Assembly: GCA_963777505.1 (NCBI GenBank)
Contig: CAVZQN010000004.1
Location: 1,792,001 to 1,856,000, forward strand
Length of the DNA: 64,000 nt
Origin: an uncultured bacterium
Lineage (GTDB): Bacteria > Acidobacteriota > HRBIN11 > JAKEFK01
Direction of reading: 5' to 3'
Positions 1-64,000 of the stretch are shown here, piece by piece. Within the stretch, counting starts at the first letter, position 1; every line of letters begins with the position of its first letter. A model generated the notes under the pieces. That model searched no databases. It had not been told where the DNA came from and saw only the letters and a list, made by a program, of their open reading frames with translations. The translations under genes were made by a program, and so were the position numbers.

Positions 1-257
1 TCATGATTTTGTGCATACGCGATGAGTGTAAAAATTTTCATTAACGATCCAGGTGGATGCTTTTCTTTCAGGATGGGATTGGAGTTCAAAGAAGCTAAGA
101 GAGTTCCATGATTTGGATCGATCATCACTGCAGAGCAGTTGCAGTTCTGTAATCGCTTCTCCAGGAGTTTTTGCAGCGCGGGGTTTTCTTGCGCACTTAA
201 GGGAGTTAGAAAGAAAATGATCATGAATACAATCAGAAATTGGTTAGCGTACTTCAT
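1..257 (-). CDS. Partial (N-terminal) penicillin-binding/transpeptidase-like secreted protein, running off the window; absent from the ORF track
   Basis: Manual translation from the ATG at 257: MKYANQFLIVFMIIFFLTPLSAQENPALQKLLEKRLQNCNCSAVMIDPNHGTLLASLNSNPILKEKHPPGSLMKIFTLIAYAQNH. Signal peptide, an AVMIDP..G..LA strand and a PGSxxK (SxxK) motif. Overlaps the stop of the upstream gene. Confidence 0.75.
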   Translation of the reverse strand, partial: MKYANQFLIVFMIIFFLTPLSAQENPALQKLLEKRLQNCNCSAVMIDPNHGTLLASLNSNPILKEKHPPGSLMKIFTLIAYAQNH

Positions 258-1920
258 AATGAACAACTTCCTCATTTTCAGACTTTTCGATGGTTGATTT
301 CTTAATTGAGTACAGAGCCTTGAAAAGACTATCCAGATTTCCGGAGAAGAATAATGGTTCTTCGCCGCTGTAGGAGCCATGATCCAGGCGCCGCATCAAT
401 CGTGAATATTTCCATCTGCCTTTTTCCCAATCAATTTCAACGAACGAAGATTGCGGTGTTGATAACTGCGCAGGAAGAATAGCGGCGCTTTTGTTCAGGT
501 CCGTTTCATTGTTCGAAATAATGACCCATGGTTTTTGAAATTTAACGTAAATCGGATTAAGGGAATGAAGTGTGTGGGTGCCATTATTATTGCGACTCCA
601 TACGGCTCCGTTTTCTCCGGCTGATGTCAGAAGGAGAAAGTAGGATTGGAGTTGATCAAGCAAATCCTGCTGCTGAAGTGAATCAAAATTTTCCAACAGA
701 AGAATTTGAGTTTCCTGGAAGTGTAAAAAGAGCCCATCCTTATCCCAAATCGGAGTTCTAAGTGTGATTGATGCTGTTGGCTTGGAAGAAGTCAGAAGGG
801 AAGTAAGAACCTTCGGTTGCTCGGCTTGCAAAATCTGAACATCCGCAGGCTGCAATACAGGCGCATCAATGTGCACCAAATAAGGGCTCTTGAGTTCGGC
901 CTGGCTCGCGCGCTCAAAAGATGCTGAAAATGCAGGCGGATAGGAAATTTCCTTTTGATCTTCCGGAAAACGGTTCAGCATTTTCAAAATTGATTCTGAA
1001 ACGCTGTCTGGATCAGGCAACGGTTGGATGGAGAGGTAGTCGGCTGTTAGATTTCGAAAAGGCTTAGCCCAGTCACTCGCCTGTAAATTTCCTGGAGTTC
1101 CATTTTCTGAAAGAGCAAAATATCGATGCTCAATCAGTCCATTTCGTTCGGCCAGGAAATCAATCCACGCAGAACGGATCTTAGAAAACTCTTTTGCATT
1201 TTGATGAATCCAATATTTCTTAAAATACCTGTTGCTGTTCAATGTTTCCTGATCCAGATAAATTGAAAATAATGAAGGTGCTGTTTTTTCCGGATGGCAT
1301 GCCTTCCATTTTTCAGTTCCGGCAAGTGTCGGCGCTCCATTTTGCTTTGTGGCATTCGTCAGGAATTCTTCAAGCAGTGCTGATTCGGTGCTGATTACCA
1401 GGAAAGGTTTTGAATATGCGAATGATAATTTCCCTTCATCAGGGTCGATGTAATATGTCTGTCCGCCGAAATTTCTTTCCTTGAATTTTGCTCGTGCAAT
1501 CCAGAGTTCGGTTAACGAGGCATCTGCCTGAGAGATTTCTGTTGCAGCCAGTACCTTCAATTCTCCGATGTCGTAAACAGCAAGCGCAGAACGTTTTCCT
1601 GAAAGTTTAATAAGATTGTCCAGTGAAAACTGAACTTTCTCTCCAGCAAAATCGTTGATACGTTCTTGCAGCCGCAGATATAAACGTGAATTTTGAAAAA
1701 TTTTGTAGTTGTCTGTCTTTTGCCAATCCGACTTCATTGAAGAATTCTTCCACCAGATAAAGAATTCTTTCAGGTTTGGTGATTCCCAATAAACGATCGC
1801 GTTTGCTGGAAAAAACTCTGCAGGCGAAGGAGTGCCTGGATCCATCAGTTGAGCCGCAACGATTCCAGAAATTACAAGCAATCCTAAGATAACCGCAGCG
1901 CGCAGCTTCTTGTTTTTCAT
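244..1920 (-). CDS. Hypothetical exported/membrane-anchored protein (DUF3352/YfaA-like)
   Basis: Long ORF. Likely start MKNKKLRAAVILGLL at 1920 overlaps the TPR gene stop (ATGA). N-terminal hydrophobic segment followed by a 'PAEFFPANAIVYWE..L' start, which resembles DUF3352-like proteins. Confidence 0.6.
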   Translation of the reverse strand: MKNKKLRAAVILGLLVISGIVAAQLMDPGTPSPAEFFPANAIVYWESPNLKEFFIWWKNSSMKSDWQKTDNYKIFQNSRLYLRLQERINDFAGEKVQFSLDNLIKLSGKRSALAVYDIGELKVLAATEISQADASLTELWIARAKFKERNFGGQTYYIDPDEGKLSFAYSKPFLVISTESALLEEFLTNATKQNGAPTLAGTEKWKACHPEKTAPSLFSIYLDQETLNSNRYFKKYWIHQNAKEFSKIRSAWIDFLAERNGLIEHRYFALSENGTPGNLQASDWAKPFRNLTADYLSIQPLPDPDSVSESILKMLNRFPEDQKEISYPPAFSASFERASQAELKSPYLVHIDAPVLQPADVQILQAEQPKVLTSLLTSSKPTASITLRTPIWDKDGLFLHFQETQILLLENFDSLQQQDLLDQLQSYFLLLTSAGENGAVWSRNNNGTHTLHSLNPIYVKFQKPWVIISNNETDLNKSAAILPAQLSTPQSSFVEIDWEKGRWKYSRLMRRLDHGSYSGEEPLFFSGNLDSLFKALYSIKKSTIEKSENEEVVHYEVR

Positions 1921-4900
1921 GATTCTCTCCCCAGATTTGGGCCGACCTTCCATCGTCCGGTTTCTTCGAGAGCTGCTTCGGCTGCAGTTTTTTCAACCTG
2001 TGTAATCTTTTCTTGAATCCTTTGTTTTTTATTCATATCAGTTTCAATATTCATCGCAAGATGCAGGAAAAAAATCTGCCTTGTATAATTGCGAATTTTT
2101 TCTGCGCAGTCGGAAGCTTCTAACGCAAGCTGCAGGCTTTCCTGGTCTGAAAGATTTAGGTTTTTGATAGGATAATTTTGGGTGCGATCGTAACGATCAT
2201 ATTCGCCATAGTATTCGTCTCCATATCCCCCTGAATCTTCTTCGGTTTCCACATAATTTTCTTCGGACACATTTTCCGGATCCAGCGCGATTAGAGCATT
2301 CTCACAAAGTCCAGCATTTTTGTAAGCACGGAAAAGAGGCACTTTCAGCATTGTGCTCGCAGGATTTACATAGAGCTCGCTCAGCAGTAATTTTAGATTC
2401 TGATTCTGATTCTGCTCGAGTAATACTTCGCGCAAAGCTGTGTAATGTATATTTGTGTACGACGTTACCTTTTGATTCCGAACAACTTTTTCAATCTCTT
2501 GCATTTCAGGAGATCCCGCAAGAAGCTTGCTCGCTTTTCCGTAAACTTTTGCTGCCCGAATTTTATCCTCAAGCGTTGCTATATTCAGTTCAAGAATGCG
2601 TTTCGCTTCTAATGCCGCTTCTTTGTTTTTCTTTAATTCAACGTAATCTTCAGACAGCGCAGCTTGATTCGTTGAATCCCACGGTTTGCGCTTGAGGAGT
2701 TCTTCTCTGAACTGAATTGCATCCTCCAGGCGGTCATGCTTTTCCAAAACATTCGCTGCGAGATTAAAGCGCTCAGGATCTTCACTTAGTCCATAAATCA
2801 TCCGCTTTAATAAATGCAGTGCATCGTCGACTTTGTTTTGATCCAGGCGAATTTCTGCAAGGCCGATATAAAGCGATGAATCTGTTGAGCCGGAAGTTAA
2901 TTGTTGCTCATACAGTTCTTCCAGGATCAAATTCGCTTCCGTTTTCTTTTGTTCTTCCTGTAATAGTTCTGCTGCCTGTCGATATTTTTCTTCGTTCAAG
3001 CTGACGTTTTCATCGTCCTGTTGTTTGCTATAGCTACCTCGTGCAAACTTCTGCAGCAACTCAACTGCCTCTGAAGTTTTGTTCAATCGAAGGAGAGTCT
3101 TTGCATGAAGTAGTATGAATTCGTCAAAATATTGATTTTCGCTTTCAGTCGTCTTTAATTCTTCAAGCACTTCTGACGTGATGCTTTCGGCAAGATTCAC
3201 TTCGGTCATTTCCAAATATTCTTTTGCAGCTTTCAGATTCCATGAAGCCCATTGATTGCGTGCAAGTTCAATTTCCTGCCCTGAAGAAGAACGCATCCAC
3301 GTCTTCAAGTACGCTGCGGTCTGTTTCAAAATTGCAATACGATCTGCCGGTTCCAGCTTTCGAATGCGAAGTATTGCTGCAGAAAACTCTTTCGGTGCTG
3401 GAGCTGATGAAATCCATTTCGAGATCACTGCCTGTCGTTTTTCGTTTGGAAGTTCAGGTAGATATTCGGTGATTAATGCAATTTGAAGCGCACCATTCTT
3501 TTGAATGTCACCAGACAGAAAAGATTCAATATCGCCATGGACGCTATCCAGAAAAGTATGCTTCGATGCGGCTCGCAAAATAAGCAGGTAACGTTCGCTT
3601 GATGGAGGTGTGATCAAACTCTTCCAGATTGCAATTGCTTCTTCTTTTTTGCCAAGTGCAACGAGAGCTTCTGCGCGATGATCGGCATAGTAAATATTCC
3701 CAGGTTCAAGTTCAGTAGCAAGATTGAAGTGGTGCAGCGCTGATTCAGGCATATCTGTCAGATAGTACGTTCCAAGTTCGTCCTGATATTCGCCACGAAC
3801 CGGAGCGCCTTCAATATCGGAAAGAAGATAATAAGTCGCCTCACTCCTGTTTCCCGTGTTCCACAAATATTCACCATAACGTGTGCCATAGAAAAACCAA
3901 TCATCACCGGAAACTGCTAGTGCTGAATCAGCTCGGGTTTCGAGTTGATCCGCTATTGAACGAAGATCCAGTCCATTTGAAAATAATTCACGAACAAAGG
4001 GTTCGTTAATGTTGAGTTCTTTTGCCAGCATTGCAGACTGAATCGTTTTCCACACAGGTTCTTTGGTTTTTGCGAGAGACTCGATTGCAATGAGTGCACA
4101 TTCTTGATCTTTCTTTTTCACAAAGAAGTTTGCGACTGTGAAGTTCGCTTTGGTCGCTGCGCTTCTTAATTCATTTCGCAGGTTTCGTTCATAAAGCAAA
4201 GTCAGATAGCGCTCAATCGCTTCGGGTGTGGGATTCTGATGATTCACAACAGCAATGTTGAAGTATTCCCTTAATACGACAAGTTCTTTGTCAGTCATTT
4301 GAGCAAGTCTGTATGCATAAGCGGCTTCAACAAGATCATAGTCATGGTAATAGTTTGATTTTCTTCTTTTCCATTCTGTTTCAAGGAATTTCCCGCAGGC
4401 AGCGTAAGCATGACGATCGAGGTAGAATCGCTGTAGTTGTTGCCGATCAGAACGATAGTTCCCCAGTGTTCTGTCATATGAATTCGCTAGTAACCCTTGC
4501 AATAATTGTTCTTCTGCGCGAGCCATTCCTGCGGCATGTGCTAAAGGTAAGAGTCTTTCTCTTTTTAGCTGGGTCTTATAAGTCGCAGCATGAGTTAACA
4601 AGGCAGTTTCCAGTTTTTCGATTTCGGTACCCGTTAAATATTTTCTTACGCTGAGAGGGAAGGTTCGGATCAGAGTATCCTGAATCATGTATTGATTGGA
4701 ACGGAGCGCTTCATCCGCAAATGTTGCCTTGACTCGCGCTTTATCCAATCGATTCAGAGTTTGCACCATTATCTCAAGTGCAGCCGGCGCAGAATTCGTT
4801 TGAATCATCGCTTCCATATATGCTGCAAAACCTTCAGATGGTATCGATTGAGTTAGATCTGCCCGAAATTCCTTCATGCCTGCGTTGCCGTATGCAACTG

Positions 4901-7900
4901 CGCTGGCTGGCATTCCCCAACTCAACGCTTTCGCTGACATCATGAACTGGCGCTGTAGTAGAGAACGTGGCTCAATATATCTTTCGTACAACTCAAGAGC
5001 TTTCTTCTGGTTTCCTAAACGCGCTTCTAATTCCGCCATTGAGCCAAGCCAGTTCGTATCTTTGTACGTTAATGCATACAGTTGCTCATACGTTTGAATG
5101 GCTTCTTTATATTGCCCGGCTCTTCTGTGTGCATCCGCCAGGCTCTCATTTAAATCAACGCGTTCCGGACGAATCGCAATTGCAGCACGAAAACTTGTAA
5201 TGGCATCGGCAGGATTTCCTGAATCCAGATAAATTCTGCCAAGCATCATTGGCCAGCGATGATCTTTCGGTGAGGCCGCCGCAGTCTTCTGGTAATACTC
5301 GATCAGGCGCGGTGTCAGTGCATAGCGCGCCGCAAATTCTGCGCTTTCCCGGACAAGACTTTCATTTTCAGCATCACGATTGAGAAGTTCAATATATTGA
5401 TCGAGCGCTGCAGTGTAATCTTTTAATATGAGATTTGCTTGAATGATGCCTCTTCGCATCGAAGCGATCTGTTGCTTTTTCTGATCTTCAGAAAGCTTTG
5501 AATCACGAACAAGCTGAAGGCCTGCGCGATAATGTTCGACCATTGATTTGTAATTGCCTTGTTCCGCGTAAATCTCAGAAACGAATTGAAACAAATCTGC
5601 ATTCAGTGGATCATCCTTACGCAACTCTGCGACAGATGTGAGTGCACGGTCGTACAGTTTTCTTTCGCGATAACGTCCGGCGACTTCACGCAAAAAGCGT
5701 TTTCTGAATTGAGAATTTGCGATTGAAAGAGCCGAGTCGTAAATTGCAAAGGCTTTATCGTAGTGTCCATTTCGCCAGTAGAACAAAATCAGGTCCTGGA
5801 TCAATCCATGGCTTGAGGGTTGCTTCTTATAAAGAGCAACGAGAATCGATTCTGCTGCTTGTTTTTCTCCACGCGAATCATAGAACCTGGCAAGTTCAAG
5901 ATTCAATGTAATCCGTTCAAGATCGGATGAAGCATATTGAATTTGCTTTTGAATGATCATCACGTTCGCGGAATTAAATCCGAATCTGCGAGCCGTGTTT
6001 GCTAGTGAACTGGAAATTTCTGCAAATGATTTAGGCTGTAACGTTTCTATGGCGCGTGTGAGATATTGCATCACAGTATGTTTTTCCTGCTGTGTGGAAT
6101 AAAACTCAATCACGCCGGCCCACCATGTTGAATCCTGCGGGTTTTGTTTGAGTTGTGTGTCGAGATGCGTGCGGATCAATGCGGCGAGACGCGGCCGCTT
6201 ATAAAGTTCAGTCAGCCTGTTTCTCGCTTCTTCTGATTGCGCGATCAGGCTTTTACTATATTCAGCAACAGCCGCTTCGTAGTTCCTTTTCGATTCGTAA
6301 ATCGCGCCTGCTTCGTAAGCATAGAGTGACTCCGAGGCCTGAATTGAACGCGCTCTCTGAATTAAGTTCAGAGCATCATCAAACAGGTAGTAATCCCAGA
6401 GAATTGTGGCGACTTCCAGATATCGTTCGGGATTTTGCGGATCCGAACGGATAATGTTCTCCCAGTTTTCTTTTGCTTCTGTGTATTCTTCGATTTCTGC
6501 AAGTGTTTCGCCCGCGGTAGTCCATAGCGCAATGTCAGAAGGCGAAATTCGCGCGAGATGTTCCCGAATGCTAGCTGATTCAGCGTAGAAAGATGGATTC
6601 TGCCACGCGAGTGATCGTTTCAAATCAGCAACACGTACATTCAACCATCGGTCTGAAGAATATTTCGCAGCGAGATCTTCATATAGTGGGACGGCTTCCG
6701 AATAGTGTGAATTCCAGACAAGAATGTCGGCTGCAAACAGTTTTTCAGGATTGGTGGTTGGGTTTGCAATATCTCTGGAGGTTCCGTTAGCACGATAATT
6801 GAAGAAGTTATATTGCTGCCGGATCGATTCATCCAGAAAATAATATTTCCGACAAAGTTCGTGCCAGACCGGGGGCCTTTCTGACCCGTTCGTTACATAG
6901 GCTTCCAGTAAATTGTTTACAAATGTAAGGTTGTACGGAAAGCGGCTTAAGGCGTACTCGTTGATTGCAATCTGAAGCGATCGATAGGGTTGCGGATAAT
7001 GAACACTGTTGATGTATTCGGCCACTTCAGTCCCGGCAAATAGATCCACAATTTCACGGGAGATTTTTTCAAATTCACCTTGCTGTTCGCGCCTGATATA
7101 CCATCGTGCAAGTTTTTCGTACCAACTTCGGGTCTTGAATTGTTTGATCGCTTCTTTGTAAACACCCGATTCTTCGTCAAACAAATTATTTTGAGCAAGA
7201 TAAGCGGCGAAATCGATATACAGCATTTCTTCAGAAGGATGTTGCTGAAGCTGATCGCGATAGAGTCTTAGAACTCCCATGAAATTCTTTTCACGAGTTA
7301 AGCTTGCAATGTAACGCTTTAGCAAGGATTCATATTCGAGTGACTGTACAGGCTGCGGCGTAGATTCGTTCTCGTATTCTTCTTCCTCTTCTTCTTCATA
7401 ACTCTCCGAAGGTTGCTGCGGCGGTGCGAAGAGTTGCTGAGCGTTCCTTTTCGAAGCTACGCCCAACAAATAATCATACGTGCGCCATTCATTGCTGTTG
7501 TCTTTCTTTCGCGCGTATGCCTCAACAACTTCAGTTCCAACATGAATGAGCTGTCCTGAATTTGGAAAGTTGCGGAAAAAATCTTCGCCAGTCTTAATGA
7601 TCAAATCATCCATGCCGTACTTCTTATAGATTTTCAAAACATCGTAATACATGGCAGGCAGATGTTTTGAAGATGGATATTCTCGCTGCGTAAGTCTTAC
7701 GATTGCGCCGGCTTGAGCGCGATTAAAATATCCGATCGCTTTTGTTTCCTGCAAAGAAAACTCGGATTGTGGATCCGTGCCATTTAAAATTAAAGAAAGA
7801 ATTCCATTGAACACACCAGGTGAAGCGTCGGCCTTTGCGATATCTTTGTAAAAATCCAAATTTCCAGAGCCAATCTGAATGGGACGTTCTTCCGCTGTTA

Positions 7901-9051
7901 TCAAAATTTGAAATAAGCCATACAAAGCATCATCACTTGCAAGCGTGGTATATCGCTTTGCCTTCACGTTTTGATGCAGCGCTCCGTACAGGGCAAAGTA
8001 AAAACGCGCAGACTCATTGAGATTTAGAGCTCTTTGATGCAGCTGCGCCATCACCCACAGCTCATCGGCATTCCATTGTGATTTATTTTCTCGAACGCTT
8101 TTTTCTTTCAGCAGCCGAAAATCATTTAAAACGGCAGCGGATTCAGCGGTATTTCCTGCAAAGTAATATGAATGGAATAAACGGGTGGCAGCATCAAAAT
8201 CTAAAGGATCCTTTTTGAGTTTTTGGCTGAGTGAAGCAAGATATTCACCTTTTTTTTCCGCCCGGATCGCAGCCGCATCAAGCGCTCTTGCCAGTTCAGT
8301 ATCCCAGAGGGGTTCGTAACTCTTGTTCAACAACTCAAATGCGATTGCGGGTTCAACAAGCCGTACTTTATTCAATAGATACGTTGTTTTTTGCTCAGGA
8401 AATTTCTGCTGGTAGAGTTCTACCAATTCAAGTGCATTTGCATTTGAATCGTTAGCAGATGCGCCAATCGATCCAATCCTGTAGTGCTTTTAAAGACTGC
8501 GGATATTTTTCCGTAATGATCTTGTAAATGGCTTGTGGATCTTCGGGGAGTTTGTAATTTGCACGATGAGCTAGCGCACGATGGTAGTGAGTATAGGGTC
8601 CACGGTTGTTTTCAGGATCCATGGGATCGGCAGGTTGTACGTTTGCATGGTTCAGTATTTCTTTGTACTCGTCATGGAATCGCAGCCGTTTATGATAGAA
8701 GTTTTCCAGAGCGTAATAAGCAGAATCTTTATCCGTTGATTTTTCCACGAACTGTTTTATATGGATTTCAGCCTGCGCGAAATCAAGCAGTTCAACTTCA
8801 ATATCTGAAAGCGCTTTAAGCAAAGAAATATTTTCGGGCTGAGTTTGAATCAATGACGTAAGTTTTTCCCGCACTTCCTGGGGAGTATTGGGAACAATTG
8901 CTTGCTCACCTTGAAACGATTCCTTGTGATAAAAGGCCTGTGCGATTGGATCGCTTTCGCGCAAGTCGGATGGCACAATCGCGAAAACAATGGACACAAG
9001 CAATGTAAGCGGTATTACAGAAATAGATTTCAGTAAACGAATGGCGTTCAT
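1917..9051 (-). CDS. Giant exported TPR/alpha-solenoid protein (~2,377 aa when joined); frameshift near 8462
   Basis: ORF 8452-9078 (signal peptide MNAIRLLKSISVIPLTLLVSIVFA) joins ORF 1917-8426 after removing one base at GAT TGG (C) GCA TCT. Many TPR-like helix pairs, e.g. LGRIYLDSGNPADAITSFRAAIAIRP. The start overlaps the VIT gene stop (TGATG). Confidence 0.8.
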
Positions 9052-11411
9052 CAATACACTTCCACTTTTCGCGACCATCGGCTGATGTTGTGTGCGAAAT
9101 CTTCACCAATCACTTGAAGTTCATAGACGCCGGCAGGCAAATCGTCGGGCACAATGATGTATCCAACGGAAGCTTTCTCACGGTTGTCCCATTGAATTTT
9201 TACAGGACGTGTTCCTTCTAATTTTGCATAAATATGGCGCGTATCTTGATCAGAATGGACCAGAAGTTTTACAGTGCCTCCGCGCTGAATTGTTCCCTGC
9301 CAGCGAGCTGTAATGACTGGAGGTCTGCTATCTACAATGAATGATTTCTTTTCGTCATATTGATTGCCCATGCGATCGCGCAAAATTAAACGGCAAAAGT
9401 ATGTGCCATCTGAAACTTCTTTAGGAACAAGAAAGCGTGTTTGCCAGATTTCTTCTGAAGGCAGATAGACAAGATTTTTCACAAGGCCAAACGGGAAAAT
9501 GGCTCTTACTGAAACGATATCGGGATCTGTTTTCACCCGAAGTAATGGATCGCCAGGCCGGATCGCGCGCGGCCGCAGCAAAGATCGAGGGGCAGCAAGA
9601 AATGAAGTGTACGGCGTTACAAATTTATACTTTTTTGCAAGCCTGATGATTTCATCGATGCTTGCTGCATCTTCACCTTCCAATTCAATTTTGCGTAGGA
9701 GCGCATCCACACGCATTCTGGCCCATCCGCGTGGAATAAAGGTGTGCTCTGTTGCAGATTCTGGAAAATCGACTGTGCGTTCCAGTTTAAGGTCTTTGCC
9801 TGCAAGTGTGCCGGTGGCAGAAATTCTAACGGCCGAAGCAGGAGATCGATATCTGCCGAACCAATCTTTTGATGAGCCATCGTAAACGCGGCCTGGTTCT
9901 GAAGGGTACACGTTATAAAGCAGATCGGGGGTGGAGGAACTCAGCAATAAATTATGCGCAGGCTCTTGTCCAATTTTTGAGAAGAATGCGTGAAGCTTGA
10001 AAGTTAAATCCTCCGTTTCGCGGACCCAATCAAAAGTGCCGTTGCTCCGTTCAGCAATTTCGGAAAGTAAAGTACGGTTCGTATCGGATCCGATTCCAAA
10101 GCAAAAGGCCCTCAGCGATGCGTTTTGATTTCCTGATGTGAAGTGTTCCAAAAGCTTTTTCGTTTGTATTTGAGTGAGGGTCGGATTTCCATCAGTCAGC
10201 AAAATCAGAAAGCGGTTCTTATGTTTGAGTTTGTTTGCGCTTTCAAATGCAGTATCCAATGCTTTCCGGAAGTCCGTGCCGCCCATCAAGTATTGTGACC
10301 GCACAAATTGCAGGGCTTGCGCTATGTTTTCACGCGTGGCAGGAAGGGGAGCTTCACTTGATGTTTTTGTTTCCTGGTGAAACAAAATCAATTGGAATTC
10401 ATCTTGTTCACGCAAGTTTTGTAAGAAATATTCCAGTGCTGCAAATGATTGTTCCAATTTCTCCCAGCGCATTGAAGAAGATGCGTCCAGCAGGATTAAT
10501 AAAGAACGCGGATTTTTTTCATCGACAACTCCGCCTTCGTTCAGCACCGCGGAAGTCCAAAAATAACCATCCTCTACTTTGCCGGTCGAAGGTTTTTCAA
10601 AAGCTGTGATTGTTTGACCTTCGGTTCGTAATGCAGAATCGGCTCCGCGAAATGCAAGAAAAGATAATTCGCTTTTTTTCGTATCCAGTCTGTATTGGAA
10701 GGCAAAATCTTCATTCAATGTAAGTTCACGCGCTTCAAACGTTCCTTTCCATGCGCCGCTTCCTTCAGGATTCATTTTCAATGGATAAAAACTGGAAATT
10801 AATTTAAGGTCGGCGATCGGGATGGTGCTCAGCAGTTCAAGATCCAGTGAGAAGTAGCCTGTTTTTTGTTCCCGGAATAGATCAGGTTTCAACGGCAGTG
10901 AGAAATACGATTGTGTTCCTTGTAAATCGATGCGCTGAGTGTATTCAATTTCAAGACGCTTGGTTCCATAGGCAGGGATTGGAACAATTCGCGCTGAAAA
11001 TGCACTTGCCATGCGTGCGCCTTCTTCACCTTCATCCTGTTGAAGTAAACCTGGATCGATGACCTGCATTTTCAACGATTCGTAAATTTCTGACGCTCTT
11101 TTCCGTTCCAGAATTACGCCCGGGATCCGAACCACACCGTCCCATACAGCAAAATCGGAGATGGCTGCATCACCCGGAATCGCGAAAACATATTTGCCTT
11201 CCTGCACCCGATTCGTATGATTGCCAAAAATCTGAGTGATACGGACACGCGCATGCTGATGATCTGCGCGAATATGGACCATGACTTCATCGAGCGTAAG
11301 AATCGATGGATCGGGTTCCTCGCGATCTCCCGGAATTACGACTCCGACGTCAGCAAAGACAACCGCTGAGACGAGGCTAGCGAAGATCAGGAATAGTACT
11401 AATTTTGTCAT
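9051..11411 (-). CDS. Secreted VIT + von Willebrand factor A domain protein (inter-alpha-trypsin inhibitor heavy chain-like)
   Basis: VIT signature (ITQIFGNHT...EGKYVFAIPGDAAISDFAVW...A..IYE...DPGLL), vWA MIDAS motifs DASSSM / GGTDF / LLTDG, and a FVTPYTSFL motif. Signal peptide MTKLVLFLIFASLVSAVVFA. Confidence 0.88.
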   Translation of the reverse strand: MTKLVLFLIFASLVSAVVFADVGVVIPGDREEPDPSILTLDEVMVHIRADHQHARVRITQIFGNHTNRVQEGKYVFAIPGDAAISDFAVWDGVVRIPGVILERKRASEIYESLKMQVIDPGLLQQDEGEEGARMASAFSARIVPIPAYGTKRLEIEYTQRIDLQGTQSYFSLPLKPDLFREQKTGYFSLDLELLSTIPIADLKLISSFYPLKMNPEGSGAWKGTFEARELTLNEDFAFQYRLDTKKSELSFLAFRGADSALRTEGQTITAFEKPSTGKVEDGYFWTSAVLNEGGVVDEKNPRSLLILLDASSSMRWEKLEQSFAALEYFLQNLREQDEFQLILFHQETKTSSEAPLPATRENIAQALQFVRSQYLMGGTDFRKALDTAFESANKLKHKNRFLILLTDGNPTLTQIQTKKLLEHFTSGNQNASLRAFCFGIGSDTNRTLLSEIAERSNGTFDWVRETEDLTFKLHAFFSKIGQEPAHNLLLSSSTPDLLYNVYPSEPGRVYDGSSKDWFGRYRSPASAVRISATGTLAGKDLKLERTVDFPESATEHTFIPRGWARMRVDALLRKIELEGEDAASIDEIIRLAKKYKFVTPYTSFLAAPRSLLRPRAIRPGDPLLRVKTDPDIVSVRAIFPFGLVKNLVYLPSEEIWQTRFLVPKEVSDGTYFCRLILRDRMGNQYDEKKSFIVDSRPPVITARWQGTIQRGGTVKLLVHSDQDTRHIYAKLEGTRPVKIQWDNREKASVGYIIVPDDLPAGVYELQVIGEDFAHNISRWSRKVEVY

Positions 11412-13305
11412 ATGATATCTGTAATATGCCATGATCTGTTCCTACTATCACCGAATCCTCGCCTTGTGTGAAAGCCGTCACATTTTTGGAAGGAAGTCCT
11501 TTTTCAAAATGCTTCCATGCGTTTTTCGAAGGATCATATGTATAGAATCCACGATCCAAAGTTCCGCAAAAGACCTGACTTCCGTTTGAAAACAATGCAT
11601 TTGGATTCACTTCAAAATCTTGTGGCAGGGCTTCAAATTGAATCCAATCTCCTGATTCGGTCCGGGCCTGAACTCCGCTTCCATAGGTGCCAACGAGCAA
11701 TGTACGATCCACATTCAAAAGCGCATTCACCCAGTTCCGTTTCAATCCGGAATCTACCTGTGTCCAGCTTTCCTGAACGCTGAGATCTCGCAAACGTGAA
11801 ATCCCTCCCAGAGTTCCCAGGTAAATTTGGTCGCTTTTAGCTGCAATAGCGTAGACATGATTGTTTACGAGTCCATGAAAGGCAAAAATCGATTTCATCG
11901 CTTCGCCTTCTTTTAATGTGAAACCTTGAGTTGTAGCGATGGCAATCCGTTTGCCATCAGGATCCAGGGGGATCGCTTGCATAACACGATCGCTAAGAAG
12001 ACCATCACGTTCCCGAAAGACACGCCGATTTCCTTCCGGACCGATGATCACAAGACCATTTGCTGTAGACACATAAATGTTGCCGGATTGATCAGCAGAA
12101 ATGTGATTGATAAAGGAGAGCGTTTCGTCATGCAGGTGTGAAGAAAAATTCAGCGATGCATCCAAAATATCGATGCCATGATCAAAATATCCAACCCACA
12201 ATTCACCATTCGGAGCAGCAAGCAAGCTCGAAACATTGGAGTCGGTTAGTGTAGAAACAAAAGCGTTTCCCCATGGCTGCCATCTTCCTGATGACATGCT
12301 CCAAAATTGTGTGCGGCCAAAAGCGATGAGCGTATCGCCAATTCGTTTGATCAAAACTCCATTTTCTTCCTGAGCTGGCAGTGAAGCGGCTAAGATGGGA
12401 CGTCCCGGACGCACAGTTGATTTCGTTTTTAGAAGGATCAGGCCGCGATCTTGTGATGATGCCCAAATTGAATCACGATCCGGCTCAAAAGAGGATACAA
12501 ATAAATTTTCTGCAATGCTTTGGAAGCTTTGTCCGGAATAGGATTGCAACCCGCGAGGTGTAGAGACATAACAGCCTGCAGGATTCGAATGAATATCTGT
12601 GATCATTGGATCGAGCAGGCCATCGCCGCGATCAATATGATTCAGAGTCCCGCTTTCGTAAGCAAAAATTCCTGAGTTAAATGTTCCGATATAAAGCCTA
12701 TGACTTTCTCCTGCGATGCGCGCAATCTGAATTCCTTCGAGTTGAGATGGATAAAATGGTTCGAATCTGGTTCCGTTGTATCGGATCACTCCAGATGCAG
12801 TGCCAATATAAAGCTCACCATTTGATGTCGAAAGCAGGGAAGCGATTTGGCGATGTTTTCGTCCGCGTGGAATGAATTGCTGCCAGATGCCATGAGCATA
12901 TCGAATTAATCCATTGTTTCGCGTTCCAATCCATAGTTCGCCGTTCAAAGAAGCAAGAGAAGTTAATTCAGGTTCTGGAAGGCCATCGGCTGCTGTAAAT
13001 TTTTGGAGAACTTTCCCTTTAGGATCAAGAATTAACAATCCATCTGAACCAACAACAAAGATCTTGCCTTCGAATTCGAGAGCATCATTTGCATGAAACG
13101 GACCCGATATAAGCCGGACTCCGGGGTTTGGAGCGAATTGAAGAGTACGGAGTTCAACTGACAAGACTCTGGATTCGTTAAATCTTTGTTTCTCTGCTTG
13201 TAAAACGGTTTGAGCGCGGCGAATTGAAAAGAAAGTTGCAGTAGCAATTGCAATCAAGACAAGCAAGATTGCTGCTGTTAGGATTCGGATTTGTTTCCCC
13301 TTCAC
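11377..13305 (-). CDS. Membrane-anchored beta-propeller protein (two-component regulator propeller-type repeats) with no kinase domain
   Basis: Repeated GL......SL...GELWIGT..GL motifs and an N-terminal TM helix; first gene of the operon. Confidence 0.8.
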   Translation of the reverse strand: MKGKQIRILTAAILLVLIAIATATFFSIRRAQTVLQAEKQRFNESRVLSVELRTLQFAPNPGVRLISGPFHANDALEFEGKIFVVGSDGLLILDPKGKVLQKFTAADGLPEPELTSLASLNGELWIGTRNNGLIRYAHGIWQQFIPRGRKHRQIASLLSTSNGELYIGTASGVIRYNGTRFEPFYPSQLEGIQIARIAGESHRLYIGTFNSGIFAYESGTLNHIDRGDGLLDPMITDIHSNPAGCYVSTPRGLQSYSGQSFQSIAENLFVSSFEPDRDSIWASSQDRGLILLKTKSTVRPGRPILAASLPAQEENGVLIKRIGDTLIAFGRTQFWSMSSGRWQPWGNAFVSTLTDSNVSSLLAAPNGELWVGYFDHGIDILDASLNFSSHLHDETLSFINHISADQSGNIYVSTANGLVIIGPEGNRRVFRERDGLLSDRVMQAIPLDPDGKRIAIATTQGFTLKEGEAMKSIFAFHGLVNNHVYAIAAKSDQIYLGTLGGISRLRDLSVQESWTQVDSGLKRNWVNALLNVDRTLLVGTYGSGVQARTESGDWIQFEALPQDFEVNPNALFSNGSQVFCGTLDRGFYTYDPSKNAWKHFEKGLPSKNVTAFTQGEDSVIVGTDHGILQISYDKISTIPDLR

Positions 13306-13333
13306 GCCTTATTGACCTTCATTTGCAAACTAA

Positions 13334-13349
13334 AGCAACCGTCATGCCA
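13334..13349 (-). promoter_or_regulatory. Sigma-54 (-24/-12) promoter of the propeller-VIT-TPR operon
   Basis: The minus strand reads TGGCATGACGGTTGCT versus the consensus TGGCACGNNNNTTGCW (one mismatch, exact GG-N10-GC). It lies ~30 bp upstream of the GTG start, with GAAGG as RBS in between. Confidence 0.75.
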
Positions 13350-13473
13350 GTTAAGACTTTTTGCGTGGAGGTAGAATTCGACAATCGATCTATGAGTCCC
13401 CCCAAAAACTTGTGTCTATTCGGCACAAACTCGCGTCTAAATTACTACGCTATGCAGCGTGTAGCAAGCATTT

Positions 13474-13576
13474 TGTAGTAAGGCACGCAGTAGGGGCGGG
13501 TCTATAGACGCAGCGCCGCAGAGCTTATTGATTGCGACACTGCCTCGCAATCGCTGGCGGGTCTTAGACCCGCCCC
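13474..13576. repeat. REP-like palindrome family A (GGGCGGGTCT.AGACCCGCCC)
   Basis: Copies at 13493-13576, 48388-48411 and 53029-53096. The adjacent TGTAGTAAGGCACGCAG also recurs at 57082-57098. Confidence 0.7.
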
Positions 13577-13588
13577 TTACTACGAACA

Positions 13589-14374
13589 ATGTGCTACAAT
13601 CTGAACCTTATGAACGGTATCATCCTCGAGGTAAACAATCTCTACAAGAAGTATGGTGACCTTGTTGCCGTTGATCACATTTCTTTTGGAGTTGCGCGCG
13701 AAGAAATTTTTGGAATTCTTGGCCCGAATGGCGCAGGCAAAACCACAACCCTGGAAATCATTGAAACACTTCGTCCCATGGATGGCGGCGAGATCCATAT
13801 TGATGGGCTGAATGTTGCGAAGCAGCCCCGTGAAGTAAAGCGTAAGATCGGCGTGCAGCTTCAATCATCGTCCTTCTTCGATCAACTGAATCTGACCGAA
13901 TTGCTGCTACTTTTTGGGGAAATGTATGGAAGGAGAGTGGATCCAGCTCAATTGTTAAAGGATGTTGAGCTTGAAGATAAAGCTCGCGCAAAGATCAAAG
14001 TATTGTCCGGTGGACAAAAACAGCGTTTCTCAATTGCGGCTGCTCTGGTTAACGATCCGATCGTTCTTTTTCTTGATGAACCGACAACAGGTCTGGATCC
14101 TCAAGCGCGCCGCCATCTTTGGGGAGTCATCCGTCGCATTCGTTCTGAAGGAAAAACAATCGTTATCACCACACATTACATGGATGAAGCAGAAGAATTG
14201 TGCGATCGTGTTGCAATTATGGATCGTGGAAAAATCATTGCGCTAGAACAGCCATCGGAATTGATCAACTCTTTGTTGGCAACGGGCTTTACAAAACCAA
14301 GAACTGAACGGCTTGCGACGTTGGAAGACGTCTTTCTAAATATGACAGGTCATTCACTGAGGGAAGAGGAATAA
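13589..14374 (+). CDS. ABC-2 type transporter ATP-binding protein
   Basis: Walker A GPNGAGKTT, signature LSGGQ, Walker B LFLDEPT, H-loop TTH. Confidence 0.95.
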   Translation: MCYNLNLMNGIILEVNNLYKKYGDLVAVDHISFGVAREEIFGILGPNGAGKTTTLEIIETLRPMDGGEIHIDGLNVAKQPREVKRKIGVQLQSSSFFDQLNLTELLLLFGEMYGRRVDPAQLLKDVELEDKARAKIKVLSGGQKQRFSIAAALVNDPIVLFLDEPTTGLDPQARRHLWGVIRRIRSEGKTIVITTHYMDEAEELCDRVAIMDRGKIIALEQPSELINSLLATGFTKPRTERLATLEDVFLNMTGHSLREEE

Positions 14375-14378
14375 AGAG

Positions 14379-15443
14379 TTGAGGTTGAAATTCAAGTTAC
14401 TCATTGCCAGCCTGAAGATGTTTTTCCGCGAAAAGGAAGCCGTATTCTGGACCTTCTTTTTTCCGATCTTCATGATTGTTCTTTTCGGATTTGTACGCTT
14501 TGATTCTTTTGGCCGTATTGAAGCTGGGATTGTGAATCTTGCCGGGCCTCAAGGAAAGGAAATTATTCAGCCACTAGGCAAGATTGAAACGATCCGTCTG
14601 CATGAAGGTTCGAAGGAATCGGAAATGGTTTCACTTTCCAAAGGCGAACGTGATCTCGTGATCGTTATTCCCCAGACATACAGCTCTGGTTCAAACGGAA
14701 AAGTTGAAGCGTATCTGAATGATGCAAAGCCTCAGGAATCGCAGCTAGGCCGGCTTTTAGTTCAGCAAACTCTCGATCAGTATGCATTAAATAAAACAGA
14801 TACGGCACGAACAACTCTTGAGGCGCGATCCGTTCGCGGGAGAAAGTTGACTTACATGGATTTTCTGGTTCCAGGAGTGCTGGCGATGTCGATTATGCAG
14901 ACTGGCGTATTCAGTGTCGCTTTTGTATTCGTCGATCTCAAAAAGCGCGGGATTTTAAGACGGCTTCGCGTTACTCCAATTAATCCAAATGATTTTATTG
15001 CGGCCCACGTAGTGACACGGTTGATTGTCTTGATGATGCAAATCGTTTTGATGGTGGTAATCGGAATGCTGTTTTTTAAGTTGCAATTTTCAGGCAATCT
15101 GTTGAATTTATTTGCGGTTGGAACTTTAGGTGCAGTTGTTTTTCTCGCGCTGGGATTTGCGGTTGCAGGAGTTTCCAAATCAGAGGATCAGGTTGCGCCG
15201 CTTGCAAATATGCTTGTGTTTCCGATGATGGTGCTTTCAGGAATTTTTTTCAGCCGCAGCAATCTTCCAGGTTTCGTTTATTCAATCACAAATTATTTCC
15301 CACTGACATATTTGGCTGATGCAATGCGCAGTATTGCTATCGATGGCGCCAATTTAATCTCTGTTGGTCCACAAATTATCGGCCTTACAGTGTGGGCTAT
15401 TATTTCTTGCATCATAGCAGTCAAAATGTTTCGCTGGGAATAG
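14379..15443 (+). CDS. ABC-2 type transporter permease
   Basis: Six-TM pattern, YMDFLVPG and PLTYLADAMR motifs; adjacent to the ATPase. Confidence 0.92.
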   Translation: MRLKFKLLIASLKMFFREKEAVFWTFFFPIFMIVLFGFVRFDSFGRIEAGIVNLAGPQGKEIIQPLGKIETIRLHEGSKESEMVSLSKGERDLVIVIPQTYSSGSNGKVEAYLNDAKPQESQLGRLLVQQTLDQYALNKTDTARTTLEARSVRGRKLTYMDFLVPGVLAMSIMQTGVFSVAFVFVDLKKRGILRRLRVTPINPNDFIAAHVVTRLIVLMMQIVLMVVIGMLFFKLQFSGNLLNLFAVGTLGAVVFLALGFAVAGVSKSEDQVAPLANMLVFPMMVLSGIFFSRSNLPGFVYSITNYFPLTYLADAMRSIAIDGANLISVGPQIIGLTVWAIISCIIAVKMFRWE

Positions 15444-15459
15444 TTTTGTTGTCGACTCA

Positions 15460-15628
15460 AGCCTGAAATAGCCGCCAGCGTGAGCTGGGGGGTGAGAAAC
15501 TGTGAAAAATCTAGCCCGCCTCAGGCGGGCGTAAGAGGAATATTCTTCAATGGCCGGTCTTTCACCCGCCTTCGGCGGGTTGGGTTGCGTCAGGGACATT
15601 AGATACCCCCGGCTTACGCCGGGGGCTA
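15460..15628. repeat. Multi-hairpin REP/BIME-like element between convergent genes
   Basis: Hairpins GCCCGCC-TCA-GGCGGGC, CCCGCC-TTC-GGCGGG and CCCCCGGC-TTAC-GCCGGGGG. The last codons of the neighbouring minus-strand gene run into it. Confidence 0.6.
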
Positions 15629-17067
15629 TTTGCATTCTGTTTGCGGTCTAAAAGGCTTTGAATCGCTGCTGCAAATAAAATCGCAATCAGTGGATCTATT
15701 TCAAATCGGATGCGATTATTTTCGCCAAACTCAATTAAGTTTGTAATCAATGACACCCATACAATTGTCCAGGTCATAAAAACGTAAACTCCCCGATCCT
15801 TGCCGGCGCTTAACGATTTTCTTAATCCATAGAAAATCAAAACAGGAAAAACAACGTAAAAAGTGTTCCATGGGATATAAGCCTTAGAGAGTTCGATCAG
15901 TCCACCTTGAAAGAGTAGAAGTGTCATCCACCGGCGGTATTGTTCTACACCCATGTAGTCATAGCTTTGCACCAAAAACCAGCTTGGTCCTGTTGAAGGC
16001 TGGAGGAACAACTGAAAGTTCAATAACACACGGCCCAAATATTTCTTTGGATATTCATTAATGATTGCACGATCCGCCTCAAGCATTTTCTTTGAGATTT
16101 TTGCATAATCTTCGTGATTAAAATTTTGAAATCCGTTCGATTTTTTCGCGTTGTCGATAGCCGGATGCCTGTGCTGCTGATTGCTGAAGTAGCCGAGACG
16201 CCTGTATGCATCAGGATGCATGAAAGGTCCTGTTAACCATTCGAAATTAATTTGCTTTTGCTGTGCTAAATTTCGGATCTCGGACGGCTCTAAAAAAGCA
16301 TCAAATTTTTTCAGTGCTTCATTCGGAAGAATCCAACCTCTTGCAAGGTTCATTCCCAGCCATGAACTCGGACCCGCAGATTCAACAAGCATCCAATTTT
16401 TTGCATACAAGGAAATAACTATTAGCACAGGCAGAATCGAGGCTTGAATCAAAATACGCTTGTTTTGCATTTGCATGAAAAACACAAGCGCTGCAACGCA
16501 AATCACGAACCATCCCAGGTGGTAAATCGAACGTGTAAGCATGATGGATGCAACTGTCCATGCAAAGAGATGAGCATATTTGGCTTTGCCGTCTGTGGTG
16601 AATTTCTGAAGAAAGACGATCGAGACTAAAAGAAGGAAAGCGACTGGCAATGTATAAAAGAGCAAATTTGTGTAAACCAGGAAATTTGGGAAAATTGCGA
16701 AAATGGTACAGACGAATAGGATCAAGTAAGTTCGAATCGATAAATTGCGCATGATGATTGCCATCAGGAGCAGGTTTCCCCAGCCTATCAGCCGAAGGAT
16801 CAATGAAAAAACGAACTCATAATGATTTGGAAAAAGTTGCATAACAACGCCAAGAAACCAGTTGAACAGCGGCGGTTGAGAATGAAGGTAGTAAAGACCT
16901 CGCAGAAGATCCGTCTTCAAGATTTGAGGATCAAGATATTGCCAGAAAGGTTCAATGATGATTCGCAGGCTGCCTGCAAAACGGATTCCTAATAAATAGG
17001 CAAGCAACTGACTGACAATGAAAATTACAGAAATCCAAACGTAAAGTGAGAGTTCCCTGGGCCTCAT
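15562..17067 (-). CDS. Polytopic membrane protein, GT-C/ArnT (GT39)-like
   Basis: About 10 hydrophobic segments, YYLHSQPPLF near the N-terminus and ENNRIRFEIDPL near the C-terminus. Confidence 0.6.
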   Translation of the reverse strand: MRPRELSLYVWISVIFIVSQLLAYLLGIRFAGSLRIIIEPFWQYLDPQILKTDLLRGLYYLHSQPPLFNWFLGVVMQLFPNHYEFVFSLILRLIGWGNLLLMAIIMRNLSIRTYLILFVCTIFAIFPNFLVYTNLLFYTLPVAFLLLVSIVFLQKFTTDGKAKYAHLFAWTVASIMLTRSIYHLGWFVICVAALVFFMQMQNKRILIQASILPVLIVISLYAKNWMLVESAGPSSWLGMNLARGWILPNEALKKFDAFLEPSEIRNLAQQKQINFEWLTGPFMHPDAYRRLGYFSNQQHRHPAIDNAKKSNGFQNFNHEDYAKISKKMLEADRAIINEYPKKYLGRVLLNFQLFLQPSTGPSWFLVQSYDYMGVEQYRRWMTLLLFQGGLIELSKAYIPWNTFYVVFPVLIFYGLRKSLSAGKDRGVYVFMTWTIVWVSLITNLIEFGENNRIRFEIDPLIAILFAAAIQSLLDRKQNANSPRRKPGVSNVPDATQPAEGG

Positions 17068-17088
17068 TTTACCGCGGAGACACAAAGG

Positions 17089-18384
17089 TCATTTTAGGTT
17101 TGACTGGATTGCATCAAGGTGGAGGGTCAGTGCAGCCAATGAACGAAGATCGACAAGCCATTTGCGCGATGCGTCTGTAATTTCCCATAGAGAAGGAGAC
17201 TGTACAACAATATCTGAATCAAAAATAAGATTCATAATCGAAAGGATTGCTGGATCTAGTTTTTGTTCTGCATCATTTTTGAAGCGTTTCTCATATTCCA
17301 GAGCAGCATTGGAAAGTTGATTCACAATTTGATTCATTTGGGCAGAACCAATCCCTTCTTCTGCAATGCGAGTTGCCATGGTTTGGCTCCATTCATCCAG
17401 GAACTCTGGCTTCAAGTCGCCCTTTGCAGAAAAGAAACCGCCGGTAAGGTAATCTCTCGGGTGAATGTGATGTTCAACTTTTTTAATTGGTTCTTCAAAC
17501 GATAGAGTGATCGGTTTATTTCCGAAATCGATTAAATCTCTCGCTGGTATTCCACGAATTCGAGATGCAAACAATTCGATTTCGCGCATCGCTTCATTTG
17601 GCAGTCCGGCAAGTAAACGGAGCTTGTTCAAAGGATCGGGATTTTGAAAAAGGTTGCACCGAAGCACAGTCGATTTCAAGATTAAAGCGCGTTCCGCTTC
17701 AGGATCAGCCTCTCGAACTTTTTGTCCTGATCTGATTGCTGCATCTTTTAGCAATTTGCAGAGTTGATCGAATTCATGATCAGTGATTTGAGGAATCAAA
17801 AGTGCCGCTTCAATTGCGTCTTGATGTCGTAAGATTGCCGTCGGAATTTTCTGTTTCCCGCTCGGACGTTCAATCAATCCTGAAACAATGGACAGAATTA
17901 TCTGTGATGGAAGCCGTTCAGGATATCGTCCGTATAATGCGGTAATTTCAGAGTATGTCCGCAAAGTCTGGGCCCAGTTTCGTGCAGGCAAAACTCTTTC
18001 TTGAAGGAAGCGAAGTTCCTGAGTCCGTTCCTGAGCACGAAGCTTTTTAAATCGGAATTGAATGTGAGTGATTTGGTCTTCATGAAGCCCTGCATCTTTC
18101 GCCTTGTGAAATAAATCGGTGATCGAAAGTGCAGGCAAAACGGATGGATCATGCGGTCTGATAACTGCTTCTCGCGCAGCGCCTTCAACAACCACTCGTT
18201 CTGCTTTTCTTTGTGCTTGTTCTTCAGGTGAGGGTGGTTCCGGCGGCGGTTGTTGCTGCTGTTGTTGTCGATCTTCAAGTTCAGCACGTTGCCGCATTTG
18301 TTCTTTGATGAATGCCATCTCTTGCTCAGGCACTCTGGCAATTGCCATCGGCGGCCTTATTGCGCTAATGCGATTAACTTTCAT
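17089..18384 (-). CDS. Hypothetical cytoplasmic protein with a C-terminal Csm2 (Cas11)-like helical domain
   Basis: 431-aa ORF with an N-terminal Q/P-rich tract. The C-terminal HPRDYLTGGFFSAKGDLKPEFLDEWSQTMATRI...SAQMNQI...LHLDAI resembles type III-A Csm2. Confidence 0.55.
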   Translation of the reverse strand: MKVNRISAIRPPMAIARVPEQEMAFIKEQMRQRAELEDRQQQQQQPPPEPPSPEEQAQRKAERVVVEGAAREAVIRPHDPSVLPALSITDLFHKAKDAGLHEDQITHIQFRFKKLRAQERTQELRFLQERVLPARNWAQTLRTYSEITALYGRYPERLPSQIILSIVSGLIERPSGKQKIPTAILRHQDAIEAALLIPQITDHEFDQLCKLLKDAAIRSGQKVREADPEAERALILKSTVLRCNLFQNPDPLNKLRLLAGLPNEAMREIELFASRIRGIPARDLIDFGNKPITLSFEEPIKKVEHHIHPRDYLTGGFFSAKGDLKPEFLDEWSQTMATRIAEEGIGSAQMNQIVNQLSNAALEYEKRFKNDAEQKLDPAILSIMNLIFDSDIVVQSPSLWEITDASRKWLVDLRSLAALTLHLDAIQSNLK

Positions 18385-18394
18385 AATTCCTTTC

Positions 18395-18501
18395 GGAGCG
18401 CGGGCATCTTGCCCGCATTACGGGCCGCAGGCATCCTGCCTGCTATAGAATTGCGGACTAGAAGTCCGCGGCCCGAAATGCAGGCTGGAAGCCTGCGCTC
18501 C
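18395..18501. repeat. REP-like cluster family B (GCGGGC.....GCCCGC / GCAGGC.....GCCTGC)
   Basis: Four short GC hairpins in head-to-head arrangement; related copies at 35519-35567. Confidence 0.7.
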
Positions 18502-18507
18502 GTATTT

Positions 18508-19903
18508 TTATTTCGAATATAAATCAATAATTTGAGACAGTGTCTCTTCACATACTTTGCAGAATGGAACATCATTTCTGCTAAACATAATACAGTCTGC
18601 TTGCGGACGAAAATAACCGCGAGCTTCATAATTGGCTCCTTCGAACGCACCTACATTCTTAGCATACTTCTCTTTTGCTAATTCTGCAGTTTCGTGGTCT
18701 TTTTGAGTCTGAAACAACGCATCCATTTCTGATTCTGGTTTATTTTGAGCGCGAATCTCTCGTCGTTTCTTTTGAATCTCACGTGAGTAATTCTCAAATT
18801 CTTGCTTATTCCATGGTGTTGGAATCGGAGTTGCTTGCGTTACGTGTTCATTCCACTTGAGGCTCTTCGGATCGAGTAACGCAGTCACATTCGGTTCCCA
18901 TGGTTCCACACGATCTGTAGACGATTCATATGCAACATCGGAGGTGTAGTATTCATCAGCAAGAGCCGCGAAATGGTGACCGAATTCATGTACGAAAATG
19001 TAAGGTGCCCAAAGGCTATCTGCAGAAACTGTTCCGTACAGACCAAAAATTCCGCCGCCTCCATATGTCTTTTGATTCACAAGGATTTCGACAAATTCAT
19101 AAGGCGCATGTGATGAGATGTCTCTAAACGATCGGTTGTCAAATGTTAGAACATATCGCTCGGATCCGAATGCATCGTAGGTTGTTCCAACTGGTGAACG
19201 GCGATGCGTTCCTGTGGAAGGCCGTCGAGACACCGCTTTCAGAAGATTCAGGACATAAGCCCCAAACATTGAAATCGGCGCGGCGTTCTTTAAAAGGCGA
19301 AACACTGAATAGAATTTCAATCAATTTCCGTGCATCTTTTTCAAACTTGTTTCTTTCTGCAGCCGTGTAACCATCGCCAAGAATCAAAAAATCTACCTTA
19401 TTAGAAGGATCGCCTTTTTTCTCAAGCTCAATCAGTGGGCCTGGTGCGGGACTCTTTGATCGGTCGATGAAGATGTCGGTTGGATCAACAATCGTTGACC
19501 AGACTTCACGGAATGCATTATTTCGGTCACGCTTTTTCAAAACGATTTGAGCTTTTGAAGATGGAGCAGGGAAGCGCAGCGATTCATGAAACGTTTTATG
19601 CATCTGTCTGGCTTCAGAGGTTGTTTCCCATTCTCCATAAATTGAGGCAAAACCGCGTGAATAAAGGACACGATTGTTCGTTCGATCAATGACTTCAAAA
19701 ATATATTTACCGAGGTTTGTATCATCGATGGGATGATCGGGATTCCCTGGCCAGGGTAATGGCTCGACAACGATGCTATCAAGGCTGAAAAATTCCTCTT
19801 CAGCATTTCCTGTATGGTAATAGTTCAATCGCATGGTCTCAGGAGCTGCTGAAACAATCGCTGCAGCAAGGAGAAAAATGACAGCAAAGGACGTAATTTT
19901 CAT
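18508..19903 (-). CDS. Peptidase M64 (IgA-peptidase-like) secreted metalloprotease; frameshift near 19227
   Basis: Joined ORFs (SGVS|RPSTG) give ~464 aa with ILGDGYT, YGGGGI, HEFGHHFAALADEY, VGAFEGA and CIM..FC.VC motifs plus a signal peptide. Confidence 0.88.
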
Positions 19904-19926
19904 AGGCAACATTAAACCATAAGTCT

Positions 19927-20005
19927 GAGGCCCGCCCTTGCGGAAGCGGGAAGTGAAGGGATCGAGGCCCGGCTTTGCGGTGATGGGGTGCGAAAGCCGG
20001 GCCTC
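19927..20005. repeat. REP-like palindrome family C (GAGGCCCGGC...GCCGGGCCTC)
   Basis: The same inverted repeat occurs at 28769-28870 and 63884-63982. Confidence 0.75.
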
Positions 20006-20102
20006 TATGGTCGAACATTGCTGATCTCATCGTCTATTACTATTATTTCCATCGTGAACGTATTTTGTGTGAAGAGTGAATAACATCAATGTGGAGACTC
20101 AG

Positions 20103-20582
20103 ATGACGAAAAAAATTATTGTTTATGTTTTCCTGATCAGTATGTTTTCGCTCGTTTCGGAAGCCACGCTCATTCGTGGCTCTGTACCTAATGGACAAGA
20201 AAGACGGTTTACATTTGTTCCTGACTTTAGTGGAACCGTTCTCCTGCATTTAATCTTTGACAACAACAATAGCGATCTTGATTTGGAGTTAGGTTATACA
20301 AATGAAGATGGTGATATTCAGCTTGTTGCTGTTAGTGAATCAACATTAAGAAATTTTGAACAGTTAGAGATCGGAGTGCTGGGTGAGCTTGAGTACAACA
20401 TTTTTGTTGTCTCGGCGCGAGGACCCAGTCCTTTCCGGCTGAATTTTGATGGGACATTTACAACGAATTCAGGTGCGCGAGTTTCTGCCGCTTCACTCGG
20501 TTTGAAAGAAGCTCCGATCGATGAAAAGTCGCGGAAATTTCTAGATGAAATGAAAAAGCGTCGCGACGCTTTAAAGAATTAA
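20103..20582 (+). CDS. Small secreted protein with a PPC (pre-peptidase C-terminal)-like beta domain
   Basis: Signal peptide MTKKIIVYVFLISMFSLVSEA and a 'L.F...SDLDLEL....S.....EQ.......YNIFV' pattern. GGAG RBS before 20103. Confidence 0.6.
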   Translation: MTKKIIVYVFLISMFSLVSEATLIRGSVPNGQERRFTFVPDFSGTVLLHLIFDNNNSDLDLELGYTNEDGDIQLVAVSESTLRNFEQLEIGVLGELEYNIFVVSARGPSPFRLNFDGTFTTNSGARVSAASLGLKEAPIDEKSRKFLDEMKKRRDALKN

Positions 20583-20600
20583 CCGCAAAGACGCAGAGTC

Positions 20601-20629
20601 AAAAAAGGGCGCCCCGAATGGGCGCCCTT
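20601..20629 (-). terminator. Intrinsic terminator of the RND operon
   Basis: AAGGGCGCCC/GGGCGCCCTT stem followed by a U-tract on the minus strand. Confidence 0.7.
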
Positions 20630-20652
20630 AGCTATGTGCTGATGCGGTTAGA

Positions 20653-23600
20653 TTAGTCCCCGGCTGCCGCTTCGGCAGGCAAGTCTGCAACCATTTTTGA
20701 TTCTGAACTTAGCCAGACTCTTCGTGCCCATGAAGCAGCATCATCAAATAATGTATAAACGAACGGCAAAATAACTAATGTAAGAACTGTTGAAGCAGCA
20801 AGTCCGCCAATAACTGCGCGTGCCAGGGGATAATAGCTCAGACCTAACAACGCACTGCTCCCGATTGCCAAAGGAACTAAACCCAGAATTGTTGTCGCTG
20901 CTGTCATCAAGATGGGTCGCAAACGATCATTGCCAGCTTGTAATAGCGCATCCATTCGTGAGACTCCCGATTCACGCAATTGATGGACTCGATCAATTAA
21001 AACAATTCCGTTTCTGACAACAACTCCGATTAAGATTAGCAACCCAATTTGTGCCATCAAGTTGAACGGAGTATTTGTGGCCCAAAGCAGCCAGAACACA
21101 CCGACAAGTGCAAATGGAATAGAAATAATAATGGACAAAGGATGAATCAGCGATTCAAAAAGTGAAGCCATTACGATATAGACAAGTGCAAGCGCAAGCA
21201 GGAAGTTAATCATCATTACTTTGCCATCTTCATCCGATTGCATAACACGCCTATCAAAGCTCCATGAATATCCTGCTGGAAGTTTCATCGTATTCATTTG
21301 AGAGGTGATGTTGTCTTTCATCTTCTCCCAGTCTTTGCCACTGCCTTCAAATAACGCTTTCAACGAAACGAAATTTTTGCGATTCTGGCGTTCAAGCTGA
21401 TTTTGACCTTCGACTGTATAGAAATCCACAAATGTGCGAAGAGCAGCGGGACCATTTGGTGTTCCAATCTGCAAATTTTTCAAGTCCTCAATGTTGGCGC
21501 GGTCTTCAATACGAAGTCCAAGAACCATGTCGATTTCTTTTTCGGCAGTCGTGTATCTTGGAAGGCGTTGTCCACCCAGCGTAAACATTTGAATCTGAGA
21601 AAGATCTTGCGGAGTGACTCCAGCTTTAATCGCTTTCTCACGATTCAATACCATTTGAACTTCTCCGCGTCCTGATTCGCTATCGAGACGGAGGTCCTCA
21701 ATTCCTTTAAGCTTTGCAAGACGTGACTCGGCATCACGCGCCAGAACTTTCAGTTCATCGATATCTTCACCGTATAAATACACGGAAAAGAATCTTGTAT
21801 CTCCGCCGGCTTCTTCGTCTTCATCTTCAAAATAGATTTTGACACCGCCGAATTTCGGCAATTCTTCGCGAAGCTTTTCCCGGAACGCCTTTGCTTCTTC
21901 GGCAGTCATATCATCCCGTTTAAACGTCACAACGGTCATCGCATTGCTATCAGAGAAGAAGGAATAAATGGATTCCATCGGATAGTCTTTCTTTTTTGTG
22001 TCCAGGAATTTTTCAACTTTCGTAACGATGTCTTCAACATCTGATTTGTAAGTAAAATCTGAGAACTCATATTCCACTTGCTGTCGTTTGTTTTTTCCAC
22101 CCGCAAAGGTACCTTTTTGGAGATGCTGTAAAGGCAAATAGACACTTCCCATTAGCACGATTGCAATGACAGCTGTTAGCCATCGATGGCGAAATGTCCA
22201 TCCGAGAGAAGCAACGTACTTATGCCGCATCCATGTAATGATGCGAGCCTCAGGTGCTTCCTTTTCTCGCAGGTAACGAGAGGTGACAAGGGGTATTAAC
22301 GTCAAAGAAAGGAAGAGTGAACATAACAGTGAAACAGTGATTGCGATTCCGATTTCAGAAAGGAATGTCGTGATGTTTGTTTTCTTTCCCACGATTAATG
22401 GAAGGAATACGATGATCGTTGTGATTGTAGACATCGTCACCGCGAGTGCTACCGAATTTGATCCTTTTTCCGAAGCTTCCAGTTTGTGCATTCCTTCTTG
22501 ACGGCACTTATAAATGGATTCAAGAACGACAATTGCATCATCAACAAGCATCCCGACTGCAAGCATCAAGCCCATCATCGACATTACATTGAATGTCATG
22601 CCGAGGTAATAAAGTGCTGCAGTGCCGCATAAGAGTGAGATTGGAATAGCAAGGCTAACTACGAGAGTCATATCCAGCCGTCGCAAGAAAACGTAAAGGA
22701 TTACAAGCGCGAAGAGTCCGCCCCAAAGTCCGCCTTCGGTAATTCCCGCAAGTCCATTTGTAATTTCGGCAGCTTGATCTTCCCAAACAAACAAACTAAT
22801 TCCTTTCAAATCCGGATCTTTAGGAAAGTCCTCTTTGATGAGTTTTGTTACCTGCGATGCAACGTCAACGGTATTTGCTGTTGGTTCTTTAAAAACCTGC
22901 ACCGCAACTGCATAGGAATGATTTAAATGTCTTCCGAACTCTAACGCCGGTTCCTGGTAACTAATTTCAGCAACATCTTTCAGCCGCAGGCCATGATCGT
23001 TTACAGGTAAATTTTCCAGCGCTCCGAAGTCCGGATAGTTTCCAAGAGAACGAACTGTTATCACATTACTTTCGCTCCGGATTTTTCCGACGCTTACATT
23101 GGCTCCATTTTTCTGCAGTAATTCCGCAAGCCGGCCTATATCGATATTGTGTTCGCGGATCTTGTTCAGGATTAAATCTACATAAATGACTTTTGGGTTG
23201 ACGCCTTCAAGATCAACGCGCGCAACTCCTGCAATCCGCTGAATCGGAACCTTAATTTTCTTTTCCAGCAAATCGTAGTTCGAAGCCAAATCGATTCCGG
23301 GAGCTGACAAACGAGCCTGAACTACAGGAATATCATTTGAGCTGAAGTTGAAAATGTTGATGTGTTCTACGTCAGCAGGAAGCTCCGGCCGTACCATTTC
23401 AACCTTTTCTCCGATTTCAGTGCGGATTAGATCCAGCTTCAATCCCCAATCGAATTCGCAGCTCAATTTCGGCGCCATCAGCCGTTGCACTCGAATTCAT
23501 GTTCTTGACTCCACTCATTGTGGAAAGTGCTTCTTCGATCGGCTTTACAATGTTCTTTTCAATTTGGGTAGGACTCGAATTTGGATAATCAACTCGAATC

Positions 23601-23737
23601 ATGACGACTGGAAAATCTACGCTTGGCAGATAGGCCAACTTCATGCGCGTAGCAGCGATCGCACCAAGCACAACGATGCTGGCTAAAATAACAACTGTTG
23701 TAATCGGTTTCTTGATCGCGAAGCTGGCGAGATTCAT
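20653..23737 (-). CDS. RND (AcrB/AcrD/AcrF family) efflux permease, second subunit; frameshift near 23459
   Basis: Joined ORFs (IEL|EFDWG) give ~1,027 aa with GMLVDDAIVVLE and RLRPILMT motifs. Confidence 0.9.
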
Positions 23738-26700
23738 GCTTCGGCCTCCTTTGCAGGCATTGCAGCAGGAACATCGGCTGCAACTTTCTCACGTTCAGTG
23801 ATGCTGTAAAGGATTGGGATGATGATCATCGTTAAAATTGTCGAAACTGTAAGTCCGCCGATTACGGTGATCGCCAGAGGAGCACGGATTTCCGAACCTT
23901 CGCCGGTGCTGAAAGCCATCGGAATCAATCCAAGCAATGTTGTAAGCGTGGTCATGATAATGGGACGAATACGAACATTACCGGCTTCGATAATTGCATC
24001 AACCATGTTGAGTCCATTTTTGCGGCCATGATTGATGTAATCCACCAGAATAATTCCGTTCTTTACAACAATTCCTGCAAGGATAATGAAGCCCATAAAT
24101 ACAATTACGCTTATTTCCTGCTGAGTAATCCACAGAATCCATGCAATACCAATCACCGAAAGCGGCACGGTAAACATGAGTACGAAAGGTTGTTTCAAGG
24201 ATTCAAATTGTGCGGCCATTACGAAGTAGACAAGGAAGATTGAAAGTCCAGCTACGAGATACAATGAACGGAACGAGCGCTGCAGTTCTTCATTTTGACC
24301 GCCAAGAATCGCATTTACCTTCGCAGGCATTTGAGTTTCACTGATTACACGATTAATCTCTTGCGATACTTGACCAAGACTTGCACCACTCAAGTTTGCT
24401 GAAATGACGATTGACCGTTTTTGATTAATGCGACGAATTTCATTCGGACCGCGTCCGCTGACTACCTGTGCAACTGCCTTCAGCGGCACGGCAATATTTT
24501 CAACACGAGCGATCGTCATGTTTTGTAAATCTTCAATCGAATCGCGATCAATGTCTTCGTTCCAAACTCGAATGTCGATTTCTTCATCACCTTCGCGGAA
24601 CTCTGTCGCGATGTCGCCTCGAACTTTGCTTCTCAAAATATTCGCAACGTCCTGAAGATTCAGATTAAAGCGTGCTAGCTGTTCGCGATTAAAAAGAATG
24701 TGAGCTTCAGGCGATCCTTCTTCCCAGCTTGATTTGATATCGGTTAGACCAGTGAGCCCTTTCATCCGTGTTTCGAGCTCTTGAGCTGTTTTGCTGGTCA
24801 TTTCAAGATCATCACCATATACCTCAACTTCAACCGGAGTGCGGAAGCTGAATAGACTTGGACGTTGCATCTTGTAAAGCAAATCGGGATGACGATCCAG
24901 GATGCCGCGGATTTTTTCTGCAGTTTGTTCTTCTGCGAGTTGAAGGTCTTTTCCATCAACTTTTATGTTCAACACTGCGGAATTCTCATAACTCTCTGCA
25001 GCGGTCCAGCTAACGTTTGCATTTCGCCCTAGCAGAAGCATGCAGGTTTTAACTTCCGGAATTGTGCGCACTTTATCTTCTACATTTCTCAGTACTTTTT
25101 CAGTTTGCGAAAGAGGTGTACCTTGTGGCAACTCTATTTGGAAACTGAATTCACCTTGACTGACTGGAGGAATCAGCTCAACGCCAAGACTTCCGAGCAT
25201 TAATACTGACAAGAATACAAGCGCGGCAGTGGCTGCAAGCACAGTCCAGCGAAAACGCAGCGCACCCCTCAGAATGCCAGGATACGATTTGTAAAAAACA
25301 TTGAGAAGGGCATCCGTCAGTTTAACAAAGGGTGCAATCAACTTTGATAGGATCATGCCGATAATACGGAACAGCTTTCGGAGGAACACTAGAATCAGTG
25401 TCGGTCCTTTATGGAAAACTGCGCGCGAAACACGATTTTTATATTGTGGAATTTCAGAAGGATCCTTTTTAAGTCCGCGTGAAAAAAGCATCGGAATTAA
25501 AGCAAATGCAGAAATCATCGAAACCAGAAGGGAAACGGTGACTGTGATTGCCAGGTCTTTGAACATCTGACCGGCAATTCCTTCAATAAAAGAAATAGGA
25601 AGGAATACAACGACTGTAGTAAGCGTACTTGCAGTAACGGCGAGGCCAACTTCTTTTGTGCCTTCATATGCAGCTTTGGCCAATGGCGCTCCAGCTTTGT
25701 AATGCCGGACGATCGACTCAAGTACAACGATTGCATCATCCACAAGCATTCCAACGCCGAGCGCGAGTCCGCCAAGTGACATGATGTTCAGCTTGAGTCC
25801 CAAGTTGATACATGACGAAAAATGTTGTGATGATTGAAATCGGAATTGATAGACCGATGATGACCGTAGACCGGAATTCTTTTAAGAAGAAGAACAGTAT
25901 AAAGATTGCAAGCAGACCGCCGATAATTGCATTGTCGCGAACTTCATTGATCGAATCCTGAATGAACTTCGACTGATCGAACATAATGTCCATTCCGATA
26001 TTGGTTTTGGATGATGAACCAAGAGATGATTTCTGGATTGATTCCAGTCTTTGCTTTGCGGCACGTGCAACCTGGACTGTGTTTGCATCGCCTTCTTTGA
26101 ATATTGCAAGTTCAACGCCTTCTTTGCCGTTGATGCGTGTAATGACTTCACGTTCCTTGGTTCCTCTTTCAACTCGCGCAACATCACGCAATAAAATTTT
26201 GCGTTGATTGTCTTCCTTCACGATCAGTTCCGAAAGATCGTTCACTCGCTGAAATTCATTTAAAGTACGAACAAGATATCGGGCTTCATTTTCATACAGA
26301 CTTCCGCCAGCGATGTTTACGTTGTTTCTTGATAGCGTATTGTTGACATCTTCAACAGTTAAGCCGAGTCCAGCGAGTTTTGTTTCATCAAGATAAACAT
26401 GGATTTCTTCTTCCAATCCACCGTTAATTTTTACTGCTGCAATGCCATCCAATGATTCGAGATCTTTTTTGATTGTCTTTTCCGCGAACATACGCAGTTC
26501 AACCAGATTGGAACCACCGCTCAGAATCACGCGCAAGATAGGATCGTTGGAAGGATCAAAACGCAGAACATTTGGTTTTTCTGCATCCCGGGGAAGTTGA
26601 ATCAGATCAATTTTTTCGCGGACATCCAGTGCTGCGAAATTCATGTTGGTATCCCAACCGAATTCCATCGTTACTTCAGATACACCGGCACGGCTGCGGC

Positions 26701-26944
26701 TTGTGATCCGTTGTACACCAGATACAACAGCGACCGCTTCTTCAATCGGTTTCGAAATTAAGTTCTCAACTTCGTTCGGCGCTGCTTGTGCATATTTTGT
26801 TTCAACCGTAAGACTTGGATATGAAATATCCGGCAGGAGGTTGATCGGAAGACGGTTGAATGCCACCAGGCCGAACATGATCACTGCAACAGTGACCATG
26901 CCGACTGTAATAGGACGCCTGATTGAGATATCCGCGATTTTCAT
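23734..26944 (-). CDS. RND (AcrB/AcrD/AcrF family) efflux permease, first subunit; frameshift near 25800
   Basis: Joined ORFs (YQLG|LKLNIMSLGG) give ~1,069 aa with SIRRPI, GMLVDDAIVV and RIRPIIMT motifs. Confidence 0.9.
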
Positions 26945-26954
26945 GACTCGACCC

Positions 26955-28050
26955 TCAGCGACTCGCTACAACTTCAGCGCGCGAGCCATCACGTAATGAA
27001 CCCTGGCCGGCTGTAACAACCGTATTGCCATCGCCAATTCCCTTTAGAATTTCAGCATTCATATCATCGGTAAAACCAACCTGAACACTGCGGCGTACAA
27101 CAAGATCTTTGTTGAGCAAGAAAACATATTTTTCGCCAGCTTCTTCAACGAGTGCTTTCTTTGGAATTAATAGTGCATTGTCATGCCGTTGTGTAACCAA
27201 TTTTACATCCACGAAAGATCCGGGACGTACTGAATCGGGCGCACTATTAATAAGGATAGTGATTTTTACTGTACCTGTCTTTGCATCGACTGCAGGATTG
27301 ATTTGATCGATTTTTCCTGAGAAGCGAACATCCTTTTGTGCATTCAACGTCAGATTTACTTGCTGATTCTTTTCAATTCCAAATACTTCTTTTTCCGGAA
27401 GGAATATGCGGGCTTTTAACGGATCTCTGTCCAACAAGGTAAATAATTGGTTACCTAAGGAAATGTTTTGTCCCTTTTCAATATAACGTTCGGTAATGAT
27501 CCCTGAAAATGGAGCCCGAATTGTTAACCGTTCGTGCGCCACTCTGGCCGCCTTTAGTTGAGACTCGGCAACATCCTTTTCAAATTTCGCCTTATCATAG
27601 TCAGCTAGACTGATGATTTTCTGCTGGTAGGAAGCTTCCTTACGATTTAGCTCTGTATTTGCGTTTTGCAAACGCATTTCTGCTGTTTGAACATCAACGA
27701 CTTTTTGGCTATCAGAAAAAGAAGCTAAGACCTGTCCTTCGCTAACAAAGGTACCTTCCTCAACATTCAGACGTGAAACTGTGCCTGTAGTTTCAGAAAG
27801 TATCGTAACTTGCTTGTCTGCTTCCAGAGTTGCAGTCGTTACGATCCAGCTGCTGATAGACCCTTTTTTAGCAACAGCGATTTCAACTGGAAGTTTCTTT
27901 TCTCCTTTCCTTTTCCTTCTTTTCATTTTTTGCTTTGTCTTTTGTGGCGCTGCTTGTAGCTAACGATGGCATCAACAGGAAAACCGTTGCAAGCCCTCCA
28001 ATCGCTAGTACAACCACCAGAACGCTAACAAACGGATGACGCTTTATCAT
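26955..28050 (-). CDS. RND periplasmic adaptor (MFP) subunit; frameshift near 27905
   Basis: N-terminal TM in ORF 27883-28107 plus the MFP body (V.EG..V.EGQVL, IRAPFSGII, RPGSFV) in ORF 26955-27926. Confidence 0.88.
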
Positions 28051-28110
28051 GTTCATACCCTCCTGCCATGCAGATCGTTTCTGTGGATGTCGTTCATTTT
28101 CAATCATCTA

Positions 28111-28136
28111 TACGTGACCCTTTCTTATTTAGTTCC
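28111..28136 (-). promoter_or_regulatory. Candidate ECF-sigma promoter of the RND operon
   Basis: The minus strand reads GGAACT-N16-CGTA, ~60 bp upstream of the MFP start. Confidence 0.5.
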
Positions 28137-28218
28137 GTCAAAATTTGGAAAAGTTTACGCCAAACTTGCATCATAAAATCTCATTGCCGCTGAGCATCGC
28201 ACACGCTATCATGTTGCG

Positions 28219-28716
28219 ATGACGATCAAGCTCGACCTTGGGGCTGGCCGGATAAAACGGGACGGTTTCTACAGTGTAGACCGCCAGTTAACCGATAATG
28301 TGGACCTGGTATGCGATGTTGAAACGAAATTGCCTTTTCGGGACAATTCCGTGGACGAAGTATTCAGCCGTCACTTGTTTGAACATGTAACTAATCTCAT
28401 TCAGCTTTTTGAAGAAGTTCACCGCATCTGCAAGCCCGGTGCCCGGGTCATTATAAATGTTCCTTATTACACCTCTGTTAAGGCGTACAAGGATCCTACT
28501 CACGTTAATTTCTTTACAGAAAAAACGTTTGAATATTTTGAGGGAAAAAACTGGGAGAATTTTGAATTCCCTTTTAAAGGGGCTTTTCGTATTTCCAAGA
28601 TCGAGTATTTGTATCAAAGACCCTTTCATAAGTATTTTCCCTTGATTAACTTCTGGCGCCGTATCTTATTGAACACTGTCACATCTATGATCACGGAGCT
28701 GGAAGTGATCAAATAA
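28219..28716 (+). CDS. Class I SAM-dependent methyltransferase (Methyltransf_11-like)
   Basis: LDLGAG, LPFRDNSVD, HLFEH, RICKPGA and DPTH motifs. Confidence 0.85.
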   Translation: MTIKLDLGAGRIKRDGFYSVDRQLTDNVDLVCDVETKLPFRDNSVDEVFSRHLFEHVTNLIQLFEEVHRICKPGARVIINVPYYTSVKAYKDPTHVNFFTEKTFEYFEGKNWENFEFPFKGAFRISKIEYLYQRPFHKYFPLINFWRRILLNTVTSMITELEVIK

Positions 28717-28768
28717 CATAACTAAAGACGGAAAAAATGTCCAAAAGTTCGGATATGGGACTATATTT

Positions 28769-28870
28769 GAGGCCCGGCCTTGCGGTAGTGGGAATCGAAG
28801 GCCGGGCCTCAGAAATGTGCGCGACTCTGAGGCCCGGGTCTCGCACCTCACCACCGCCGACCCGGGCCTC
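28769..28870. repeat. REP-like palindrome family C, double copy
   Basis: Two consecutive GAGGCCCGG...CCGGGCCTC hairpins. Confidence 0.75.
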
Positions 28871-28886
28871 GTCATAGGAGGGAGAT

Positions 28887-29778
28887 ATGAAATGTCAAAA
28901 TTGTGAAGGTTCTCTTAAGGAAGGGGCAGTTTTTTGTACTCAATGCGGATTTCGAGTACCGCCATTGGCGGTACCTGTAGAGCTTCCTGAACCGCCCCCG
29001 GCGCCGGCTCCGCCAAAGATTCCAGCTGCATTTATGGCTACACCTTCGGGCAGTCTAAGTTCCGGAGATGGTTATCGTATTGCGGAAGGTCCTGCATTTG
29101 CTGTTTTGACGGTGTATCTTCAGGACAATCAGTCAATGACCGCCGAATCAGGCGCTATGGTCGCAATGTCTTCAAATATTGAGTTGCAAAGTGAAATGAA
29201 AGGCGGCCTGATGGGCGCATTGAAAAGGAAAATTACAGGGGAATCAATATTTCAATCGACATTTACTGCACGCGGGAGGACCAGGAGAAGTTCTACTCGC
29301 GCCAGCAAGTTTAGGGGATATTGCAGCCTTGCAATTGGCCGGTCATACATATCTTGTGCAAAGCAGTTCGTTTCTTGCTGCAGATTTAACTCTTACGATG
29401 GACACAAAATTCGCAGGAGCCAAAGGATTTTTTGCGCGCGAAGGCTTGTTCATGATTCACATTAGTGGCACGGGACGTTTATTTATTTCAAGTTTTGGAT
29501 CGATCGTTCGGAAATCTTTAGCGCCTGGGGAACGCTATGTTGTGGATACAGGTCATATCGTTGCATTCGAAAATACAATTCAATATTCCTTGCGCAAAGC
29601 TTCTCAACAAGGCTGGATCCGCTCTGCAATGAGTGGGGAAGGGATGGTTGCAGAATATGTAGGGCCCGGAACGTTGTACTTACAAACTCGTGATATTACC
29701 GCATTTGCAGGATGGCTTGCGCCGTTTTTTCCAACACAAGGAAAAGGTGGTGGCTTATCATTTAATATTGGAGATTAA
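28887..29778 (+). CDS. TIGR00266/AIM24 family protein with N-terminal zinc ribbon and Pro-rich linker; frameshift near 29276
   Basis: CxxC...CxxCG, AESGAMVAMS, GESIF, (ARG|GPGEVLLAP), GEGMV..Y.GPG.LYLQTR. Confidence 0.88.
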
Positions 29779-29796
29779 CTTTGTGTCTTTGCGGTT

Positions 29797-31086
29797 TTAA
29801 TTCTTCACCTGTTCTGTTGCTCTCACATTCGAAACAGAGAGTTGAGATCCGACTCCCGGTGAACGTACGGCTTTTTCTAACGCAGTTTTAACTTGAGCAA
29901 CTGATGCATATCGCGCGGCGGGTTCTTTCTCCAAACATTTTAGAATGACTGTCTCAATTTCTTCGGGCAGCTGCGGATTGATTTCGCGCGGTGGACGTGG
30001 CGGATCTTTCATTTGCATAAAGCCGACAGCAATAGCAGAATCTCCACTGAATGGAACTCTTCCAGTGAATAATTCATACAAAATAATTCCAAGCGCATAA
30101 ATGTCTGCTCGTTCATCAACCCGTTTTCCTGCGACCTGCTCTGGCGCCATGTATTCGGGAGTCCCCATGATTAACCCTGTCGCTGTCATCCCTTGAAGAT
30201 GTGCACTGTGAGCCAGTCCGAAATCAATAATCTTCAAATGTCCGGAAGGGGCTATGATGATGTTTTGCGATTTTAGATCTCTGTGAATCACACCTTGCTT
30301 GTGTGCTTCTTCAAGGCCATCGCAAATTTGTGACGCGATGTTGTATGACTCCATCATCGAAAGCGAACCGCCATGACGGATATGCTCCTTCAATGTTGTT
30401 CCGTAGAAATATTCCATCGAAACATAATGAAGGCCTTTTGTTTCTGCGATGTCATGAATGCGAATTACATTTGGATGCGTAATGCGGCGTGCAGCCGAGA
30501 CTTCACGCTTCATCCGATCAAGGGCATCTGTATCATTACTAAGCAGCGGTGAAAGAATTTTGATTGCAACCTGTTCATTCAGTTGTTTATCGTGCGCTTG
30601 AAAAACGATCCCCATACCGCCTCGTCCCAGCTCTTGTAATATTTGATAGCGTCCTTCCAGCGCAGATGCAATGTTCATGAAAGCCGTCGGCATCTGGCTG
30701 ACACCTGCAGGATTTCCCACACCGGAGCTCAACATTCTGGCCATGCTCAAGGATTTTTCCATTTGTAAATTAATTTCGCGATCCATATTGCATAGCATGG
30801 ATTCCAGATTTTCTACACGTTCTTGCATCCTCTTGAGTTGAGCTTCGGTTTGTGGATTTGAGGCGGAAGTTATTTGACGCACTTCCATTTCCTGTTTCGC
30901 TAACTTCCTTTTATGCCAGAGCCAAAACGGAACAGTAATCATTGCAGTTCCAGAAAGGATTGCAATCATCGGCACCATGATTTCTACGCGATGTCCGAAG
31001 GCACCGAAAGCCGCCATACCGAGCACGGCATAAATGACTGCATTCCAATTTAAACGGTTCGATTTTTCTTTCTTTTCTTCAGCCAT
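29797..31086 (-). CDS. Ser/Thr protein kinase with N-terminal TM helices and a PspB-like coiled coil
   Basis: GRGGMG, VAIK, HRDLKSQN, DFG, GTPEYMAPE; N-terminal PFWLWH...RMQERVENLESML. Confidence 0.9.
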   Translation of the reverse strand: MAEEKKEKSNRLNWNAVIYAVLGMAAFGAFGHRVEIMVPMIAILSGTAMITVPFWLWHKRKLAKQEMEVRQITSASNPQTEAQLKRMQERVENLESMLCNMDREINLQMEKSLSMARMLSSGVGNPAGVSQMPTAFMNIASALEGRYQILQELGRGGMGIVFQAHDKQLNEQVAIKILSPLLSNDTDALDRMKREVSAARRITHPNVIRIHDIAETKGLHYVSMEYFYGTTLKEHIRHGGSLSMMESYNIASQICDGLEEAHKQGVIHRDLKSQNIIIAPSGHLKIIDFGLAHSAHLQGMTATGLIMGTPEYMAPEQVAGKRVDERADIYALGIILYELFTGRVPFSGDSAIAVGFMQMKDPPRPPREINPQLPEEIETVILKCLEKEPAARYASVAQVKTALEKAVRSPGVGSQLSVSNVRATEQVKN

Positions 31087-31087
31087 G

Positions 31088-32269
31088 TTAGTTCCGAATT
31101 GTTTCTAAGCCTTTTTTGGAAGTTTTGACATCAACTGCACCAGGAAAACGTTCAGCAGAACTTGAGAGATCCAATTTCAATTCTGAAACAGAGGAATACC
31201 GGCGGGAAGGTTCCTTTTCTAATGCTTTCAAGATCACCTGTTCAATATGAGCCGGAATTTGTGGATTGATTTCGCGTGGCTTCACTGGCTCTTCTTTCAT
31301 TTGCATAAATCCAACACCGATCGCTGATTCTCCTTTAAAAGGAACTCTTCCAGTAAACAACTCATACAAGATAATTCCTAACGAATAAATGTCCGCTCTT
31401 TCGTCTACTCGTTTTCCGGCTACTTGTTCCGGGGCCATATATTCTGGCGTTCCCATGATCAAGCCTGTTGCTGTCATTCCTTCCATGTGGGTCGTATGAG
31501 CAAGACCAAAATCGATAATCTTGAGGTGTCCGTTTGCATTGATAATAATATTCTGAGACTTTAAGTCGCGATGAATGATCCCACCACGATGGGCTGCATC
31601 AAGTCCATCACAAATTTGACTTGCAATTTGCCACGCTTGAATTCCTGAAAGAGCACCTTGTTGTTTAATATATTCCTTCAAGCTCTGGCCATGAAAATAT
31701 TCCATTGAAACAAAGTGTAGTCCATTCATTTCTGCAATATCATGAATCCGAATCACATTTTGATGCGTGACACGCCGCGCTGCAGATACTTCACGTTTCA
31801 GGCGTTCCAATGCATCGACGTTTGTGCTTAATATCGGCGATAAAATCTTGATAGCTACCTGTTCGCGTAATTCCTTGTCATGGGCCTGAAATACGATTCC
31901 CATTCCGCCACGACCCAACTCCTTTAGAATTTGGAATCTCGCTTCCAGGGCAGAAGCTACATTCATAAAGGTAGTCGGCATCTGGCTTACACCAGCATCA
32001 CCTACGGAGGTAATAATTCTTCCTGAGGAAAGTGACTTTTCAATTTGTACGTTGAGTTCGGAATCCAAACGGCAAACAAGATTTTCAAGGTTTTCTACGC
32101 GTTCTCTTAATTTGGTTACCTCGCCTGTATCCGTTTTTGTGATCTTTAAGGCTTCCTTTGCCAATTCGGCTTTGTGCCTTAACCATTTGGGAACCAGGAT
32201 CCAGGCAGTCACTGCGGCAAAAAAGACGAGCGGGACCAAAACGTCTTCCATACCGCTAATCATAACCAA
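31088..32269 (-). CDS. Ser/Thr protein kinase with an N-terminal TM helix and a PspB-like coiled coil (paralog)
   Basis: Same catalytic motifs; N-terminal VPLVFFAAVTAWILVPKWLRH...LRERVENLENLV. Confidence 0.9.
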   Translation of the reverse strand: MVMISGMEDVLVPLVFFAAVTAWILVPKWLRHKAELAKEALKITKTDTGEVTKLRERVENLENLVCRLDSELNVQIEKSLSSGRIITSVGDAGVSQMPTTFMNVASALEARFQILKELGRGGMGIVFQAHDKELREQVAIKILSPILSTNVDALERLKREVSAARRVTHQNVIRIHDIAEMNGLHFVSMEYFHGQSLKEYIKQQGALSGIQAWQIASQICDGLDAAHRGGIIHRDLKSQNIIINANGHLKIIDFGLAHTTHMEGMTATGLIMGTPEYMAPEQVAGKRVDERADIYSLGIILYELFTGRVPFKGESAIGVGFMQMKEEPVKPREINPQIPAHIEQVILKALEKEPSRRYSSVSELKLDLSSSAERFPGAVDVKTSKKGLETIRN

Positions 32270-32299
32270 CGTACCCCCGATTTCAAACGACCTTGTTTG

Positions 32300-32433
32300 A
32301 ATGCGGAATTCGGAATGCAGAATGCGGAATATGAAATGCGTATTTTTTGTTGACTTCAGTAATTCAAAACAGAATCAAAATCAATTTCTAAAGCTTAATT
32401 TATAGCCCGCATTCCGCACTCCGCATTCCGAAT
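32300..32433. repeat. Inverted arrays of a 7-bp repeat (AATGCGG / CCGCATT)
   Basis: AATGCGGAATTCGGAATGCAGAATGCGGAAT on the left and ATTCCGCACTCCGCATTCCGAAT on the right. Confidence 0.7.
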
Positions 32434-32511
32434 TTTGGATGAAAAATGGACATTTTTTGACCTTCCATAATCAACAGTTTATCGTCGACAAGATCGTAGT
32501 ATTACAATGGG

Positions 32512-32602
32512 CTTACGTAACACTTGACAAATAATACGTAAGATGATAATGTTCATTTGACAAATGTAGTACGTAGAAATATGGATCAACTTGCGTACTA
32601 CA
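32512..32602. promoter_or_regulatory. Divergent promoter region with operator-like inverted repeats
   Basis: TTGACA at 32524 and 32557; CTTACGTA...TACGTAAG; GACAAATGTA (KACAnnTGTA-like); TGTAGTACG-N20-CGTACTACA. Confidence 0.55.
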
Positions 32603-32705
32603 GGATGGCCGCTCCCCGGTGTTCCGCTCTTGCCGGCGAGCCGCTGGTTGAAGCAACAGATTGGGGGAAACAATACTGATGCTTCAAACGATGGAGCTGG
32701 CTTGA

Positions 32706-32987
32706 ATGAACAAGTCTGACCTTGTTTCTGCTGTTGCAAAGAAGGCAAAGATTCCTAAGACAACAGCAAATGCTGCAATTGATGCCGCTTTTAAGGGAAT
32801 CCGTGAAGCAATGGCCCGAGGAAAAAGTGTTGTACTCGTTGGCTTTGGTACTTTTGCAGTTTCAAAACGCTCCGCCAGAATGGGAAGAAATCCGCGAACC
32901 TTAGAGCCGATGCGGATTCCCGCAAATAAAGTTCCACGGTTTCGCGCGGGTAAAGCTTTAAAATCGGCAGTCAAACGAGGGAAATAA
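32706..32987 (+). CDS. hup: HU family DNA-binding protein
   Basis: MNKSDLV...GFGTF....R.AR.GRNP.T.....IPA...P.FRAGK.LK..V. Confidence 0.95.
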   Translation: MNKSDLVSAVAKKAKIPKTTANAAIDAAFKGIREAMARGKSVVLVGFGTFAVSKRSARMGRNPRTLEPMRIPANKVPRFRAGKALKSAVKRGK

Positions 32988-33060
32988 GGCAAAGAAAAAC
33001 AACAATCGGCTTTACATACAAAAGGCCCCGCTGGGGAAGCGGGTTATAGGAGGAAGTCAA

Positions 33061-33381
33061 TTGAGGCCAAAAGTCGTCAGGCAGGGGGAAAAACGGTATA
33101 TGCTGACGGATCTTGAGATGAAGTTAATGAACAAGATCTGGGCATCAAAAGGGGAAGTAACCGTGTCCGACGTTCATTATGAGATGTTGAGTGAGCGGAG
33201 AATAGCATATACAACGGTAAAAACAGTCATGGATCGTCTTGTTAACAAAAAGATCTTATCCAGGAGGGATAAACAAGGTACGTACCACTATAAAGCTCTA
33301 GTCGATGCCAAAACAGTTGCTGACTATTGGAAGAAGTATATCCAGGAAAATATAGCGGTACCTACTCAAAAGAAAAAGTAA
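33061..33381 (+). CDS. BlaI/MecI/CopY family transcriptional repressor
   Basis: LTDLEMKLMNKIW...TV.DV......IAYTTVKTVMDRL..K..L.R.K.G..Y.Y winged-helix pattern. Confidence 0.85.
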   Translation: MRPKVVRQGEKRYMLTDLEMKLMNKIWASKGEVTVSDVHYEMLSERRIAYTTVKTVMDRLVNKKILSRRDKQGTYHYKALVDAKTVADYWKKYIQENIAVPTQKKK

Positions 33382-33420
33382 TAACGCCCTTTTCATCAGT
33401 CGAAGAACCTAGCAAGCTTC

Positions 33421-33452
33421 AGCTCCGGAATCCCCTTCCGGAGCTTTTTTTT
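33421..33452 (+). terminator. Intrinsic terminator after hup-blaI
   Basis: AGCTCCGGAA-TCCCC-TTCCGGAGCT followed by a T run. Confidence 0.85.
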
Positions 33453-33611
33453 GTGTTATGAACCGCCAAGGCGCCAAGATCGCCAAGAAAATATTGTTAT
33501 TTTACACATGACGTGGGTAGTTCTGCCTTGAACCAGCACTCTTTCAATTCTTCGCTCAAACCATTTTTTGAAACCCTATATAGTACTGTGATTGACGAGG
33601 AGGGAGACTCA

Positions 33612-33827
33612 ATGGGGTTATTTGAAAAACCGAAACTTCAAATCACAGACCTCGGCAGCAAATTTCCGCGTTCTTGGTTAACGGTATTAGAGAGAGAACA
33701 TTCAAGAGTTATCACAATTCGGTTTGATACTAGCAATTACCGTCACAGAATGGAAATTCTCATCGTGGGGTTTTATGCATTAAAGGTGTCTACCACACGG
33801 ATTTCAGACTCTCAGACACAAGGTTAA
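33612..33827 (+). other. Short ORF or gene remnant
   Basis: GAGGAGG RBS before the ATG at 33612; 71 aa with no recognisable motif, inside an AT-richer segment. Confidence 0.25.
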
Positions 33828-34127
33828 TTCTGTGGTTGGCTAAATACTTCACTAAAATATTAGAATTTAATTAGTTGATAAGATAATACATTAATGGTAA
33901 GATTAGTGTATCAAAGTTCTAATGTTATAAACCCAACCTGTTGAACTGTCTTCTAATACAGTCCACCGTGAGTTAACTTAAGCGTGGTAGGTATCTTTTT
34001 TGGTTCGAATCGAGGTTATTCCTTGATTCTGAAGAGGTGTTCTGTTTCCAATTGTACGTCCCCACCTCGCCTAAATAACACGTTCAAGGCTCTGCCCTAC
34101 CACTTACTTAATAGAAAGGCAGCGGAA

Positions 34128-34481
34128 ATGGAAAATGTCCAAAGACAAAAACTCGGTTTAAAGAAAGCATATGCTTTTGGAATTGAAAAAGGCCTGAGCA
34201 ATGAAATTAACGAGATTCGAAATATGGAGATACAAATCGAAGAATGGGGACTTACCTACACCTCAGCGCTTCGACGAGGATTTATTGTTGATTTGTTTGA
34301 GCACAAGGGAATCCTCAGTGCGTTTATAAACCAACACTGGCCAGAGGGAGCGACACCTTGGGGTGAAAAAAAGCGTGCCTTCTATCTCGGATTGAAATCT
34401 GACTATGAAGATTTCTTGGCTGGCAACTCGCCTGACCTTTTAACGGAAAGTGAAAAAAACACCAACTTTAATTATCAGTAG
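34128..34481 (+). CDS. Hypothetical protein, possibly a truncated N-terminal domain
   Basis: 117 aa from MENVQ with protein-like composition (GLKKAY...YTSALRRGFIVDLFE...HWPEG); the C-terminus runs into the next gene's upstream region. Confidence 0.45.
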   Translation: MENVQRQKLGLKKAYAFGIEKGLSNEINEIRNMEIQIEEWGLTYTSALRRGFIVDLFEHKGILSAFINQHWPEGATPWGEKKRAFYLGLKSDYEDFLAGNSPDLLTESEKNTNFNYQ

Positions 34482-34518
34482 AGGTGCTACAATCGACACA
34501 TCGGGGGGTAGGGACCGA

Positions 34519-35472
34519 ATGCATGCCGAGACAGCCGGTTTAGTCTTGATCATGATGCCGGCATTCAACCGGGAAAGTTTTATCGCAGAAGCGATCGATT
34601 CTGTCCGCAGCCAAACATACCCCAATTGGAAATTAGTGATTGTAGATGATGGTTCAACTGATCAGACCGTCAGCATAGCAAAAGGTCTGGCACAAAAAGA
34701 TGAGCGGATCGAAATTATTGAGCTGAATCATAAAGGCGAATGTCATGCACGGAATACTGCACTCACGCGCGCCGATTCAAAAACAGAATTTGTAGCTTTT
34801 CTAGATAGTGATGATGTTTGGGATTCCGACCTTTTACAAACGCTTATTGAATCGCTTCGGTTGCACGGAAATTATGTTGGCAGTCACGGCATTGCCCGAA
34901 TTGTTGATACAAACGGCAGAGCTTCCTCTTCAGGTAAAGGTGAAACCTGGCCTGGTGTTCGAAAAGGCATCAAAGGATTTTTCCCAAGAAACTGTAAAGC
35001 CAGCAGTCCAACGGATTTCTCGATGCTTGTGTATGGAAATTTCGTTCCGATTGGCGCCACACTCGTTCGTAGGCTGGTATTTGATAAAGTAGGGGCATTC
35101 AATCCGCAAACATTTATCTATGCTGATTGGGAGATGTGGATGCGAATCTCTTCTCTTGGCCCATTCGCTTTTGTTAATAAGACGCTATACAAATACAGGA
35201 TTCATGAGAAAAATACTCCGAAACCAAAAGAAATGATCTTTGCCCAAGAGAAACAATTTTTTGCAAATATTTATAACGGCGCTAATCTTACAAATGACCA
35301 GCGTAAAACTCTGAAAAGAGGTTTTCGTTTTCACCAGCTCCAACATAGCATTACTTATTTCAGATCATCGGTTAAAAAATTGATGCAAGGCAAATTATCA
35401 TCTTCTTCCAAAGAATTTACATTCGCGATTCTGCAAGCTTTATACGCTTGTGCTTTTAGGCCACTCGATTAA
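34519..35472 (+). CDS. Glycosyltransferase family 2
   Basis: IMMPAFN, IVDDGSTD, ARN, FLDSDD and DWEMWMR motifs. Confidence 0.9.
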   Translation: MHAETAGLVLIMMPAFNRESFIAEAIDSVRSQTYPNWKLVIVDDGSTDQTVSIAKGLAQKDERIEIIELNHKGECHARNTALTRADSKTEFVAFLDSDDVWDSDLLQTLIESLRLHGNYVGSHGIARIVDTNGRASSSGKGETWPGVRKGIKGFFPRNCKASSPTDFSMLVYGNFVPIGATLVRRLVFDKVGAFNPQTFIYADWEMWMRISSLGPFAFVNKTLYKYRIHEKNTPKPKEMIFAQEKQFFANIYNGANLTNDQRKTLKRGFRFHQLQHSITYFRSSVKKLMQGKLSSSSKEFTFAILQALYACAFRPLD

Positions 35473-35577
35473 TCTCCAATCTTGCCTCGGCGTACTCGGC
35501 GTTAAAAAAAATATTGAGCGGACGAGACGTCTGCGGTCCCCGATGCAGGCGAGACGCCTGCGGTCCCTTAGAACTTT

Positions 35578-35606
35578 TTGACATCTATGTCGTATTACGA
35601 TATAGT
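35578..35606 (+). promoter_or_regulatory. Sigma-70 promoter overlapped by a palindromic operator (probable PadR site)
   Basis: TTGACA-N17-TATAGT, with CTATGTCGTA-T-TACGATATAG (10-bp IR, one mismatch) spanning the spacer and -10. Confidence 0.75.
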
Positions 35607-35646
35607 TGCCCGCGATACAGTGAACGACGACGTATGGAGGATTTGA

Positions 35647-35994
35647 ATGAATGACACGCAAACGCCATTAACGCCTGCAATGTTTCATGTTTTGCTTGCG
35701 CTTGCCGATGGTGACAAGCATGGATACGCAATTTTAAAAGATGTTGAAAAACAAACTGACGGTGAAGTTCAACTGAGCACAGGGACACTTTACGGAATTA
35801 TCAAACGTTTGCTGCTGAACGATCATATTCGTGAAATCAGAAAGCCGTCCGAAAAAAATGACGATCCCAGGCGTCGCTATTACAGGCTTACAGAAGATGG
35901 AAAAGAAGTAACGATTGCAGAAGCAAAGCGTCTTGAAAGACTTGTCGTTCAAGTAAAAAGCAAACGTTTATTCCGATCATTACGCCACGCATAA
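35647..35994 (+). CDS. PadR family transcriptional regulator
   Basis: FHVLLAL....HGYAI.K.V........GTLY..IKRL...RRRYYRLT..G. Confidence 0.92.
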   Translation: MNDTQTPLTPAMFHVLLALADGDKHGYAILKDVEKQTDGEVQLSTGTLYGIIKRLLLNDHIREIRKPSEKNDDPRRRYYRLTEDGKEVTIAEAKRLERLVVQVKSKRLFRSLRHA

Positions 35995-36009
35995 AAATGG
36001 AGAAATCAT

Positions 36010-38661
36010 ATGCAGGATTCTAAACAATCTTTCGCTGATCGTTGTTATCGCGCACTGTTGCGCATCCTTCCATTCGACTTTCGTGTTGAATTTGGCGGAG
36101 AGATGGAAGCTGCTTTTCAGGAGCAAAGAAGTGAAGTTGTGCGCGAGCGTGGAATTACCGCGCTTTTCAAGATGTGGTGGCAGACAATCTTAGACATCTT
36201 TCGAATTGCGCCGCGCGAGCACTGGAGCATCCTTTCCATGGATGCCCGTTATGCAATTCGAACAATGCGAAAGAATCCTGCGTTTACACTCGCAGCAATA
36301 TTAATTCTTGGCCTGGGCATTGGCGCCAATACCGCTATTTTCAGCATCGTAAATTCTGTCTTGCTCAAACCGCTTCCATATATAGATGGCGATCGACTTG
36401 TCGTTTTAAGACAGCCCGAAACGAAGCTAGATACTCAAGACGCAGGATTTGCGGTACAGGAAATTCAGGATTACAGGGAACGCAGCAGATCGTTAAGTAA
36501 CGTAGTGGAATATCACAATATGACTTTCACTTTGTTCGGAAAAGGTGCTGCGCATCGCGTCCGTTCAGGAGTCGTATCTCATAATTTCTTTGAAGTATTA
36601 GGTGTTCGTCCACTTCTGGGCAGAACATTTGTAACTTCCGATGAGCGTCATGGAGCGGAGGCCGTTCTGGTTTTGAGTCATGAGTTCTGGCAGCAAATCG
36701 AAGGCGGATCCAAGGACATCATCGGAAAGACATATGAAATGAACGATCGTGTCCACACCGTTATTGGCGTTCTGCCTGCGATTCCACAATATCCTGATGA
36801 AAACGATGTGTACATGCCTTCGACGTCGTGTCCGATGCGTATGAATACGGAAATGATGACCGGACGCAACATGCGAATGGTGAATCTATTTGGACGTCTC
36901 AAAGAAAATGTAACCCTCGATAGCGCTCGATCTGATATTGCTTCCATTGCTAAGCAACTGAAGAAAGAAGATCCGAAATCATATCCGGAAAATGCAGGCA
37001 TCATGACAACAGTTTCATTGTTGCGTGAGGATCTCACGCGCGATGCGCGTCCGCTCCTTTTGTTGCTCTGGGGTGCAGCAGGATTCGTGTTGTTAATTAC
37101 ATGTGCAAATGTTGCAAATTTGATTCTTGCGAAAATGTCACAACGCGAACAGGAGTTAAGGATTCGGACTGCAGTCGGTGCAGGGAACAGCCGGTTGCTG
37201 CGTCAGCTTTTAACGGAGAGTTTCTTTTTAGCATTGTTATCTGCAGGAGTAGGAATTGTTTTTGCGTTTGGCAGTGTTGAATTGATGAAAGATTTTGCCG
37301 GCCAATTAACTTCTCGCGCGCGCGAAATCGCAATTGATCCATGGGTGCTTGCATTCGCGTTACTTTGCGCTGCGGTTACTACAATATTCTTTGGCTCGAT
37401 TTCTGCACTGTATTCGCGTCAGGATCTTGCAGCAGGCTTAAAGGAAGCCGGCCGCACATCATCTGAGAAAAGTGGCAATGTTGTTCGCAAGGTTTTGATC
37501 GCGGTGCAAGTTGCATTCTCATTTGTGTTGCTAATCGGTGCCGGATTGATGGTGCGAAGTTTTGTGAACATCATCCATGTCAATCCAGGGTTTGCCACCG
37601 AAAGCGTGTTTGCGGTGCGGTTGAATTTGAATGGAGCAAATTTCGATGCGCCTGAGCAACGCCAATCATTGGGAGATCGGATCGTTCAAAAATTAATGAC
37701 CATTCATGGTGTAAAGCATGCCGCTGTCGGTTCGAGCTTTCCATTGGATCAGGACAATATGAATTCCGGAGGACGTCCAATCCGCTTTCAAGTTGAAGGC
37801 GATCCGAGGCCTGAAGGTGAATTGCCTCCCGTTACAACAGCACGATCGGCTTCGCCTGATTATTTCAAGACTCTCGAAATTCCGGTGATTATGGGACGAA
37901 CTTTTCTTGAATCGGACACTGAAAAAGCTCCAAAGGTTGTTCTTTTAAATCAGACTGTAGCAAGAAGACGTTTTGGAAATGAAAATCCTGTAGGCAAAAG
38001 GATCACAATCGATGATGGCGAAAATTGGATGACGATCGTTGGAGTGGTTGGCGATGTGAAGGAATTCGGCCTGGAGCGCGAAACACCGTATCAAATTTAT
38101 CGACCTTTCGCGCAAGTTCCAAATCTCGGTAGTGCGCTTCTTCGTGCAAATGGTGAACAGTCTACAATCGTTGAACAGCTTCGACGTGCCTTGCGAGATA
38201 CGGAACCGCTGATGGCTGTTGTACGAGTTGAAACTATGGAACAAGCTCGTGCGAAATCGATCGCTTCACCCCGGACATTAACACGCTTGTTTGGTCTGTT
38301 TGCCGTCCTGGCTCTTGTGATTGCAGTAGTAGGCGTTGGATCGATGCTTGCACTCGGAGTTCGACAGCGCATTCGTGAAATCGGAATCAGAATGGCCTTA
38401 GGAGCAACACCGCGAAATGTACTCGGTTCTGTTATCGCGCAAGGAATGTTACTCGTCGGTGTTGGTTTAGCTGCCGGGTTGGCCGTTGCTTTAATGACAA
38501 CCACAGTTCTGAGTGCGTTATTGTTTCAAGTGAAACCTACACACATTCCAACGTATGTGCTGGGCACAGTGTTGTTATTGATTGCAGCGTTCTTTGCGTG
38601 CTATCTTCCTGCGCGCCGCGCGGCACGAATCGATCCGCAAGTCGCTTTACGCTGCGAATAA
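36010..38661 (+). CDS. ADOP-type duplicated ABC permease (MacB_PCD/FtsX x2)
   Basis: D.RYA.R.MRK.P.F, GIGANTAIFS.V..VLL.PLPY, CANVANL, REIGIRMALGA and PARRAARIDP.VALR motifs; follows PadR. Confidence 0.92.
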   Translation: MQDSKQSFADRCYRALLRILPFDFRVEFGGEMEAAFQEQRSEVVRERGITALFKMWWQTILDIFRIAPREHWSILSMDARYAIRTMRKNPAFTLAAILILGLGIGANTAIFSIVNSVLLKPLPYIDGDRLVVLRQPETKLDTQDAGFAVQEIQDYRERSRSLSNVVEYHNMTFTLFGKGAAHRVRSGVVSHNFFEVLGVRPLLGRTFVTSDERHGAEAVLVLSHEFWQQIEGGSKDIIGKTYEMNDRVHTVIGVLPAIPQYPDENDVYMPSTSCPMRMNTEMMTGRNMRMVNLFGRLKENVTLDSARSDIASIAKQLKKEDPKSYPENAGIMTTVSLLREDLTRDARPLLLLLWGAAGFVLLITCANVANLILAKMSQREQELRIRTAVGAGNSRLLRQLLTESFFLALLSAGVGIVFAFGSVELMKDFAGQLTSRAREIAIDPWVLAFALLCAAVTTIFFGSISALYSRQDLAAGLKEAGRTSSEKSGNVVRKVLIAVQVAFSFVLLIGAGLMVRSFVNIIHVNPGFATESVFAVRLNLNGANFDAPEQRQSLGDRIVQKLMTIHGVKHAAVGSSFPLDQDNMNSGGRPIRFQVEGDPRPEGELPPVTTARSASPDYFKTLEIPVIMGRTFLESDTEKAPKVVLLNQTVARRRFGNENPVGKRITIDDGENWMTIVGVVGDVKEFGLERETPYQIYRPFAQVPNLGSALLRANGEQSTIVEQLRRALRDTEPLMAVVRVETMEQARAKSIASPRTLTRLFGLFAVLALVIAVVGVGSMLALGVRQRIREIGIRMALGATPRNVLGSVIAQGMLLVGVGLAAGLAVALMTTTVLSALLFQVKPTHIPTYVLGTVLLLIAAFFACYLPARRAARIDPQVALRCE

Positions 38662-39141
38662 GTTACGTTTCATCAATAGGAAATTTGCATTTTCATATTG
38701 ACAAACTTTTTGGCGCATGATATTTCTATTTTCCGTAATCGTGGTAATGACTCAGGTAATCAGGTTCAAATTCTGCACCTACTAAGCGATTAGAACTAAT
38801 ACCGCCAATACCACCTTATTCAAGTTCAAGAATGTTTTGAGCATCAGGGGGCGATCTAAGGTGCTCTTTCGGGGATTTGAGTTGCTAGGGTGTTCATCTC
38901 CTGCCACTCATTTTGGTAAAGGGTTTGTTCCTTTTGTTTTTTCAAAAGGCGACCTTCAGTCCAGTTGAAGGCTAGCCGCGTTTGTTTCTGGTTGTGTCAA
39001 CGTGAGCGACGTTTCCTGTGGAGGGGAACAGTTGATGCTGGAGACTTCGGGTAGCTATTTCTCGCAATGTAGTTTCTTCACAGTCATAATTTCCTCACTG
39101 TTTTTTCTTTCCCCAATCAACTATACGAACCAGGAGGGTTC

Positions 39142-42100
39142 ATGTCGAAACGACGGGTAACGGGTTTTGCCATATTTGTAATCGTGTTAATCGGAATCGG
39201 CCTTCTTGCCGGTCAGATTGTTAATGCAAAAGAAAAGGGTCGCATCAATAAAATCTTGGGAGTTGGTGGCGATGCAACAGTTTCTGGAACCGTGGTAGAT
39301 GACTCAGGACACGGTTGGCCACTGTATGCCAGGATTGATATTGAAGGATTCGCAGGGAGTCCGGTTTTTACAGATCCTGTGACGGGTCAATATACAGTTA
39401 ATTTAGACTCCACTGTGACCTACACATTGGATGTGACTGCGGTTTCCGGTGGTTATGTAGCGGAAAGCAGAGAAATTACTCCGCCATCCGGAAGCTCAAC
39501 GGAAGATTTTTCGCTTGAAATTGAACAAGCGGCCTGTAATGCTCCTGGTTATTCAATCGGCGGCGGAACGCTCTACGATTTTGATGCTGGGCAGCCTGGT
39601 GATTGGACAATAATCAACAATGAACCATCTCAAACGGTGACATGGCGTTTTGATGATCCATGCGGACGCGGCAATCTTACCGGTGGCGCAAACGGATTCG
39701 CGATTATTGATAGCGATTGCGATGATAGCGATGTAGGAACCGAAGATGCTGAACTGAGATCGCCATCATTTGATTTCAGTGGACAATCGAATGTCTTGCT
39801 TTCCTTTGATACGGACTTTAATTGGTTCTCCGGCGGTTTAGACGAAAAAGGAGATGTCGATGTTAGCACCGATGGCGGCAGCACCTGGGAAAATGTGCTG
39901 CGTTACCAGGGCGGTGATTTCCTTGGACCCCGTCATGAAGCAATTGATATTAGCGCAATTGCCGGTGGTCAAGCGGATGTAATGATTCGCTTCCATTATT
40001 ATGATTCCGATTTTGAATTTTGGTGGCAGGTCGATAACGTAATCATCGGCGATCAATGTAATGTAAATCCTGGTGGTCTACTAGTCGGCAACGTATTCGA
40101 TGAAAATTCAAGCCTTGGTGTAAACGGGGCGACTGTTAGCAGCGACACCGTGCCAACAGATACAACCAGCTCTTTCGCAACACCTGATGATCCAAACGAA
40201 GATGATGGCTTGTATATTCTTTTTTCATCATTAACTGGTGCAAATGACTTTACAGCATCAAAGTCAGGTTATGGATCCGATACCCACACCGTAGCTGTTG
40301 TTGCGGACGCAATTGTTGAACAAGACTTCAGTATGGGTGCAGGGGTCATAGATCCGGATCCAGATTCACTTGAAGCAACTGTTGAATTAGGTTCAACTGA
40401 TTCAGTTACGCTGACGCTCAATAACACAGGTTCAGCTGATGCTGATTTTGAAATTCAAGAAGGAGACGGTCTTCCAACTGGCGATCTCAGAAATGGACGA
40501 GGCGCGCCGTTAGTTCGCATTCCGGGGAATTATTCTCCATTGCGTGCTGGACTTGATCCAAATGTAGCGAAGATTGGGAAACGTGGAATCAAAGAAAAAG
40601 AAAAAAGGCTGCTGGCGATAAGAAGCGCAAAGCAGACGGTTCAAAAAAGAAAAATTCACCGCTCGATCCACCATGGACAGCCGTTGCTGATTATCCAATC
40701 AACATCATGGACAACGCGGTTGTCGCCATCGACGGTTTGGTTTACTCAGTTGGCGGATTCGATGGTGGATCAATTCTTAATTCGGGATATGTCTATGACC
40801 CAGGTAGCGATTCATGGTCTCCGATCACGAGCATGACAGGATTCCGTGAAAAGCCTGTAGGTGTTGTGGTCGATGGATTGCTTTATGCAACAGGCGGTTG
40901 GGATGATTTCGGCATTCCCAACCCAACACTTGAGATTTATGATCCATCATCTGATAGCTGGAGCGCTGGAGCGTCAATTCCAACGCCTTATGCCGCATCG
41001 GCCGGAGTAAATCTGGACGGGCAAATATATGTCATCGGTGGTTGCAGTAGTGGTTCTTGCGGTGTTACCGATGTTCAAGTTTATGACAGTTCAGCCGATT
41101 CATGGTCAACTGCAGCTTCATATCCTGAAGATACTTCCTGGCTTTCCTGCGGAGCAATCAATGGATTGATCTATTGCGCAGGTGGTGTGAGTGATTCAGT
41201 TGGTGATAGCGCTCATACGTATGTTTATGATCCTGCTGGAGACACATGGTCACCTCTGGCTGATATGCCTCAAACACAATGGGGAGCCGGTTTCATTGCT
41301 TCCGGCGGAAAACTCTATGTATCGGGCGGCATTGGTGCCGGAAGTGTAACGAACGCAGGATTTGTTTATGATCCTGAAGCAGACACATGGTCACCAATCG
41401 AAAATTCCAATCAAACAACATACCGCGCGGGAAGTGCTTGCGGATTCTACAGACTCGGCGGCGCATTGGGCTTCTTCGATCCAATCCCTGATGTTGAACT
41501 TTATCCTGGACTCACTGATTGCGATTCAGTTGATGTTCCGTGGTTAAGTGAAGATCCAACCGAAGGTACAGTTCCTCAAGGTGGTAGCGTACCGGTTACG
41601 GTTACATTTGATACAACCGTTCTCAATCAACCGGGCGACTACTTCGCTCATCTCAAAATTAAAGAAAACACTCCAACCGATGTTCCTGATGTCGGTGTCA
41701 CATTGCATGTACCGCTTCCGGCAGGTTGGGGATGGATCGAAGGCACCGTAAACGGATTAGGACGTTGCGATGATCCTACCGGTCCACTTGAAGGTGCAAC
41801 TGTATTTGTTGACACAGCTGGTGTCGATTGGCCGCTGACAACAGACTCGAATGGATTTTATAAAGTAGCATTCCTCGCGTCTGATAGCCCGGTAACAATA
41901 ACAGTGAGTGCGCCCGATTATGTTGGACAAAGTTTACCGGGTGTTCTCATCACAGCTGGTAACACAACTGTTCAGGACTTCACTCTCCGGCTTGATGCAC
42001 CATGCGGAGATAAAACACCAACTTCGTTTGATGTAACGTTAAATGCCGGTGGAACCGCGACTGAGACGTTAACACTAACGAACAATGGCGCAGGTACTTT

Positions 42101-43928
42101 AAACTTCGAGGTATTCGAAACAACATTCGATTTACCACCGCAAATCAATTCACCGAAGTTGCCGGTTGCGAAAAGAGCAAACAACTCCAAACGTGAAGCG
42201 AATGCGCGGACAGCGCATCCGAGATCACTCTTTAGCCGATCTGCACCTGCACAAGCAGCGCTCGATCCAAGTGCTACAGCTACATGGTTCTTCGGTGCAC
42301 CAATTCCGATTGGAACTGTCCGGTATGCTCACGCACGATGTGACACTCAACCAAACAACTTCTATATCATCTCGGGATTTGATGCGAGCTTTAACTATAC
42401 TGATGCATCATGGCGTTACGATGCAGCAGCGAACGCATGGACGGAGCTTGCTCCATACCCAACCGCATCAGAAGGTGCAACAGCAACCTGTTATCAAGGC
42501 AAAATCTATGTGATGGGTGGATTCGACGATTCGTTTGCCCCAACAGATACACTGTACATCTATGACATTGCGAACGACTCATGGTCAACTGGTGCTTCAT
42601 TACCACGTACAGTCTGGGGAGCATCAGCCGGTGCATGGGATGGAAAAGTGGTTCTAATCGGTGGAGATAATTTCGGTGTCACCGATGAAGTTAATATTTA
42701 TGACGTAGCCACTGATACGTGGACAGCTACAGGTGCATCAATGCCTGCGGCTGCGCAACTACCGGGATTCTTCCAGACTGCTAACTATGTTTACCTTGTT
42801 GGTGGTTGGGATGACAACAGTCCGATTGCGAATGTTGCGGCTACACAACGCTATGACATTGTTACAGATACATGGGAAAGTGGGCCAACACTCAATTTCC
42901 CAAGATCTGATCTGGCCCTTGCTGCAACCGATACTGCTTTGTATTCAATTGGTGGTGACGAAGATGGCGGCAGTTTCTTCGATGCGATTGGTACGGTCGA
43001 ACGTCTCGATCTTACATCGTGGCCCGCTGGGACTTGGGAGGATACAGGTGATCCAATTCCAGTGGCAGTTAGCTCAAATAATGGAGGCTTCTGTACGGAA
43101 GTAATACAGGTGTTTGGAACCATCGGGGAATTCTGGAGCGTCGGTGGTGGTGATGCATTCGGCAACATCCTTGGAAACAATGCATTCCGTCCAAACGATG
43201 AACATTGCTTCTCAATCTTCAGCGATGTTCCATGGCTGGAAGTTACATTGCCCACATCACTAACTGGATCTGTTCCGCCGGATAGTTCATTAGCGTTGAA
43301 TGTGAATTTCAATGCTGCCGGACTTGCTCCTGGCGATTACACTGCATCAATCGTGATTGTGACAAACGATCCAGGCGCACCCCAATTTGTAATTCCGGTC
43401 ACATTGCATGTATCAGCAGCGTTGTTCAACGATGACTTCAACGACGGTGTTCTTGACCCGAATTGGACGTACAAGAAAACGTGGACTGAAGCAGGCGGCG
43501 TTTTGACACTGACTACAAACATTAAGAAAGGAAGTGCAATCGCAACTCCAATCTTCGCTGGTTGTCAAAATTGCGGTATTTCCACATCCGTCTCAACTTC
43601 TGGTGGATTGGGCAACCGCGTCATGATTTATGGCTGGTACGTCAGTCAAAATACCTTTGTCGAACTCGTTCTTCGAGACGATACAAATAAGGCAAGCATT
43701 AGACAACGAGTGGGTGGTTCTCTGGTGAAGAGGCAGAACGCTTCGCTCACCATCGAGCCGAACACATTCTATACCGTGACTATGACTTATGACGGTACGA
43801 ATATAGTCGTAAATGTTGATGGGACTGACCTCATGACATTTACACCGCAAGGATCGTTAAGTACTGGTACTGTTGGATTCGCAGTAAAGAGCGGTACCGG
43901 TTCCTTTGACTTTATTACAGTGAACTAA
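39142..43928 (+). CDS. Large secreted Kelch-repeat / carboxypeptidase-regulatory-like / Ig-like protein (~1,595 aa); frameshift in the A-run near 40605
   Basis: Signal peptide; VSGTV.D and G.V.G Ig-like modules; two Kelch propellers (VYSVGG...YDP..DSWS); C-terminal beta domain. The frames join by adding one A. Confidence 0.82.
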
Positions 43929-43941
43929 CGTAGAAACTTCT

Positions 43942-43979
43942 GTATGGGACAGGAGTACACACTTCTGTCCCATACTTTT
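43942..43979 (+). terminator. Intrinsic terminator
   Basis: GTATGGGACAG...CTGTCCCATAC followed by TTTT. Confidence 0.75.
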
Positions 43980-44018
43980 CCTTAACGGTAAAACCGTTCG
44001 AGATTGAAGGAGCGGTTC

Positions 44019-47000
44019 ATGAAATCTGGATTTAGATTTTTCCTTCTGCTTTTATTAATTCTTCCAGGGATTGTTTTTGCCTTTCAACCAAAGAATGATC
44101 AAAAATGATTTAACCCAAAAAGAATTCTTCCTTCCGGAGTTGTATATCGGCAACAAGGCAGTTACTCGTGCTGAGATCGACTCCCAGTTAAAAAACAAAG
44201 ATGCGCTAAATACTTTTGTCGGAAAATATGGTTCTGAAACCGTAATTTGGTTAGATCCACGTTCTGGAAATGCAATGAGCATCATAGGCGCAATTCCACT
44301 CATCCCAGGAAAGGGAGCTGGAAATCATTTATCAATTGAATCCATTTCGAATCAATTGGGAAAACAAGTTGCAGAAATAACACCTGAAATTGTTGGTGAA
44401 TTATTCCACGATTTTGTAAATAAGAATCGAGCTGCAATTGGAATTGATGTAAGCCAATTAGGTTCTGTTAAAGCTGTAAAAATTAATGATCGATTGTGGA
44501 ACATTAGCATTCCTCAAGTTGTTAATGGAATTCCCGTTCGCTGGGGCCGTTATACAGCTACGATTAACAGCGGGAATATTGTTCTTCAAGGTGCTGCTAC
44601 ATGGGGAAATGTTCGCATCAATACAACCCCATCAATCTCCGCGTTTCAAAGCGTGGAATTTGGTTTCAATTATGCGGGTGGCCGTCTTTCCAATGACAGA
44701 ATGTGGAAAGAGCCAGAATTAGAAATCATACCTATCGCGCCTCCTGCATTCGCAGTTGGTGAACATGGATTCGCTGGAGAAATTGGATCCGGATATGGAC
44801 ACCGCCTTGCATGGGTATTTGGATTTCAACGTGCACCTGAAAGTCCAAAATGGCAAGTTACAGTCGATGCACACACATCCGAAATTCTTGCATTTGAAGA
44901 TAAGAATCATTACATCAGCAAGCAGATTAAGGGTGGAGTTTATCCAGTAACAAATACTGAGATCTGTCCTGACAATCCTCGCTGCGGAGTCTTGCAGGAC
45001 GACTATCCGATGCCTTTTACAAATACAGGTTTTGCCGCGCCCAATGATTTCACGAATAGCGGCGGCGTATTTGATTACACAAGCGGGACAACGACAACAA
45101 ACTTGACCGGGCCTTACGTTGAAATTACTGATACATGTGGCTCGCATTCCGGAACTGGCTCCGGTGATGTTCTTCTTGGCGGAGTCAATGGGGATCATGA
45201 TTGCGATTTCGGTACCGGCAACACAACAACTGCTGCAGCCCGTGCCGGTATGTACGAAGTCAACAGAATTTTTGAGACCGGACGCGGTTATTTGCCGGAG
45301 AATCCCTGGCTTCAAGGAAACCAGGGTGGTCCTCTCCCAACAAATATGAACATCAATCAGACGTGTAATGCTTTTTACACATTTGGAGATCCCGGCACGA
45401 TTAATTTTTATCGGGAGGGTGGAGGATGTCGCAACACCGGTGAAATTGCGGCCATCTTTGATCATGAATGGGGTCATGGGATGGATGAGCATGATTCAGC
45501 CGGAATCTTTAGCAGCTCAAGCGAAGGATATGCTGACATCGCCGGAATGTATCGTTTATGGGCTTCCTGCGTGGGATACGGATTCTTTATGTCGGGCAGT
45601 CTGGGCTGCGGAGATACGATAGATGGAACTGGTCCCAATAATAATGAAGCACAGCAAGGTGGTGATGTTTGTGATCTCGATTGTTCCGGTGTACGAGATT
45701 CAGACTATTTTAAGATTGCTGGCGGAACTCCTCTCGGAGTCAATTTTGTATGCACAAGCTGTTTCGCTGGTGACAGTGGTCCATGCGGACGTCAAGTTCA
45801 TTGTTCCGCAACACCGACACGTGAAGCAGCGTGGAATTTCGTTGCACGCGAATTACAAAACCCACTCGGTGCTGATGTCGATGCAAATACTGCATTCATC
45901 ATCGGAGATAAAGTTTTTTATCAAGGAAGCGGAAATGTCGGTACATGGCATAACTGCTCCTGTCCAAGTACTTCGGACGGATGTAACGCTGACGGCGGTT
46001 ATCTAAATTGGCTTGCAGCCGATGATGATAATGGAAGCATCGCTGATGGTACACCGCATATGCTTGATATTCATGCCGCTTTTAACACGAATGGAATCGC
46101 GTGCGCGAATCCTGCTCCGGTTCAAAGCGGTTGTGCAGGCGGCCCTGCTACGCCTCCAGTGTTAACAACACAACCCGGAAGCAATGCAGCTACCCTCAAT
46201 TGGACTTCGGTTACCGGAGCGAATAAGTACAACATTTATCGTACTGAAGGTTTTGCAGGCTGTAATTTTGGCAAAACGTTGATCGCAACCGTAGATAGCC
46301 CAAATCTAAATTTCACAGATACGGAAATCGCAAATGGCCGTGAGCATTGGTATGTAGTCATGGCTGAAGGTGCGAATGATGCCTGTTTCAGCGATGCCAG
46401 TAACTGTGCCAACGTCACACCGCAACCTTGTGCAGGTGCCGTGAGTCTTGATAGCAGTGTTTATTCTTGCTCAGACTCAGTAGACATTACAGTTGTCGAT
46501 TCCGATTTAACTGGAGCTGGCACATTGGATGTTTCCGTAACTTCAACGACTGAAACGACACCTGAAGTCATCACGCTAACTGAAACGCCCGCATCCTCTG
46601 GCACATTCGTTGGTTCAATCGGAACGACGACTGCAGCACCAGCAGATGATGGCCTCATTTCAACTGTGCATGAAGACACAATTTCAGTCACGTATCATGA
46701 CGAATCATTCTGCGGACCCGAACAGGATGTAACGGCTACCGCAACAACAGATTGCCTGTCTGTATTGAGTCATACGGACTCTTCCTTTACAGATTCTTGT
46801 ACAGGAGGCGGGGCAGGCGATGGAGATGGAATCCTGGATCCTGGTGAAACCGCAACGTTGGAAGTTACAGCGGAAAACACGAGTATCACTGACGCAACAG
46901 GCGTAACAGCGACACTCTCAACAACGACACCCGGCGTAACGATTACGGATAACGAGGCGACTTTCCCAACGATTCCAGCTGGCGGAAGCGCAACTTCAGA

Positions 47001-48378
47001 ACCGCCTCATTTCACTATTTCAGTGAGCCCAAGTATTACCTGTGCGACCTTTATTGATTTCACAATCACATATGAAACAAACGAAGGAAGCTCCAGCGAT
47101 AACTTCACTGTACTTGTTGGATTAAATACAATCCTTACGAACAACTACAGCTCAACCGATGTGCCCAAAGCCATAACGGATCTTTCAACGATTATGTCAA
47201 CTCTTAACGTTGGAGATGGTGGCCCGATCAATGATGTAGATGTTTCATTAACTCTGCTTCATTCAGCTGATGGAGATCTGGATATTTCACTCATTTCTCC
47301 TGATGGCACAACGGAAGTAAATCTATCAAGCGATAACGGTGGGTTCGGCAACGATTACACCGGTACAAAGTTTGATGATGATCAGGGTTCACCAATCACT
47401 TCCGGAGTTCCACCCTTTACAGGTACATTCAGACCTGAAGGATTGTTGAGCACATATGACACCTCAGAAAAATCGGGAACCTGGACATTGAAAATTGCTG
47501 ATGATACAGCAACCAATACAGGGAATCTGATTTCATGGGGTCTTACAATCAAGGAAGATACGGCCGTTTGCAATGTTTGCGGTGCAGGATGTCCTACTAT
47601 CACGCTGTCACCGCCGACATTACCGAATGGTGCGATCGATGTTGCGTACAATCAAACGATCACTCCAAGCGGCGGAGCGGGTCCATACACATTCGGTGTT
47701 ACAAGTGGAGCACTGCCGGATGGACTGACTCTTGATCCGAACACAGGTGTAATTTCGGGAACGCCAACGGTTGCAAATACTTTCAACTTCACAGTGACTG
47801 CAACTGATACAAACGCTTGTACGGGTAGTCAAGCGTATTCGATCACAATCGATCCCGCGCCTGACTGTTTGTTCTGCGACTTATTTGATGACGGGGTCCT
47901 TGCAACAGATTGGACCTATACACCCAATTCGAATGCGTGGTCTGAAACTGCTTCGATCACTGGTTCAACTTCCAGGAGAACATCAGCTATTGCAAGCCCT
48001 GTGTTTGCTGGCTGTTTAAACTGCTATGTAGAAACAGTGATGCGCAGTACGAATGCTGTAGGAGGACAGGTCGCCGTCCTACTTCATTATGTTGATAAGC
48101 TAAACCTTATTGAACTCGTGATGAGAGTCGATAAGGGTCGCTTTATTCTCAGACAACGAGCTGGTGGATCTGTCGTTGCAAAAGCAAACGTGAAGATGGA
48201 ATTAGAACCGAACACGGATTATACGGTTCGAATCACCTACGACGGAACAAATTACGTTGCTTCAGTCGATGGAACGGATGTCATCACACTAACACCTGGT
48301 GCTCAGGTCACCGAAGGAACCGTTGGCTTTAGAGTCAAAGGAACTACAGGGACCTTCCAGCGAATCGAAGTAAATTAA
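44019..48378 (+). CDS. Secreted M36/M4-like zinc metalloprotease with propeptide, FN3-like, P-domain and Ig domains (~1,452 aa); frameshift near 44103
   Basis: The true start ATG at 44019 (GAAGGAG RBS; MKSGFRFFLLLLLILPGIVFA) joins the 44071 ORF after removing one A. HEWGH, SEGYAD, P-domain H...GDL.I.L.SP.G...GTWTL.I.D, He_PIG GALPDGLTL. Confidence 0.82.
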
Positions 48379-48510
48379 TGAAATTTTAGGGGCGGGTCTT
48401 GGACCCGCCTCTACCTTTCTTCTTCAGAACAAATACTAACCACAGAGTCACAAAGCTCAACAACCCGTCAGAGCCTTTAATACCAAATGCGTTTGTCGAC
48501 GGTAAGTTCT

Positions 48511-48539
48511 TGACAAGAAAAGAGATTGTCAATAACATT
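48511..48539 (+). promoter_or_regulatory. Sigma-70-like promoter with a TTGACAA-N9-TTGTCAA inverted repeat
   Basis: TTGACA-N17-TAACAT; a perfect 7-bp IR that includes the -35 element. Confidence 0.5.
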
Positions 48540-48575
48540 GCTTCTCGTAGTGTAAGAGTAGGGAATCAGGATTTC

Positions 48576-50018
48576 ATGAAAATAGACCGATTCTGGGGCA
48601 TTAAGACGATCGCGATTTTGGCTTTAATTTTCGCAATTTGTCCTGGTAGCTCCGCTGAAAGTTTGGACTCAGGTTGTTGGTTTGGCCGAGGTGCGAATCC
48701 GATCGCTCCGGATTCGGCTGAGTTCCGCAGTTTTACAGCCGATCAGTATTTCAAAATCCATTTTCCTGCTCATGATTCCTCGTTTCATGATGCCGATAGG
48801 AATGGCATCCCTGACGCGCTGGAAGCTCAAATTCAACTATTCTCAAAATCGCGTCATTTTGTTCAAACTGTCTTAGGCTGGCCTTTACCATCATCACGAA
48901 TTCAAACGGGTGCGCCACAGCTTGATGTGTATTTTATTTCAGCCGGAAAGAAGTTTTCAGGAGCTGTATATAAAGAGAATTCCTTACATATCGTTTTTAA
49001 CAAAAGTGTTTTGTCACGTCCTGATTTTGCAGCAATCTTGATTCATCAATTTGCGCATGCGGCGGAGCTTTCCTACAAATCATCGGGTGACTACTGGTTC
49101 TATGAAGCAACTGCCGGATGGATGGAAGGACAATTCCAAAACTATTCAACCGCTACATTGCGCGCGCAGCAGCGGCGTTTTGAACACCCCGAAATTCCAT
49201 TGACTGATGATGATCCTTCAAGCGCGCTAGGTTCATCGCGATTTCTTGAATTGATTGCACGCCCAGCAAGGGATGTAATCAGACAGACGTGGGAACAATT
49301 GTCTTACACACGTGATGGCAGAGCGATGGAAGTTCTGGAAAATGTTTTAAACCTCAACCATCTGCCTTCGCTCGCTTCGTATCTACAGAATTACTATTTG
49401 ATGTTTCCAAAATCTTCATTCAAAGAAAGTAAAGAAGGTGAGTATGAAGTTCAGCCGTATTCTGCATCTTTAGTTGATGGTGATTCAGATGCAGATTCTG
49501 GCGGAGTCATACTGCGATTTTTGCCTTTCACAGAATCAACATATTCAACAAGCACAATGTTTTTCCCTAAAGGTGAAAAAAGCGGAATTCTATCGATGAA
49601 GCTCGGCTTAAACGGATCTTCATCTACAATGATTCCGTTTGGTGGACTTGATCATTTTCGTTTTGTACTCGTAAACGGTTCTTCGGACGTCTTGCGTGGA
49701 GAATTAAGGAAAGATAATGATGCCTCGATTCCCGGGAGTCTTGAATATTTTAAAGTCGTACCGGAAGAGAATGGCGTGTTAATTGAATGGAAAACGGCAC
49801 GTGAAAATGGCGTTGCTTTTTGGAATATTTACAGAGTAGGCGATGGGCAAAAAGAAAAACTCAATGTTTTCCCAATCCCTGCTTCTATTCAATCTGACGA
49901 AGGTATTCATTACATGTTCTATGATTCCTCTTCATCCTCGTTTTATTCACTGGAGGCGATTACTAGCGAAGGTTTTCCAAGCCCTTTAGGCAATTCTGAA
50001 TCACTGGAGCGCGATTGA
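48576..50018 (+). CDS. Secreted zincin-like protein (MXAN_6640/M30-like) with a degenerate HQxxH motif
   Basis: Signal peptide from MKIDRFWG; FKIHF...D.D.NGIPD; HQFAH...WFYEATAGWME; C-terminal 'SLEYF......V.IEWKTARE.G...WNIYR' domain. Confidence 0.6.
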   Translation: MKIDRFWGIKTIAILALIFAICPGSSAESLDSGCWFGRGANPIAPDSAEFRSFTADQYFKIHFPAHDSSFHDADRNGIPDALEAQIQLFSKSRHFVQTVLGWPLPSSRIQTGAPQLDVYFISAGKKFSGAVYKENSLHIVFNKSVLSRPDFAAILIHQFAHAAELSYKSSGDYWFYEATAGWMEGQFQNYSTATLRAQQRRFEHPEIPLTDDDPSSALGSSRFLELIARPARDVIRQTWEQLSYTRDGRAMEVLENVLNLNHLPSLASYLQNYYLMFPKSSFKESKEGEYEVQPYSASLVDGDSDADSGGVILRFLPFTESTYSTSTMFFPKGEKSGILSMKLGLNGSSSTMIPFGGLDHFRFVLVNGSSDVLRGELRKDNDASIPGSLEYFKVVPEENGVLIEWKTARENGVAFWNIYRVGDGQKEKLNVFPIPASIQSDEGIHYMFYDSSSSSFYSLEAITSEGFPSPLGNSESLERD

Positions 50019-50118
50019 AAAATCCATCGATTCAGGCGCTCGGAAATAGCTTGAACTTATGAATATCTGGGAGGCTCATTGAGCTTTCCGATATACGCTG
50101 CATATATCCAAGAACAAA

Positions 50119-50256
50119 GTACGAACAACGAATACGATTTACGAACTACGAACGAGCGCAAACCATATTCGCGGGCAATTGCTTTGGAAGCTTAAATCGA
50201 AAAAAGCTTAGTCAGCGGGTTCGTAATTCGTGCTTCGATTGTTTGTAGTTCGTAAA
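50119..50256. repeat. Inverted arrays of a ~7-bp repeat (TACGAA[C] / TTCGTA)
   Basis: TACGAACAACGAATACGATTTACGAACTACGAAC on the left and TTCGTAATTCGTGCTTCGATTGTTTGTAGTTCGTAA on the right. Confidence 0.6.
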
Positions 50257-50281
50257 TCTAAAAGAAAAAAGTGATCGCTCA

Positions 50282-51016
50282 ATGAAGTCTTCCAGCTCTT
50301 CGTCCTGCTTAGGATCGGCAGTTCTTCTGGTCATCGTTTTAATTGCAATCCGCTTCGCGCTCCCAGGCGTCTGGAAAATACTTGCAGCATTATTCTCTAC
50401 TGCTTTTTACGGTGGAGTCATCCTTGTTTTGTTGGGTTTGTTAGCGCTTGGATACTTCACTTACAAAAACCTTAAGAAGAATCAAATCAAGCAGGTAAAT
50501 GCCAAGACCGTACGCGTGGATCGTACAGAGGCTCTTTATCAATCCGTTGTTTCACGCTTGAACCAGGATGTCGTATTAAATGAAGTATCAGCAGAAGAAT
50601 TTCTTCAATCGGAGCTATTGATTGGAGATGCGATGAAGTCCGTAAAATTAGAGTTGGCTCGATTGAAGGATTTTGTTTCTCCTCAAAATGAAAGATTGCT
50701 TTCCAATCAAATACGAGATTACAAACAACAGTTCCAGCAAAGTACAGATGAAGCAGCGAAACAAGTCATTGAAGAAAATCTGAAGCTATTGAATGAAAAG
50801 AAGCAAAGGATGGCTGCAGCCGTGGAAGAGGTACGGCAAAAGGAAGCTTCTGTCGATCTTGTATACAACTGTCTGGTTCGTGTTGAAGATGATTTGAAAT
50901 TCGGACGTTCTGTGAACAGAATTTTCCCGCCAGAGATTTATACTCGTTTCGGGCTTACGCCTCCTGCGGAATCACGAATCCCGCCCCTCACGGAAAAAAG
51001 TTCGCAGGATAGTTAA
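50282..51016 (+). CDS. Hypothetical membrane protein with a coiled-coil C-terminus
   Basis: Two N-terminal TM segments and a charged helical region; translationally coupled (TAATG) to the amidase. Confidence 0.65.
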   Translation: MKSSSSSSCLGSAVLLVIVLIAIRFALPGVWKILAALFSTAFYGGVILVLLGLLALGYFTYKNLKKNQIKQVNAKTVRVDRTEALYQSVVSRLNQDVVLNEVSAEEFLQSELLIGDAMKSVKLELARLKDFVSPQNERLLSNQIRDYKQQFQQSTDEAAKQVIEENLKLLNEKKQRMAAAVEEVRQKEASVDLVYNCLVRVEDDLKFGRSVNRIFPPEIYTRFGLTPPAESRIPPLTEKSSQDS

Positions 51017-51558
51017 TGCACATCGTTGAAGATTTATTGCCGTACTGTGAACGGCTTCAACAACGTGATCCTTCCCAAATCGAACTTGTTGTCATTCATT
51101 GTACTGAACTCCCCGATCTGAGTATGGCAAGAGAGTACGGACGAAGAATTATTTACGAGCAAAGTGGAACGGGCGTATCGGGGCACTATTACATCGATCG
51201 AACAGGTGAAATGTATCGCTTTGTTCCAGAAGATCGAATCGCAAACCATGTAGTAGGGCACAATGAAAGATCAATTGGAATCGAGCTTATAAATACAGGA
51301 AGATATCCAAATTGGTTTTCTGTAAACTCGCAAATAGCAACTGAACCTTATCCCGCAATCCAAATCGAATCCTTAAAACGATTACTGCAATTCTTGAAAG
51401 GTCATCTAATTAATTTGAAAAAGATCGCGCAGCATTCCGATCTCGATCAAAATGAAGTGCCTGCAGATGACAATCCTCAAATTTTGATCCGCCGGAAAAT
51501 TGACCCCGGGCCACAGTTTCCATGGGATGATCTTGTTCGTTTCTGGTTGACGCTCTAA
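51016..51558 (+). CDS. N-acetylmuramoyl-L-alanine amidase (Amidase_2, AmpD-like)
   Basis: VVIHCTE, SGHYYIDR.G, ANHV.G.N.RSIGIEL, HSD...RK.DPGP.FPW. Confidence 0.9.
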   Translation: MHIVEDLLPYCERLQQRDPSQIELVVIHCTELPDLSMAREYGRRIIYEQSGTGVSGHYYIDRTGEMYRFVPEDRIANHVVGHNERSIGIELINTGRYPNWFSVNSQIATEPYPAIQIESLKRLLQFLKGHLINLKKIAQHSDLDQNEVPADDNPQILIRRKIDPGPQFPWDDLVRFWLTL

Positions 51559-51636
51559 CAACTACAAATTATCGAACGAACGGCTACAAGATTTTCATTT
51601 CGTTGAAAACAGGTTCATCGAGCATAGATTCAACCC

Positions 51637-52689
51637 ATGGTTAGATCGAGTGTTTCTGTCGTGATTCCTATATACAACGAAATTGATGTTCTGCCGGAAC
51701 TCACACGCAGGCTGGAATCGATTATCGCGAAAAACCCCGAATTCAGATGGCACATTATTTATGTGGATGATGGCAGCAGCGATGGCTCGTCTTCTGTGAT
51801 GGAAAACCTTAGCAAAAGATTTTCATGGCTTAGCATCATTTTTCTTACACGCAATTTCGGGCATCAAAATGCAACGACCGCGGGGATCGATCATGCAACA
51901 GGCGACGCCGTTATTATCATGGATGGTGATCTGCAGGATCCCCCTGAATTGATTCCTGAAATGCTTTCCAAATGGAAGCAGGGATACGACGTCGTATATG
52001 CAACACGAAAAAAGCGCGATGGCGAATCAAAATTCAAGTTATATACAGCCCGGCTTTTTTACAGAATGCTTCACCAATTATCGGACACTGAAATCCCGGT
52101 TGATACGGGAGATTTCAGGCTCATGAGCAGACGTGCGATTGATGCAATCAATCAAATGCCCGAACAAAATAGATTTCTGCGTGGAATGGTCAGCTGGATC
52201 GGATTTAAACAGACTGCAGTTCATTACGAAAGGGACCGCAGATTCAGTGGAAATACAAAGTTCACACTCCCCAAAATGCTGGGGTTTGCTGTAAACGGCG
52301 TGCTGTCTTTCTCAACTTCTCCACTCCACTCAATCATGATGCTGGGTGTTCTCTTTACTGGACTCGGTTTTGCAGGATTTATCGGCTTACTCATCAAGCT
52401 ATTTATGCTAAATTCGGCATCGGCCGGTTGGGTTGTAGCCATCATTGTAATAATTTTTGTTAGTGGAATTCAATTGTTTTGCACTGGAGTCATTGGAGAA
52501 TACATATCAAGAATTTTCGATGAAGTTCGGAGGCGGCCTTTATATCTTATACAAAATATTAAAGGCCAACTTACACAGAAATCCGAAAATAAATTGAAGG
52601 AGGCTTATTTAGCCCGGACCGGTACCGCGAACTGGGAAGCTGGTCAAGTACGGTTTTTTGAGGATCTGCAGCGAACTCGTCCCAGGTGA
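51637..52689 (+). CDS. GT2 polyprenol-phosphate glycosyltransferase (GtrB/YkoT-like)
   Basis: VVIPIYNE, VDDGS.D, RNFGHQ, MDGDLQDPPE, DTGDFRLM, two C-terminal TMs, GEYI.RI..E...RP.Y. Confidence 0.92.
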   Translation: MVRSSVSVVIPIYNEIDVLPELTRRLESIIAKNPEFRWHIIYVDDGSSDGSSSVMENLSKRFSWLSIIFLTRNFGHQNATTAGIDHATGDAVIIMDGDLQDPPELIPEMLSKWKQGYDVVYATRKKRDGESKFKLYTARLFYRMLHQLSDTEIPVDTGDFRLMSRRAIDAINQMPEQNRFLRGMVSWIGFKQTAVHYERDRRFSGNTKFTLPKMLGFAVNGVLSFSTSPLHSIMMLGVLFTGLGFAGFIGLLIKLFMLNSASAGWVVAIIVIIFVSGIQLFCTGVIGEYISRIFDEVRRRPLYLIQNIKGQLTQKSENKLKEAYLARTGTANWEAGQVRFFEDLQRTRPR

Positions 52690-52740
52690 TTCTCTCAAGT
52701 TCAATGGCAATCCGATCGATGCATTCAATAGGAGTGTGCA

Positions 52741-53013
52741 ATGAAGTGGATAAAAACGACTTTGACAGCAATTCTGATTGCGACTTTCGTTATAACTCTT
52801 TTTGCGTTGGAACAAGAACCACCCAACGATAATCAAAATCTGAACATTAACCTGAACGAAAATTTGGCGTTGAACTTCAATCAAAACATCAACATAAATG
52901 AGAATTCAAATTTGAATATCAACGACAATTTCAATCTAAACGTAAACAGTAATCAGAACGGTAACAATAATCCAAATCTAAACGTGAACATAAACGAAAA
53001 TCAGAGCTTTTAA
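52741..53013 (+). CDS. Small secreted Asn-alternating (N-X)30 protein
   Basis: AGGAG RBS; signal peptide MKWIKTTLTAILIATFVITLFA; Asn in 29 of 30 consecutive alternate positions. Confidence 0.75.
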   Translation: MKWIKTTLTAILIATFVITLFALEQEPPNDNQNLNINLNENLALNFNQNININENSNLNINDNFNLNVNSNQNGNNNPNLNVNINENQSF

Positions 53014-53120
53014 TAGGAAGAATTTTGTGGCGGGTCTAAGACTCTCCTGCGTGAATTAAGTTTCAAATTTCGGGCGGGTCTAAGACCCGCCCCTACGAAA
53101 AAATGCCCTACTACCTTAGC

Positions 53121-54107
53121 TTACTGAACTAATGTAATGCTTTGAACAAGACTTCTTACTGTTGTGCTTCCAGACTTCGCGCTAACTCTCCAGAAAATTT
53201 TCCCTTCAGGCGAATTTCTCTGGATCGTTTTTAGTGCATTCAATCTGGCGCCAGGTCCCATAAATATGGCAAGCTTCGTGGCGTTATTAAACTTCTTAAA
53301 ACCTTGCGTAAACGCGGCGTTCCCTGCGAGTTCCAAGACAAAAGCTGTGAGTGAAAGCGTGTTATTTTGTTCCCAGCGAAAAGTGATTCCGGCTGCTGCC
53401 TGCGTTCCTGTTCCTACAAGAACTCTGTGTGAAGTATTGTTCAGTGGCGAAATAAGCTTTGGGGTAGTAAAAGTATTCTGCCTGGCTCCATAAAGAAATT
53501 TGCCAGCCTCTTTGTCATCTGGATCGAGAGTCTCTCCAATGTCACCCGCTTGCGCTGAAAAAAACATGGTCGCTGTTGGTACTGCTGAATGGCCAATTCC
53601 TACAGAATGCCCAAGTTCATGAACGGCAACAGGTAAGATTTTATAGACATTATTGTTTGGATTCGAGGGACCCATTGTCCATCTAAAATCTCTGTTATTG
53701 AAATGGATGTCTCCTTCAATTCTGGTGCCGGTATCGTTCGTAAAGAAAAATGCTTCACAGAATGCAAGTGTAGAAGATCCCGCTCCAAAATTTCCTTTGT
53801 CAAATATGATCGCGTTGATTAAATCTCCTCCATCAACTGTGCCTGTTGTTCCTGCGAATCGAAACTTCAGTGGTGATACAGGATTCCAGCGATTTAAGGC
53901 AAGTTTCAACTGGTTCCTCTCATTTGTTCCAGGAATGTCTGTAGTGCCAGCTGTGTGAATAAGATACCCGACTGGAAATTCTGAAGGAGACCATTCAAAG
54001 GTCGAATCAACTCCTCTGCCTTGTGCAGTAATCAGCTCAAAGCTGTACATATTTGAAGAAAATAAAAGTACGGCAAAAATTGCAAAAAATATTTTCGTTT
54101 TCATCAT
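53121..54107 (-). CDS. Matrixin (M10) family secreted metalloprotease
   Basis: HELGHSVGIGHS, Met-turn ATMF, L.PDD; signal peptide. Confidence 0.88.
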   Translation of the reverse strand: MMKTKIFFAIFAVLLFSSNMYSFELITAQGRGVDSTFEWSPSEFPVGYLIHTAGTTDIPGTNERNQLKLALNRWNPVSPLKFRFAGTTGTVDGGDLINAIIFDKGNFGAGSSTLAFCEAFFFTNDTGTRIEGDIHFNNRDFRWTMGPSNPNNNVYKILPVAVHELGHSVGIGHSAVPTATMFFSAQAGDIGETLDPDDKEAGKFLYGARQNTFTTPKLISPLNNTSHRVLVGTGTQAAAGITFRWEQNNTLSLTAFVLELAGNAAFTQGFKKFNNATKLAIFMGPGARLNALKTIQRNSPEGKIFWRVSAKSGSTTVRSLVQSITLVQ

Positions 54108-54119
54108 CGCCTCCGTGAC

Positions 54120-54686
54120 TTATTTGTGAACAAATTGACGGATCTGCTGCCTGAAATCATCTAAATATTTCTTCTGATCAGGCTGAAGATCGCGAATGTT
54201 TGTTTCACGGGGTTCAGATAAATATTTGCCATTCCCATCGGCCTTCCGGATGACTACTTTTTTCCCAGACTGTTCATCCCTGTAAATGGAATATTTGCCA
54301 AGGTACAAACCTACAGGAAATAGGCTTCCATCATTCCGTTTTTCTAAAAACAAAAGTACTTCCTCGTTACGATAAAAGTCCGCAGCGCCTGGAATGTGCA
54401 TTCCTAGCTTTGAACCGAGCCCACCTAAAGTTTTAAGTGTGAGTTCGCGCCCAACATTTTTACCTTTAATAGATTCGCTAATCTGGAGATGGATGTATGT
54501 GTATGGACGTTTATCCTTTGAATCAACTTCATAATGAGCGGAAAGAACTTTTCCAACAACTATAATTTCTGCTTTTTGTGCTAACTGCTCATCGGTTAAT
54601 TGGACAACTGTTAATGCATGTAATCCGGGCACAAGAAACATTGCTGTTATGCCCATCAAAATTTTTGCAAATGATTTTCTAACCAT
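54120..54686 (-). CDS. Secreted hypothetical protein upstream of the matrixin
   Basis: Signal peptide after a GGAGG RBS; 'L.DEQL...A..IV.GKV....YT...L...E..KG......GG....G...F...EEVLLFL' pattern. Confidence 0.7.
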   Translation of the reverse strand: MVRKSFAKILMGITAMFLVPGLHALTVVQLTDEQLAQKAEIIVVGKVLSAHYEVDSKDKRPYTYIHLQISESIKGKNVGRELTLKTLGGLGSKLGMHIPGAADFYRNEEVLLFLEKRNDGSLFPVGLYLGKYSIYRDEQSGKKVVIRKADGNGKYLSEPRETNIRDLQPDQKKYLDDFRQQIRQFVHK

Positions 54687-54846
54687 GCCAAAACCTCCTT
54701 CGCAATAGAGGGCTGCTCCCGCCTCCATCGTTGGTCTCAGTAGTATACTCCAAACCGGATTAATTTTGGGCGGGCTCTCTCAATACGTTTCAGCACCGAC
54801 GGAAAATTCTTACTTTCTTTTCTGAATTTTTGTTAAAATACACCGG

Positions 54847-57073
54847 ATGGCAGCTGCGTTACAAAAACCATACTACCCCTGTCGTATCTTCTTCATAGTA
54901 GCAATTCTTTTTCTTTTTACTTATGGGTGTGCCGGCAGGCAGGGCGGGGGAGGTATACGATCAGGGGGAACGCCTTCCGTACCAAGTACAAGTGTGCGTC
55001 CTCAACCGGGTCTGAAGGCGCCAGTGATCCGCGTTGGGCTTAAAACGGACGCAAAAACGGTTTCGATTACATCGGACAACATTGTTTACTTTTCTGATGG
55101 ATCCAGGGAAGGGGGGACTCCATCACGCGTCGTTGTAGGATTAAGTTTTTTATCCAGCATCAATACGAAACATTCAATTCAGGTTGAATCCTTTTCATCA
55201 AGTGATAAGGCGAAATCAGCCATGACTACATTGCGCGGACGTACGCGTCATCCCATTTACATTTTTTTCAATGCCGACCGGAATATGCATCAAGTTCGTG
55301 TTGGGCCTTTTCAATCTAAAGAACTTGCTCAACAAGCAGTAAATGAAATGAAATCGTTAGGATACTCAGGCGCGTTTTACGTATCCGAAGAATCAGGGAA
55401 TGGAAGGCGTCCCGAGCTTGTTCTGAGTGACGATACTGGCAATGCTTTGTTACGAACTCTGAACCCGGTGCGATTGTGGAATGAATCACTTGTTCTTGGC
55501 GTAGACAATGATCGTTATCGAGGCATCGTTACGGTTTCAGTAAACTCGCTGGGCCGGTTAACTGTAGTCAATCACTTGAACTTTGAGGATTATTTAAAAG
55601 GCGTTGTTCCAAATGAAATTGGCGGAGGAACGGCCGCAACTTTCGAGGCGATTAAAGCGCAAGCTGTTGCTGCAAGAACGTATGCATTCAAAAATCTTAA
55701 ACAATTCGAACAGGACGGCTATGACTTGTGTGCGACTCCAAGATGTCAGGTTTATTCAGCTCTGAACACTGAAAGTGCATCTGCAAATAGAGCGATTGAA
55801 GAAACGGCAGGCGAAGTTTTAACGTACGGTGGTGAAGCAATTAATGCTTTGTACACATCTACATGCGGCGGCCGAACCGAAAATGCCGAATTCATGTTTG
55901 AAGGTTGGGATTATCCCTACTTAAAAAGCGTTGAGTGTTACCCTGAAGAAAATAATCAAAATCAAAAAGCGGTGGAACTTTCGGGCATCAGTGAACCCTG
56001 GTGGCTTTCATGGCTCCGAATTAAGTTGAATCAAGAATTTACTGGCCAATGGAACGATCCTGTTCAGCAGTCTGAGATTCAATCCGCAACATCGGCGCTC
56101 TTAAAATATCTTGTCAAACGTCCTTGCTCGCAGAATCAACTCAAGGGAACTCATTGGGTTGCAGTCGGTGAACACCTTGTTGAACAACTTTGCTGGCAGA
56201 CGAAACGGGATTCATTATTGAATGAGAAGGATTACAGATATTTTCTGGAACATCTGAGTTTTTCAATTCAACCCGCTCCTGAAACTCATTCTTTCCTCTT
56301 CTTATTTCATGATCAAATCCTGGTTCCTGCTGAAAAGGATCTCCCACGATTCAATCCATATCAGAGTTTAACGAAATCAGACTTCTATCAGGCTTTGTTC
56401 AGGGTTTTGGATCATTACCATCAGATCAATACCGAAAAAGGAACCGTCAGAGAAATTACAAAATCAGAAATTCAAATCGTGGATGACATTGGAGTGCATC
56501 TTCAACCGCTCAACTCGAATTCTGCACTTTATCAAAAAATTGGTACTATCTTTGATACCGACGCAGAAGCTTGTTTGCTCTCCTGGAGATCAGATTGAGT
56601 ATGTACTCGATCATGATGTACTCAGGATTGTTGTTTGTGAACTGAACCAGGCTGGGGCTGCAGTGGATCGGAGTTCGAAGTACACGTTCTGGCGGGAATC
56701 TTTTACACCGGACGAATTAGCCGAAAAGGTAAGCAAGTACGCTGATGTCGGAGAAATCATTGATCTTGAACCGATTAGTTATGGCGTATCGCGCCGGGTC
56801 TATGAGTTAAGGATTACAGGAACTAAAGGTGCGGCAGTTATGAGAGGCTTGAAAGTGCGCTGGTCGTTGGGTGTGCGCGACAATCTCTTTGTGATTGATA
56901 AAACGTATGGTGAGGATGGAAAGATCCGCAATTTTATCTTTACAGGCCGCGGATGGGGTCACGGTGTTGGAATGTGTCAGGTCGGTGCAATTGGATATTC
57001 CAAGCGCGGCAAAGATTACCGTGCAATCTTAAAACACTATTACAGCGGTGTTGAGATTGTAAAAAAATATTAG
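54847..57073 (+). CDS. SpoIID/LytB lytic transglycosylase with SPOR domain, probable lipoprotein; frameshift near 56551
   Basis: Lipobox-like YGC, SPOR-like VRVGPF, EDYLKGVVPNE, KAQAVAARTYA, CQVY, GRGWGHGVGMCQ.GA, IL.HYY.G. Confidence 0.88.
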
Positions 57074-57177
57074 AAGTGATGTGTAGTAAGGCACGCAGCT
57101 GAGCGTAGCGAAGCAGTGCCGTCTTCAGAAAAATTCAGTGTTGCAATACAATTCACGTAGCAGTACCATCATCTAAC

Positions 57178-58288
57178 ATGATCGGCAAGCGTTTCAAAGG
57201 GGACCTGGCCTCAGTTGGATTGCCGGATGTGCTTGAGTTCCTGCGAGTTACCCGCCGTACCGGCGTTTTGAGTTTCAGAAGAGAACGCCTGAAGAAAGCA
57301 CTTCACATCAAAGATGGGAATGTTGTTTTTGCAACGAGCAATGTTCCGGAAGAGCGCCTTGGTGATTTATTGCTGCAATGGGGACGCATTTCCAAACATG
57401 CTTTTGATCGTTCTGTCTCAATGCTTGGTCCCAAAAAGCGACAGGGTAGAATTCTAGTCGAAATTGGGGCACTCACACCGAAACAGCTCTGGGAAGGCGT
57501 TCAGGATCAGATCCGGCATATCGTCTACAGTATCTTCAATTGGGAAAATGGTAATTTCTATTTTGCGGAAGGGGAACTGCCAAGCAAAGAAAATATAACG
57601 GCAGATGTAAGCATTTCCGAACTGATTGTTCATGGAATTCGCAAAATTCAGGAACCTTCGGTTCTTTACAGTAAATTCCCTTCACGCGAAGTTATTCTTG
57701 CCCGCATGGATTATGGCTTAAAGGAACGCGTGAAGCTTGAACCTTTTGAGCGGCATGTTTTGGAATTAATTGACGGACAAAAAACAATTGAAGAAATTTG
57801 CCGCGAAAGTGAAATTGGAGACAGTGAAACCTTCAAAGTGATGTACATGCTTTTAAGCATTGGTTACATCAAGGTTAAGGGGAAAAAATCTGAAGTTGAA
57901 GACGATGTCTCTGCAAGCTGGGATATCTCATGATGAAGTTAAAGAGATCATTAATAACTACAACAAGATGTATTCATTTCTTTACCGGTATATGATGCGA
58001 GAAGTAGGGCCAATCGCAGAACATGTACTCAGTAAATATCTCAACGATTTGCGCGAAAACAACTCGGCCGTCTTTAAGAATGTTTCTTTAAAAAAAGATG
58101 GAACTTTGGATGGATCTACAATTTCAGGGAATTTGAACTGGCTTCGCTCTGAAATCAAAAGAGAATCTCTTGTGAATTCGCTCAATGAGTTTTTATATTC
58201 CGCAATTCTGGCAGTGAAAAGAACGCTTGGGCCTGATCACGAAAGACAGGTTATTGAAACTTTAAAGGACGTAAGGCCGGAAGTATGA
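57178..58288 (+). CDS. DUF4388 (PatA-N-like) domain protein; frameshift near 57916
   Basis: FKGDL....LPDVL.FL...RRTG.L, G.VV.A.S, RLG.LL, IFNW..G.F.F; the two ORFs join after removing one base. Confidence 0.82.
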
Positions 58289-58368
58289 CGAGCGCTCAAA
58301 AACAGCAAATGTGGGGGTTCTTTTTAACAGGTGTCCTTTTGCTTCTCGCGCTCTGGCTCCGTTTTTGA
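58285..58368 (+). CDS. 27-aa small membrane protein, absent from the ORF track
   Basis: MTSAQKQQMWGFFLTGVLLLLALWLRF; the start overlaps the DUF4388 stop (ATGA); one TM helix. Confidence 0.45.
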   Translation: MTSAQKQQMWGFFLTGVLLLLALWLRF

Positions 58369-58399
58369 TCCATAACGCGGGGGCAAGGAGAGTTGAAAC

Positions 58400-58729
58400 A
58401 TGTTCACAAAAATAATGATCACGCTTGGAATCATGGGAATGGCTGCTGCTTTAGTTTATTTCATGATTGCTGATAAAACTGAGGGCCAACAAGTACAGGT
58501 TGTCGAAAATACAAAATTGTATTTTGTTGTTGCTGCTGCTTTGGTTCCCGCCGGATATATCTTGCGATATGTTGGGAAATTTCTAGGGCTAGGCACTAGC
58601 CGCTGCAGGAAATGCGGAAAGCGAATTGAAAAACAGGAAATGTTCTGTTTCGATCACAGTTTTGAATTAGTTCAAAATGCAAGAGAGCGAACTCGTCATT
58701 TAGACACTCGTCAGAAACCAAGAAGTTAA
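58400..58729 (+). CDS. Hypothetical 2-TM protein with a C-terminal CxxC...C..H motif
   Basis: AAGGAG RBS; two TMs; CRKCG...FCFDH. Confidence 0.65.
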   Translation: MFTKIMITLGIMGMAAALVYFMIADKTEGQQVQVVENTKLYFVVAAALVPAGYILRYVGKFLGLGTSRCRKCGKRIEKQEMFCFDHSFELVQNARERTRHLDTRQKPRS

Positions 58730-58734
58730 CACCA

Positions 58735-59634
58735 TTGAGTTTTCCCGTCATTGTAATTGGCGGTCCTACCGGTAGCGGGAAGAATAGGGCCGCAATCGAA
58801 ATTGCAAAAAAATATCCTGTAGAGATCATCAATGCAGATTCACGTCAGATTTATAAAGATCTGATCCTTGGCACAAATCAGCCGGCACCTGAAGAAAAGC
58901 AATTTGTTCCACATCATTTGTTTGCATTCCTGCCTCCGGAGCAATCTTTCACAGTTGCAGATTACGAACGTCTGGCCTTTCCCTTAACAAATGAAATTCA
59001 AACTCGCGGAAAGATTCCCATTGTTGTTGGGGGAACTGGTTTTTACATTAAAGCTCTTTTAAGAGGAATCTGGACCGTTCCTGAAAAAAGTCCTGAGATG
59101 CGCAATCGGCTTCGGAGAATTGAAGAGAAACAAGGTAAAGAATATCTTCATCACATCTTAACCCGGGTTGATCCGGAATCGGCGCACAAAATTTCTGCGC
59201 AGGATTCCTACCGAGTTTCACGCGCTCTCGAAATCTACTTTCAAACGGGCAGCAAAATATCAACTCTGCCTAAGCCCCAACAAAGATTTGAAGCTGCAAA
59301 GTTATTTCTAGATTTGCCGGCGGCTGAATTACGGGAAAGGATTGAAATCCGAACAAGGATGTTGATTGAAGGTGGTTGGTTTGATGAAGTGGAGAAGCTA
59401 CTTAAACAGTATCCCGGTTTTGAAAGCATGCCGGCTGCGGCATCATTGGGTTATATCGAGATTATTCAGTATCTTAGACATCAGTTGACCCGCGAAGAAT
59501 GTGAAAAACAAATCCTTCAAAAGACATGGCAATATGCTCGAAGGCAAAGAACGTGGTTTCGGAATCAAGACCAGTTTACGTCGGTGGCCTCATCTTCAGA
59601 GTTGCAAAAAATCGTCGATTCTGTATTACAATGA
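58735..59634 (+). CDS. miaA: tRNA dimethylallyltransferase
   Basis: GPTGSGK, EIINADSRQIY, PHHL, VGGTGFY, RALEI, YARRQRTWF. Confidence 0.95.
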   Translation: MSFPVIVIGGPTGSGKNRAAIEIAKKYPVEIINADSRQIYKDLILGTNQPAPEEKQFVPHHLFAFLPPEQSFTVADYERLAFPLTNEIQTRGKIPIVVGGTGFYIKALLRGIWTVPEKSPEMRNRLRRIEEKQGKEYLHHILTRVDPESAHKISAQDSYRVSRALEIYFQTGSKISTLPKPQQRFEAAKLFLDLPAAELRERIEIRTRMLIEGGWFDEVEKLLKQYPGFESMPAAASLGYIEIIQYLRHQLTREECEKQILQKTWQYARRQRTWFRNQDQFTSVASSSELQKIVDSVLQ

Positions 59635-59709
59635 TACGGGTCCATTTTTTACGAGGCCCATAACTATAACTAAAGACTAAATATAGGGGTCTCCCTGGAG
59701 GCGGTTCAC

Positions 59710-59964
59710 ATGGAAAAGGCATCTAACGGTGCACAAAATATACAAGATGAATTTCTGCACACGCTGAAGAAGGAACGTCAAATTACGACGATTTATTTGA
59801 TGAATGGCTATAAGCTGTCAGGAAAGATTAAAGGGTTCGATAAATTTACAGTAGTTTTAGATAGTAATGGCCAGGAAATCATGGTCTTCAAGCATGCCAT
59901 TTCCACAATCGGTATCGGCATCTCATCGGCGCGAAAAGATCCCAGGGAAGGCCCAAGAGAATAG
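59710..59964 (+). CDS. hfq: RNA chaperone Hfq
   Basis: NIQDEFL..L.KE....IYL.NG.KL.G.I..FD.F.V.L.....MVFKHAISTI; directly downstream of miaA. Confidence 0.95.
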   Translation: MEKASNGAQNIQDEFLHTLKKERQITTIYLMNGYKLSGKIKGFDKFTVVLDSNGQEIMVFKHAISTIGIGISSARKDPREGPRE

Positions 59965-59979
59965 TGAGACTCAAAGTTT

Positions 59980-60876
59980 TTATAGCTTAAGAGTCTTGAG
60001 CTGATCTAACAGAATTTCAGTAGTTGAAGGTCCTTTCAGAATTGAAGAGGCTTTCGCAATTTGAGTAACGGCTTCCTGAATCGCACCCATCCCGCCGCCT
60101 CGTTCAATATCGGCTTTTGCCTTTTGATATTGTTTATCAACTACAGCTTCCCCCTGTTTTCCTAAAGTCGAATTACAAATCGATCTAATTTTCTCAAGCA
60201 GCATCAACAAATTCTCTTTGTTCGGACCTGGCTCTGTGGTTGGAGGACTACCGGATGCAGCAGCAGAATTAGCTGCTGCTCGAAGTGCTGCAGATTGTGC
60301 CGGAGAGGGCAGCGGTGTTGGGTCAGGCGTTGTCATCGGCATTTTTAATGCAACCAGGCCGTGAGTCACAAGACCATACAAAACTTTACTGACATCAAAT
60401 ACTGGCAAATTACAGTTCTTTGAAATTGTGCGAATGTCTTGCTTCCCATTTATTTTTGAAAGGATCAGCCATTCACTTGTTGTCAATTGAATCTGACCGC
60501 GGTCCTGGTTTTGATCAACAACAAATTCAGGAATTAAATCCAGTGATGGAATTTTCTTGGAAAGCACACGCCATTCATCGAGGCGCCTTGCTGCCTCCAT
60601 CAGTAAGTTTGTGTTGCTCTTACTGATTGTTCGTACGCTTGGTTCGACGTCAGGCTCAAAATTGAACTCACCTTCACTCCAGATAGCGAGTTCATAGACG
60701 GCCTCTTCTCCTTTAATTTCATCGACTTCGGCATGAACGATGTTTCCATCTTTCAAGTAAATTTGACCCACATGGTCGTCTTTCTTTAAGTGGAACATCC
60801 CCGTTTTGCCGGAGACGCTAATTAATTGGATTACGTCGGCTAGATGAAGGTGTTTTAGCGATCCCTGCAGAGACAT
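59980..60876 (-). CDS. DUF4388 (PatA-N-like) domain protein
   Basis: LQGSL....LADVIQL...SGKTG, G.IVHA, G.EA.Y....W..G.F.F, LLMEAARRLDEW. Confidence 0.85.
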   Translation of the reverse strand: MSLQGSLKHLHLADVIQLISVSGKTGMFHLKKDDHVGQIYLKDGNIVHAEVDEIKGEEAVYELAIWSEGEFNFEPDVEPSVRTISKSNTNLLMEAARRLDEWRVLSKKIPSLDLIPEFVVDQNQDRGQIQLTTSEWLILSKINGKQDIRTISKNCNLPVFDVSKVLYGLVTHGLVALKMPMTTPDPTPLPSPAQSAALRAAANSAAASGSPPTTEPGPNKENLLMLLEKIRSICNSTLGKQGEAVVDKQYQKAKADIERGGGMGAIQEAVTQIAKASSILKGPSTTEILLDQLKTLKL

Positions 60877-60931
60877 GTATGTTTAAGAACGAAGAGACCC
60901 CTTCTCAATTGCAGTTCCGAAATCAAAGGCG

Positions 60932-60961
60932 AGTCTAACATACTGAGAAAATCATTGTCAA
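60932..60961 (-). promoter_or_regulatory. Candidate sigma-70 promoter of the minus-strand DUF4388 gene
   Basis: The minus strand reads TTGACA-N18-TAGACT with a TG extension. Confidence 0.45.
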
Positions 60962-61148
60962 GAATAACTTAGAAGCAATCAGGGGTGTCGAAATTGTGTC
61001 TGTTTGAGTAACGAAAAAAGTTATAATATCGGATTAAAACTAGCTAGGTTTGTCGAATCCATTATTCCATCAATCCATTAATCCGTTTTAGAAGCATGAT
61101 AATTGGTTGGCGAATTATTGGATAGTTCGACACGGAAAAGGGTGTTTC

Positions 61149-62294
61149 ATGATAAAAAAACGACTTTTTACTCCGGGACCGGTAAGCGCATATCCGCCCG
61201 CGCTTCAAGCGGCTTTAGATGCAAATATCCATCACAGAACTCCTGAGTTTAAAGAAATTCTCACATCGGTCATGGAGAGTTTGCGGCGCATTTTTGGAGA
61301 GCCTTCAGAAGTTTTCATTTTTCCTTCGTCTGGATCAGGAGCAATGGAGGCGGCAGTTACAAATTTCTTTTCACCTGGTGATGAGGTCTTAATCGCTACT
61401 TGCGGTAAGTTTGGTGAACGCTGGGTTGAGTTGGCCAGTCGTTTTTCGCTTAAAGCAACAATTCTAAAGTATCCGTATGGTGAAGCAGTTCAGCCTGAAG
61501 AAGTTCGATCGGCGTTACAAAAAAATTCAAATATTCGTGGAGTTTTTGTACAAGCATGTGAGAGTTCAACCGCCGTGCAGAATGACATGTCCGAGCTTGC
61601 TCGAATTGTGCGAGAAACTGACAGCATTTTAGTCGCTGATGCTGTAACAGGTATTGGAACGATGCCGATCACCGTACAAGAAGGCATTGACGTTATGGTG
61701 ACCGGTTCGCAGAAGGCACTGATGATTCCGCCAGGTTTGGCAATTATAGGTGTGAGTGATAAAGCATGGAAGCGCGTAGAAAGTGCATCGATACCAAGAT
61801 TTTATTTCGATTTGCGAGCTGCAAAAAAAGCGTGGGATCAAAATGCGCAGACCGCTTTTACGCCTGCGACATCTTTGATCATTTCATTGCGTGAGTCTCT
61901 GAAAGTAATTGAACAATGGGGACTGGAAAATTTAGTCCGTACCACTGAAAATCGTGCTCGCGCCACACGTGCCGGCCTTTCTGCAATGGGGCTGTCAGTG
62001 TTTGCAAAGCGTCCAGCAAATGCAATGACTGGTGTTGTTGCGCCCGATGGTAATGCCGAAAAAATCACCTCACTTATGAAACAAAAATTCGGCCTGCAAT
62101 TAGCAGGCGGCCAGGGAGATCTGAAAGGCAAAATTTTTCGGATCAGCCATATGGGTTATATCGATCATTTCGATACGATGGGTGTGTTGAGCGCTTTGGA
62201 ATTCACATTGATGGAACTCGGCCACTCTATCGATCTCGGAAGGTCTTTGGTTGAATTTCAAAAGATTTATGCGGAGTTGAATACACCAAAATGA
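61149..62294 (+). CDS. Class V PLP-dependent aminotransferase (alanine-glyoxylate/serine-pyruvate type; may act as SerC)
   Basis: LFTPGP, HHR..EF, SGSGAMEA, GKFGERW, DAV, GSQKALM.PPG, FRISHMG; coupled to serA. Confidence 0.9.
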   Translation: MIKKRLFTPGPVSAYPPALQAALDANIHHRTPEFKEILTSVMESLRRIFGEPSEVFIFPSSGSGAMEAAVTNFFSPGDEVLIATCGKFGERWVELASRFSLKATILKYPYGEAVQPEEVRSALQKNSNIRGVFVQACESSTAVQNDMSELARIVRETDSILVADAVTGIGTMPITVQEGIDVMVTGSQKALMIPPGLAIIGVSDKAWKRVESASIPRFYFDLRAAKKAWDQNAQTAFTPATSLIISLRESLKVIEQWGLENLVRTTENRARATRAGLSAMGLSVFAKRPANAMTGVVAPDGNAEKITSLMKQKFGLQLAGGQGDLKGKIFRISHMGYIDHFDTMGVLSALEFTLMELGHSIDLGRSLVEFQKIYAELNTPK

Positions 62295-63883
62295 AAAAGA
62301 TTCTTGTGGCCGATGGACTCTCTGTTGCAGGCCTCGAAGTACTGCAATCCGAACCCTGGACTGTTGATGTTCATTCCAAAATGACTCCCGATGAACTCAA
62401 GGCTGCGATCGAATTCGCTGACGCACTCATTGTGCGGAGTGCGAGCAAAGTAACTGCTGATGTCTTACAAAATGCTGTCAACTTAAAAATCATCGGAAGA
62501 GCCGGTACCGGTGTTGACAATATTGACCTTACAGAAGCAACCAGACGCGGAGTTCTTGTTACGAATGCGCCGGAAGCAAACACAATTTCTGTTGCAGATC
62601 ACACAATCGCGATGCTTCTCGCTCTTTGCCGTCATCTTCCCTTTGCACATAACGATTTAAAACAGGGCAAATGGGAAAAGAAAAAGTATGAAGGAATTGA
62701 ACTTGAAGATAAGATCGTCGGAATTTTAGGGTTAGGACGCATCGGAAAGGCTGTAGTGAAGCGATTACACGCATTTGATACTCGCATCCTTGTTTATGAT
62801 CCGTATGTTTCCGAAAAAATGGCAAAGGAGCTGGATGTTGAACTTTTGCCGCTTGAGGATGTACTTGCAACAGCAGATTTTGTGAGTCTTCATATGCCAC
62901 TGTTGCCTGAAACTCATGGTTTTTTAAATCAGGAACGATTTTCAAAAATGAAGCCGGGAATTCAGATTATCAATTGCGCAAGAGGTGAATTGATTGATGA
63001 ACCATCCCTTTATCAAGCGCTTGAAAAGGGAATTGTTGCAGGAGCAGCACTTGATGTTTTTAGTGAAGAACCTCCGCGCAGTGAAGTGTTGCAAAAGATC
63101 ATTCAACATCCGCGCGTTATTCTGACTCCTCATCTTGCGGCTTCTACTCTGGAAGCCCAGGAAAAAGTTGGATATCAAATGGCTGTACAAATCCGCGATT
63201 ACTTAAAGGAAGGCACTGTACGGAATCCTGTAAATTTTTACAGCATGACACGTGATGAGTTTGCCAGAAACGAACCTTATTTAAATCTCGCGGAAAAATT
63301 AGGATCCTTTGTTGCCCAAATTGCAGGCGGTGGATATGAGCGGATCAGAATAGAATTCCGTGGCTCTGTTGCGCACTTATCAAAGGAAGCCATCATTCAT
63401 TCGGTTCTAAAGGGGATCCTTCAGCATATTTCGGAAAAGGTGAACATTGTGAATTCACAAAGTCTGGCGCGCGAACGCGGAATTCAAGTCATATCAACTG
63501 TCAGCGAACAAGATCCGACATTTTCAAGTTTGCTCGCAGTCTCATTGGAGACCGGTCGTTCACACCATCAAGTTAGCGGGACCGTATTTGAAAAGAATCT
63601 GATCCGTTTGCTGGCAGTTGATGATGTCTATCTTGATTTTCGGCCGCAAGGGAATCTTTTGTTTTTCAAAAACCAGGATACTCCCGGAGTTGTTGGCAAA
63701 ATTGGAACACTTTTAGGATCCAGTGGAATCAACATTGCTTCGATGAAACTTGGGCGAATTCAAGAAACTCCTTTTGCGTATGGCATCGTGAGTGTAGATG
63801 GCGATTTCCCCGAAAGCGTGTTGAAATCGCTCAAAAGCATTCCAGAAATTGTCGATGCCCACGCTCTGCGTCTCGGCGGTTAA
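62291..63883 (+). CDS. serA: D-3-phosphoglycerate dehydrogenase
   Basis: IGRAGTGVDNID, GLGRIG, INCARG, LDVF..EP, TPHLAAST.EAQ; C-terminal ACT domain D.PG.VG.IG..LG..INIA.M. Confidence 0.95.
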   Translation: MKKILVADGLSVAGLEVLQSEPWTVDVHSKMTPDELKAAIEFADALIVRSASKVTADVLQNAVNLKIIGRAGTGVDNIDLTEATRRGVLVTNAPEANTISVADHTIAMLLALCRHLPFAHNDLKQGKWEKKKYEGIELEDKIVGILGLGRIGKAVVKRLHAFDTRILVYDPYVSEKMAKELDVELLPLEDVLATADFVSLHMPLLPETHGFLNQERFSKMKPGIQIINCARGELIDEPSLYQALEKGIVAGAALDVFSEEPPRSEVLQKIIQHPRVILTPHLAASTLEAQEKVGYQMAVQIRDYLKEGTVRNPVNFYSMTRDEFARNEPYLNLAEKLGSFVAQIAGGGYERIRIEFRGSVAHLSKEAIIHSVLKGILQHISEKVNIVNSQSLARERGIQVISTVSEQDPTFSSLLAVSLETGRSHHQVSGTVFEKNLIRLLAVDDVYLDFRPQGNLLFFKNQDTPGVVGKIGTLLGSSGINIASMKLGRIQETPFAYGIVSVDGDFPESVLKSLKSIPEIVDAHALRLGG

Positions 63884-63982
63884 CGAATTAATTAGAGGCC
63901 CGGCCCCGCGGGGAGCGCAGACGTCCCGAATTAATTAGAGGCCCGGCCCCGCGGAAGCGGGAAGCGGGGGCCGGGCCTCTAA
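63884..63982. repeat. Family C palindrome with a 28-bp direct duplication
   Basis: CGAATTAATTAGAGGCCCGGCCCCGCGG at 63884 and 63927, closed by GGGGCCGGGCCTCTAA. Confidence 0.75.
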
Positions 63983-64000
63983 AAATGCTAAGTTCAATCA

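Follow-up and report, generated by a model that had tools for sequence, protein, structure and literature searches.

The window, by which we mean the whole 64,000-nt stretch of DNA that was analysed, carries an open reading frame, P0001, whose parts and flanking features are listed in Table 1. The protein database calls a 419-aa version starting at Met13, and the longer start was kept here, since the alignments with orthologues and with the sister-species gene begin at residues 1-2. The motif that opens residues 1-65 also begins the sister-species orthologue. Both P0001 (residues 1-12) and many of the large proteins described below (columns 1-30 of alignment A5) start with comparable short hydrophobic/Gly-Ser motifs, after which comes a disordered linker rich in P/Q/T; this could be a recognition or export peptide. 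In a relative at another locus (L019), the counterpart of this N-terminal part (residues 1-48) is disordered, with pLDDT below 50.

Table 1. Positions of P0001, its parts and associated features (window numbering unless a locus is named)
Feature	Position	Strand	Basis or remark
P0001, whole ORF, 431 aa + stop	17089..18384	-	helical N-module fused to Csm2-like domain
Residues 1-65: short conserved N-terminal peptide, then Q/P/E-rich low-complexity stretch	18190..18384	-	sequence
Residues 66-285: all-helical N-module common to ~480-aa protease proteins	17530..18189	-	blastp, A5 profile, model of a relative
Residues 249-261: aligned with the predicted docking site for the Csm2-like partner	17602..17640	-	pairwise alignment to the L019 interface
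Residues 286-305: junction	17470..17529	-	papain-fold protease domain begins here in relatives (A5)
Residues 306-431: acidic Csm2/Cas11-like helical bundle without the basic Q-L-R-x-F	17092..17469	-	AlphaFold2, fold searches, hhalign, charge
507-aa polytopic membrane protein	15562..17085	-	starts 3 nt after the P0001 stop
Terminator-like GC hairpin, then T run	15514..15530	-	after the 507-aa ORF; consensus scan only
fam1 example, locus L004	9639-10585 (G000:C4, about 769.6-770.6 kb)		
fam1 example, locus L045	2667-3380		
fam1 example, locus L046	1419-1928		

Orthologues of P0001 share 47-80% identity at 96-100% query cover, with the exception of one 301-aa entry (89% identity, 70% cover). An exhaustive phmmer search with P0001 returned 59 proteins. 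Residues ~45-287 alone were matched by 38 of them, which range from 150 to 1337 aa, and residues ~306-430 alone by 16, comprising 15 standalone proteins of 138-162 aa and one 103-aa fragment. Four proteins, the window's own included, matched both parts, and the last was a short N-terminal fragment. A preliminary description of this DNA, made from the sequence alone, had seen in P0001 a ~125-aa domain joined to ~300 aa of unrelated protein; the two independent modules seen by phmmer agree with this, and the C-terminal 125 residues read exactly as quoted there. Scans of P0001 and its C-terminal domain with Pfam, NCBIfam and PADLOC gave nothing relevant, the N-module (residues 66-285) belongs to no Pfam family, and the ESM Atlas gave no usable match to residues 60-305 or 306-431.

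The 507-aa membrane protein has no Pfam match. Its gene is probably co-transcribed with P0001, and a consensus scan found no terminator-like hairpin between them; a promoter scan of the sigma-70 type found no such site upstream of P0001 on its strand. Whether this protein is part of the feature is uncertain: its gene is missing from the otherwise syntenic sister-species locus (L016), where an ABC-2 transporter follows directly. Seven sequencing runs matched, with shares of 0.06-0.12, and no RNA dataset was among them. A parallel between the 507-aa protein and the PMT_2 glycosyltransferase beside the second copy of the small gene was dropped, the two proteins being unrelated, and a 159-aa ORF upstream showed no similarity to P0001. 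Other large proteins of the window, of signalling or surface type and unrelated to the finding, are a 2169-aa TPR protein (1917-8426, minus strand), the products of two adjacent Ser/Thr kinase genes (29797-32269, minus strand) and a 1073-aa Kelch-repeat protein (40707-43928, plus strand).

The N-module of P0001 is shared with a family of larger proteins; its residues 66-285 align with residues 59-272 of the L019 large protein at 33% identity (blastp, E 2.75e-33). An alignment of 33 large-protein sequences (A5) shows three parts, namely a variable N-terminus, a conserved helical half and a C-terminal half. Most of the N-termini are only disordered, with LysM found in 5 of 33 and PG_binding_1 in 1 of 33, and in one relative (P0049) the entire core lies behind a VgrG spike. 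The C-terminal half contains the nearly invariant residues Q290, C296, H425, D431 and D445. In the AlphaFold2 model of the L019 large protein (pLDDT 87, pTM 0.83), helices H75-H273 make up the N-module, and residues ~275-474 are predicted to form the protease fold. The best Foldseek matches were 8ssk, a Citrobacter rodentium CdiA-CT entry-plus-toxin structure (E 2.9e-4), and the toxin/immunity pair 9l5u (E 4.8e-3); these searches with the whole protein are dominated by the protease domain and barely sample the helical half. Pfam scans of individual members gave faint signals for two protease families, each in one of the 33 (Peptidase_C70, E 0.031; Peptidase_C39, E 0.16), and a sequence-profile search of the PDB with A5 gave no matches. 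The papain fold with its Cys-His-Asp set is present in the large protein and absent from P0001. The A5 profile covers only positions 19-288 of P0001, and the Csm2-like domain starts where the protease domain would, so that the protease has been cleanly replaced. Lacking a papain-fold domain, P0001 is therefore not itself a toxin of the Cpe1/Cpi1 or StbD-CT/StbI kind.

A search of 401 genomes of the phylum with the profile of the small Csm2-like family (alignment A1) found it in 7, many of them with more than one copy. The genome of the window contains a second copy, a standalone C-module of 140 aa (30% identity, pairwise E 5e-11). Clustering of the ORFs at these loci revealed two arrangements of the standalone gene. 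At six loci it lies directly downstream, on the same strand, of a homologue of the P0001 N-terminal part, which is 469-491 aa long where it is not cut by a contig end. At five loci it lies downstream of another gene, fam1 (~150-240 aa), and in two of these five the large gene is found just upstream of fam1, placing fam1 between the protease gene and the small gene. Among ten full-length copies of the large gene (5 genomes), seven had a small gene downstream, and for the other three none was detected. P0001 thus unites in one protein the products of two genes that are linked in relatives. The preliminary description was right about the fused domain, but had missed that this domain is normally a separate gene. 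The small genes were never seen beside cas genes in these loci.

No Pfam, NCBIfam or PADLOC match was obtained for fam1, and it was ruled out as a member of the large family, to which it is unrelated by hmmsearch. Two of its members open with a lipoprotein-like signal, and fam1 could be a second and periplasmic partner of the cassette. At locus L046 (G120:C35), the large protease gene (252-1403) has two in-frame stops, one TGA and one TAA, and the fam1 and small genes are open; here the toxin gene is decaying and its partners are left behind. The genome of the window has P0001 and a standalone fam1/small pair, but no protease-bearing family member, so that immunity-type genes occur there without a cognate toxin gene in the same genome.

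The relationship of the C-terminal domain to Csm2, the Cas11-type small subunit, was proposed in the preliminary description from a Csm2 subfamily motif. An AlphaFold2 model of the domain, built from alignment A1 of 18 family members, reached pLDDT 95.8 and pTM 0.89, and is predicted to have the Csm2 helical-bundle fold. Among the Foldseek matches listed, the 12 best (ranks 1-13) are chains of Csm entries with probability up to 0.99, no E-value being below 0.1. Csm2 occupied ranks 1-4 among 48,161 chains and ranks 1-22 in a second fold search, with a match that spans the whole domain; a viral structure library gave no match (best E 0.57). Neither PF03750 nor the NCBIfam Csm2 models matched the whole of P0001 or the 125-aa domain, even at E<=10, so the curated PF03750 cut-off was not reached by P0001, and a PDB sequence-profile search with A1 returned no Csm2, its best matches (E 0.3) being designed bundles. 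In 301 genomes of the same phylum, PF03750 finds 12 true Csm2 genes and picks up none of the orphan-family genes. Of the checks suggested in the preliminary description, the HMM search with the Csm2 family model failed to find a match, and Foldseek of the AlphaFold model placed Csm chains on top.

Profiles were then compared with hhalign. Against 11 diverse Csm2 proteins of the phylum, a set that omits one partial gene of the 12, A1 gave a probability of 35% over 104 columns, and a second query alignment gave 15%. The motif given in the preliminary description is present in 2 of the 12 phylum Csm2 proteins, and the motif-carrying subfamily yielded 102 hits, nearly all annotated as PF03750, from which 48 were taken into alignment A3. 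A1 matched A3 with 90.2% probability (E 1.5e-6, 77 columns) and with the signature motifs aligned, and an alignment of the standalone proteins alone (A6) matched it with 89%. As controls, unrelated profiles gave at most 0.6% and reversed alignments 0.1%, and 100 column shuffles had a mean score of 12.8 (sd 2.7, maximum 25.1) compared to the real score of 44.3. Picking A3 for motif sharing biases the comparison towards a match, and A1 and A6 are only partly independent queries; we nevertheless judge the Csm2 signal to be real because of the shuffles and the independent query alignment. The signature YL..G[YF]F..G.L and the C-terminal His are in register between the orphan family and Csm2, and the register found by hhalign is the one proposed from the motif spacing in the preliminary description. 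Fold searches and hhalign together make it very probable that the C-terminal domain and Csm2 are homologous, though diverged.

The features expected of an RNA-binding subunit are missing. The Gln and Arg of Q-L-R-x-F are invariant in both Csm2 alignments (A2 and A3), whereas P0001 reads Q-M-N-Q-I at this site, as noted in the preliminary description, and the orphan family is variable there. The positive charge expected of an RNA binder has also gone: the orphan family is acidic, with a median pI of 5.1 and a net charge of -5, compared to a median pI of ~9.5 and a net charge of +6 for the basic Csm2 proteins. P0001 therefore has neither the conserved basic motif nor the basic character of Csm2, and the charge and motif data fit the probable loss of RNA binding that the preliminary description had proposed for its C-terminal domain.

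In the genome of the window, which comprises 5.23 Mb in 14 contigs and is 95.9% complete, models for Csm2, Cas1 and RAMP proteins matched nothing, and a six-frame search of it with PF03750 found nothing, the positive controls being detected in 4 genomes. A search for type III cas operons elsewhere in the genome, as suggested in the preliminary description, matched none, the single exception being a sub-threshold hit of the Csm1 model of 27.8 bits over the first ~100 positions (cut-off 170), and no full Cas10 was found. Within the window, no cas genes were present among 44 scanned ORFs and no array-like repeats were found, so that no type III cas operon with cas10 and RAMP genes surrounds P0001 and the earlier remark that no CRISPR locus is nearby holds. 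Two exact 28-nt direct repeats, 43 nt apart, were observed at the end of the window (63884-63954); they lie too close together for a CRISPR array, and the repetition may extend past the window's edge. Among five other carrier genomes tested, RAMP genes occur in three and are absent from two (G041 and G096). Since the window's genome lacks Csm2, Cas1 and RAMP genes and two of the five carriers lack RAMP genes, a role tied to a type III complex is unsupported.

The binding of the two parts was modelled with the natural split pair of L019 (residues 70-474 of the large protein and the small protein), each with its own alignment. The predicted complex scored 0.82, compared to 0.04 for the best of 3 controls, with contact agreement between runs of at least 100% and a partner pLDDT of at least 87. 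Of 80 solved complexes, 58 attain this score mark, compared to 2 among 110 mismatched pairs; these rates apply only roughly here, because the alignments were our own. Confident contacts on the large protein were predicted at residues 188-189 and 236-248, which belong to the helical module, and none in the protease; those predicted on the small protein include the conserved F21, G26, W115 and A119/A120. According to this model, the small protein would clamp a variable helix-loop of the N-module. The docking segment varies among family members, and by its alignment to P0001 we infer docking at residues 249-261 of P0001 itself. The predicted docking agrees with the fusion, because the parts joined in P0001 are the parts predicted to bind.

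We believe that these results are best explained by an origin of P0001 from a gene pair that is patchy within the phylum and independent of CRISPR. The first gene encodes a ~480-aa protein with a variable N-terminus, the helical N-module and a papain/C39-fold cysteine protease with conserved Gln/Cys...His...Asp, and the second, immediately downstream, a ~140-aa acidic and diverged homologue of type III-A Csm2 (Cas11), which has given up the basic RNA-contact motif and would work as a protein binder. In P0001 the protease domain has been swapped, exactly at the module boundary, for the Csm2-like domain, leaving a protease-less combination of module and keeper. The small protein may be an immunity-type keeper that protects the producer from the protease toxin, and P0001, together with the second standalone copy, may act as orphan immunity or decoy proteins against the toxins of relatives. 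Three points favour an immunity-type keeper: its gene follows that of the toxin, the segment used for the predicted docking varies, and a genome without the toxin retains orphan copies. To this whole reading, a fused CRISPR-independent pair of a module from a protease toxin-like protein and a Csm2-derived keeper acting as orphan immunity or decoy, we assign a probability of roughly 0.55. Two other roles stay alive because of the docking on the N-module, the lack of a T6SS sheath gene in six carriers and the variable, partly mobile or TA-rich neighbourhoods.

In one, the small protein would serve the N-terminal module of the protease effector as its secretion chaperone, its adaptor or its stabiliser, which would make P0001 a fusion of a chaperone and its cargo module with a derived role. 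The predicted contacts are confined to the non-catalytic N-module, and the solved immunity proteins Cpi1 and StbI, as described in PMC12136450 and bioRxiv 10.64898/2026.05.07.723447, bind the peptidase domain, both of which would suit a chaperone. However, immunity genes usually follow the toxin gene, as the small gene follows that of the protease, the persistence of copies in a protease-less genome is typical of orphan immunity genes rather than of chaperones, the docking segment varies between family members, and no secretion apparatus was found near the cassettes examined. We consider a chaperone unlikely.

The other is that the pair forms an intracellular toxin-antitoxin or abortive-infection module, in which the protease is held until a trigger rather than exported as a weapon, with P0001 as a regulatory derivative. 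This could explain why the T6SS sheath gene VipB was found in 0 of 6 carrier genomes tested, and it would suit the merely disordered N-terminus of most large proteins. Phage_GPD likewise had no match in the window's genome. The cassette neighbourhoods are also variable, as such a module would allow, and include Phd/ParE, PIN, a transposase and a CHAT-TPR gene, the CHAT neighbour being found in 1 of 4 neighbourhoods only. In the sister species (L042), a 1026-aa TPR-CHAT protein (6862-9939, plus strand) is convergent to a complete cassette (9952-11905, minus strand), with Phd/ParE, a Mutator-type transposase and an ECF sigma factor nearby. Against an intracellular role, the LysM, PG_binding_1 and VgrG N-termini of some members point to the envelope or to injection, PADLOC matched none of the large, small, fam1 or VgrG-fusion proteins, and the closest structural neighbours include exported toxins. 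We regard this explanation as somewhat less probable than a chaperone.

The likeness to Csm2 might also reflect convergence of a small helical bundle, with the domain unrelated to Cas11. The top ranks of Csm2 in two fold searches over the whole domain, the hhalign probabilities from two partly independent queries with clean shuffle, reversal and unrelated-profile controls, and the register of the signature and the C-terminal His make convergence quite improbable. A different direction of descent is also conceivable, in which the orphan family is a non-CRISPR stock, a protein-clamping keeper of a large partner that was later recruited beside Cas10 as the type III small subunit. We hold this to be a long shot; its milder form would be a CRISPR effector subunit domesticated as the specificity-determining partner of a protease toxin.

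P0001 could further be a decaying and functionless remnant left after deletion of the protease domain. The protease has indeed gone, the sister-species orthologue is split by one frameshift, and the large gene of G120 with its in-frame stops beside open neighbours indicates that cassettes do decay. However, homologous fusions, for which the preliminary description had suggested looking, were found in number: of 19 fused proteins, 18 (375-432 aa) group in a single deep clade with support of 96/93 and long internal branches, P0026 alone falling apart from it on a long branch, and the listed orthologues retain the identities to P0001 given above. Measured against the sister-species orthologue, the N-module has a rough dN/dS of 0.14 and the Csm2-like domain one of 0.22, in a comparison where dS is about 1.9 and saturated; both values speak against a remnant. 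Assembly indels are a possible cause of the sister-species frameshift, because split genes also occur elsewhere in the window. Upstream of P0001, an M64 peptidase gene consists of two overlapping ORFs (18508-19320 and 19139-19912, minus strand), and each of two AcrB-type transporter genes (20653-23737 and 23734-26944, minus strand) is likewise in two overlapping ORFs; these are either pseudogenes or assembly indel errors. We consider a remnant very improbable. Finally, the preliminary description had proposed that a type III complex is the target of the domain, acting as its decoy or regulator, or the source from which the domain was taken as an oligomerisation module. This proposal could draw on the RAMP genes of three carriers and on the stacking of true Csm2 into a filament within Csm complexes, but it is largely refuted for the window's genome by the missing Csm2, Cas1, RAMP and full Cas10 genes, by G041 and G096, by a conserved neighbour that is a papain-fold protease gene and not a cas gene, and by the acidity of the family.

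The best-supported conclusion is that exaptation turned a Csm2 homologue into a partner that binds a toxin-like protein with a papain-fold protease. P0001 would then be an old fusion of this partner with the helical module of the toxin-like protein, the protease having been lost. To our knowledge, Cas11-type small subunits have been described only inside CRISPR-Cas effector complexes, and among the papers listed by a full-text literature search, judged by title or abstract, none reports a Cas11/Csm2/Cmr5-like protein outside a CRISPR system; apart from one on software for gene-cluster discovery, all of them deal with CRISPR-Cas or genome editing. If the conclusion is true, a component of a CRISPR effector would clearly have been exapted for protein recognition with its RNA-binding features shed, and papain-type toxin systems would gain a new immunity or keeper fold. 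Concrete constructs are available from the natural fusion and from the predicted interface for tests of binding, toxicity and protection, and the orphan-family sequences may help to root the Cas11 family. If the orphan family were instead a non-CRISPR stock, it would be the first outgroup for Cas11 and would open a testable route to Cas11 origin. Should the function prove to be plain orphan immunity, the biology would be ordinary and the evolutionary origin still unusual.

Compared with known systems, protease-toxin/partner cassettes and orphan immunity genes are already known kinds; the novelty lies in a partner of Csm2 ancestry, in its predicted docking on a non-catalytic module and in the protease-less fusion. 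With Csm2 itself (Cas11, PF03750) the family shares the helical-bundle fold over the whole domain, the YL..G[YF]F..G.L signature with the C-terminal His, and a size similar to that of the orphan standalone proteins (138-162 aa). It differs in being undetected by the curated HMM, in lacking the invariant Gln/Arg, in being acidic rather than basic, and in its linkage to a protease gene without cas neighbours, with a foreign module fused in P0001. Proteins of the 8ssk/9l5u type are described as toxins used between bacteria, with GyrB and ParE as the proteins cleaved and with a small immunity protein, encoded downstream, that neutralises them (PMC12136450; bioRxiv 10.64898/2026.05.07.723447). The Cpe1/Cpi1 pair (PDB 9l5u) is matched by the papain/C39-like domain of the large protein (9l5u_B, Foldseek E 4.8e-3, TM 0.68 on target), by a small cognate gene immediately downstream (7 of 10 large genes) and by one VgrG-fusion member of the family. 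Cpi1 is described as having no significant structural homologue and as binding next to the catalytic pocket (PMC12136450), whereas the partner here has the Csm2 fold and is predicted to sit on the N-module, P0001 is without the protease, and no T6SS was found in the carriers tested. StbD-CT is described with a helical domain before the peptidase, and StbI as a five-stranded beta sheet with two helices that cradles the peptidase (bioRxiv 10.64898/2026.05.07.723447). This pair, from a CdiA-like C39 toxin of Citrobacter rodentium (8ssk, 8ssm), differs from ours in the beta-sheet fold of StbI compared to the Csm2-like partner and in its CdiA/CdiB context, which is missing around the cassettes here. 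The large protein superposes poorly on 8ssk as a whole (TM 0.21/0.32, rmsd 15.7), which does not support equivalence of the helical domains. The staphopain/staphostatin operons (PDB 8oig, 1pxv) differ in the fold of the partner: staphostatins inhibit by blocking the active site with a beta-barrel protein, and the partner here is helical and Csm2-related. Orphan immunity genes and acquired interbacterial defence clusters are described in bioRxiv 10.1101/471110 and PMC12247911. As with these, partner-type genes are kept without the cognate toxin (P0001 and the standalone fam1/small pair); here, however, they are not arrayed in a cluster with mobile elements, and one copy is fused to a toxin-derived module.
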